Origin: Marine Group I thaumarchaeote
Lineage (GTDB): Archaea > Thermoproteota > Nitrososphaeria > Nitrososphaerales > Nitrosopumilaceae
NCBI GenBank assembly: GCA_013390375.1
Contig: JACATA010000001.1
Coordinates: 50,211 to 74,210 of the forward strand
Length of the DNA stretch: 24,000 bases
Direction: 5' to 3'
Positions 1 through 24,000 of this stretch are shown one piece after another. Position 1 is the first letter of the stretch. Each line of letters begins with the position of its first letter. The notes below the pieces were generated by a model. It did no database searches. It was not told where the DNA came from and saw nothing but the letters and a program-made list of their open reading frames with translations. Position numbers and translations under genes: made by a program.

Positions 1-233
1 ACTATAGTGTTCTTTGTGATCACAACCGCAAGATCAATTGGATCAGGAACATCCAGAACACTCTTGTACGCTTTTTGATCAAAAACCGTTTCTCTTGTTG
101 GGCTAATCGGATAGACTGTTCCTTTGTAGCCATTCATAATATTAGATGTAATTGCACGACCTACGCTACCTTGTTTATCAGATGCACCTATTACCGCGAT
201 AGATTTTGGAGAAAGAAATACTGATTCAGACAT
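1..233 (-). CDS. ADP-forming acyl-CoA synthetase family protein, N-terminal CoA-binding domain (5' fragment; the gene runs off the window start)
   Basis: Not in the ORF track because there is no stop in the window. Reverse-strand translation from the ATG at 233..231 gives MSESVFLSPKSIAVIGASDKQGSVGRAITSNIMNGYKGTVYPISPTRETVFDQKAYKSVLDVPDPIDLAVVITKNTI.. The SIAVIGAS-x5-G, Y-PI-P and DLAVV patterns match the succinyl-CoA-synthetase-like CoA-binding fold that opens NDP-forming acyl-CoA ligases. Confidence 0.7.
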   Translation of the reverse strand, partial: MSESVFLSPKSIAVIGASDKQGSVGRAITSNIMNGYKGTVYPISPTRETVFDQKAYKSVLDVPDPIDLAVVITKNTI

Positions 234-284
234 TGTGATGAACTTGCTCAACTAATTTTCTGTAATAAAGCTATTCATGATTAT

Positions 285-641
285 CTAACTGCCTAGCATT
301 TTACCAGCAAGATTTTCACTTCTTGGAACCCACGTAAGTTTAAGATTGGAAAATTTTGCCATTAGTGACCAGGCCTCTCTCGCTAGAGAACGGAGTTCTT
401 CGTTATTAATTGCAAATTCATGATTTAGTTGGTTTACTGTATTCTTTGAATCACTGTAAATTATAATTTCGTCATTTGAATTTTCAAATTTTTTTAATGC
501 GGAAATTATTGCCATGTATTCTGCTTGATTATTAGTAATTTCTGGTTTATTTTCATAATTCGATTCACCAGTCTCCTTAACAAAAAATCCATAGCCTGAA
601 TTTGTTCCACCGGAACCGTCAACGTAAATGCTTAATGTCAT
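285..641 (-). CDS. rnhA: Small type-1 RNase H-like protein (118 aa)
   Basis: Three RNase HI carboxylates are recognisable: IYVDGSG (Asp), NNQAEYMAII (Glu) and IIYSDSKN (Asp), followed by a C-terminal WVPRSEN. The position that is usually AD reads AG (ENLAGKML), so the fourth carboxylate looks absent. ATG start. The gene lies 24 nt downstream of the thermosome gene on the same strand. Confidence 0.7.
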   Translation of the reverse strand: MTLSIYVDGSGGTNSGYGFFVKETGESNYENKPEITNNQAEYMAIISALKKFENSNDEIIIYSDSKNTVNQLNHEFAINNEELRSLAREAWSLMAKFSNLKLTWVPRSENLAGKMLGS

Positions 642-665
642 ATTTGAATAACCTCAAAAATTTTC

Positions 666-2372
666 CTAATAGTAATGGTGTGGTCCACGTTGCTCTTTAC
701 CTAATCTATCTAATCTTTCATTATGGTGTTCGTGTTTTAGACTTCCTCCTTTGTGGGTATGTGTTGGACCATTAGCATGAGTATGCGTAAACATTTCAGG
801 TGTTTTCATAAAAATATCATCAATTCCTAATAAAATCGAGATTACATCATTTGTGGTCTTGATAACTTGTTCTTTTAGTATTTTTGGTTCGAAGATTTTT
901 TTAGAGAATGTTTCAGTAATTTTTCTTTGATTAGTATCAATTCCATACCACTCACATCTGCCATTATTAGAACTAGAGATCTTGGAGCGAAGAGCTGATA
1001 AAGTGGAAAGATAGTCCATGCCTGCATTTGTTGCCAATGTTAAAGGTATTTGTTCTAATGAATCTGCAAATTTTGCCATTGCTAATTGCTCCTTTCCATC
1101 CACAGAAGTCATAACTTTTCTAATCTTATTTGCAACAATTGCTTCAAATGCACCTCCGCCACCTACAATTTTTGGGTTTTGGATAAAATCACGCAAAACA
1201 TAAATTCCATCTAATATAGTTCTATGAAACTCGTCAAGATATTTTTTGGAATGTGCGCGGATTAAAATCGTCACAGATTTTGGTTTTTTACATCCTTCAA
1301 CAAAGACCATTTTGTCATCCCCTATTTCTTTTTCATATACATGGTTTGCAGTTCCAATTTCATTTGGAGATATTTTCTCAATAGTCTGGCATATTTTGGC
1401 TCCAGTTGCTTTTTCAAGCCAAAATAGATCATTTTCCTTTACACGTCTCAAGGAAATAATTCCATTTCTTGCAAAGTAGGTTTGTGCCATATCGGATATT
1501 CCCTTTCGGGAAAAAACCACATTTGCACCAGACTCGGCTATTTTTTTTACTTTTCTCAGTACCTCAGTTTTTTCTGCTTCTAGAAATGATGACATTTGTT
1601 CTGGTGATGTAATAATAATTTCTGATTCTGTTTTAGTTCTAACCGCATCTAATTCCTCATTGATCAAAATGATTTTTGCATTGGAAATTTGCCTAGGCAT
1701 AAGACTGTTATCGATCGTTTTGTCAATTATGACCCCTTTAACTAATTTAGTATCAGACGCACTTCCAAGTTTTTCTTCAATTTTAATATCATCCACTTCA
1801 ATGTAGTTTGTTTTTAAATCACATATACTACAAACAGCATCTACTATAATTTTCGAGAGATTTTCTGAATCATCAACTAGAGACGACATTGATTTTGAAC
1901 TTAGAGCCGTTCTTACCAAGTCGAAAAATATTCCCTTTTCTAAATTCCTAGTCTCAGATATTTCGTTTAAAGTTTCTAGGGATAATTCTGTTGCTCGTTG
2001 ATAACCAGTGATTATTACAGCTGGGCTAATGCCCAGTTTAATTAATTCAATCGCGTTTTTGGCAAGACTGCCTACTAAAATGACAGAAGATTTTGTACCA
2101 TCTCCAACGCTGTTATCCACTGTGTTTGCTCCGTCAATGACAACTTTTGCTGACGGGTGTTCAACGTCTATCTTTCGTAAGAATGTTCCACCATCTTTTG
2201 TAATTATAGATTCTCCCATGATATCTATGTACATTTTTTCTAATCCACAAGGTCCAAATGATGTTTTTATCGCGTCAGAAAGCATGCTGGCTGCTAATAG
2301 ATTACCGATCAATGTCTCACCCCTACCAGCATTCGTGATATCATCTGCAAGAATACCTTTTGGAATGCTCAA
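666..2372 (-). CDS. Divergent thermosome (group II chaperonin) paralogue with a His-rich C-terminal tail
   Basis: Group II chaperonin motifs are present but altered: FGPCGLEKM (canonical GPxGxDKM), ITKDGGT, VGDGTKS (canonical GDGTTT), IVGGGGAFE and TNAGMD. The usual Gly/Met tail is replaced by ..FTHTHANGPTHTHKGGSLKHEHHNERLDRLGKEQRGPHHYY, with 9 His in the last ~40 aa. I verified the tail by translating 666..800 by hand. The start is TTG at 2372, and there is no in-frame ATG near the N-terminus. Confidence 0.9.
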   Translation of the reverse strand: MSIPKGILADDITNAGRGETLIGNLLAASMLSDAIKTSFGPCGLEKMYIDIMGESIITKDGGTFLRKIDVEHPSAKVVIDGANTVDNSVGDGTKSSVILVGSLAKNAIELIKLGISPAVIITGYQRATELSLETLNEISETRNLEKGIFFDLVRTALSSKSMSSLVDDSENLSKIIVDAVCSICDLKTNYIEVDDIKIEEKLGSASDTKLVKGVIIDKTIDNSLMPRQISNAKIILINEELDAVRTKTESEIIITSPEQMSSFLEAEKTEVLRKVKKIAESGANVVFSRKGISDMAQTYFARNGIISLRRVKENDLFWLEKATGAKICQTIEKISPNEIGTANHVYEKEIGDDKMVFVEGCKKPKSVTILIRAHSKKYLDEFHRTILDGIYVLRDFIQNPKIVGGGGAFEAIVANKIRKVMTSVDGKEQLAMAKFADSLEQIPLTLATNAGMDYLSTLSALRSKISSSNNGRCEWYGIDTNQRKITETFSKKIFEPKILKEQVIKTTNDVISILLGIDDIFMKTPEMFTHTHANGPTHTHKGGSLKHEHHNERLDRLGKEQRGPHHYY

Positions 2373-2596
2373 TCATTGCTTTACTTGTGAGTAATTAATA
2401 AAATGGATCAAAAAATTTTTTGTTGATTTTAAAAAGAATAATGATTTATGCAAATACAAGAATGCACGTAATTACTACAAATGAACCAATAATTTGCAGT
2501 AATCTAGATTTCTTGTTTTCAAAAGATAGTCTACCACATGAAAAACAATAATGATCTTTTTTCAACACAAACCATACTAACACTTGTTTTAAAAAA

Positions 2597-2761
2597 TTAT
2601 CTTTTTCTATAATCGCGAGTAATTCTAAAGAGCAACCAAATACATGCCATTGCAATAGTTCCAATCCCTAATCCTACATAAAATGGATCAGGTGGCTGTA
2701 GCTGTGTTAGAACAAAACCCATAAGCATGAACATTATAGCAACCACATCACCTTTGTTCAT
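2597..2761 (-). CDS. Possible 54-aa two-TM membrane peptide (below the ORF-track size cut-off)
   Basis: Hand translation from the ATG at 2761 gives MNKGDVVAIMFMLMGFVLTQLQPPDPFYVGLGIGTIAMACIWLLFRITRDYRKR*. It shows two hydrophobic helices and a basic tail. An A/T-rich TATA-like stretch (TTTTTAAT) lies ~30 nt upstream. It overlaps, and competes with, track ORF 2446..2664. Confidence 0.3.
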   Translation of the reverse strand: MNKGDVVAIMFMLMGFVLTQLQPPDPFYVGLGIGTIAMACIWLLFRITRDYRKR

Positions 2762-2841
2762 GTGATGGATTTGGAATCAAGCCATTAAAAAGTAGTTATT
2801 AATCAAAAAACTTCAATTAACAGAAAAATTGACTATCTGTA

Positions 2842-4074
2842 ATGAAATTTAAGAACTCGCCAAAAGAATCAGACGAATTAATCTATGAAGCAGTTTCATT
2901 ATTCAAGAAAAATAAATTCAAAATGGCACTATCAATTTTTGACAAACTTTTAAAAATTAATCCAAAAAGCTTGATTGCATTATCGCATAAGGCTGCTACT
3001 CTTTATGAGTTATCAAGATTTGATGAGGCGATGAAATACTGTGATCAAGTTCTGGAAGAAGATCCGCTATATCTTCACGCATTGTTTTACAAGGGTTTAG
3101 TACTTGGAAAAATGGGTGAACATCAGAAGGCAATCAGCTTCTTTGATAAAGTTTTACAAACAGATCGTAAACATGTGTTGGCATTATACAATGAGGGTGT
3201 ACAGTTTGGCAAGATTGGCAAATATGAAGATGCAGTAAAATTTTTTGAAAAAACATTAGAGGCTGAGCCAGAAAATTCAAGTGCAATGTATGAAACAGGT
3301 CGAGCCCTAGCAAAATTGGGTAAAACCAAGGAGAGTTTGTTGTGGTTTGACCGGGCAATTAAAGTCGATGCAAAAGAATCAATGTCATATTATAACGAGG
3401 GGGTAGATCTTACAAAAGCAAACAATCACCAAGAAGCTATTGTGTATTACGATAAAGCATTAGATCTTGATAAAAACAATGTAAAAGCACTGGTAGCAAA
3501 AGGCTATACTCTTGATGTAGCCGGTTTTTCTTACAAGCAAGTTGTATCATTGTATGACAGAGCACTAAAAATTGACCCAAAATGTACTGAGGCAATACTG
3601 AAGAAGGGAGTTGTGTTTGAGCGAGTTGGTTTATACCATAGGGCAGTTTCATCGTATGAGAATCTGTTAAAAATTGAACCAGAAAACGTTGAGGCGTTAT
3701 ACGGCAAAGCTGTTTCATTAAACTCGCAAAAAAAATACCAGGAGGCGGAATTTTTTTGTAAACGTGCGATAGCTATAGAACCAAAAAATTTGAGGGCTCT
3801 TGGCAGTATGGTTTGGATCCTTGAACATCAGAAAAGATACGAAGAAGCCATGACTTATTGCGACAAGGCAATTGAGATTAATCCTAATTTCTTCTACACT
3901 TTGAGTTACAAAGGAAAGCTGCTTTACGATTTGGGGAGATTTTCTGAGGCTTTAGTTTACTATGACAAAGCTCTAAAGCTGAGTCCAGACGATAGAAGAG
4001 CTCTTCACTACAGAAATAAGATTACAAATAAATTTGGAAAATTAAAGAAAAAACCCTTTCCTATTAAATTTTGA
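2842..4074 (+). CDS. Tetratricopeptide-repeat (TPR) protein, about 11 tandem repeats
   Basis: The whole 410-aa protein is a run of 34-aa units with the TPR pattern (..A...Y.KAL...P....AL..KG..), for example EAMKYCDQVLEEDPLYLHALFYKGLVLGKMGEHQKAISFFDKVLQTD. ATG start. Its stop codon is 1 nt from the stop of the convergent symporter gene. Confidence 0.9.
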   Translation: MKFKNSPKESDELIYEAVSLFKKNKFKMALSIFDKLLKINPKSLIALSHKAATLYELSRFDEAMKYCDQVLEEDPLYLHALFYKGLVLGKMGEHQKAISFFDKVLQTDRKHVLALYNEGVQFGKIGKYEDAVKFFEKTLEAEPENSSAMYETGRALAKLGKTKESLLWFDRAIKVDAKESMSYYNEGVDLTKANNHQEAIVYYDKALDLDKNNVKALVAKGYTLDVAGFSYKQVVSLYDRALKIDPKCTEAILKKGVVFERVGLYHRAVSSYENLLKIEPENVEALYGKAVSLNSQKKYQEAEFFCKRAIAIEPKNLRALGSMVWILEHQKRYEEAMTYCDKAIEINPNFFYTLSYKGKLLYDLGRFSEALVYYDKALKLSPDDRRALHYRNKITNKFGKLKKKPFPIKF

Positions 4075-4075
4075 C

Positions 4076-5629
4076 TTAAGCAGGTGTACTAGTTTGAGGA
4101 CCTGGCTTGAAACCCCTTAAGTCCTCACCTGCAATAACGTCTTCCACAGGTGGTGCATAATCTCTGACATCGTGTCGTTCCTTGCCAGGATAATTCTTTT
4201 GTGTAGCTAGTGCAACTGCAATGAATAAGAAGAATGCAATGATAGGTGGAATCATACTATCCAAGCCCGCATATTCTACAGCAAGATAGCCCGTTGTCTC
4301 CATATCAATCCAGAAGATTAGTCTTATTCCAGAGCCTACAAGTAGTGCAACAACTGCAGCTGGCATGTTAGATTTCTTCCAAAACAATCCAAGTGTTAAC
4401 GGAGCCCATGCTCCTGCAAACACAACATCAAAAGCTAGAATCAAGTAAAATCCAGGGTTTGGAGCTACCCAAGCAAGAAGTACACCAACTCCAAACATTG
4501 GTATAACACAAATTCGTGTTATCCACAATAATTTGTTGTCACTCCATGCATCCCTCTTGAGCCACCGTCGCCGGATTATACGTTGTATAAGATTACGCGA
4601 AATTACAGCCGAAATTCCAAGCAGACCTCCGTTTGCAGTAGACATTCCCGCTCCAAGAACTCCAATCAGCATTGCCGCCCCAATTGCAAATGGCATGTGT
4701 TCCATTGCAAGCAAAGGCATAGCCATTCCTGGATCTTCAAGCGAAGGCAGATAGAACATCGCAATCATTCCCAACATGCTTGTGGGAATTACTGTGAACA
4801 ATGTCAAGCCGCCTCCCCAAAGTGCACCACGCCGAGCTACCTTCGGGTTTTTAGCAGCAAACACCCTTTCCATAAAGTCTAGAGCTATTACATCACCAAG
4901 TCCCAAGGCAAATAATGCTGCCCAATTAAGCAACGCACCATTTTCTATAACATACAGAGCCGTCAAGTCCATAGTGCCATCTGGGAACGAATCTGAAATT
5001 TCTGCCCACGGTGTATCGGCATATCCCCCTGCAAAGAAGATGAAAGCAGCCCAAAATGCCACAATAGCAATATGAACTTGGAAAAGATCCGTAGCCGCAC
5101 AGGAAAACAAGCCTCCACAGAATGTGTATATCAAGACAACTGTTGCGACGATAAGCAATCCCCAAATGTAACTTACGCCAAATACCAATTCACAAATCAA
5201 GCCAGCCGCTGCCAAGTTTCCAGCAACTAAAATAACAAAACTGATAATCATTAATACTGATGAGATGCCTTCTGCTCCATTTCCAAATCGTCTAAAGTAG
5301 AAATCAGGCAAAGTAAACATTTGCATAAAGTTAAGACGCTTAGCATAGAAGATACCAACTAGCAGCAGACATACACCAAGTCCAATCGGCAATACTGCTC
5401 CAGCATAAAATCCAAATTCCCAGACAAGCGCCATATTACCTAATGATGAGTTTCCATCAATTGATTGGGCTGCCAACATTGTTCCCACCAAAAACAGGGG
5501 AAGGCTTCTGCCTGCTACAATTAATCTTCGGCCACTTTTCTGTACAAGTTTCCACATGAGGGAGCCTGCAATTACTGACCCTGCCAAAAATATAGCTACG
5601 ACAATGCCAAAATCTGTAAATTCTGCCAA
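4076..5629 (-). CDS. Sodium:solute symporter (SSS) family transporter, likely DUR3-like urea transporter
   Basis: A 517-aa polytopic membrane protein with Gly/Ala/Leu-rich helices throughout and SSS-like N-terminal topology. The urea specificity is inferred from its position beside the ure genes and from the known association of SSS/DUR3-type transporters with thaumarchaeal urease loci. The start is TTG at 5629, and the next in-frame Met would delete TM1. Confidence 0.8.
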   Translation of the reverse strand: MAEFTDFGIVVAIFLAGSVIAGSLMWKLVQKSGRRLIVAGRSLPLFLVGTMLAAQSIDGNSSLGNMALVWEFGFYAGAVLPIGLGVCLLLVGIFYAKRLNFMQMFTLPDFYFRRFGNGAEGISSVLMIISFVILVAGNLAAAGLICELVFGVSYIWGLLIVATVVLIYTFCGGLFSCAATDLFQVHIAIVAFWAAFIFFAGGYADTPWAEISDSFPDGTMDLTALYVIENGALLNWAALFALGLGDVIALDFMERVFAAKNPKVARRGALWGGGLTLFTVIPTSMLGMIAMFYLPSLEDPGMAMPLLAMEHMPFAIGAAMLIGVLGAGMSTANGGLLGISAVISRNLIQRIIRRRWLKRDAWSDNKLLWITRICVIPMFGVGVLLAWVAPNPGFYLILAFDVVFAGAWAPLTLGLFWKKSNMPAAVVALLVGSGIRLIFWIDMETTGYLAVEYAGLDSMIPPIIAFFLFIAVALATQKNYPGKERHDVRDYAPPVEDVIAGEDLRGFKPGPQTSTPA

Positions 5630-5642
5630 ACTAATATACGCG

Positions 5643-5658
5643 ATATTTTTATTATTTA
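5643..5658 (-). promoter_or_regulatory. TATA-like box upstream of the symporter gene
   Basis: The reverse strand reads CTTAAATAATAAAAATATCGCGTATATTAGT-TTG. The A/T box lies about 21-29 nt upstream of the start codon, which fits a leaderless or very short-leader archaeal transcript. Confidence 0.4.
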
Positions 5659-5696
5659 AGAATTGATTTATTTTTCCAGATCGCTCTATTATTAGA

Positions 5697-5726
5697 TGAT
5701 TTTGTGAAAACTAGTATGGATATCAA
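5697..5726 (+). repeat. Left arm of a 30-bp inverted repeat (29/30 identical to 6074..6103)
   Basis: The left arm is TGATTTTGTGAAAACTAGTATGGATATCAA. The reverse complement of 6074..6103 is TGATTTTGTGAAAACTAGCATGGATATCAA. This arm contains an ATG (5716) that opens only a 12-codon ORF (MDIKLILVLHQP*, 5716..5754). Confidence 0.9.
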
Positions 5727-5757
5727 ACTAATCTTAGTGCTACACCAACCATGATCG

Positions 5758-6144
5758 CTATTTTAGGATGTTGTATTTAGTAGCAAAATTCTTAATTTCA
5801 GAAAATTCCATTTCCTTTAAAATGAATTTGGTATAATCATCCCTGTTTATGTGATGCTCGTACTCAACGTTAATGACTTTATCATAAACACGTGGAGGAC
5901 TGGGTATTCTTCCACAAACTTCCTTACAAATTTGCTCTAGTTGGAGAAATTGAAACTTATCCAGCATTTCTAGCGTTAAAATGACCTGCTGCTCCTGTTT
6001 TTCCATTTTTTCATAATCCTTTGGTGATGTATTCTTTTCCTGCTCATCCGCCACAAAATCCGCTAAAAACTCCTTGATATCCATGCTAGTTTTCACAAAA
6101 TCAACAATATAACAGATCACATTAAATGGGATCCATTGTGTCAA
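5758..6144 (-). CDS. Hypothetical protein (track ORF 128 aa; likely real start is the ATG at 6087, giving 109 aa MDIKEFLADF...)
   Basis: I recognised no family. The longer ORF would overlap the upstream gene by 23 nt. The ATG at 6087 sits inside the inverted-repeat arm and has a TATA-like TTATATTG about 25 nt upstream, in the 34-nt gap after the upstream stop. Confidence 0.5.
   Translation of the reverse strand: MTQWIPFNVICYIVDFVKTSMDIKEFLADFVADEQEKNTSPKDYEKMEKQEQQVILTLEMLDKFQFLQLEQICKEVCGRIPSPPRVYDKVINVEYEHHINRDDYTKFILKEMEFSEIKNFATKYNILK
6074..6103 (-). repeat. Right arm of the 30-bp inverted repeat (partner of 5697..5726)
   Basis: See the left arm. This arm contains the probable start codon and 18 nt of upstream sequence of the hypothetical gene. 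Confidence 0.9.
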
Positions 6145-6418
6145 TTAGCCTTGCATTTGTTACATTACCGCTTTTTTCTTGAATTTCTAAATCGACGGTG
6201 TTTTTTTTGCCTTCAAGACTGAAGGTAACTTGAACATCCCAAGCTACACGTGGGCCAAATTCCGGAAGTGCAAAAACCTCACGAATTTTAAAATTACTTA
6301 TACTATTACCGTATAAAGCCTCAATTGTCCTCTTTGATTCTTTTTCTATTTCTTGAGGCGTAGTTACTTGAACCATTAACTTTGCATGAACTTCTCTATA
6401 AAAAAAGTTTTGTGGCAA
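6122..6418 (-). CDS. Hypothetical small protein (98 aa from TTG, or 84 aa from the ATG at 6376)
   Basis: An open frame on the same strand as, and directly upstream of, the 5758..6144 gene. The composition is that of a soluble alpha/beta protein. I recognised no motif. Confidence 0.5.
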   Translation of the reverse strand: MPQNFFYREVHAKLMVQVTTPQEIEKESKRTIEALYGNSISNFKIREVFALPEFGPRVAWDVQVTFSLEGKKNTVDLEIQEKSGNVTNARLIDTMDPI

Positions 6419-6469
6419 TAGGCAAATTTAATTATATTCTAACACACTAAATTTTGAAACAAATTGGGA

Positions 6470-7585
6470 ATGGAAGCTTATGGTGATGATTACAAGGGCG
6501 CACCAGAACCAATTTTTTGTGGAATACCAACATTTTTGAAATTACCGCTTTTAAAAAATCAGCAAGAATTACAGAAATCAAAGCCGGACATTGCAATAAT
6601 TGGTGAACCGTTTGATTTTGGAACTACAATTAGACCCGGTGCACGTTATGGTCCTAGAGCAATTAGGGCAGCATCAACAGTCCCATCACCTCCGTACGAA
6701 CATTTCAACATAGAAACGGGTGTTGATCCATTTGGAGTATTCAAAGTTGCAGACTATGGAGATGTCAATGTATCACCTGGAGATGTGATTGAATCGTTAA
6801 GAAGAATGACGGACAAGGTGAAATCTGTACTTGATATTGATGCTATGCCAATAATGCTTGGAGGGGATCACTCTATTACATTTGCAAATGTACGGGCTTT
6901 TGCCAAAAAACACAAAAACATTGGCATGATACATATCGATACACATGCAGATTGTGCACCGCAAGGACTAACTGGTTTCAAATACGATCACGGTGCACAC
7001 ATTCGCCGAATAATGGAATTAGGTTGCCTTAAAGGGAAAAATTATACCTTGATAGGACCTCGCGGATATTGGCCAGGACCTGATCTTTACAAATGGATGG
7101 CAGACCAAGACTTTCAATGGTTTACCATGTTAGATGTTGAAGAGCTTGGTATAGATCAAATAGCAAAAGAGGCAGCTGACAGAGCAAATGATAACGTTGA
7201 CGGTGTTTTCATAAGCTGGGACATAGACACCTTTGATCCTGCATATGCACCTGGAACAGGAGAGCCGGAACCAAACGGTTTGACTTCTCGTGAAGGAATG
7301 AGATTGATGAGATTGTTATCTACATCATTTGATCCAGATACGTTTGGATTTGATCTAGTTGAAGTTTCTCCAGCATATGACGTGAGTGATGTAAACTCAT
7401 ACAATGGAGGCATCACTTCAGGGTTAGCTAATAGATTAATTGTAGAATTGATGGCGGGGTTATCTTTGACAAAAAAAGGAGAGCGTGAGGGTAATCCTGT
7501 TAGGCCAAAGTCATACAGAGGAACTGGAAACACATATAGCTTTGGCGGACCAAAAGCAGAACCACCTTCTCCTAGAAAAAATTGA
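6470..7585 (+). CDS. Arginase/agmatinase-family ureohydrolase (agmatinase-, guanidino-acid- or guanidine-hydrolase-like)
   Basis: All family metal-site motifs are present: LGGDHSITF, IHIDTHADC, SWDIDTFDPAYAPGTGEPEPNGLT and DLVEVSPAYD. The track ORF starts at TTG 6464, and the first ATG is 6470 (MEAYGDDY..). A ~40-aa Pro/Gly/Lys-rich C-terminal extension (..TKKGEREGNPVRPKSYRGTGNTYSFGGPKAEPPSPRKN) follows the fold. Confidence 0.9.
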   Translation: MEAYGDDYKGAPEPIFCGIPTFLKLPLLKNQQELQKSKPDIAIIGEPFDFGTTIRPGARYGPRAIRAASTVPSPPYEHFNIETGVDPFGVFKVADYGDVNVSPGDVIESLRRMTDKVKSVLDIDAMPIMLGGDHSITFANVRAFAKKHKNIGMIHIDTHADCAPQGLTGFKYDHGAHIRRIMELGCLKGKNYTLIGPRGYWPGPDLYKWMADQDFQWFTMLDVEELGIDQIAKEAADRANDNVDGVFISWDIDTFDPAYAPGTGEPEPNGLTSREGMRLMRLLSTSFDPDTFGFDLVEVSPAYDVSDVNSYNGGITSGLANRLIVELMAGLSLTKKGEREGNPVRPKSYRGTGNTYSFGGPKAEPPSPRKN

Positions 7586-7968
7586 TAGATATTCAAATTA
7601 TCATTAAAGGAGAAAAGGCACAAAATTCATTTTCTCAAAAATATTATTATCCTCATGAATCAGACGAGGAAATTTTTTTCAATTCAGTACAATTAGTAAT
7701 AGCTAGGATTGAAAAGAAATTAAAGATCAACCTTAATGAGGTACTTACAATTTTTCTAGATTTTTTAGTACGAGAGCATAGAAAAAAAAGAGACATAGAT
7801 GAGATAAAAGAAAACCTTTCAAAACTTCTTACACATGATCAAGTATTGATTGGAGTTCCAGAGTTGGTTAAAAAGATAGAATTTTCTGGAAGGATTGACT
7901 TAAACCCAAAATTTACAATTGTTCTAAATGAACCCATTCTGATTCCAGAATATATTATAAAGGCGTAA
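7582..7968 (+). CDS. Divergent urease gamma-subunit (UreA)-like protein
   Basis: It aligns ungapped to the local UreA over ~95 residues. The matching blocks are [44 protein letters not shown] and [19 protein letters not shown]. The ORF has no Met codon. The TTG start at 7582 overlaps the TGA (7583..7585) of the ureohydrolase gene. Confidence 0.6.
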   Translation: MIDIQIIIKGEKAQNSFSQKYYYPHESDEEIFFNSVQLVIARIEKKLKINLNEVLTIFLDFLVREHRKKRDIDEIKENLSKLLTHDQVLIGVPELVKKIEFSGRIDLNPKFTIVLNEPILIPEYIIKA

Positions 7969-7990
7969 AAATATTCAAAGAACTTCAACG

Positions 7991-8437
7991 TTAATCCTTA
8001 TACCACCTTGTAATTTTTACAAGAAAATTGATAACAACCAAGTAAATAGCGACAGCGATAATCTGCCCTGTTATTGATGCTAAGTATGGCTCATAATCAA
8101 CCGTTAGAAAGTAAAATTGAAATCCCCACCTAACTATTGTGTAAATGATTTCTGCGATACCTAGTGAGGCAATAATTTTTACTAAATCTGTCTTAAGTAG
8201 TGGCCAATTTGTTTTTCCTGAATTTAGTCTGTATTTGTTTCGATTATCTAGATATAGCAAAAAACCAAGTATTGACAAAAATGTTCCATGATCAGCTAAA
8301 AGAGTAACAGTTGCATTGATGTAATGTTCCTGTTCTATAAGCATCTGGGCTACTATAGCTGAAACTATAAAATCTACTGCAAATGCTATGAAAATATTCC
8401 TGTTTAGTTTTAGATATTGTTTGTATATGTCTTTCAT
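7991..8437 (-). CDS. Uncharacterised 4-TM membrane protein directly downstream of ureD
   Basis: 148 aa with four hydrophobic segments: IFIAFAVDFIVSAIVAQMLI, GTFLSILGFLLYL, IIASLGIAEIIYTIVRWGFQFYFL and ITGQIIAVAIYLVVINFLV. It starts 32 nt after the ureD stop on the same strand. I recognised no family signature. Confidence 0.6.
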   Translation of the reverse strand: MKDIYKQYLKLNRNIFIAFAVDFIVSAIVAQMLIEQEHYINATVTLLADHGTFLSILGFLLYLDNRNKYRLNSGKTNWPLLKTDLVKIIASLGIAEIIYTIVRWGFQFYFLTVDYEPYLASITGQIIAVAIYLVVINFLVKITRWYKD

Positions 8438-8469
8438 ACCTAAACAGAAATTTATTATGTATTAGTATT

Positions 8470-9399
8470 CTAAGTTTTTCTTACACCATTAAATGAAGTG
8501 CCAAGAATTTCCTTTCTTACTATTCTAATAATACCATAAATTGTGGTTTTAATTTCCTCGGATGAATTTCCTAACAATCTAACAACTAAACCACAGTCAT
8601 GTGGCAGCACGGTACAACCACCATTCACTTCAGCATTATCTTGTAGTGCCAGATTAATTTTCTCTTTAATTTGTAAAACAGAATTATTTTTTGAAATTAT
8701 GTAAATAGTTGCTAAGACTGTATAGTTTCCAAAGATGCCAAGTGTTGTCATTTTTTGTTTTTTTGGTTCTAAAAGAAAATTATCTAAAAATTTAGTTTTT
8801 TTATCATTATTACGACAAATCGTTTTTAGATAACAAATATCGTATGAAAAAAATTCCCCCATGGCAACTCTGCCGGGAGTCAGTATTTCGGAATATACGA
8901 GGGTTGCGGAATCTTCAATGTTTAATTCGACTTTTTGATAATATCGTGAATTTTGATATGGAATTAATTGATCTGGTATGAATTCCAAATAGCAGTCTTT
9001 GTTTACAGTAATATTGAACAATTGTGTAGCATAGTTTGAATTCATTTTGTAGATTCGTGTGGCGCCCTGCGTTGTTATATGACATACAGCTTGATTTGTT
9101 AGCGTAATATCTATTCTACACCGATCTCCTTGTATGATTCCACCTGATGGCGACATGATAAACAAATTGGCCATGCTAGGAAGAAATTCATCATAATAAA
9201 GTGCCTTTTGGATGTAAAGTGGAAATTGAGAATATTGATCAGTAACGACAGTTTTATTTTTTTTAGAATCCTTTTCTAGTTTTATTCTTATGAATCCAAC
9301 TTTTCCTGTTTTGCCAACATCCAGCTGAGCTACTTTATGGTCATATGCTGAGAATTCTGAAGGAATGTCATCTGGTTCAACAAATTTTAGATCAGTCAT
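8470..9399 (-). CDS. ureD: Urease accessory protein UreD/UreH
   Basis: The size (309 aa), the position after ureG with a 4-nt overlap, and UreD-like strings (SPSGGIIQGDRCRIDI, ITTQGATRIYK) support the call. Confidence 0.85.
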   Translation of the reverse strand: MTDLKFVEPDDIPSEFSAYDHKVAQLDVGKTGKVGFIRIKLEKDSKKNKTVVTDQYSQFPLYIQKALYYDEFLPSMANLFIMSPSGGIIQGDRCRIDITLTNQAVCHITTQGATRIYKMNSNYATQLFNITVNKDCYLEFIPDQLIPYQNSRYYQKVELNIEDSATLVYSEILTPGRVAMGEFFSYDICYLKTICRNNDKKTKFLDNFLLEPKKQKMTTLGIFGNYTVLATIYIISKNNSVLQIKEKINLALQDNAEVNGGCTVLPHDCGLVVRLLGNSSEEIKTTIYGIIRIVRKEILGTSFNGVRKT

Positions 9400-10055
9400 T
9401 TTGCATTAGTGATTATTTTTTTTGGAGGTTGTTCAAACAATACATCTTCTATTATGTGACGGGCTACAATGTCAACACCTTCATCAGTTTTGCAGTTAAC
9501 AAGTACGTACGGTTTATTTTTTCTAACAGTTTTTGCATCACGTTCCATTATATCCAAATTAGCATCTACTAGTGGTGCAAGATCAATTTTGTTTATTACC
9601 AATAGATCACACGTCTCAATACCCAATCCCCTTTTTCGTGGATATTTATCACCACCTGAAACATCGATAATATAAATAAAATAATCAGCCAAGGCAGGAC
9701 TAAACGTAGTTGTAATATTATCACCGCCGCTTTCAATTATAATTAAATCCAAATCACTGTGTTCGTTTTCTATCTCTTCAATTACAGACAGATTAATTGA
9801 CGGATCTTCGCGAATTGCCGTATGTGGACATCCACCAGTAGCAACACCAATCACTAAATTTTCAGGTAGTAAGCCCTGATTAGTAGCAAGATTTTGCCTC
9901 ATTCTATCGGCATCTTCCTTAGAAATAACATCATTTGAAATAATACTAATTCGATAACCATTCTTTGCTAAAATTGGTACGACTCTTTCAATCAACATGC
10001 TTTTTCCACATCCTACAGGTCCACCGATGCCAATGCGTGGAATTCTTTTTTTCAT
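9396..10055 (-). CDS. ureG: Urease accessory GTPase UreG
   Basis: P-loop GIGGPVGCGKS, the metal-binding GGCPHTAIRED motif, ESGGDN, and NKIDLAP for GTP specificity. Confidence 0.95.
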   Translation of the reverse strand: MKKRIPRIGIGGPVGCGKSMLIERVVPILAKNGYRISIISNDVISKEDADRMRQNLATNQGLLPENLVIGVATGGCPHTAIREDPSINLSVIEEIENEHSDLDLIIIESGGDNITTTFSPALADYFIYIIDVSGGDKYPRKRGLGIETCDLLVINKIDLAPLVDANLDIMERDAKTVRKNKPYVLVNCKTDEGVDIVARHIIEDVLFEQPPKKIITNAK

Positions 10056-10072
10056 ATCAGCAAAGACTAGTT

Positions 10073-10783
10073 TTATGTAATAAACATTTTAGAAAATGTC
10101 TGCTCATGAGCTATTTGTATAACATCATATTCAGGTGCAAATTGCCACATCTCACTTAATGATTTTGAAATGTATTTGTTACAAGTTTCTGCAATAACAG
10201 GTTTTAATTGATGCAGTATTTTTTGACTTTGAATGTGTTCGATCATCCCTAATCTTAGTGCTGCACCAACCATGCTTACGGAAAATCCATAAAGAAAATG
10301 TAACGCTGCCTTTTGTTTTTCAATCCCTAACGAATTAGATACAACACCTATAACTACAGCATGTGTTCCGGGTGTTTTGGAGTTTTTTACCGCCTCATAA
10401 TACTCACTTAAGACGTCATTGTTAACAAAAGAACTAACACATTTTATCATCTGTGTTCCAGATCTACATGTTGCTTCGCGTAATTCCTTAACAAGTTTCA
10501 TTGAAAATAACAATTTATCACATTCAATTATCCTTTCAACATCTTTTGATCCAGTAAAATTGTAAGCATTAGCAAGTGCTACACAGTCAGCAGGTCCAAT
10601 TTGTTGTACAATATTAGTCTGTATTAATTCATAAAGTTCGTCAATTGATGCTATTCGTTTTTCAGAAAATAATGTTTCTAAACCGTTAGACATTGTGTAA
10701 AGTCCGGTAGGAAAAAATGAATCGGAGATCTGCATCAAGCTCAAGTCGCTAAAATCAGTGTTCATGTACATCCATACTAACAT
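10073..10783 (-). CDS. ureF: Urease accessory protein UreF
   Basis: The N-terminal LMQISDSFFPTGLYTMSNGLE matches the UreF signature (L.Q..DS.FP.G....S.GLE). The gene lies between ureE and ureG. The likely true start is an internal ATG (about 10765-10771), which shortens the overlap with ureE. Confidence 0.85.
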   Translation of the reverse strand: MLVWMYMNTDFSDLSLMQISDSFFPTGLYTMSNGLETLFSEKRIASIDELYELIQTNIVQQIGPADCVALANAYNFTGSKDVERIIECDKLLFSMKLVKELREATCRSGTQMIKCVSSFVNNDVLSEYYEAVKNSKTPGTHAVVIGVVSNSLGIEKQKAALHFLYGFSVSMVGAALRLGMIEHIQSQKILHQLKPVIAETCNKYISKSLSEMWQFAPEYDVIQIAHEQTFSKMFIT

Positions 10784-11252
10784 GTGGAATAAAGCGTTGT
10801 TCGTCTACTGTGAGGTCAATTTTATCAATTACTTCATGAAACAGTCTTTGAAACAATTCCATTTCAGAATCATCAAGAATAGGAAAGGAAATTGTTTCAT
10901 TATTGATTGAAATTGGACGATGCCTATTTCCAATAATGTGACCCACAAGAAGAAATAACTCTGGATCGCTGTCCTTGAATTTAACAGTGAGTGTCTTTTC
11001 CGGTAATTGTTCAATTAGAATAGTTTCTGAGGATTCTAAAATTATATCGCCATGTTGTAGTCTTTTTCCAGGTTCAAGCGCTAGACCAATATCAAATCCA
11101 TCTTCAGTTTTTTTTCTTAAACGTGATTTTTCCATCTCAATTCTAGACAATAATAGGCGCCTAAACGTTCCATGTTGTTTTACTTCTTGAAATTTTTTCG
11201 CTAGCTCGGCGTTTTCGTATATATTTCCCGAAACAGCATTAACAATTAACAT
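10755..11252 (-). CDS. ureE: Urease metallochaperone UreE
   Basis: The conserved Ni-binding segment is present (LVGHIIGNRHRPISI; UreE GNRH motif), and the protein has a short His-containing end (HVSMDVHEH). It is the first gene of the ureEFGD operon. Confidence 0.8.
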   Translation of the reverse strand: MLIVNAVSGNIYENAELAKKFQEVKQHGTFRRLLLSRIEMEKSRLRKKTEDGFDIGLALEPGKRLQHGDIILESSETILIEQLPEKTLTVKFKDSDPELFLLVGHIIGNRHRPISINNETISFPILDDSEMELFQRLFHEVIDKIDLTVDEQRFIPHVSMDVHEH

Positions 11253-11329
11253 AAAAATTAGTGGTATTACGGAATTATATTTTTTTATTTATAATTTAAG
11301 GATAAATACCACATAACAGAAATTTACTC
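11253..11329. promoter_or_regulatory. Divergent ureE / ureA promoter region with back-to-back TATA boxes
   Basis: On the plus strand, ATAAATAC (11302..11309) lies 28 nt before the ureA ATG. On the minus strand, AAATATAA (11275..11282) occupies -30 to -23 before the ureE ATG. An 8-bp inverted pair, GTGGTATT (11261..11268) and AATACCAC (11305..11312), flanks the centre. Confidence 0.5.
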
Positions 11330-11632
11330 ATGTATCTTACTCCAAGGGAAATGGACAAATTACATGTCTTTATGACAGCTGAACTTGCTAGAAAACGAAA
11401 AGCAAGGGGTTTAAAATTAAACCATCCGGAATCTGTTGCACTTATTGCTGATCATATTTTAGAAGGTGCTCGTGATGGAAAATCAGTCGCTGATCTAATG
11501 AATTCTGGAAAAACAGTCTTAACAAAGGACGATGTTCTGCCTGGTGTGACAGATATTATTCATACAGTTCAAGTTGAAGCAACATTTGAGGATGGTACAA
11601 AATTAGTCACAGTTCATGACCCAATTGTGTGA
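11330..11632 (+). CDS. ureA: Urease gamma subunit
   Basis: [57 protein letters not shown]...[21 protein letters not shown] is the canonical 100-aa UreA. Confidence 0.95.
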
Positions 11633-11636
11633 TAAT

Positions 11637-12017
11637 ATGATACCAGGAGAATATTTTCACGCAGATAAATCCATACTGGCAAATGAGGGGCAAAAAACTG
11701 TTCAAGTTAATGTTGCAAGCACTGGCGATAGACCTATACAAGTTGGATCCCACACTCATTTTTTTGAAGTAAATAAGGCGCTTGAGTTTGAAAGGGAAAA
11801 AGCATATGGTTTTCATCTGAACATACCTGCTGGTACATCCGTCAGATTCGAACCTGGGGAATCAAAAAATGTTGAACTAACTGAATACACTGGAAAAAGA
11901 ATTGTTTATGGATTTAATGGTCTCGTAAGTGGTTCACTGGAAAAAAATAAAGAAGATGCATTGAAAAAGGCGGCAGAACAGGGTTTCAAGAATATTGTAA
12001 TAAAACGTGATGGGTAA
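11637..12017 (+). CDS. ureB: Urease beta subunit
   Basis: It opens with the canonical MIPGEY and contains [17 protein letters not shown]. The track ORF begins earlier (11616), but the ATG at 11637 gives the conserved N-terminus, 4 nt after the ureA stop. Confidence 0.95.
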
Positions 12018-13731
12018 AATGGTTCTTGAAATTGCAAGAAAACGATACGTTGAACTGTTTGGTCCGACAGTTGGTGACAAAGTACGCCTTGCTGACACTG
12101 ATTTGATCATTGAAGTTGAAAAGGATCTTCTCAAATATGGAGATGAGCTTGTATTTGGTGGCGGGAAAAGTGTACGTGATGGGCTTGGTCAAGCAGCCGG
12201 TGTCATGCGTGACGAATCTGCCGATTTAGTAATCACAAATGCAATAGTCTTAGATCCTGTCTTGGGTATCATCAAAGCAGATATTGGAATAAAGGACGGA
12301 AAGATTCTAAGAGTTGGAAACGCAGGAAATCCAAATGTGATGGATGATGTTGACATTATTGTTTCTTCAAATACTGAAATAATTTCCGGTGAGCATACAA
12401 TTTGTACGCCTGGTACGATTGACAGCCATATTCATTTTATCTCTCCGCAGCAGGCGATTTATGCCATTTGTAGTGGGACTACTACCATGATTGGTGGCGG
12501 TACTGGTCCCGCTGATGGTACAAATGCCACAACTTGTACGCCTGGAGAGTGGAATATACACAAAATGATTGAGGCTGTAGAAGAATACCCACTAAACTTT
12601 GGATTCTTAGGCAAGGGCAATGACTCACGCGAGGAAGCTTTACTGGAACAAATTAAAGCTGGAGCATGTGGCTTGAAACTTCATGAGGATTGGGGAACAA
12701 CTCCGGCTACAATAAACTCGGCGCTAAATGTTGCGGACAAAACTGATACGCAGGTTGCAATTCATACGGATACGCTAAACGAGTGTGGCTATGTTGATGA
12801 TACCATCAACGCAATTGCGGGAAGAGCTATCCACACCTACCATACAGAAGGTGCTGGTGGCGGACATGCGCCGGACATTATGAAGATAGCGGGAGAAGCA
12901 AACATCTTACCGTCTTCAACAAACCCCACTAGACCATTTACGGTAAACACACTTCAGGAACATCTTGACATGATGATGGTTTGCCATCACCTTAATCCTT
13001 CAGTTCCAGAGGATGTCTCTTTTGCTGAATCAAGAATACGGGCTGAAACAATTGCTGCTGAAGACGTCTTGCATGACATAGGTGCCATTAGCATGATGTC
13101 ATCAGATAGCCAAGCAATGGGTAGAGTAGGAGAAGTTACTACCAGAAACTGGCAGACAGCAGACAAAATGAAGAAAATGAAAGGAAGGCTGTCTCAAGAA
13201 AATGGAGATAATGATAATTTTAGGGTAAAAAGATATCTTGCAAAAATTACTATAAACCCAGCAATAACTCATGGAATTTCTGACTATGTTGGCTCACTTG
13301 AGCCAGGTAAAATTGCTGATATAGTTATTTGGACGTCACAGTTTTTTGGAATTAAACCCAAGTTGATAATCAAGGGAGGATTCATAGCATATGCTTTGAT
13401 GGGAGATCCAAATGCGTCAATTCCAACAACAGAACCGGTTTATTATCGCCCAATGTTTGGTGCGCTTGGAAAAGCAAAGCAATCTACGTCGGTTACTTTT
13501 ACCTCACAACTTGCATTAGATAATAAATTAGAGGAAAAGCTAAAAATTCAGAAAAAACTTGTTCCTGTAAAAAACTGCCGCAACATTGGAAAAAAGGATA
13601 TGCTGTATAATGATCAAACGCCTAAGATAGAAGTTGATCCAGAAACATATGAAGTGAAAGTTGACGGTAAAATTGCAACGGTTGATCCTGCCGAGAAGCT
13701 ATCTCTTGCGAGACTTTACAGCTTGTACTAA
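12007..13731 (+). CDS. ureC: Urease alpha (catalytic) subunit
   Basis: [16 protein letters not shown] is present, together with the Ni ligands and active-site strings [20 protein letters not shown] (carbamylated Lys), [29 protein letters not shown] and SSDSQAMGR. In-frame start candidates are GTG 12007, ATG 12010 and ATG 12019. All of them overlap or abut the ureB stop at 12015..12017. Confidence 0.97.
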
Positions 13732-13759
13732 TTACTGACCTGCAATATAGGGAAAAATG

Positions 13760-13767
13760 ATAAATTA
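13760..13767 (+). promoter_or_regulatory. TATA-like box for the radical-SAM gene
   Basis: ATAAATTA lies 28 nt upstream of the ATG at 13788, the same spacing as at ureA. This suggests the gene has its own leaderless transcript rather than relying only on read-through from ureC. Confidence 0.4.
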
Positions 13768-13787
13768 GAACGCTGACAAGTTAAATT

Positions 13788-14669
13788 ATGATGTTAAATT
13801 ACGCCGAACCTGTCTACCGACCGCCATCTGAAGCAAAATCGCTAATTTTTCAAATAACAATAGGTTGCTCATTTAACGAATGCTCCTTTTGTGATATGTA
13901 CAGAAATAAAGAATACAGCGAAAGATCATGGGATGAAGTCAAAGCGGAAATTGACTTAATGGCGAAGCAACTTCCAGACACAACTAGAATTTTTCTTGCG
14001 GACGGCGACGCGTTGAATTTATCAACGGATTATATGGTTAAGATTGTTGAATATCTTTACAATAATTTTCAAAAATTGGAAAGGGTATCGTGCTACGCAA
14101 TGCCGATGAATTTACTCAAAAAGACACCAGAAGAATTGAAAAAAATGAATCAGGCAGGTCTGAATATGCTATACCTTGGAATAGAAAGCGGCTCCGATAT
14201 TATTTTAAAGAAGATTACAAAAGGCGCCACATCTGAAACGATCATAAGAGCCTGTCGAAAAGCAATAGAAACAGGATTTACGTTGTCATGCATTATTATT
14301 TTAGGGCTGGGAGGAAAAACTTACACCAAGGAACACATCCGAGATACGGCACGTGTTGTTAACGCTTCATCACCGCATTATCTTGGCACGTTAACTTTGA
14401 TTTTAGAAACAGGCGTTAAAGAAGAATTTCTTACAAAGTTTGGGGAGGAATTTCATCCAATCAATGATGATGAGGCTTTGGCTGAATTACATGACTTGGT
14501 TCAGCAAATTAACGTTAAAGAAAAAATGGTATTTCGTGCAAATCATGGCTCTAATGCATATAATATTGGTGGCATTTTCCCTGACGAAAAAGACGAAATG
14601 CTTAAAAAAATAGCTTGGCTAAAAGAGCATCCCGAAAATGTTAGACCAGAAGGATTCAGAGCTTTCTAA
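13788..14669 (+). CDS. Radical SAM domain protein with an atypical CX4CX2C cluster motif
   Basis: YRPPSEAKSLIFQITIGCSFNECSFCDMY carries the Cys triad with 4 and 2 spacers. The downstream GDAL and LYLGIESGSD strings are typical of the radical-SAM half-barrel. I did not recognise the subfamily. Confidence 0.8.
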   Translation: MMLNYAEPVYRPPSEAKSLIFQITIGCSFNECSFCDMYRNKEYSERSWDEVKAEIDLMAKQLPDTTRIFLADGDALNLSTDYMVKIVEYLYNNFQKLERVSCYAMPMNLLKKTPEELKKMNQAGLNMLYLGIESGSDIILKKITKGATSETIIRACRKAIETGFTLSCIIILGLGGKTYTKEHIRDTARVVNASSPHYLGTLTLILETGVKEEFLTKFGEEFHPINDDEALAELHDLVQQINVKEKMVFRANHGSNAYNIGGIFPDEKDEMLKKIAWLKEHPENVRPEGFRAF

Positions 14670-14687
14670 AAATTTGGAGAATATTAA

Positions 14688-15212
14688 ATGTCATTTGTGC
14701 TTTGGATGACAGGATTACCGTGTTCTGGCAAGACAACTATAGCAAGAAAGTTACAAGAACTTTATCCCAAACTAGTTGTACTTGACGGAGATGAACTTAG
14801 AGCACAGTCCTCATCAAATGATTTTTCAAGAGAAGGTATAAACGAAAACAACAGGAAAGTTGCTAATCTGGCAAAAGATTTTTCAATGTCTAAGCCTGTT
14901 TGTGTTTCTCTTATTAGCCCATTTAAGGAAAATAGAGAAGATGCACGTAAAGTGATAGGTGATGACAAGTTTATTGAAGCATACATCGAATGTTCACCTT
15001 CTGTTTGTGAGGAAAGAGATGTTAAGGGCATGTACAAAAAAGCCCGACGAAATGAAATCAAGGATTTCATAGGGGTACAGACAGATTATGAGATTCCAGA
15101 TAAACCTGATCTAACTGTTAATACAGAAACCAACTCTCTTGACGAGTGCGTAGGTCAAATTACTGAGTATCTATTAGATTATGATCAAAACTTTGAAGAT
15201 AACTTTGGTTGA
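14688..15212 (+). CDS. cysC: Adenylyl-sulfate (APS) kinase
   Basis: LWMTGLPCSGKTTIARKL (P-loop), LDGDELR, LISPF and KGMYKKARRNEIKDFIGVQTDYEIP are all CysC hallmarks. The gene starts 18 nt after the radical-SAM gene. Confidence 0.9.
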   Translation: MSFVLWMTGLPCSGKTTIARKLQELYPKLVVLDGDELRAQSSSNDFSREGINENNRKVANLAKDFSMSKPVCVSLISPFKENREDARKVIGDDKFIEAYIECSPSVCEERDVKGMYKKARRNEIKDFIGVQTDYEIPDKPDLTVNTETNSLDECVGQITEYLLDYDQNFEDNFG

Positions 15213-15218
15213 ATCACT

Positions 15219-15236
15219 GGAATGGGTCCACAGGGA
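15219..15236. repeat. Distal att direct repeat (displaced copy of the tRNA-Val 3' end)
   Basis: GGAATGGGTCCACAGGGA here matches GGGATGGGTCCACAGGGA at 16751..16768 in 17 of 18 positions, with a perfect 15-bp core. Confidence 0.85.
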
Positions 15237-15343
15237 CCAAGACACTTTGATGGGTTCTTTTTTGGTTCCGTTTTGTGCGTAACTTGTTATGGAACTTGTC
15301 TTGCCATTAAACGTGATCGTTTTTTTCAATAAAAAAATACGAT

Positions 15344-16708
15344 TCAGAACTTGCTTGGTAACAGTTCCGCAAGTTTTAGCGCCTTTCCCGTCTTTTTAGC
15401 CTCGGACATCTTTTTGAACATCTCGCGCTTTTCCTCCTCGGAATATTTTTTTTCGATTACCAAATGTACCAGCGGTCTTAGAATTTTTTCCACGGCGGAC
15501 ATGTCAGGATTATCAATTCCTTTGAGAAAAACCAAATTTCTTTTTTCCGGACCATACTCTAGCTCTTCGATTCTTTTTCTCAAGTCATCAATCTCGTGGT
15601 TTTTTGTCTCTAGCTGGTTGATCTCCTCTTGTTTTTGCTGATTCTCTAGACGCAACAGTTCTTCATTGGAAATGGTAAGGAACGGAATTGCCTTTTGATA
15701 TTCAGGAAACCTCTCAAAGTCTTCCTCCTGGTATCTTTCATAGTGTCTTTCCAAGCCAACCTTGTGACCCATCATGTCTTCCTTGTCGAGAAAGTTAACC
15801 TTGGCTCGTCTCATCATTGTGTTAAAGTATTTTCGAAAGCCGTGATCCAGTTGCACCTCATGTCTATTTTTTCCAGGCGGCAAGGGAGGTCTCAGTCCTA
15901 TCTCTGTCACTATCTTTTCAACTCTTTTCCTAACTCCCTTTGAGTTTAGTCTGTGAATCACGGGATACTTTACCGCCCTTATCAGCGGGTCGTCAGGCTT
16001 TGGGTATGCGCCAATGTCAGCCTTCCACTTTTCACGGTAGAGTTCCAGGGTACTAGATGCCTCTGGCGTGACAAACGTCCAGTAGCTTTCAGGATCTCCA
16101 CGGTACACAAGCAAGGAGCCTCCCCTGTAAGATCCGTCCTTGTTCTTGAATGGAATATAGTCCTTCCATGTAAAATAATTCCAGGAATCCAGCCTGAATC
16201 CTCCAGACGAAAATAGCTGTATGATCAGTTTGTCTGTAATGTCTGGTGCAACCTGCATCATTTTCTGAAGTTCCGTCTTTGTGTATGCCCTGTCGTTGGA
16301 CGAGGTTTCGCGTCTGGGTAGAAGCTTGTTTAACGATTTCCAGTGAACCGGTATGCGGTTGGCATCAAGCAAAACCTTGATTGGCTTGATGTGGTTTGGC
16401 AGCGTGTTGGCGCTGAGCTTTCCGGCATCCACCACCTTTTTCTCATTTTTTATAAACGTGGCAATCACGTTTGCCGCCAGTTCTGGATCCTTTTTGGATA
16501 ACTTGACAAAGATGTTGGCAAGGGTGGAAGGTTCCTTGTTCCTTGGAGCCTTTCCCAGATGATCCTTGTAGAGTTTTACCGGAACGATCTTGAGAAAGGA
16601 CTGCAGGTCTTTTTTGTACTTTCGCAGCGTCTCCTCACTCTTGATTGAATCCAGGAACAGCTGGTATGGGACGCTGCGTTCGTTTATCTGGTCAATTGTG
16701 ATTTTCAA
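15344..16708 (-). CDS. Tyrosine recombinase / phage-type integrase with a long C-terminal coiled-coil extension
   Basis: The catalytic pattern is recognisable: SSGGFRLDS (Arg), LDHGFRKYF (H-x-x-R), MMGHKVG (His) and ERHYERY (Tyr, around residue 323-326). The start is TTG at 16708. An in-frame TAA lies 30 nt upstream with no ATG between. A TATA-like TAAAATAG lies about 30 nt upstream. Confidence 0.85.
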   Translation of the reverse strand: MKITIDQINERSVPYQLFLDSIKSEETLRKYKKDLQSFLKIVPVKLYKDHLGKAPRNKEPSTLANIFVKLSKKDPELAANVIATFIKNEKKVVDAGKLSANTLPNHIKPIKVLLDANRIPVHWKSLNKLLPRRETSSNDRAYTKTELQKMMQVAPDITDKLIIQLFSSGGFRLDSWNYFTWKDYIPFKNKDGSYRGGSLLVYRGDPESYWTFVTPEASSTLELYREKWKADIGAYPKPDDPLIRAVKYPVIHRLNSKGVRKRVEKIVTEIGLRPPLPPGKNRHEVQLDHGFRKYFNTMMRRAKVNFLDKEDMMGHKVGLERHYERYQEEDFERFPEYQKAIPFLTISNEELLRLENQQKQEEINQLETKNHEIDDLRKRIEELEYGPEKRNLVFLKGIDNPDMSAVEKILRPLVHLVIEKKYSEEEKREMFKKMSEAKKTGKALKLAELLPSKF

Positions 16709-16750
16709 CTGAAATTTGTTCGTGTTGGAACTATTTTAGTCCCATCAAAG

Positions 16751-16768
16751 GGGATGGGTCCACAGGGA
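16751..16768. repeat. Proximal att direct repeat overlapping the tRNA-Val 3' end
   Basis: It covers the 3' half of the T-arm and the 3' acceptor strand of the tRNA, and pairs with 15219..15236. Confidence 0.85.
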
Positions 16769-16829
16769 TTTGAACCCTGGATTTTCGCCGTGTAAGGGCG
16801 ACGTCATAACCGACCTGGACCATGGACCC
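16755..16829 (-). tRNA. tRNA-Val (anticodon TAC)
   Basis: Hand-folded, 75 nt. The acceptor stem GGGTCCA/TGGACCC is perfect, the anticodon stem is TCGCC/GGCGA with loop CTTACAC, and the T-arm is CAGGG-TTCAAAT-CCCTG. The discriminator is A and CCA is not encoded. A TATA box, TTTAAATG (16852..16859), starts at -30. Confidence 0.9.
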
Positions 16830-16959
16830 AGCAAATTTCCTCGTTGAAAACCATTTAAACTTTGAGAAGTTATTTTTTGATTAGAACTGGTAGCAAGTCA
16901 GCATAAAAAATAACAAAATCAAACTAACGAATAATAGTGCAAGTTTTTCTTATCAAATA

Positions 16960-18375
16960 ATGAATTCAGTAGTAATTGCAAAATTTGGCGGAAGTGCAAT
17001 TGGGGTTGATGGAATATCCATACCGATAATAATTCAAAGGATCAACTCTCTAAGTAAGGATGCCAAAGTGGTAGCTGTTTTTTCAGCTCCCTTAACTGTT
17101 GTAGAAGGAAAACCTACATCGTTAACGGATGTTGCGCTAGAGCTTGGAAAAAGAGCTGAAGAGGGAAAGACGTCTGATTTAATTATTTTAAGAAAAACAT
17201 ATGAAAAAATATTGGAACTAGTGAGTTCGGAATTTCAAGACAAGTGTAGAATGATAATTGATGATGATTTGGATAAAGTTAGGATTGAATTAGAAAAAGC
17301 CATGGAAAAAAAGGAATTTTCTGATGAAACTCGTTCTAAAACTTTAGCATATTCTGGCGAAATTTTAATGTCATATGTAATGGATTACATCTTAAAGAGT
17401 CAGGGAATTAAATCAGAAGCTGTAAAATTAGAAAATTGGCCGATAATAACTGATAGCAATATTGAATCTACAAACTTTATCGCCTCAGAATCCAATAAAA
17501 GAGTTGAACATCTTGAAAAATTACTTGAGCAAAACCAAGTAATTACAATTGGAGGTTTTATTGGTCGAACTGCAGATGGAATTATAACAACATTTGAGAG
17601 GGGAGGCTCTGACAGAACAGCTGCAGACTTGGGAATTTTGCTGCATAAGAAGTTTGACGTAAAAATTGATTTGGAAAAGGATAGTTCTGTTGTTTCTGCG
17701 GATCCTAGAATTGTAAAAGAAGGACTGACTGAAGTACACAGTATTTCATATAACGAGGCAAGATTGGCTGGAATGTTTGGAATGAATATACTAGACCCTG
17801 TTGCCATTAAAGAAATTTTAGAAAATGGTGCTTCTCTGCCGATTGTTATCACAGATATGAGAAATCCTGAAAAAACTACAACAGTTGAAAGAAAAATAAC
17901 TAATAGGGATGGTCATCCGATTAAAATCATTACTGGAAAAAAGAATTGCGCAATTTTAAGAATAGAGGATGAGTTTGTACACAAATTATTAGAGTCACTT
18001 GAAAATAAAAAAAGATACAGTGAGTTTGTAATACTTTCACCATTTTCTAAAGATGGAATAAAATTTTCAAGAATATTGTTCCTCGATGGTGATTATGTTA
18101 AAAGAAATGAAAAATATGTTTTAGGATTTGATCCACTTGCAACTATCACCTATAATAGAGGTGTAATAACATTGATTGGCGACGAAATGTGGAGAGTTCA
18201 ACAAATTGTTTCAAAAACTAGCGCAAAGATAGGTGAATCTGGACTAAACATACTGAATATAGATGCACAAGAAGAGACTTCAAGAATTATAGTTGTAGTA
18301 GAAGATTCTGGGAATAATATTGAAAAAGCAATCAGTGCAATTCATGAAGAACGCTCTAATATCAAATTCATTTAG
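16960..18375 (+). CDS. lysC: Aspartate kinase
   Basis: The N-terminal amino-acid-kinase signature VVIAKFGGSA is present, a GGSDRTAA-type nucleotide site follows, and the C-terminal ~130 aa resemble paired ACT regulatory domains. The protein is 471 aa. Confidence 0.8.
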   Translation: MNSVVIAKFGGSAIGVDGISIPIIIQRINSLSKDAKVVAVFSAPLTVVEGKPTSLTDVALELGKRAEEGKTSDLIILRKTYEKILELVSSEFQDKCRMIIDDDLDKVRIELEKAMEKKEFSDETRSKTLAYSGEILMSYVMDYILKSQGIKSEAVKLENWPIITDSNIESTNFIASESNKRVEHLEKLLEQNQVITIGGFIGRTADGIITTFERGGSDRTAADLGILLHKKFDVKIDLEKDSSVVSADPRIVKEGLTEVHSISYNEARLAGMFGMNILDPVAIKEILENGASLPIVITDMRNPEKTTTVERKITNRDGHPIKIITGKKNCAILRIEDEFVHKLLESLENKKRYSEFVILSPFSKDGIKFSRILFLDGDYVKRNEKYVLGFDPLATITYNRGVITLIGDEMWRVQQIVSKTSAKIGESGLNILNIDAQEETSRIIVVVEDSGNNIEKAISAIHEERSNIKFI

Positions 18376-18413
18376 GCATAATTATTTAAATTACCAAAAT
18401 TGGATCAACCCGT

Positions 18414-19325
18414 ATGAAAGAAGTAGGAAAGATTTGGATGAATGGAAAATTAGTTCCATTCAAGAATGCAAAAGTACATGTCCTTACTCATGCCTTGCAT
18501 TATTCTACTGCTGTCTTTGAGGGAATAAGATGCTATAACACTCCTAACGGTTCTGCAATTTTTCGGCTACCAGAACATGTTGACAGATTTTTCAATTCCG
18601 CCAAATTATACGGCATGAAGATTCGTTATACAAAAAAACAAATCATAGATGCTATAATTAAAACAGTAAAAGCCAGTGGTTTGAAAGAATGTTACATTAG
18701 GCCAATTGCTTACTATGGATATGGAACTATGGGGCTTACACCTACATTAAACAAAGTTGATGTGTCTATTGCATGTTTGGAAATGATAGGTGAACCAAAA
18801 GCCGGTAAATTTTCTGGGGCTAAATGCAAGATTTCAAAATGGATTAGAATTGATTCCAAATCTCAACCTATGCAATCGAAATCTGCTGCAAATTACTCAA
18901 ATGCAGCTTTAGCTCGTGTTGAAGCACTCAAAAGCGGATATGATGAGGCAATCATGCTCAATTCAAGTGGAAAAGTTGCAGAGGGGAGCGCTGAAAATAT
19001 CTTCATCATAAAAAATGGAATAATTAAAACACCTCCGTTGAATGCAGACATCTTAAACGGAATTACAAGAGATAGCATAATTCGATTGATAAAGTCTAAC
19101 GGAATTAAATTAATTGAAAAAAATCTAACAGTAAAAGAATTGTTAAAGGCTGATGAGGTTTTCATGACTGGCACTGCAGCAGAAGTAAAATCTGTAGCAA
19201 AAATCAATAAAACAACTATTGGAAATGGTAAGATAGGAAATATTACAAAGACACTACAGAAATCGTTTATGGATGTTACAATGGGTAAAGAACAGAAATT
19301 TGCTTTCTGGCTACGTTACATCTAA
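18414..19325 (+). CDS. ilvE: Branched-chain amino-acid aminotransferase
   Basis: WMNGKLVPFKNAKVHVLTHALHYSTAVFEGIRCY, YIRP.AYYG and the EGSAENIF and LNGITR strings are typical of fold-type IV aminotransferases. Confidence 0.9.
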   Translation: MKEVGKIWMNGKLVPFKNAKVHVLTHALHYSTAVFEGIRCYNTPNGSAIFRLPEHVDRFFNSAKLYGMKIRYTKKQIIDAIIKTVKASGLKECYIRPIAYYGYGTMGLTPTLNKVDVSIACLEMIGEPKAGKFSGAKCKISKWIRIDSKSQPMQSKSAANYSNAALARVEALKSGYDEAIMLNSSGKVAEGSAENIFIIKNGIIKTPPLNADILNGITRDSIIRLIKSNGIKLIEKNLTVKELLKADEVFMTGTAAEVKSVAKINKTTIGNGKIGNITKTLQKSFMDVTMGKEQKFAFWLRYI

Positions 19326-19348
19326 GTTTTTTACTAAATCAATTTAGT
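19326..19348 (+). terminator. Oligo-T tract plus short hairpin after ilvE
   Basis: A T6 run at 19327..19332 lies immediately after the TAA. It is followed by the palindrome ACTAAAT-CA-ATTTAGT (19333..19348). Archaeal termination commonly uses oligo-T tracts. Confidence 0.35.
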
Positions 19349-19355
19349 GGTATTT

Positions 19356-19520
19356 ATGGAATCACACTCGTTAAATGATTCAAGGCAGGAAATTTGCTGG
19401 TTTTGTAAAAAGGGAAGACATTCAGAATGTATGAAGCGGATACCAATCAATGTGAAAACTGATGGAACACATGATTGCTCATTTGACACAGAGATGATTC
19501 CTTGTACATGTACACATTAG
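19356..19520 (+). CDS. Possible 54-aa Cys-rich (zinc-finger-like) small protein
   Basis: Below the ORF-track cut-off. Hand translation gives MESHSLNDSRQEICWFCKKGRHSECMKRIPINVKTDGTHDCSFDTEMIPCTCTH*. It contains a CxxC followed by further Cys and His residues. Confidence 0.4.
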   Translation: MESHSLNDSRQEICWFCKKGRHSECMKRIPINVKTDGTHDCSFDTEMIPCTCTH

Positions 19521-19531
19521 CATTTAAAGGA

Positions 19532-19605
19532 CGGGTCTAGTGGGATTCGAACCCACGACAGCTGGCTTAAAAGGCCAGTGCGCTACCTGGCTGCGCTATA
19601 GACCC
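19532..19605 (-). tRNA. tRNA-Lys (anticodon TTT)
   Basis: Hand-folded, 74 nt, with all four stems perfectly paired: acceptor GGGTCTA/TAGACCC, D-stem GCGC/GCGC, anticodon stem CTGGC/GCCAG with loop CTTTTAA, and T-stem GTGGG/CCCAC with loop TTCGAAT. A TATA-like AAATTATA (19626..19633) starts at about -28. Confidence 0.92.
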
Positions 19606-19697
19606 CGAGCAAGATACCCAAACTGTATAATTTAGTCTTTACAGATTTTATTAAAAGCTGGAAACTTTAAAATTGAAAGATTTTGTCGGATAATTGA

Positions 19698-19775
19698 GCC
19701 CTTGTAGTATAGCCCGGTCTAGAATTCGGCCCTGTCACGGCTGAGACGCGTGTTCAAATCCCGCCGAGGGCGCCA
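19698..19775 (+). tRNA. tRNA-Asp (anticodon GTC), with encoded CCA
   Basis: The acceptor stem is GCCCTTG/CGAGGGC (one G-U pair) and the anticodon stem is CGGCC/GGCTG with loop CTGTCAC. The T-loop is TTCAAAT, the discriminator is G, and CCA follows. The D-stem and the T-stem each contain one non-Watson-Crick pair in my fold. A TATA-like TTTAAAAT (19666..19673) starts at about -32. Confidence 0.75.
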
Positions 19776-20588
19776 TTATTTTATCAACGAAAAAACTTCA
19801 TCTAAAATCTCTTTGTTTGCGGCAGCAACAAAAGATAAGCGTATTTCATTGTTGAGATCGGAATCAAGCGGCTGCAAGTTTTCATCTAACATCAAACCTC
19901 CTGCTTCTTTTACCAAAAGATAACCAGCAGCCATATCCTGAATTCTAATTTTTTTTCTCAAATCAATAAAAACATCAATCAATCCTTGCGCAAGGAAAGC
20001 CATCTCCAGTGCATTTGCCCCAAAATGTCTGGTATGATTATGCTTTTCAAAAATTGGAGCAAGCCTACTCATTAATTCCGGTGATGAGCCGGAACTGTTA
20101 ATTCCAACTACTTTGTAAATTGGCTTTTCTTTGTAGACAGAAATTGATTTGTCATTTAGAAAGGCGCCCTTTCCTTTTGAGGCCCAATAAACATCCCCAG
20201 TTGAAAGATTGGTAATCGCAGCGTCTGTAATAGAACTTAGTTTTTCGTCTGCCGCAAATGCAAGCGAGCAACAAAAAAATTGTATCCCCCTCACAGCGTT
20301 TGTAGTTCCGTCTATCGCGTCCATTATCACAAAACCCTTTGGATTTGGTGATAATTCAACTCTGCCGCACTCTTCGCCAAGCACTACACAATCAAAATTT
20401 ATTTCCTTTAGGTAATCAATCACTGTCTTTTCTGCAACAATGTCAATATTTCTTGAAATATCTCCACCTGCACCTCTCCCAAAATCTCCAGACACTGCTT
20501 CTTTAGTACCAGCTAGATCTTTGACATTTTCATAAACAAGTTTTGAAACAGTGCGAAGAATTTCAATTGTATCCATAGATGATTTCAA
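19776..20588 (-). CDS. suhB: Inositol-monophosphatase / FBPase-family (SuhB-like) phosphatase
   Basis: The metal-site motifs are present: VLGEECG, MDAIDGTTNAVRG (DPxDGT-type) and a WASKGKGAFLN-type block. The track start is TTG 20588, and the ATG at 20576 (MDTIEIL..) is more likely. The stop abuts the tRNA-Asp 3' end. Confidence 0.85.
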   Translation of the reverse strand: MKSSMDTIEILRTVSKLVYENVKDLAGTKEAVSGDFGRGAGGDISRNIDIVAEKTVIDYLKEINFDCVVLGEECGRVELSPNPKGFVIMDAIDGTTNAVRGIQFFCCSLAFAADEKLSSITDAAITNLSTGDVYWASKGKGAFLNDKSISVYKEKPIYKVVGINSSGSSPELMSRLAPIFEKHNHTRHFGANALEMAFLAQGLIDVFIDLRKKIRIQDMAAGYLLVKEAGGLMLDENLQPLDSDLNNEIRLSFVAAANKEILDEVFSLIK

Positions 20589-20622
20589 ACAGAAGATAAT
20601 TTAAATGAAAATTTTTTAAGGC

Positions 20623-20630
20623 ATAAATAC
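20623..20630 (+). promoter_or_regulatory. TATA box for the 20651 gene, same motif and spacing as ureA
   Basis: AAGGCATAAATACCA here compares with AAGGATAAATACCA upstream of ureA. The box starts 28 nt before the GTG at 20651, which supports that GTG as a leaderless start. Confidence 0.45.
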
Positions 20631-20650
20631 CAATTTGGAAATGTCATTCT

Positions 20651-21769
20651 GTGAGTGGCAAGGATGAATCTGTTACCAGTAAGAGTTCCCTAATGGGAAC
20701 AAAATCTGGAAAGAAGATAATCAAACAGGGCTTATTCAAGTCTAAAGGGTATAGGCAATTTAATCAATACAAGGAGGAGTATGAAACAAAGTTTCCAGAA
20801 TTTGCCAAACGATTCACAAATCAGCTGTTAGAACAAATTAAAGCTGATTCTTCGCCTAACGTCACACAACAGAAATTTGGAGAGGAAGTAGGTTCAACTG
20901 ATATTATTTTAGAATCATCACAAATTGATCCAATCAAGTCAAAACTGGAAAACGTTGATGTACTTAATGATAGAGTTTTGAGAATTCTAAACTCTAATTT
21001 TGTAAAAATGACTTTTCCTGTTTTCAACGCGTTGTTTGATGCTTCAACAGAATATTTTCACGATAACAAAGACCCAAAACTCAGAGAAGATATTGTTGAT
21101 GGACATATCATCGCAATTGATCTCAGCGAACCTATGGACAGAATTGTTGACAGAGACGAGGATCTGGATTATCTTGACGATTATAAGTTAATGAATCCAT
21201 ACATCCTAAAGTTAGCTCGAGACAAAATTGCAAAAGGTGGAGAAGAAGTTTTAAAACAATTTGAAAATGGATTCAAGGATGCTAGGGTTGGCCAATACCT
21301 TGATACTAAATTAAAACAAAATCCCACTGCAATTACCGAAAAAGAACTTGATGAAAGCTACAAAAAATATCGTTCTGTTATGGGCACAGCTGGTTCCAAT
21401 ATGGCACTTTCAAGAGAACCACTTGGAGAAGTATTTCAAATAGGAATGGGAAAGGCTTCAGAGTCAGTTGGGTGTGGAAATGAGATTGAGGATTCAATTC
21501 GAGACAAGGCTGTAAAAATTCCATCATGGCCATTGTATTACAGTTTGTCAACAAATGATGTTCGAAAGGGCTTTGAACTGACTATGGAAAGAAGTGAAAT
21601 GTATCTAAATGATGCAAGAAAAGCACTTGAGCGTTTGCCTGAAAACTTCTCTCATAGAGCATTTTTAGAATTTTTATTTTTGACAGTTGAACATTATAGC
21701 GAGTTTTGGTACAAGAGATTACAAAAGGAAAACATCTGGTCAGATCTTACGTCCAAACTGCCAAAGTGA
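20651..21769 (+). CDS. Acidic hypothetical protein (372 aa) upstream of rfcL
   Basis: A long open frame with coding-like composition and a promoter-consistent GTG start. It ends 6 nt before rfcL. I did not confidently recognise a family. Confidence 0.6.
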   Translation: MSGKDESVTSKSSLMGTKSGKKIIKQGLFKSKGYRQFNQYKEEYETKFPEFAKRFTNQLLEQIKADSSPNVTQQKFGEEVGSTDIILESSQIDPIKSKLENVDVLNDRVLRILNSNFVKMTFPVFNALFDASTEYFHDNKDPKLREDIVDGHIIAIDLSEPMDRIVDRDEDLDYLDDYKLMNPYILKLARDKIAKGGEEVLKQFENGFKDARVGQYLDTKLKQNPTAITEKELDESYKKYRSVMGTAGSNMALSREPLGEVFQIGMGKASESVGCGNEIEDSIRDKAVKIPSWPLYYSLSTNDVRKGFELTMERSEMYLNDARKALERLPENFSHRAFLEFLFLTVEHYSEFWYKRLQKENIWSDLTSKLPK

Positions 21770-21775
21770 TTTTTA

Positions 21776-22936
21776 ATGATGTGGTCAGAAAAATATCGCC
21801 CAAAAAATTTTCTTGATTTAATTGGTAATGAGGAATCTAGAAAATTATTTGTAGAATGGTTTACAAATTGGAAAAAGGGCACAAGACCAATTCTTCTAGT
21901 TGGTCCACCAGGTATTGGCAAAACAACACTAGCTAATCTTGCTGCAAAACAATTTGGTTACGATCTTATCAGTCTTAATGCAAGCGATGTAAGAAACAAA
22001 AAAAACATTCATGAAATTCTAAGCCCTGTTTTGGGAAATCAGACTGTTTTAGGGACTCCAATGATTTTTATCGATGAGGTAGATGGAGTACATGGAAGGG
22101 CAGATTATGGCGGTACTGAAGCTATAATCAAGATTTTGAAGGAACCTACTGTACCAATAGTTCTTGCAGCAAATACAGATTCGTCAGACAAAATGAAAAG
22201 TATCAAAAAAGTTGTGAAAACAATAGAGATGAAACCATTATCGCCAAAACTATTGCGACTTTGTCTGAATAGAATATTGCAACTTGAGGGAGTAAAAATT
22301 GACTCAGATTCTTTAGCTAAACTTGTTACAAAATCAAGAGGTGATATACGCTCTATGATTAATTTTACACAAGCAAGAGCTACTGGGTTTGATCCTCCTA
22401 CTGAAAAGTCCTTTGAGTCATTGGATATTGAAGAGGGGATTAATGCGTTTTACAAAGCAAACTCAACTGTTGAGGCGAGATCCATTTTGTATTCTCTCAG
22501 AATAGATCCAAGAGAAAAAATTAACGCCTTTTATTCTAGTATTATAACAAGCAAGATTTCTGCGGATGATATGCAAAAATTTTTGCAGGTAATTTCTGAA
22601 GCTGATATGCTATATGGAAAAATTATGAAAACACAACAATGGCGTCTATTACGGTATCTAGACGCTATACTTTTGGGATTGTATAAAAAAGATATTCTCA
22701 TTCGTTATTCCAAGTATAATCTTTCATGGCCACTTCTTAACAGACTCAGGTGGGATGGTACAAAAATAAAGTCCATTATTGGCTCTCTGGCAAAAACCAT
22801 GCATGTTTCAAAAAGTACTTTTTCAACTCTTTATTTTCCATACTTACTGTACTGTATTAAAAATAAAAAAATAGATTTGGAATTTGACGAATCATTAGAA
22901 GAGATTGTGCAAAAGGAGGTTGCTTTAATAAAATGA
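21776..22936 (+). CDS. rfcL: Replication factor C large subunit
   Basis: WSEKYRPKNFLDLIGNE, the Walker A motif LLVGPPGIGKTT, the Walker B motif IFIDEVD and the sensor-type SRGDIRS are typical of the archaeal clamp-loader large subunit. Confidence 0.85.
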   Translation: MMWSEKYRPKNFLDLIGNEESRKLFVEWFTNWKKGTRPILLVGPPGIGKTTLANLAAKQFGYDLISLNASDVRNKKNIHEILSPVLGNQTVLGTPMIFIDEVDGVHGRADYGGTEAIIKILKEPTVPIVLAANTDSSDKMKSIKKVVKTIEMKPLSPKLLRLCLNRILQLEGVKIDSDSLAKLVTKSRGDIRSMINFTQARATGFDPPTEKSFESLDIEEGINAFYKANSTVEARSILYSLRIDPREKINAFYSSIITSKISADDMQKFLQVISEADMLYGKIMKTQQWRLLRYLDAILLGLYKKDILIRYSKYNLSWPLLNRLRWDGTKIKSIIGSLAKTMHVSKSTFSTLYFPYLLYCIKNKKIDLEFDESLEEIVQKEVALIK

Positions 22937-23253
22937 GCTGGATAAAAATGCCACTCAAATATGATGGCAAATGCGTTGTCTGTAATCTGACGGTTAAGAA
23001 AAACGAGGTTGGATTTTGGTCTAGGGGCATTGGAGTTAAACATGAAAAATGTGCAGAAAAAAATATAGATCTTAAATGTATTATTTGCGATGGATCAGTA
23101 GGATGCCCAAGTTGTGAATTTATTGAAGATTGTAATCCCCAAGCTGTATCTCCACTGTGTATATGTAAAAAATGTGAACAATTAGAAGATCCTTTTGTTT
23201 CATACAAAAAGGCAGTTATTGAAAAATTTCCTATACTAAATATTAAAATTTAA
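22933..23253 (+). CDS. Cys-rich protein with four CxxC pairs (two predicted zinc ribbons)
   Basis: The four pairs are CVVC, CIIC, CPSC and CKKC, with extra Cys and His residues. Its ATG overlaps the rfcL TGA (ATGA at 22933..22936), which indicates translational coupling. Confidence 0.55.
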   Translation: MSWIKMPLKYDGKCVVCNLTVKKNEVGFWSRGIGVKHEKCAEKNIDLKCIICDGSVGCPSCEFIEDCNPQAVSPLCICKKCEQLEDPFVSYKKAVIEKFPILNIKI

Positions 23254-23277
23254 GGAATATGACAGAATTTTATTACA

Positions 23278-24000
23278 ATGCATTCTGACAAAATTAATGA
23301 ATTTTTAAAGAAAAGAAAGACGGCTGACCAAGCAGGTGGTCAGGATCGTATTGCCAAACAGCATGAGAAAGGAAAACTCACAGCAAGGGAACGAATTAAT
23401 CTATTGCTTGACGAGGGAAGTTTTGTCGAACTTGATGCACTAGCTACACATCATTACTATCAGTATGATATGCAGAAAAAGAAATTCTTTGGTGATGGTG
23501 TAGTTGGTGGATATGGAATGATTAACGGACGACAGGTATACGTTTTTGCTTACGATTTTACGATTTTGGGAGGCACTCTAAGCAAAATGGGTGCAAGAAA
23601 AATTACCAAATTAATGGATCATGCTATCCGCAACGGATGTCCAATTATTGGAATAATGGATTCAGGCGGCGCTAGAATTCAGGAAGGAATACAAAGTCTT
23701 GACGGGTTTGGTGACATTTTTTATCACAACCAATTGGCATCAGGCGTTGTTCCACAAATTACTGCTAGTATTGGACCGTCTGCTGGTGGTGCGGTATATT
23801 CTCCAGCAATGACTGATTTTGTTATAATGGTGGATAAATTAGGAACCATGTTTGTTACGGGACCTGACGTTGTAAAGACGGTTCTTGGTGAGGAGGTTTC
23901 GTTTGACGAATTGGGTGGAGCAATGACACATGCTACAAAAAGTGGTGTGGCTCACTTTGTTGTAAAAAATGAATACGAATGTATGGATTATATCAAGACG
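23278..24000 (+). CDS. pccB: Acyl-CoA (acetyl/propionyl-CoA) carboxylase carboxyltransferase subunit, N-terminal part (runs off the window end)
   Basis: Not in the ORF track because there is no stop in the window. Hand translation from the ATG at 23278 gives MHSDKINEFLKKRKTADQAGGQDRIAKQHEKGKLTARERINLLLDEGSFVELDA... followed later by ..GGTLS..GA.KI.K..D.A...G.P.IG..DSGGARIQEG. This is the typical PccB/AccD5-type carboxyltransferase N-terminal domain. Confidence 0.85.
   Translation, partial: MHSDKINEFLKKRKTADQAGGQDRIAKQHEKGKLTARERINLLLDEGSFVELDALATHHYYQYDMQKKKFFGDGVVGGYGMINGRQVYVFAYDFTILGGTLSKMGARKITKLMDHAIRNGCPIIGIMDSGGARIQEGIQSLDGFGDIFYHNQLASGVVPQITASIGPSAGGAVYSPAMTDFVIMVDKLGTMFVTGPDVVKTVLGEEVSFDELGGAMTHATKSGVAHFVVKNEYECMDYIKT

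What the first reader, a model, noticed from the sequence alone, without database searches (positions are those of the whole stretch)
666..2372. Thermosome paralogue with degenerate ATP-site motifs and a His-rich (nickel-binding-like) C-terminal tail, a few kb from the urease locus
The last ~40 residues read FTHTHANGPTHTHKGGSLKHEHHNERLDRLGKEQRGPHHYY. They contain 9 His arranged as HxH and HH motifs. The Gly/Met-rich tail typical of thermosomes is absent.

In group II chaperonins the termini point into the folding chamber, so a ring of subunits would line the cavity with many His residues.

His-rich tails are a recurring feature of Ni-handling proteins. Examples are the C-terminal extension of Helicobacter GroES/HspA, Klebsiella-type UreE, and some HypB and SlyD proteins.

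The core motifs also differ from canonical thermosomes:
- GDGTKS in place of GDGTTT
- LEKM in place of DKM
- ITKDG in place of TNDG
This indicates a specialised paralogue rather than the housekeeping subunit.

The gene lies 1.7 kb from the urea symporter and about 6-11 kb from the ure genes. I recognised no other Ni-storage or Ni-import function in the window. A Ni-loaded chaperonin dedicated to urease, or to the ureohydrolase, is a testable idea.
Basis: partly seen in the sequence, partly recalled or inferred. Interest (0 to 1): 0.7.

Follow-up and report, generated by a model that had tools for sequence, protein, structure and literature searches.

The report
Histidine-tailed chaperonin of archaeal urease loci
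This gene is an extra chaperonin copy that ammonia-oxidizing archaea keep next to their urea and urease genes, with its usual flexible tail replaced by a strictly conserved eight-histidine motif that probably binds nickel for urease, though no metal binding has been measured.

Summary
ORF 666-2372(-) is a 568-aa group II chaperonin. Its last 43 residues carry 9 of its 13 His.

The tail is a conserved motif, not a local oddity: THxHx[DN]GxxHxH..G..HxH…G..QR..HHYY. It was present in:
- 80/80 relatives from species-level AOA genomes
- 120/120 profile hits
- 0/119 housekeeping Nitrososphaeria thermosomes, which have GGM tails
- 3/150 diverse group II cluster representatives, all three being members of this clade

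On a core-only tree the His-tailed proteins form one clade.

Of the 80 genome loci, 77 carry urea genes beside the chaperonin. In 48 these include ure genes. In 23 the gene follows ureD on the same strand, with a median gap of 77 nt.

The same HxHx[DN]GxxHxH motif occurs elsewhere only in the loop of a NicO-like permease found in 34 of the 80 loci, though not in this window.

So the "specialised, urease-linked, probably Ni-binding paralogue" reading is well supported comparatively but untested biochemically.

The ATP-site claim is half right. EKM and TKDG are clade-wide. GDGTKS is not diagnostic. This protein keeps the catalytic Asp, while the Nitrosopumilus-type sister subclade has lost it.

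An extra thermosome near AOA urease genes was noted in 2018 and 2020. I found no paper mentioning the His tail or a nickel link.

The parts
666..2372 (-). His-tailed group II chaperonin (thermosome paralogue), 568 aa, TTG start
   Evidence: It is identical to database proteins annotated as thermosome subunit of Marine Group I thaumarchaeote.
669..797 (-). Coding region of the C-terminal His motif (residues 526-568). It has three HxH pairs plus a terminal HHYY, and a lineage-specific 4-residue insertion adds a ninth His.
   Evidence: H530, H532, G535, H538, H540, G543, H547, H549, G558, Q561, R562, H565 and H566 are invariant in the 22-sequence clade alignment.
2085..2258 (-). Nucleotide-binding motifs: FGPCGLEKM (residues 39-47), ITKDGGTFL (57-65), VGDGTKSS (89-96)
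   Evidence: D->E in DKM and N->K in TNDG are clade-wide. The K in GDGTKS is specific to this lineage.
1209..1211 (-). Codon of Asp388, which aligns with the catalytic Asp of the HDAL helix. It is retained here and replaced by Asn in 43/43 type-A relatives.
   Evidence: The equivalence to GroEL D398 and Mm-cpn D386 rests on established knowledge.
2373..2841 (.). Intergenic region between the divergently oriented chaperonin and TPR genes. An A/T-rich TATA-like stretch (TTTTATTAA) lies about 25-35 nt upstream of the TTG start.
   Evidence: read by eye. Promoter function is inferred, not tested.
2842..4074 (+). TPR-repeat protein, conserved between the symporter and the agmatinase-like gene in 34 related loci
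4076..5629 (-). Sodium:solute symporter family protein, the DUR3/SSS-type putative urea transporter of AOA. It is the most frequent direct neighbour of the chaperonin.
   Evidence: Found in 60/80 related loci. PMC10753782 describes dur3 as the urea-transporter gene type of group I.1a AOA.
6464..7585 (+). Arginase-family (agmatinase-like) ureohydrolase, 77-91% identical across AOA orders
7582..7968 (+). UreA-like (urease gamma-like) 128-aa ORF that overlaps the agmatinase-like gene by 4 nt
   Evidence: Found paired with the agmatinase-like gene in about 45 related loci.
8470..11252 (-). ureD, ureG, ureF, ureE. UreE ends ...MDVHEH and has no His-rich tail.
11330..13731 (+). ureA, ureB, ureC
285..641 (-). 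RNase H-like gene 24 nt downstream of the chaperonin on the same strand, possibly co-transcribed
   Evidence: Found in the neighbourhood in 11 related loci.

Best explanation
The gene belongs to a single, vertically inherited clade of group II chaperonin paralogues. The clade is confined to ammonia-oxidizing archaea and sits in their urea/urease gene neighbourhood.

In this clade the Gly/Met tail of normal thermosomes is replaced by a conserved 38-43-residue motif with eight near-invariant histidines. Thermosome C-termini project into the central cavity (established knowledge). A ring of 8-9 subunits would therefore line the cavity floor with about 70 histidines.

The most likely function is a specialised chaperonin, or chaperonin subunit, that binds Ni(II) on these tails. 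It would assist folding, assembly and metallation of the locus's nickel enzyme, urease. In that role it would stand in for the His-rich Ni reservoirs (His-tailed UreE, HypB, SlyD, Hpn) that the AOA UreE proteins seen here lack.

**Shown:** paralogy, clade-specific tail conservation, gene linkage to ure and urea-transport genes, and motif sharing with a NicO-like permease loop.

**Inferred:** metal binding, nickel specificity, urease as the client, and whether it forms its own rings or joins housekeeping rings.

This particular protein keeps the catalytic Asp and may still cycle ATP. The Nitrosopumilus-type sister subclade has Asn there and may act as a passive holder or depot.
For: **Tail specificity**
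- The tail regex hits the query, 80/80 GTDB-genome relatives, 120/120 profile hits and 119/120 near-identical metagenome proteins.
- It hits 0/119 housekeeping Nitrososphaeria thermosomes and only 3/150 diverse cluster representatives, all three being AOA clade members.
- The tail has 13 invariant positions in 43, against 86 in 525 for the core.

**Clade**
- The clade is monophyletic on a tree built without the tail, and its branching follows AOA taxonomy.

**Linkage**
- 77/80 loci have urea-related genes beside it. The 3 exceptions have less than 1 kb of flank.
- 48 loci have ure genes.
- 23 loci have ureEFGD followed by the chaperonin on one strand, with a median gap of 77 nt.
- Linkage persists through at least four different gene orders.

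**Reverse test**
- 5 of 11 AOA-type ureC metagenome contigs carry it. The other 6 are truncated on the relevant side.
- None of about 65 bacterial-type ureC loci has a group II chaperonin.

**Nickel link**
- The motif H.H.[DN]G..H.H occurs 101 times in 650,000 aa of six-frame ORFs from the window plus the 80 loci.
- 81 of these are the chaperonin tails. The other 20 are all in the His loop of a NicO-like permease in the same loci.
- 11/14 of these permeases match Pfam NicO.
- AOA UreE ends in a short ..HEH.

**Second chaperonin lineage**
- A second, unrelated chaperonin lineage sits inside the ure operon of another AOA group. This suggests AOA urease generally recruits a chaperonin.

**Literature**
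- An extra chaperonin at AOA urease loci was noted earlier (PMC5797428, PMC7265257).
Against: - No metal-binding or expression data exist.
- In this window the gene is not in the ure operon. It is 6 kb away, divergent from the TPR gene, and probably has its own promoter.
- Ten related loci with full 10-kb flanks lack ure genes nearby while keeping the chaperonin, symporter, agmatinase-like gene, UreA-like gene and often the permease. The partner could therefore be something other than urease, or urease may lie elsewhere in those genomes. For Nitrosotenuis sp. DW1 the latter is reported (PMC10753782).
- The second chaperonin lineage in ure operons has no His tail, so a His tail is not needed for a urease-linked chaperonin.
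- The AF2 model gives the tail pLDDT below 50.
- The permease's assignment to nickel rests on sub-threshold family matches.
Confidence: 0.55

Rival explanations
1. The chaperonin serves the other conserved neighbours rather than urease. These are the arginase-family (agmatinase-like) ureohydrolase and its UreA-like partner, possibly a Ni- or Mn-dependent urea-forming enzyme. Alternatively it serves the whole module of permease, ureohydrolase, symporter and urease.
For: - The agmatinase-like and UreA-like pair accompanies the chaperonin in about 45-48 of 80 loci.
- It remains in the 10 full-flank loci that have no ure genes within 10 kb. In several of these (including L010, L059 and L068) the NicO-like permease directly abuts the pair.
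- In Nitrososphaeraceae loci the chaperonin lies between ureCBA and this pair.
Against: - The agmatinase-like protein is 77-91% identical across AOA, which suggests it may be a core gene whose proximity is historical.
- In 23 loci the chaperonin is placed directly after ureD, far from the agmatinase-like gene.
- Arginase-family enzymes are typically Mn enzymes (established knowledge).
- A second chaperonin lineage is embedded in ureABC-EFGD itself.
Confidence: 0.15
2. It is a general extra chaperonin subunit for stress, such as high hydrostatic pressure as proposed for the hadal MAG. Its position near urea genes would be inherited gene order without functional meaning, and the His tail would have a non-metal role such as pH sensing or inter-subunit contacts.
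For: - PMC7265257 proposed pressure adaptation.
- In this window the gene is a separate transcription unit.
- Vertical inheritance can preserve neighbourhoods.
Against: - The clade occurs in soil, groundwater, lake, sponge and marine AOA alike (titles), so it is not tied to depth.
- Linkage survives several rearrangements across orders.
- Eight near-invariant His in HxH pairs, and the same motif in a NicO-like permease loop, are hard to explain without metal binding.
Confidence: 0.1
3. The tail binds a different metal (Cu or Zn) and the protein buffers or detoxifies it. This would resemble the His-rich tail of mycobacterial GroEL1, which is linked to copper.
For: - GroEL1 is a precedent (PMC10170517; bioRxiv 10.1101/766162).
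- AOA are copper-rich organisms (general knowledge).
- Type-A tails carry a conserved Cys in THCH.
- His-rich peptides are rarely metal-specific.
Against: - No copper- or zinc-handling genes were seen beside it.
- The consistent neighbours are a nickel enzyme system and a NicO-like permease.
Confidence: 0.1

Closest known systems
Urease-locus 'Hsp60 homolog' (arCOG01257) of Nitrosocaldus and Nitrososphaerales (Abby et al. 2018, PMC5797428), and the 'additional thermosome' near the SSS and urease genes of hadal MAG MTA1 (Zhong et al. 2020, PMC7265257)
   Same: An extra, phylogenetically distinct group II chaperonin sits next to AOA urease and urea-transporter genes. The MTA1 description matches this window's arrangement.
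   Different: - Neither paper mentions histidine or nickel.
- The 2018 paper states the homolog is absent from Nitrosopumilales. Here the His-tailed clade is found in many Nitrosopumilaceae and Nitrosotalea genomes.
- The 2020 paper explains it as a pressure adaptation.
- A second, tail-less chaperonin lineage exists inside some ure operons, so which of the two the 2018 paper described is uncertain.
Helicobacter pylori HspA (GroES with a His/Cys-rich C-terminal Ni-binding extension)
   Same: A chaperonin-system protein carrying a His-rich C-terminal extension in an organism that depends on urease. HspA is described as nickel-scavenging (PMC8779794, PMC3856676).
   Different: - HspA is the group I co-chaperonin lid, not the ring subunit.
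- There is no sequence relationship.
- The HspA tail is a composition-type His/Cys stretch. Here the motif has fixed spacing and is conserved across orders.
Mycobacterial GroEL1 (Cpn60.1) with a His-rich C-terminus
   Same: A non-essential chaperonin paralogue in which the GGM tail facing the cavity is replaced by a His-rich tail proposed to bind metal (PMC10170517; bioRxiv 10.1101/766162).
   Different: - GroEL1 is a group I chaperonin. GroEL models score only 44-59 bits against this protein, far below their cut-offs.
- GroEL1 is linked to copper, not to a nickel enzyme locus.
- Its tail is a short run of His rather than a structured HxH motif.
His-rich Ni reservoirs of urease and hydrogenase maturation (Klebsiella-type UreE tail, HypB, SlyD, Hpn)
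   Same: A His-rich terminal segment encoded beside Ni-enzyme maturation genes. The presumed role is a Ni buffer or donor.
   Different: - There is no homology.
- Here the segment is grafted onto an ATP-dependent folding machine.
- Nickel binding here is untested.
Canonical archaeal thermosomes (e.g. Acidianus 3J1E, Sulfolobus 4XCD, T. acidophilum 1A6D)
   Same: Full-length three-domain group II chaperonin, about 40% identical, with GDGT, GGGA and the catalytic Asp retained.
   Different: - EKM instead of DKM, and TKDG instead of TNDG.
- The tail differs.
- It scores below the TIGR02339 cut-off, 490 against 671.

Membership tests
Group II chaperonin / thermosome (Pfam PF00118; NCBIfam NF041082, NF041083, TIGR02339) | Full-length Cpn60_TCP1 domain | tested here: met
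   Residues 31-523 match profile positions 1-488 of 490, E 1.4e-141.
Group II chaperonin / thermosome (Pfam PF00118; NCBIfam NF041082, NF041083, TIGR02339) | Score above the curated family cut-offs | tested here: met
   NF041082 scores 503.5 against a cut-off of 450, and NF041083 scores 503.5 against 400. The older subfamily model TIGR02339 is not reached, 490.1 against 671.1, which reflects divergence.
Group II chaperonin / thermosome (Pfam PF00118; NCBIfam NF041082, NF041083, TIGR02339) | Nucleotide-site motifs (GPxGxDKM, TNDG, GDGTT, GGGA) and the catalytic Asp | tested here: inconclusive
   GDGT, GGGA-E and Asp388 are present. DKM->EKM and TNDG->TKDG are substituted across the clade. The effect on ATPase activity cannot be judged from sequence.
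Group II chaperonin / thermosome (Pfam PF00118; NCBIfam NF041082, NF041083, TIGR02339) | Three-domain fold with a built-in helical lid | tested here: met
   The AF2 model has mean pLDDT 79 and pTM 0.77, with a long helix at 257-280 in the apical region. No fold search was run.
Group II chaperonin / thermosome (Pfam PF00118; NCBIfam NF041082, NF041083, TIGR02339) | Double-ring assembly and ATP-driven folding | not testable with these tools
   Requires biochemistry or cryo-EM.
AOA urease-locus extra chaperonin (PMC5797428, PMC7265257) | Encoded in or next to the urease/urea-transporter locus | tested here: met
   In the window it is 1.7 kb from the SSF gene and 6 kb from ureD. 77/80 related loci have urea genes beside it.
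AOA urease-locus extra chaperonin (PMC5797428, PMC7265257) | Phylogenetically distinct from the housekeeping thermosomes | tested here: met
   It falls in a monophyletic clade with a long stem on an NJ tree of 511 core columns, without bootstrap. It is 36-42% identical to housekeeping Nitrososphaeria thermosomes.
AOA urease-locus extra chaperonin (PMC5797428, PMC7265257) | Same family as the 2018 'Hsp60 homolog' | tested here: inconclusive
   Two different chaperonin lineages occur in AOA urease loci, the His-tailed one and the L090-type. The paper gives no sequences in the text held.
His-rich nickel metallochaperones/reservoirs (HspA, His-tailed UreE, HypB, SlyD, Hpn) | His-rich terminal segment next to Ni-enzyme maturation genes | tested here: met
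His-rich nickel metallochaperones/reservoirs (HspA, His-tailed UreE, HypB, SlyD, Hpn) | Measured Ni(II) binding and transfer | not testable with these tools
   Needs ITC, ICP-MS or activation assays.
His-rich nickel metallochaperones/reservoirs (HspA, His-tailed UreE, HypB, SlyD, Hpn) | Sequence homology to any of them | tested here: not met
   A tail peptide searched against all PDB sequences gave only a chance hit at E 3.1. The resemblance is functional analogy only.
GroEL1-type His-tailed chaperonin (group I) | Group I (GroEL) homology | tested here: not met
   GroEL models score 44-59 bits against cut-offs of 350-580.

The most novel reading that the evidence does not exclude
AOA possess a chaperonin-metallochaperone hybrid. 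This is a group II chaperonin whose cavity-facing tails form a nickel depot built from the motif THxHxDGxxHxH…HxH…HHYY. A permease whose cytoplasmic loop carries the same motif would load it. It would deliver Ni to urease while the enzyme is folded or assembled. In the Nitrosopumilus-type subclade, which has lost the catalytic Asp, it would have become an ATP-independent nickel-holding cage. This would be the first metal-loading chaperonin known in archaea and a missing piece of Ni trafficking for marine urea-based nitrification.
Probability: 0.35. Interest if true: 0.8.

Novelty: new variant of a known kind. Interest (0 to 1): 0.68.

Why it matters
- **Ecology.** Urea is a major substrate for marine and soil ammonia-oxidizing archaea, and urease needs nickel, which is scarce in seawater. 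How AOA store and deliver nickel is not described: the UreE proteins examined here lack a His-rich tail.
- **Candidate mechanism.** A conserved, urease-linked chaperonin with an eight-His cavity tail gives a concrete, testable candidate. So does the matching motif in a neighbouring NicO-like permease.
- **Chaperonin biology.** Metal-binding chaperonin tails are so far known only in the bacterial group I proteins HspA and GroEL1. This would extend the idea to group II chaperonins.
- **Marker value.** The gene is also a marker that could sharpen predictions of urea use from metagenomes.
- **Correction to the literature.** The urease-locus chaperonin is not restricted to Nitrososphaerales and Nitrosocaldus.

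Tried and rejected
1. **Tail as a lineage oddity or low-complexity drift.** Rejected. The motif is conserved with fixed spacing across orders.
2. **His tails on all AOA thermosomes.** This was my first thought. Rejected once housekeeping Nitrososphaeria thermosomes were retrieved, since they have GGM tails and 0 His in 109/119.
3. **GDGTKS as evidence of a dead ATP site.** Rejected.
4. **First tail regex.** It missed the query because of its 4-residue insertion, so it was relaxed.
5. **AF2 on a 36-sequence alignment.** The core is confident but the tail has pLDDT below 50. Only a weak beta-hairpin hint appears at 528-531 and 537-540, which is not usable evidence. No fold search was run because family membership was not in doubt.
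6. **PDB sequence searches.** Searches with the tail and with the permease found nothing.
7. **Literature searches.** Searches for a His-rich thermosome tail, a chaperonin in the urease cluster, and a nickel transporter in AOA found only the 2018 and 2020 notes.
8. **Genome-level presence/absence.** Testing against urease-negative isolates could not be done.
9. **The listing of cluster members on top representatives.** It gave almost no organism names.
10. **The 469-nt upstream region.** It showed only short A/T-rich repeats with no convincing operator.
Full report
**1. Observation**

The ORF at 666-2372 on the minus strand has a TTG start and encodes 568 aa. It is a full-length group II chaperonin. 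Pfam Cpn60_TCP1 matches at 1.4e-141. The NCBIfam thermosome alpha and beta models are above cut-off, while the older TIGR02339 model is below it, 490 against 671 bits.

The last 43 residues are EMFTHTHANGPTHTHKGGSLKHEHHNERLDRLGKEQRGPHHYY. They contain 9 of the protein's 13 His, hypergeometric P = 2e-8. No Gly/Met tail is present.

The neighbourhood is as described:
- RNase H-like gene
- the chaperonin
- TPR protein
- SSF symporter
- arginase-family gene
- UreA-like ORF
- ureDGFE
- ureABC

More than 120 proteins at 98-100% identity exist in marine metagenomes. They are named after Marine Group I thaumarchaeotes and HF4000 fosmids. The organism is therefore an abundant deep-water ammonia-oxidizing archaeon (AOA).

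**2. The tail is a conserved motif of one clade**

A scan of one genome per species returned 80 relatives, all from AOA. They include Nitrosopumilus, Nitrosarchaeum, Nitrosotenuis, Nitrosotalea and Nitrososphaera. They are only 48-56% identical to the query, yet they align to its very last residue.

Every one ends in the same pattern: T-H-x-H-x-[DN]-G-x-x-H-x-H-x2-3-G-x2-4-H-x-H-…-G-x-x-Q-R-x-x-H-H-Y-Y.

Two flavours exist:
- Type A is DNTHCHIDGTVHAHHDGGKAHNHFEQEGLEQRQMHHYY. It is found in the main Nitrosopumilaceae radiation.
- Type B is MYTHTHGDGTTHSHARGNKPHDHFDKLGKMQRPSHHYY. It is found in Nitrosotalea, in Nitrososphaerales and in the query's own lineage.

A regular expression for the motif gave these counts:

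| Set | Matches |
|---|---|
| Query | yes |
| Genome loci | 80/80 |
| Profile hits | 120/120 |
| Near-identical relatives | 119/120 |
| Housekeeping Nitrososphaeria thermosomes, including N. viennensis and N. evergladensis | 0/119 |
| Most similar 50%-cluster representatives of all group II chaperonins | 3/150, all three clade members |

The housekeeping proteins end in GGM repeats. All other cluster representatives have 0-3 His in their tails.

In a 22-sequence alignment, 13 of 43 tail positions are invariant, against 86 of 525 core positions. A neighbour-joining tree on 511 core columns, with the tail excluded and no bootstrap, puts all His-tailed proteins in one clade on a long stem. Its branching follows AOA taxonomy. 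The query and L048 are sister to the type-A group. This indicates one old paralogue that was inherited vertically.

**3. Linkage to urea genes**

I ran tblastn with the window's proteins against the 80 loci.
- 77 loci have urea-related genes beside the chaperonin. The three exceptions have less than 1 kb of flank.
- 48 loci contain ure genes.
- 60 contain the SSF symporter.
- 48 contain the arginase-family gene.

The gene order differs between lineages but the linkage persists:
- (i) ureCBA divergent from ureEFGD, then the chaperonin. This occurs in Nitrosotalea-like genomes, Nitrososphaera, and the NP-delta and NP-theta MAGs.
- (ii) The symporter directly upstream of the chaperonin, with ure genes 2-10 kb away on either side (Nitrosopumilus, Nitrosarchaeum).
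- (iii) ureCBA, then the chaperonin, then the UreA-like and arginase-family genes (Nitrososphaeraceae).
- (iv) The arrangement in this window.

In 23 loci the chaperonin follows ureD on the same strand. The gap ranges from 39 to 152 nt in 22 of them and has a median of 77 nt. This is compatible with co-transcription.

In the reverse test, a UreC profile was searched against metagenome contigs and recovered 11 AOA-type loci.
- Five of the 11 carry the His-tailed gene.
- The other six are cut off within 0-4 kb on the side where the gene lies in related genomes.
- None of about 65 bacterial-type ureC loci has a group II chaperonin.

**4. A nickel connection**

In 34 of the 80 genome loci, a protein of about 250 aa lies beside the UreA-like and arginase-family pair. 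Its features are:
- multiple hydrophobic stretches, consistent with a membrane protein
- an H-x4-D-H signature (HAFEPDH)
- a WGxGHT motif
- a loop with 11 invariant His
- 11 of 14 members match Pfam NicO, the high-affinity nickel-transport family, best E 6.5e-7, at or just below the gathering score

Its loop contains the same core motif as the chaperonin tail, for example HTHLHDDGIIHTHPHEHDGEHKHTH. Across all six-frame ORFs of at least 60 aa in the window plus the 80 loci (650,000 aa), H.H.[DN]G..H.H occurs 101 times. Of these, 81 are the chaperonin tails. The other 20 are all in this permease loop.

AOA UreE proteins end in a short ..MDVHEH and lack a His-rich tail.

**5. ATP site**

Compared with 119 housekeeping AOA thermosomes, the clade shows these changes:

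| Site | Housekeeping | His-tailed clade |
|---|---|---|
| DKM | D in 118/119 | EKM in 71/80 |
| TNDG | N in 115/119 | TKDG in 64/80 |

Both changes are present in the query.

The type-A subclade goes further. The Asp of TNDG is His in 43/43. The Asp that aligns with the catalytic residue of the HDAL helix is Asn in 43/43. The equivalence of that Asp to GroEL D398 and Mm-cpn D386 is established knowledge. This suggests ATP hydrolysis has been lost in that subclade.

The query keeps both Asp residues. Its GDGTKS is lineage-specific. It is also not diagnostic, because Lys at that position occurs in 26/131 other group II chaperonins, including Acidianus and Sulfolobus beta subunits with solved structures.

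**6. Structure**

AF2 on a 36-sequence alignment gives a confident chaperonin core, with mean pLDDT 79 and pTM 0.77. The tail is low-confidence, with pLDDT 33-47. A hinted beta-hairpin spans the first two HxH pairs. I treat this only as compatible with a metal-dependent fold.

That thermosome termini point into the cavity is established knowledge from thermosome structures. It was not tested here.

**7. What is known**

Abby et al. 2018 (PMC5797428) noted an Hsp60 homolog conserved in the urease loci of Nitrosocaldus and Nitrososphaerales. They suggested it stabilises urease and stated it was absent from Nitrosopumilales.

Zhong et al. 2020 (PMC7265257) noted that most marine AOA have two thermosome genes. 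They reported that a hadal MAG has a third, phylogenetically distinct one near the SSS and urease genes, and proposed pressure adaptation.

Neither text mentions histidine or nickel. Five further full-text searches found nothing on a His-tailed thermosome.

The closest functional analogues are bacterial:
- H. pylori HspA/GroES, which has a Ni-binding His/Cys tail (PMC3856676, PMC8779794)
- mycobacterial GroEL1, which has a His-rich tail linked to copper (PMC10170517; bioRxiv 10.1101/766162)

**8. Complications**

Ten loci with full 10-kb flanks lack ure genes nearby but keep the chaperonin, the symporter, the arginase-family and UreA-like pair, and in several of them the permease. Either urease lies elsewhere in those genomes, or the module also works without urease. 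For Nitrosotenuis sp. DW1, whose His-clade protein is P0456, urease genes are reported in PMC10753782. If the module works without urease, the arginase-family enzyme becomes a candidate client.

A second, unrelated chaperonin lineage sits between ureC and ureE in another AOA group (L090, L091, L093, L095). It is 518 aa, has canonical ATP motifs and has no His tail. It is 31% identical to housekeeping thermosomes and 24-26% identical to the His clade. This strengthens the general chaperonin-urease link but shows that a His tail is not obligatory. It also leaves open which lineage the 2018 paper described.

**9. Verdict**

The nickel and urease function remains an inference.

The existence of an extra thermosome at AOA urease loci is known. 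I found no prior description of the following:
- the conserved eight-His tail
- its restriction to this paralogue
- its presence throughout Nitrosopumilales
- the motif shared with a NicO-like permease
- the loss of the catalytic Asp in one subclade

I rate it a new variant of a known kind, with interest 0.68.

Noticed in passing
L010:3220-3972(-), L059:3228-4067(-), L048:2745-3500(-), L066:11683-12399(-), and about 30 further loci; absent from the window: A NicO-like putative Ni/Co permease of about 250 aa lies next to the UreA-like and agmatinase-like pair. It has an HX4DH-type signature (HAFEPDH), a WGxGHT motif and a loop with 11 invariant His. The loop carries the same HxHx[DN]GxxHxH motif as the chaperonin tail. 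11/14 members match Pfam NicO at or just below threshold.
   Followed up: yes
L090:4649-6205(+), L091:5048-6607(+), L093:~6859-8280(+), L095:~3314-3706(+): A second, unrelated group II chaperonin sits between ureC and ureE in another AOA lineage whose UreC is 67-71% identical to the window's. It is 518-519 aa, has canonical LGPKGLDKL, SNDGVTIL and GDGTTT motifs, and has no His tail. An unannotated ORF of about 125-130 aa follows it. Two chaperonin lineages have therefore been recruited to AOA urease loci.
   Followed up: partly
window 6464-7585(+) and 7582-7968(+): An arginase-family (agmatinase-like) gene is 77-91% identical across AOA orders. It scores just below the agmatinase equivalog cut-off, 163.6 against 174.3. 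It overlaps by 4 nt a 128-aa ORF with weak similarity to the urease gamma subunit. The pair is conserved in about 45 related loci. What a UreA-like partner does for an arginase-fold enzyme is unexplained.
   Followed up: partly
Related loci, type-A subclade (e.g. L054, L012, L010): In all 43 type-A (Nitrosopumilus, Nitrosarchaeum, Nitrosotenuis) orthologues, the Asp aligning with the catalytic residue of the HDAL helix is Asn. The Asp of TNDG is His. This suggests an ATPase-inactive chaperonin shell.
   Followed up: partly
window 2842-4074(+): A 410-aa all-TPR protein lies between the chaperonin and the symporter. It is conserved in that neighbourhood in 34 related loci and is a possible adaptor or co-chaperone.
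   Followed up: no
window 7991-8437(-): A 148-aa hydrophobic protein has no family match. It is conserved near ure clusters in 17 related loci.
   Followed up: no
window 14688-16708: An APS kinase gene (14688-15212, +) and an integrase-like gene (15344-16708, -; Phage_integrase 24.4 bits, below the cut-off) lie between the radical-SAM gene and the amino-acid kinase gene. That interval holds other genes in L010, and tblastn with these two proteins hit none of the 80 loci. This may be a lineage-specific insertion.
   Followed up: no
window 2598-2762(-): A 54-codon ORF, MNKGDVVAIMFMLMGFVLTQLQPPDPFYVGLGIGTIAMACIWLLFRITRDYRKR, has two hydrophobic stretches. It lies in the intergenic region upstream of the chaperonin. 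It has not been checked for conservation.
   Followed up: no
P0121 (1057 aa) and P0124 (1047 aa): These are double-length group II chaperonins with two full matched stretches, apparently tandem fusions. They were among the top hits in the 50%-cluster library.
   Followed up: no

Follow-up and report, generated by a model that had tools for sequence, protein, structure and literature searches.

A conserved archaeal arginase-family protein, encoded with a sodium:solute symporter and often with urease, is a candidate guanidino-compound hydrolase of ammonia-oxidizing archaea

It is an open question which organic nitrogen sources drive nitrification by archaea, urea and cyanate being the accepted ones. 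A 2024 study showed that guanidine supports a comammox bacterium, and the same paper described ammonia-oxidizing archaea (AOA) as being without guanidine-degradation genes, none having been found in AOA in a published screen (PMC11410670). The stretch of archaeal DNA analysed here (24,000 nucleotides, hereafter the window) contains a candidate AOA gene set comprising an importer, an unusual ureohydrolase (ARG) and a urease-gamma-like partner. The original prediction for this locus was that ARG splits a guanidino compound to urea, which the adjacent urease would then turn into ammonia. The genes concerned are the following.

666-2372, minus strand: thermosome (group II chaperonin) paralogue of the ARG module (PF00118)
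2842-4074, plus strand: TPR-repeat protein of the ARG module (Pfam TPR families)
4076-5629, minus strand: SSF-family sodium:solute symporter (PF00474), the constant neighbour of ARG
6122-6418, minus strand: orf98, small conserved protein of the ARG module (37-67% identity in 57 loci)
6464-7585, plus strand: ARG, arginase-family ureohydrolase of an archaeal 'Glu-type' clade, 373 aa (PF00491)
7582-7968, plus strand: UreA-like, urease gamma paralogue, 128 aa (PF00547, 31.1 bits against a cut-off of 23.9)
8470-11252, minus strand: ureD, ureG, ureF and ureE, Ni-insertion accessory genes (Pfam)
11330-13731, plus strand: ureA, ureB and ureC, urease structural genes, the presumed urea consumer (Pfam)

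The ARG reading frame had been predicted exactly, and its assignment to the arginase family was borne out: the protein matches PF00491 over model positions 2-278 of 280 with 273 bits (cut-off 22) and an E-value of 3.9e-81, which rules out a chance match. The neighbourhood was also as predicted, since Pfam found the SSF symporter, the UreA-like ORF, ureD/G/F/E and ureABC. Two small ORFs lie between the symporter and ARG. In the window the start codon of ARG is TTG, with an ATG two codons downstream; 82 orthologues have ATG at the homologous codon. The elements of the protein that matter for what follows, all on the plus strand, are listed below.

6860-6874: GGDHS, residues 133-137, with metal ligand His136; invariant columns in the alignment
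6938-6952: DTHAD, residues 159-163, with metal ligands Asp159, His161 and Asp163; invariant columns
7214-7240: SWDIDTFDP, residues 251-259, with metal ligands Asp253 and Asp255; invariant columns
7250-7273: PGTGEPEP substrate loop, residues 263-270, with Glu267; placed by residue-level alignments to 7esr, 9fek, 3nio, 3nip and 1gq6
7358-7372: VEVSP, residues 299-303, with Glu300, the guanidinium-binding Glu equivalent to arginase Glu277
7466-7582: conserved C-terminal extension, residues 335-373, GLSLTKKGxxEGxPVRPxxYRGxGxTYxFGxGPKAxxPKR

All four of the predicted active-site motifs (GGDHS, DTHAD, SWDIDTFDP and VEVSP) are present and invariant in a 28-sequence family alignment, in which the six metal ligands, the catalytic His176 and Glu300 all fall in invariant columns. 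The AlphaFold2 (AF2) monomer model of ARG (pLDDT 85, pTM 0.88) matched many arginase-family structures in Foldseek (probability 1.0, TM 0.74-0.92), indicating the alpha/beta arginase fold. ARG therefore has, in sequence and predicted structure, the fold and the complete catalytic apparatus of an intact arginase-family enzyme, and its product is predicted to be an active binuclear-metal ureohydrolase.

That ARG is not a housekeeping agmatinase, as the original prediction requires, was supported by its place in the family. Among solved structures its best matches were GbuA (the top sequence match, 182 bits, 2e-52), GdmH (174 bits), PAH (172 bits) and GpuA (168 bits), whereas solved agmatinases (SpeB; Escherichia coli 7lol, Deinococcus 1wog, Thermoplasma 3pzl), which share superfamily and chemistry with ARG, reached only 110-121 bits, 60 bits lower than GbuA. 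In the Foldseek ranking of the ARG model two guanidinases led, with PAH, GpuA and GbuA also among the top matches. ARG scored below the cut-offs of both NCBIfam agmatinase models, the equivalog TIGR01230 (163.6 bits against 174.3) and the subfamily-type NF002564 (204.7 bits against 302).

The guanidine hydrolases (GdmH) of Synechocystis (Sll1077, 7esr) and Nitrospira inopinata (9fek) are the nearest structural neighbours of the ARG model. They share with it the catalytic His and Glu and an equivalent of Thr97 (Sll1077 numbering; the second Thr of FGTTIRPG aligns to SGTTYRPG), and the comammox guanidinase, like ARG, is encoded in a urease-bearing ammonia oxidizer. ARG nevertheless differs at the position that confers guanidine specificity, where Trp305/313 of GdmH is replaced by Glu267 (PGTGWPEP versus PGTGEPEP), and in a tree the guanidinases fall outside the ARG, GbuA, GpuA and PAH groups, the tree being a neighbour-joining one of partial, PDB-derived sequences with no SpeB outgroup. 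The replaced Trp305 and the tree position together rule out a GdmH-type guanidinase identity, and with it the membership in the Ni-dependent guanidinase family to which the original prediction had linked ARG. Unlike GdmH, ARG is encoded without a guanidine riboswitch and without HypA/HypB, and has UreDEFG nearby instead; an Rfam search found no riboswitch or other known RNA upstream of ARG, its only hits being three tRNAs and an artefact within the ureC coding sequence. To our knowledge, there is no sequence signature that tells Ni sites from Mn sites.

With GbuA and GpuA of Pseudomonas aeruginosa (3nio and 3nip), both of which release urea, and with human GDAH/AGMAT, ARG shares the fold, the metal ligands and the catalytic His and Glu. 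Compared with GbuA/GpuA it is, however, only ~35-40% identical and forms a separate clade, with Glu in place of Thr in the PGTG-x-P loop, a 4-residue insert replacing the GbuA Arg72 segment, a second insert of 6 residues and ~40 additional residues at the C terminus. In GbuA, Arg72 is a basic cap residue that comes from the neighbouring subunit and binds the substrate carboxylate (PMC9772407). The aligned segment of ARG is a clade-specific insert, TVPSPPYEH, without Arg or Lys, and Glu267 and Asp175 make the predicted pocket more negative. Given the missing basic cap and the acidic pocket, we rejected a guanidino-acid hydrolase identity for ARG, and the pocket argues against guanidino acids as its substrate.

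To judge from these comparisons, ARG belongs to a compact archaeal subfamily that is neither ordinary agmatinase nor known guanidinase. The clade has members in AOA, in haloarchaea and in a third group, and is marked by Glu267 in the PGTG-x-P loop (Thr in most family members), the two insertions and the conserved C-terminal extension; the neighbour-joining tree agrees with its being distinct. Among 1.84 billion 50%-identity representatives searched, the clade was seen as a single full-length sequence (437 bits) accompanied by fragments; the full-length match ranking next scored 240 bits, and within the best 150 representatives the loop Glu was restricted to clade members. Our literature search found no characterization of the clade. 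A sister group at 45% identity has no urea context.

ARG is under very strong purifying selection. Across 80 AOA sequences 262 of its 373 positions are invariant, and between archaeal orders the protein is ~94-97% identical (94% as against 83% for UreC), although synonymous sites are saturated between the orders; dN/dS is 0.005-0.04, and UreC compared over the same pairs of genomes gives higher values. We rejected a recent horizontal transfer as the source of this identity, since dS is saturated and GC3 follows the host (0.25 to 0.77). Local allelic replacement between close relatives seems to occur. ARG is among the slowest-evolving proteins that we saw in these genomes.

The C-terminal extension had been predicted to lie outside the fold. 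The AF2 monomer model is consistent with this, giving the tail (about residues 335-373) pLDDT of only 43-58, but a dispensable low-complexity segment is not what the alignment suggests: of the 39 positions in the tail, 22 show conservation of 90% or more across the 80 AOA sequences, which points to a functional extension. The proximal part of the tail is also found in the haloarchaeal and third groups, and the TYxFG motif is changed in a marine clade that has no UreA-like gene. We conclude that the tail is probably functional.

Directly downstream, the TTG start of the UreA-like ORF at 7582 overlaps the TGA stop of ARG (7583-7585) by 4 nt, as expected from the predicted translational coupling, and the overlap is retained in 59 of 75 loci. 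Its PF00547 match is weak, yet over threshold, and against the NCBIfam equivalog it scores 38.7 bits, far under the cut-off of 123. It aligns end to end with the window's own UreA at 24% identity, and the top 18 Foldseek matches of its model were all urease gamma (TMt 0.76-0.80), the alignment used for that prediction having contained the window's true UreA. UreA-like has a beta hairpin at the N terminus and an extension at the C terminus that UreA lacks, and it is encoded with ARG rather than with ureB and ureC, the true ureA lying at 11330-11632. The ORF is intact in ~70 of 80 loci; of eight pairs, seven gave dN/dS of 0.08-0.31, and the remaining one, which is near-identical, gave 0.51 at a dS of 0.01. 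UreA-like probably binds ARG in AOA. A precedent for a Ni-dependent ureohydrolase that needs a second, co-encoded subunit is metformin hydrolase (MfmAB/MetCaCb), which ranks above agmatinases as a structural neighbour of ARG; the identity is only ~26%, and the partner there is a second arginase-fold subunit, whereas the candidate partner of ARG has the urease gamma fold.

Comparison across lineages tied the ARG clade to urea and urease metabolism, as had been proposed. Members of the clade lie beside urease in at least four unrelated gene orders, those of AOA (SSF-ARG-ureA'-...-ureDGFE/ureABC), of locus L087 (ARG-ureABCFGD-SSF), of locus L095 (urtABCDE-ureABC-ureEFGD-ARG, followed by a NitT/TauT ABC transporter) and of haloarchaea, where a clade member adjoins urease genes in loci L088 and L093. 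In L088 the order is urease-UrtA-nitrile hydratase-isochorismatase-ARG-UrtABCDE, and in Natrinema it is urease-SSF-regulator-ARG; NCBIfam gives the neighbouring haloarchaeal amidase and isochorismatase genes only generic names. This recurrence in independent gene orders supports urea production upstream of urease.

The constant partner of ARG is, however, a transporter and not urease. In virtually all AOA loci whose flanks are long enough, the SSF symporter adjoins ARG, as it does in three haloarchaeal genera, and it does so in haloarchaea without urease nearby as well. In L095 its place is taken by the NitT/TauT-type ABC transporter, and this locus has a separate Urt urea transporter in addition to the transporter adjoining ARG; the binding protein of the latter belongs to the SsuA family, with 'urea-carboxylase-associated' as the second-best model. 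NitT/TauT-type ABC transporters are associated with bacterial guanidine genes. In NCBIfam the symporter itself is matched best by generic models (SSS and PutP), and among solved structures the choline transporter CHT1 is nearest. The field annotates this gene as an SSS/DUR3 urea transporter.

Urease, by comparison, is dispensable to the arrangement. It is missing from L051, L090 and L092 and from 15 of 32 well-flanked ARG loci, where ARG is kept at the syntenic position, and in four marine loci (L081-84, identical to one another) ARG and SSF are kept beside the scar of a ureC-to-ureD deletion. The original prediction had named retention of this kind in urease-negative relatives as one of three findings that together would make ARG an ordinary polyamine agmatinase. 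The persistence of ARG and SSF where urease is absent or deleted indicates that ARG has a function independent of urease, and feeding urease cannot be its only role. Overall, the observation underlying the prediction was confirmed and its interpretation partly supported. Among the other members of the module, the TPR gene stays beside ARG in marine loci whether or not they carry urease, the thermosome paralogue is present in 55 of 80 loci and also in urease-less marine loci, and orf98 has dN/dS of 0.03-0.10.

The explanation that we favour, with a probability of roughly 0.55, is that ARG is an SSF-fed, Glu-type ureohydrolase that splits a guanidino compound to urea and feeds urease where urease is present, with UreA-like as its partner in AOA. 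The symporter would import a guanidino compound that carries no acidic head group, most likely free guanidine or a small alkylguanidine, with agmatine next; alternatively, the substrate may be made inside the cell. A metal-bridged hydroxide of ARG would attack the guanidinium carbon and release urea together with ammonia or an amine, and an adjacent urease, as in this window, would convert the urea to ammonia as fuel for ammonia oxidation. In AOA, ARG would be translationally coupled with the urease gamma paralogue that probably binds it. We infer the substrate class, with guanidine or a small cationic guanidine favoured, and likewise the role of SSF as the importer of that substrate.

The main rival is that ARG is a biosynthetic SpeB on the way from arginine to putrescine, whose position beside urease and SSF would do no more than allow urea formed as a by-product to be recycled or discarded. 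We consider this unlikely. In its favour, it is the interpretation given in PMC11131427 and PMC6790972, automatic annotation names ARG agmatinase, the TIGR01230 score is just short of the cut-off, the acidic pocket would suit a cationic substrate such as agmatine, and very strong conservation with retention in the absence of urease would fit an essential housekeeping role. Against it, ARG resembles no solved agmatinase as closely as it does GbuA, GpuA, PAH and GdmH, and its context is one of transporter and urease, polyamine genes being absent from the window and from related loci. An importer is always paired with ARG, and other archaea embed it in urease or urea-ABC operons. Furthermore, 2-3 speB-like genes are reported in most AOA (PMC10753782), and SpeB is still reported for isolates that have no urease and, as described, no urea transporters either, which would imply that another paralogue does this job. 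An HMM search over six-frame ORFs of 1.39 Mb of AOA loci returned arginase-family orthologues only and no second paralogue. A narrower version of the favoured explanation, that AOA and some haloarchaea possess a guanidine-type utilization system of their own, distinct from that of bacteria, in which SSF imports guanidinium or a small cationic guanidine, ARG splits it to urea plus ammonia and UreA-like docks ARG to the urease machinery (allowing Ni loading by UreDEFG, hand-over of urea to urease, or both), is speculative, and we would sooner bet against it. Several points weigh against the favoured explanation itself: the published screen found no guanidine-degradation genes in AOA, ARG lacks the specificity Trp of GdmH, SSF may be no more than the urea importer of its annotation, ARG is kept where urease is absent or deleted, and the sister group is without urea context. 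Nor does this explanation account for the inter-order identity, which is unusual for an accessory catabolic enzyme.

Improbable, in our judgement, is that the association with urease is historical, an ancestral ARG-ureABC operon having been broken up to leave relic neighbours and, in UreA-like, a decaying duplicate. The true ureA directly after ARG in L087 does suggest an origin for the AOA gene, and UreA-like is only 35% conserved and has been lost in one marine clade that retains urease; yet the association recurs in different gene orders of distant lineages, and the intact frames, the retained overlap and the low dN/dS of UreA-like speak against decay. We give still less credence to the idea that the guanidino group on which ARG acts is bound to a protein or peptide, or that ARG scaffolds an assembly with the TPR protein, the chaperonin and UreA-like. 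In Haloferax, ureohydrolase action on a protein-bound guanidino group has been proposed as a step in the formation of deoxyhypusine. Proteins with many macromolecular contacts typically show surface conservation as nearly complete as that of ARG, whose conserved tail is moreover disordered; ARG is inherited together with a TPR protein and a dedicated chaperonin paralogue, and peptide arginases exist in the superfamily (PMC10028609). The intact catalytic site in a fold typical of small-molecule enzymes and the consistent pairing with a solute transporter and urease point instead to a small substrate, and the putative partners evolve far faster than ARG.

These results question whether the AOA SSS gene should be annotated routinely as a urea transporter, and ARG as SpeB. 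The guanidine-type system, if true, would overturn the view that AOA lack guanidine-degrading genes and would give the most abundant nitrifiers a new energy substrate. The co-location of an SSS transporter and an 'agmatinase' in soil AOA metagenome-assembled genomes is already in print, and the ARG gene has been reported to be expressed in soil AOA metatranscriptomes (PMC11131427). The ARG gene set occurs in hundreds of AOA species, one scan having matched 242 genomes.

The arginase-family ureohydrolase ORF (ARG) encodes 373 aa and matches PF00491 over the whole domain (profile search, E 3.9e-81). Its GGDHS (133-137), DTHAD (159-163), SWDIDTFDP (251-259) and VEVSP (299-303) motifs all lie in invariant columns of an alignment of 28 sequences spanning 42-86% identity, which bears out the ORF and motifs of the original prediction. 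The layout of the window likewise agrees with its placing of ARG between a symporter and the urease accessory genes:

666-2372, minus strand: thermosome paralogue
2842-4074, plus strand: multi-TPR protein
4076-5629, minus strand: sodium:solute symporter (SSF)
between SSF and ARG, minus strand: two small ORFs, including orf98 (6122-6418)
6464-7585, plus strand: ARG (PF00491)
7582-7968, plus strand: urease-gamma-like ORF, directly after ARG
between the gamma-like ORF and ureDGFE, minus strand: small membrane protein
after the small membrane protein, minus strand: ureDGFE
after ureDGFE, plus strand: ureABC

A TATA-like A/T-rich box (tttaattatatt, window 6427-6438), read from the sequence ~30 nt 5' of the ARG start, would be consistent with a nearly leaderless ARG transcript divergent from orf98.

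Among all solved structures, ARG is closest in sequence to guanidinobutyrase (182 bits), the Synechocystis guanidinase (174) and proclavaminate amidinohydrolase (PAH, 172), followed by the N. inopinata guanidinase and guanidinopropionase (168 bits each); true agmatinases reached 110-121 bits and arginases <=96. In the AF2 model (pLDDT 85) the two guanidinases are the top structural neighbours, then come PAH, GpuA, GbuA and metformin hydrolase, and agmatinases rank below these. ARG may use nickel, as the original prediction hinted: all known Ni-dependent members of the family are among its nearest structural neighbours, and ureDEFG is adjacent in the window. ARG also falls short of both NCBIfam agmatinase (SpeB) cut-offs.

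A word-indexed search returned 1670 relatives. Orthologues from ammonia-oxidising archaea (AOA) are 72-99% identical to ARG; below a gap lie a 56-60% group and, from haloarchaea, 'agmatinase family proteins' at 52-56%, and all remaining relatives are at <=45%. When 1.84 billion 50%-identity representatives were searched exhaustively, this clade showed up as a single full-length protein (437 bits) and some fragments, and the full-length protein ranked next scored 240 bits; among the best 150 such representatives, the loop Glu was confined to clade members. In a neighbour-joining tree the AOA and haloarchaeal sequences cluster with those of the 60% group, with the 45% group (loop Thr) as sister, GbuA, GpuA and PAH farther out, and guanidinases outside. 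Literature searches found no characterisation of any clade member.

The tree also bears on the comparison with guanidine hydrolase drawn in the original prediction. In guanidinase, specificity for guanidine comes from Thr97 and Trp305 (PMC11410670). ARG keeps Thr97, but the Trp305 position is occupied by Glu267 (PGTGEPEP), and with the guanidinases outside the clade, membership of the GdmH type (Ni-dependent Synechocystis Sll1077) is rejected. ARG is best placed outside both SpeB and the GdmH-type enzymes, in an archaeal subfamily of its own. In GbuA, Arg72 of the neighbouring subunit holds the substrate carboxylate (PMC9772407), whereas the matching segment of ARG lies in an insert particular to the clade, TVPSPPYEH, which has no basic residue. 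Because of this insert, Glu267 and Asp175 (an extra negative charge beside the catalytic His in the alignment), the pocket looks ill-fitted to guanidino acids and, judged from aligned residues, would fit a cationic or headgroup-free substrate.

With one genome scanned for each GTDB species, 242 genomes contained relatives of ARG. AOA account for all of the 80 best (Nitrososphaera, Nitrosocosmicus, Nitrosopolaris, Nitrosotalea, Nitrosotenuis and Nitrosopumilaceae), and ARG is accompanied in these loci by SSF, the gamma-like ORF, the thermosome paralogue and orf98. Of the 32 loci with >=8 kb on both sides, 17 have urease genes in the flank covered and 15 do not. The closest syntenic relative of the window, L051, has SSF, ARG and the UreA-like gene followed by a radical-SAM gene, with no urease between. 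Four marine loci (L081-84) retain the thermosome, SSF, orf98, TPR and ARG genes beside a urease scar (for example, L083 11940-12641), in which the last 56 ureC codons are fused to the 3' half of ureD by a clean internal deletion; in the related L097 the arrangement is intact (ureCBA/ureEF...). At L090 and L092 the module is present with no urease within 10 kb. The constant partner of ARG is a transporter, and the pair outlives urease. As to the ordinary agmatinase that the original prediction had weighed as its alternative, the closer match to GbuA, PAH and the guanidinases speaks against it, but retention in these urease-less relatives (L051, L081-84, L090, L092) would fit it.

Outside AOA the clade is likewise linked to urea genes, in other arrangements:

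L087: ARG-ureABC-ureFGD, SSF nearby
L095: urtABCDE-ureABC-ureEFGD-ARG, then a NitT/TauT-type ABC transporter
L088: urease genes-UrtA-nitrile hydratase-isochorismatase-ARG-PhoU-like-UrtABCDE
L093 (Natrinema): urease-SSF-AbrB/PhoU regulator-ARG
L085 (Haloquadratum) and L094 (Halalkalicoccus): SSF-regulator-ARG, no urease nearby

The 45% sister group showed no urea context. Since the urease association recurs in unrelated gene orders, there is good comparative evidence that ARG acts in the same pathway as urease, and from the chemistry of the family, urea release would be the obvious link. The proposed role as a urease feeder is supported as an inference at the level of the pathway, but the primary partner is a transporter and urease is not required. 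In the L095 operon a dedicated urea ABC transporter occupies one end and another transporter follows ARG immediately, suggesting that the substrate of ARG is handled by this ARG-adjacent transporter; the binding protein of the second transporter belongs to the SsuA family, with a 'urea-carboxylase-associated' binding protein as second-best model. In the same way, SSF of AOA may bring in a guanidino substrate instead of, or besides, urea. Its name as a urea transporter presumably stems from co-location with urease genes. The SSF proteins of haloarchaea and of the window share 39% identity; the nearest solved relative of SSF is the choline (organic cation) transporter, only a weak hint at its substrate. 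We rank guanidine-type substrates first for ARG, in part because, without urease, only guanidine itself would give an ammonia oxidiser ammonia directly. In soil AOA MAGs, the SSS transporter is reported to cluster with an 'agmatinase (SpeB)' described as conserved and expressed, for which regulation of urea concentration was suggested (PMC11131427). The ARG module offers a concrete, widespread candidate by which archaeal nitrifiers might use guanidino compounds.

Haloarchaeal ARG also occurs in islands (L088 4598-6856, L093 9115-11364) with nitrile hydratase, amidase and an isochorismatase-family hydrolase (weakly BiuH-like), adjoining urease and urea ABC transporter genes; these look like a general route for small N-rich compounds into urea.

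ARG is extremely conserved: 262 of 373 positions are invariant in 80 AOA sequences, which are the best 80 of 242 loci, so that the lower bound of identity is biased. Between Nitrososphaera-labelled and Nitrosopumilales-labelled loci, median full-length identity is 94% for ARG, against 83% for UreC, 81% for UreG, 70% for SSF, 62% for the thermosome paralogue and 45% for the gamma-like protein, and some cross-order ARG pairs reach 96-98% (319 core columns). Identity is 73-84% in marine lineages; among haloarchaea, too, orthologues from different orders share 77-89% identity. Recent transfer is excluded as the source, given that GC3 tracks the host (0.25-0.77) and synonymous sites are saturated, and dN is ~0.03. 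Where dS is measurable, ARG dN/dS is 0.005-0.04, lower than that of UreC in the same pairs. In two locus comparisons (L052/L065, L042/L054) dS varies from gene to gene, with ARG dS 0.25 where flanks are at 0.01-0.06 and SSF dS 0.97 where neighbours are at ~0.2, suggesting that ARG and SSF alleles were replaced by recombination between related lineages.

The UreA-like ORF, which the original prediction took to be translationally coupled to ARG, starts with a TTG that has a 4-nt overlap with the ARG stop; of 75 loci, 51 show this overlap and a further 8 one of 1 nt. It scores above the Pfam threshold, aligns end to end with the window UreA (11330-11632) at 24% identity, and is predicted to fold as urease gamma with an extra N-terminal hairpin. 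Its close homologues include a Tara Oceans sequence, so that the window is assigned to an ammonia oxidiser of marine Nitrosopumilales type. Its dN/dS is 0.08-0.31 in seven of eight pairs (0.51 in the eighth, a near-identical pair at dS 0.01). It is a real gene, and L087, where true ureA directly follows ARG, offers a plausible origin. The ARG C-terminal tail, which the original prediction set outside the fold, is predicted to be disordered but is conserved among AOA. In the single marine clade lacking the gamma-like gene, even with intact urease (L097), the tail motif TYxFG becomes TLxYG, and ARG sequences are the most divergent. Since one evolutionary event underlies it, the correlation does no more than hint at a contact between tail and paralogue. 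In this marine clade ARG is followed by a same-strand ~245-aa membrane protein (L083 11171-11920, L092 11186-11917, L097 2058-2795, all plus strand), with a weak DsbD_2/TauE-like match in L083.

The fast-evolving thermosome paralogue (666-2372, minus) and the multi-TPR protein (2842-4074, plus) are co-inherited with SSF and ARG even in urease-less marine genomes; that they and the tail might form a dedicated folding/assembly system is speculation. The 98-aa orf98 (6122-6418, minus; ~57 related loci) is 37-67% identical across AOA and had no family match; it always lies beside the ureC 3' end or the thermosome paralogue, and its dN/dS of 0.03-0.10 indicates purifying selection. A tyrosine-recombinase-like ORF (weak PF00589, within 15344-16830, minus) adjoins tRNA-Val (16752-16830) and may mark an element integrated at the tRNA; L051 had no match to it or to the adjacent APS kinase. 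An Rfam match to the Helicobacter 5' ureB sRNA (12175-12463, minus, antisense within ureC; 40.8 bits against a threshold of 40) is most likely due to the conserved coding sequence of urease, not to an sRNA.

Follow-up and report, generated by a model that had tools for sequence, protein, structure and literature searches.

An arginase-family ureohydrolase of ammonia-oxidizing archaea is encoded together with a divergent urease gamma-like protein

UreA, the gamma subunit of urease (PF00547; Klebsiella aerogenes 1a5k/2kau chain A, Sporosarcina pasteurii 5a6t chain A), is a small, non-catalytic alpha/beta protein of 100 aa. Second PF00547 genes are found in single genomes, as in the Brucella 'urease subunit gamma 2' (4fur) and N. 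viennensis ureA2B2C2, where the additional copy has canonical length and sits inside a complete second ureABC. Arginase-family enzymes offer a precedent of another kind. The metformin/dimethylguanidine hydrolase MefH/DmgH (alpha2beta4, Ni-dependent; PDB 8snf, 8ryi; PMC11399263) is a demonstrated complex in which such an enzyme needs a non-catalytic second subunit encoded by its neighbor gene; this system evolved recently, in bacteria, and its operon carries the chaperones hypA/hypB. GdmH and the comammox guanidinase (PDB 7esr/7oi1, 9fek; PMC11410670) release urea and are tied to nitrifier nitrogen supply, and GdmH is not known to have a gamma-like partner or a riboswitch. In MAGs of soil ammonia-oxidizing archaea (AOA), an 'agmatinase (SpeB)' gene clustered with an SSS urea transporter is reported to be conserved and expressed (PMC11131427).

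Here we analyzed a 24,000-nt stretch of a Marine Group I thaumarchaeote genome (the window; GCA_013390375.1, JACATA010000001.1 positions 50,211 to 74,210, forward strand). Its ORF at 7582..7968 (+) encodes a 128-aa protein that is a true, very divergent urease-gamma (UreA) homolog, as an earlier note on this DNA had observed (Table 1). The protein resembles UreA in predicted fold (TM ~0.8) and in conserved motifs, but differs from it by an extra hairpin and a 12-residue tail, at ~22% identity. Its gene is never beside ureB or ureC, always follows an arginase-family gene, and persists without a ure cluster; unlike the second copies of Brucella and N. viennensis, it stands alone with a ureohydrolase. 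In pairing an arginase-family enzyme with a non-catalytic protein from the adjacent gene, the locus is reminiscent of MefH/DmgH, whose partner is, however, a degenerate ureohydrolase paralogue and not a UreA-fold protein, and whose complex has been demonstrated where we infer one. We favor, at a probability of roughly 0.55, the reading that the gamma-like protein is a translationally coupled, non-catalytic partner or subunit of the ureohydrolase and not a component of urease.

Table 1. Features of the gamma-like gene and its surroundings, in window coordinates
Feature	Position	Strand	Remarks
TPR-repeat protein, 410 aa	2842..4074	+	conserved neighbor; homologs adjoin the SSF gene in many loci
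Sodium:solute symporter (DUR3-like)	4076..5629	-	conserved neighbor; PF00474
Arginase-family ureohydrolase, 373 aa	6464..7585	+	invariable partner gene; PF00491, 273 bits
TTGA, overlap of the start codon and the ureohydrolase stop codon	7582..7585	+	putative termination-reinitiation coupling site
Gamma-like (UreA-fold) ORF	7582..7968	+	128 aa; TTG start, TAA stop
N-terminal extension, residues 1-23	7582..7650	+	predicted beta-hairpin without counterpart in canonical UreA
Urease-gamma-like core, residues 24-116	7651..7929	+	motifs in common with UreA: LK(I/L)NxxE, QV(M/L)xGVPE, PI
C-terminal tail, residues 117-128	7930..7965	+	EPILIPEYIIKA; past the UreA end, conserved
ORF148	7991..8437	-	conserved, adjoins the pair; no Pfam match; dN/dS 0.11
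Urease cluster	8453..13747	ureD, G, F, E minus; ureA, B, C plus	5.3-kb presence/absence block relative to close relatives
Canonical UreA, 100 aa	11330..11632	+	comparison protein; PF00547, 157.5 bits; NCBIfam equivalog, 160 bits (cut-off 123)

Several independent scores place the protein in the urease gamma family. BLASTP aligns it to the window's own UreA with 23/100 identities and 1 gap (E=2e-10), in agreement with the ~22/97 that the earlier note had counted by hand. Pfam PF00547 (Urease_gamma) matches at 31.1 bits (cut-off 23.9), with residues 23-106 falling on profile positions 4-87 of 99, and the gamma-like family profile reaches Klebsiella UreA (PDB 1a5k_A) at E=1.1e-15 over UreA residues 7-99, the alignment beginning at about residue 26 of the gamma-like protein. 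It misses both UreA equivalog cut-offs (38.7 versus 123 bits for NCBIfam NF009712 and 31.9 versus 82.3 for TIGR00193), whereas the window's UreA scores 160 and 150 bits on the same two models. That failure counts against the protein being an alternative or regulatory urease gamma, that is, a decoy or a second UreA isoform entering (UreABC)3. Pfam membership, the public name 'urease subunit gamma' and the existence of second gamma genes elsewhere (Brucella gamma 2, N. viennensis ureA2) argue for such a role, but the known second copies belong to complete ureABC sets while this gene comes after an arginase-family gene in 65/65 loci and also occurs at sites without the ure cluster; we consider the role very unlikely.

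The gamma-like protein carries a QV..GVPE string that is missing from the window's UreA (GVTDI) and that the earlier note had likened to classical bacterial UreA. The difference is real, but most other AOA canonical UreAs have GVPE (GVPEL/GVPEM), so the motif is no mark of bacterial-type origin. Scored with the family profile, UreAs from AOA and from bacteria do equally well (47-60 bits), and we reject such an origin. What does stand is that the protein is a maintained and divergent paralogue of UreA that did not arise by recent local duplication.

Structure prediction leads to the same family, so the protein passes both the profile check and the structural check that the earlier note had proposed. 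An AlphaFold (AF2) monomer model from a 91-sequence family alignment reached a pLDDT of 93.6 and a pTM of 0.86; this alignment was needed, and a model from just 16 marine sequences (pLDDT 49) was set aside. In a Foldseek search of the PDB, each of the best 18 matches was a urease gamma chain or domain (TM 0.77-0.82, normalized to stand-alone gamma chains), with 4fur at the top, and a different fold first appeared only at E>0.1. As modeled, the protein is a UreA fold with an added N-terminal beta-hairpin (strands 2-8 and 17-23, pLDDT 85-95) and a conserved C-terminal tail of lower confidence (pLDDT ~70). Both extensions had been noticed before, at ~20 and ~9 residues; relative to UreA they measure 23 and ~12. 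The tail residues P118, I119 and Y124 are kept across the gamma-like family, and the family's GEPD motif in the N-terminal extension is lost in the marine clade. No His is conserved across the family, and its one Cys occurs at 55% frequency and is missing in the marine clade, so a metal-binding role is unlikely. Judging from its sequence, the protein is most likely non-catalytic.

The TTG start of the ORF, within TTGA, shares bases with the TGA of the upstream 373-aa ORF (sequence AAAAATTGATAG). There is no in-frame ATG, as the earlier note stated, but TTG at 7582 is not the only candidate it was taken for, since TTG also occurs at codons 89 and 95; it is the sole start that yields the conserved protein. 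The ORF has a G+C content of 27.9%, and its stretch at 7681..7740 is AT-rich as described, with a G+C count of 16 rather than 17. At the ORF's own base composition, a 128-codon open frame would arise by chance with P ~5e-6. AT-rich DNA is stop-rich, so chance ORFs become rarer in it, not commoner.

We traced the family through sequence collections. An exhaustive HMMER search returned 96 clusters at 50% identity, and the wider family comprises 735 clusters at 90% identity. The 75 marine clusters are almost all exactly 128 aa, a length held in dozens of metagenome clusters at 73-99% identity, and the exact window protein is present on 611 contigs. A contig scan using marine-clade peptides found no relative; a scan with alignment A3 did, and located the family in 141 GTDB species, all Nitrososphaeria and all AOA. 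Carriers include the cultured Ca. Nitrosotenuis cloacae (CP011097.2, around 277161..277550). Length and motifs are held across two archaeal orders at 32-45% identity, and the frames are intact in relatives.

Selection acts unevenly along the protein. Pairwise dN/dS of the gamma-like ORF is ~0.3, with P(neutral) from 1e-5 to 2e-2 per pair, and at 0.33 it evolves, by this measure, ~15-fold faster than the ureohydrolase at 0.02. Within the marine clade, pN/pS is 0.31 in the core, 0.19 in the C-terminal tail (the lowest of the three regions) and 1.23 in the N-terminal region. Core and tail are under purifying selection; the N-terminal hairpin looks unconstrained in this clade. The relaxed dN/dS relative to its neighbors, the low G+C, the N-terminal pN/pS, the non-ATG start and two shorter marine variants (112 and 123 aa) would suit a relic, or a frame held open by AT-rich composition or by constraints on neighboring genes. 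Against this stand the conservation across two orders, the confident fold obtained from the family alignment, the selection on core and tail and the small probability of a chance frame. We accordingly reject the slowly decaying relic raised in the earlier note, and regard a relic or chance frame as extremely improbable.

Among the 65 GTDB species loci with enough upstream sequence to test, all 65 have the same arginase-family ureohydrolase directly upstream on the same strand. The two genes share a 4-nt NTGA (ATGA/TTGA) start/stop overlap in 76 loci and abut with a 0-nt gap in 8 more, and the start codon alternates between ATG (54) and TTG (51) at an identical position. The overlap had been read as translational coupling; it is kept across two archaeal orders, which fits, and the arrangement of the genes suggests that the pair is coupled. 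The pair has held together despite unequal divergence, with 77-89% identity to the window for the ureohydrolase and 32-45% for the gamma-like protein, and in the loci examined the gamma-like gene is never next to ureB. No natural ('Rosetta stone') fusion of the two proteins appeared among the 96 representative matches, all of them <=215 aa. No simple charge complementarity with the basic C-terminal tail of the enzyme (+7) is supported; across the gamma-like family the net charge varies between -10 and +13 (median -1).

A literature search for an arginase-family enzyme with a UreA-like partner returned none, nor any paper on the pair. This agrees with the earlier statement that no such arrangement had been described, with the qualification that the protein itself is already deposited under the name 'urease subunit gamma'. 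The soil AOA 'agmatinase' paper (PMC11131427) leaves the downstream gamma-like gene unmentioned. Separately, three arginase-family genes appear in a transcriptome table for N. viennensis, and a small unknown gene comes after each of two of them; none could be mapped to the gamma-like gene.

The upstream enzyme has the hallmarks of the arginase/ureohydrolase superfamily. The window protein carries the six binuclear-metal ligands (H, D, H, D, D, D) together with PF00491, and the metal-ligand motifs are conserved among orthologs: GGDHS in 82/82, DxHxD (H[IFL]DTHAD) in 76/82 and DxD (SWDID) in 77/82. It falls below both agmatinase models (TIGR01230, 163.6 versus 174.3; NF002564, 204.7 versus 302), and solved agmatinases match it at E ~1e-34 only, compared with 1e-52 for guanidinobutyrase. 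Its nearest solved structures are GbuA, GdmH, PAH, guanidinase and GpuA, with GdmH and guanidinase at E ~5e-50, and MefH/DmgH are also among its PDB relatives (E ~1e-32). The enzyme is closer to guanidino-acid and guanidine hydrolases than to agmatinase. It has the same six metal ligands as GdmH and guanidinase and matches them at the Thr, His and Glu positions, but of the pair that confers guanidinase specificity (T97/W305 in Synechocystis; T105/W313 in N. inopinata) only the Thr is present (FDFGTT); the Trp, required in those enzymes, is replaced by Glu in GTGEPEP, a motif found in 81/82 orthologs. A conserved basic C-terminal tail further distinguishes the AOA enzyme. No guanidine or other riboswitch was found near the pair. 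The soil AOA gene called 'agmatinase (SpeB)' is probably this same upstream gene, in the same SSF neighborhood, and the window enzyme's scores sit uneasily with that label.

The pair lies in a neighborhood with signs of urea use. The DUR3-like symporter occurs in 53/80 GTDB loci and in urease-minus marine contigs, and in Nitrosopumilales homologs of ORF148 with 47-59% identity are found close to the pair. In Nitrosopelagicus, the ureC:amoA ratio is ~0.7 and the dur3:amoA ratio ~1 (PMC12686405). The urease cluster is a clean presence/absence indel: in at least 12 related marine contigs, 8453..13747 is swapped for ~16 bp and the pair is kept, with urease possibly encoded elsewhere in those genomes. 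Constraint on the gamma-like gene is no weaker there, with omega of 0.23-0.86 (median ~0.4) in urease-minus haplotypes versus 0.33-0.36 in urease-plus ones, and dS among the diverged urease-minus haplotypes reaches 0.48.

These observations bear on a tether, in which the gamma-like protein binds the ureohydrolase and, by way of UreA surfaces it has kept, docks it on UreBC so that urea is passed directly to urease. It would account for the retention of the most conserved UreA motifs (LKxNxxE, QVMxGVPE, PI) and for the DUR3-like and UT transporters near the pair. The ure cluster is 0.5 kb away in the window, and 15/26 well-flanked GTDB loci (8 kb or more on both sides) have ure genes no more than 10 kb away, so the pair may yet have a connection to urease. 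However, the other 11/26 have no ureC nearby, the pair and its undiminished constraint persist in diverged haplotypes lacking the cluster at its site, and the added hairpin and tail alter UreA surfaces. The earlier proposals of a tether to (UreABC)3 or a decoy are weakened by this persistence and by the invariable neighbor being the ureohydrolase and not ureB or ureC (65/65); we judge the channeling adaptor improbable.

A different possibility is that the protein acts transiently in folding or metal loading (Ni/Co or Mn) of the ureohydrolase, like the accessory proteins of Ni-dependent ureohydrolases. Close solved relatives of the enzyme include the Ni-dependent GdmH and the N. inopinata guanidinase, whose solved active site contains Ni and Mn, and those enzymes need, or lack, known chaperones (PMC11410670; PMC11399263). 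A NicO-like permease gene lies directly 3' of the gamma-like gene, on the same strand, in 32/68 loci, including three without ureC within 10 kb. Yet the marine clade, window included, has no NicO-like gene beside the pair, and one other locus combines an intact pair with a truncated NicO-like gene. We know of no metal-handling role for UreA itself, and besides conserved His or Cys the gamma-like family lacks the acidic cluster typical of metallochaperones. A maturation factor seems quite improbable to us.

The partner-subunit reading can be cast as a sequence of events. An old ureA duplication, within or before the ammonia-oxidizing archaea, would have supplied a gamma-like copy that was recruited to the AOA-specific arginase-family ureohydrolase encoded just upstream. 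Ribosomes ending the ureohydrolase at its TGA would restart at the overlapping TTG or ATG, so that both proteins are made together, and the gamma-like protein would then, most likely, bind the enzyme as an accessory subunit, in a role that would not need urease.

Isolated gamma subunits in the PDB have 3 or 6 chains (2fvh, 4fur), as expected of UreA trimers, and the closest ureohydrolases are hexamers built of trimers, which allows a symmetry argument; a literature search on isolated UreA trimers (Rv1848) found no paper. We infer physical association and, from these symmetries, one plausible geometry: the enzyme, a trimer or hexamer, would be capped on its three-fold face by a gamma-like trimer, which may dock through its conserved C-terminal tail. 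More tentatively, the UreA-fold protein may be an obligate structural subunit of this AOA-wide ureohydrolase, with its Glu in GTGEPEP and its basic C-terminal tail, an enzyme that is possibly Ni- or Co-dependent.

The annotation of this protein has practical consequences. NCBI and JGI/IMG pipelines label it 'urease subunit gamma'; as a result, MAGs show two 'ureA' genes and urease-minus AOA populations score 'ureA'-positive, which can skew estimates of marine and soil urea use that are derived from genes. The pair marks an uncharacterized, extremely conserved enzyme, predicted to release urea, in the AOA urea-utilization neighborhood, one usually dismissed as 'agmatinase' despite its scores under the agmatinase cut-offs. 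Its strict coupling to a UreA-fold protein provides a testable handle on the substrate of the ureohydrolase and on archaeal nitrogen supply. In evolutionary terms, the duplicate of one metalloenzyme's subunit would have been taken over by an unrelated enzyme acting in the same pathway. Were the obligate-subunit reading true, this ureohydrolase would be the first whose partner subunit is not homologous to it, and the module of DUR3-like symporter, TPR protein, enzyme, gamma-like protein and sometimes NicO would be dedicated to an unknown guanidino compound. Such a module would supply urea, and through it ammonia, to some of Earth's most abundant nitrifiers, and would work even in urease-free lineages.

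The divergent UreA-like (gamma-like) ORF opens with a TTGA that overlaps the stop codon of the 373-aa arginase-family ureohydrolase ORF upstream; together these two genes form a pair. As the earlier note held, the gamma-like ORF lacks any in-frame ATG, and neither of its later in-frame TTGs, at codons 89 and 95, can yield the conserved protein. BLASTP against the canonical UreA of the window returned 23/100 identities with one gap (E=2e-10), in agreement with that note's hand alignment. A profile search likewise bore out the similarity to urease gamma, with Pfam Urease_gamma scoring 31.1 bits against a gathering score of 23.9; the window's real UreA scores 157.5 bits. The ORF falls below both NCBIfam UreA equivalog cut-offs (38.7 vs 123 bits; 31.9 vs 82.3). 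G+C content is 27.9% in the gamma-like ORF, 40.9% in the ureohydrolase gene that its start overlaps and 36.6% in the whole window; positions 7681..7740 hold 16 G+C, one fewer than the 17 first claimed. The GVPE string is indeed absent from the window's UreA, which reads GVTDI, but most other UreAs of ammonia-oxidizing archaea (AOA) carry it, as GVPEL or GVPEM. Against the gamma-like family profile the window's UreA scores low, at 47.7 bits, in a range of 47-60 among 24 distinct AOA UreAs.

Coordinates of features in the window and of the NicO-like gene in two related loci
Feature	Position	Strand	Remarks
TPR-repeat protein	2842..4074	+	beside the pair, also in urease-minus haplotypes
DUR3-like symporter	4076..5629	-	beside the pair, also in urease-minus haplotypes
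Two small conserved ORFs	5758..6418	-	between symporter and ureohydrolase; 100 aa and 84 aa as called in relatives
Ureohydrolase (upstream enzyme)	6464..7585	+	arginase family
Gamma-like ORF	7582..7968	+	128 codons; TTG start within TTGA
ORF148	7991..8437	-	beside the pair
ure cluster	8453..13747		ureD, G, F, E and ureA, B, C
Canonical UreA	11330..11632	+	
Rfam '5_ureB_sRNA' match	12175..12463	-	antisense to 5' part of ureC
Phage-integrase-like ORF	15347..16708	-	24.4 bits, below Pfam cut-off; adjoins tRNA
tRNA	16755..16829	-	
NicO-like gene	L025 10401..11159; L027 10409..11161	same as gamma-like gene	directly after gamma-like gene

The gamma-like protein has the UreA fold. Its family profile matched Klebsiella aerogenes UreA (1a5k_A) over UreA residues 7-99 with E=1.1e-15, and the two have hallmark UreA motifs in common. 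AlphaFold2 reached a pLDDT of 49 with marine sequences only and of 93.6 (pTM 0.86) with a 91-sequence family alignment. Besides the helices and beta-hairpin that make up the gamma fold, the latter model shows a predicted N-terminal hairpin of two strands (residues 2-8 and 17-23) and a C-terminal tail of lower confidence. In a Foldseek search of the PDB with this model, a structural comparison of the kind the note had proposed, the top 18 matches were without exception gamma chains or gamma domains of ureases (TM about 0.8, normalised to target), with unrelated folds beginning at E>0.1.

The ORF is no one-off; it is a member of a real gene family. A word-indexed search recovered 75 clusters with identities of 73-99%; nearly all have exactly 128 residues, and all come from marine metagenomes. 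The marine alignment, used in an exhaustive HMMER search against 1.84 billion cluster representatives, returned 96 clusters, 51 of them at E<=1e-10, and canonical UreAs surfaced only near E about 1e-4. Most matches were 120-140 aa and aligned from profile position 1, so the N-terminal extension is part of the family. Re-searching with a 47-sequence family alignment gave 735 clusters; those members that are named belong to Nitrososphaera sp., Nitrosopumilaceae and Ca. Nitrosotenuis cloacae, and the name is always 'urease subunit gamma'. A scan of one genome per GTDB species turned up relatives in 141 species, every one within Nitrososphaeria. An exact copy of the window's protein occurs on 611 contigs, is deposited in NCBI as NMJ67379.1 and NWJ21028.1 ('Marine Group I thaumarchaeote'), and is carried by a Station ALOHA fosmid from 4000 m, where the label is 'hypothetical protein'.

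Genomic context supplies the decisive evidence: across two archaeal orders, the gamma-like gene is strictly adjacent to the ureohydrolase gene, with overlapping start and stop. In 65/65 GTDB species loci (fetched loci with enough upstream sequence), the gene immediately upstream belongs to the arginase family and has the same orientation. The identical 4-nt NTGA overlap recurs in 76 loci, with 0 nt in 8 more, and start codons at the identical position alternate between ATG (54) and TTG (51). Between orders the exceptionally conserved upstream enzyme retains 77-89% identity (dN/dS 0.02); the gamma-like protein has diverged to 32-45% (dN/dS 0.33). In four Nitrososphaeraceae loci (L070 4189, L074 2074, L080 2763, L098 10001), the conserved N-terminus opens 'CTG ATA GAC', with no ATG, GTG or TTG and a 20-40-nt gap after the enzyme stop, which points to CTG or ATA as the start codon in this lineage, or else to a shorter protein there.

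The upstream enzyme matches PF00491 at 273 bits but does not reach either agmatinase model cut-off. Among solved structures, its nearest relatives are guanidinobutyrase 3nio (2e-52) and the guanidine hydrolase GdmH 7esr (5e-50), followed by proclavaminate amidinohydrolase, N. inopinata guanidinase 9fek and guanidinopropionase, whereas true agmatinases reach about 1e-34. Metal-ligand motifs are conserved among orthologs (GGDHS 82/82, DxHxD 76/82, DxD 77/82), and so are the Thr, His and Glu positions singled out in guanidinases. In place of the guanidine-specific Trp of guanidinases, however, 81/82 orthologs carry Glu (GTGEPEP). Alignments to solved relatives stop short of a conserved basic C-terminal tail of roughly 43 aa (PVRPxxYRGxGxTYxF, net charge about +7). 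Published work calls what is probably this gene 'agmatinase (SpeB)', clustered with an SSS transporter and expressed, and does not mention the downstream gamma-like gene (PMC11131427; PMC10753782).

The pair is independent of the ure cluster at its site and persists without it, in contigs that are silent on the rest of those genomes and cannot prove genome-wide urease absence. Among 26 well-flanked loci, 15 have ure genes within 10 kb of the pair and 11 do not. The whole cluster behaves as a clean 5.3-kb presence/absence block: aligned to the window, marine contigs L010, L013-L015 and L024 carry it, and L001, L003, L005-L008, L016, L017, L019, L020, L022 and L023 have ~16 bp instead. These urease-minus haplotypes have a common junction despite dS up to 0.48 between them, and all keep symporter, enzyme and an intact gamma-like ORF, except that the ORF is 3'-deleted in L023. 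Omega of the ORF is 0.23-0.86 (median about 0.4) among them and 0.33-0.36 among diverged urease-plus pairs. Retention without the cluster fits the ratios published for Nitrosopelagicus populations (ureC:amoA about 0.7, dur3:amoA about 1; PMC12686405). That the gamma-like protein tethers the upstream enzyme to urease is thus a doubtful reading, and that it serves as an alternative or decoy urease gamma subunit is very improbable.

No direct repeats are obvious at the cluster boundaries. To the left of the cluster L022 matches the window at 99.5% identity, but to the right at only 90%, suggesting recombination. The Rfam match barely clears its threshold (40.8 vs 40 bits) and is most likely due to the conserved urease coding sequence, not to an archaeal sRNA. 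Contig L003 aligns up to 15152 and resumes at 16751, so the integrase-like gene is a second indel and may be what is left of an integrated element.

Constraint is uneven along the gamma-like protein. When the marine haplotypes are pooled, residues 1-23 have a pN/pS of 1.23, the gamma core 0.31 and the C-terminal tail (residues 117-128) 0.19. With the core and tail under such constraint, a relic is the least probable account. The marine clade, the window protein and its close marine relatives, has lost the GEPD motif of the family hairpin. From the tail's low pN/pS, its family-wide conservation (P118, I119, Y124) and its lower model confidence, we infer a short docking motif. Two marine variants are shortened. 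L021 (291..626) has an in-frame 16-aa deletion of helix 3, and P0067, a homolog of 112 aa on a JGI contig, could represent this variant, going by its length. In L023 (LULR01000904.1, 56..1356), the ureohydrolase gene has lost two segments in frame, and a deletion of 180 bp takes the 3' ends of the gamma-like ORF and ORF148, which may reflect joint decay or an assembly artefact.

Frequent neighbours of the pair are the DUR3-like sodium:solute symporter, the TPR protein and ORF148. Because urease-minus haplotypes keep the symporter and TPR genes, the question arises whether the cargo of the 'urea transporter' is another compound, such as the upstream enzyme's substrate or product. The small ORFs have no significant Pfam match; their position is kept in marine contigs and in L027 and L028. 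In 32/68 loci, the next gene after the gamma-like gene, in the same orientation, encodes a NicO-like (Ni/Co) permease. Many Nitrosopumilales and some Nitrososphaera have this arrangement; the NicO-like gene is truncated in L036 and missing from marine clade loci. The gamma-like protein itself has no conserved His or Cys. A role as a transient maturation or metal-loading factor seems unlikely.

From genomic context, we favour, at a probability of roughly 0.55, a gamma-like protein that acts as a partner of the ureohydrolase, independent of urease. Termination-reinitiation at the overlap would co-produce the two proteins, and the gamma-like protein would bind the enzyme as a non-catalytic subunit, perhaps as a three-fold cap. 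Such a cap is geometrically plausible: within urease, UreA assembles with three-fold symmetry, PDB entries for gamma subunits on their own contain 3 or 6 chains, and ureohydrolases of the upstream enzyme's branch are hexamers of trimers.

The domain family and the deposited protein are already known, under a misleading name; our literature searches found no paper that sets gamma-like proteins apart as a family of their own, coupled to a ureohydrolase. Metformin hydrolase, the only heteromeric ureohydrolase known, was described as unprecedented, and its partner is a degenerate paralogue (PMC11399263), whereas the partner proposed here has the UreA fold and, if real, would be a new arrangement. 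There is good support for the gamma-like gene being real; it is widespread among nitrifiers of global importance and lends itself to direct tests.
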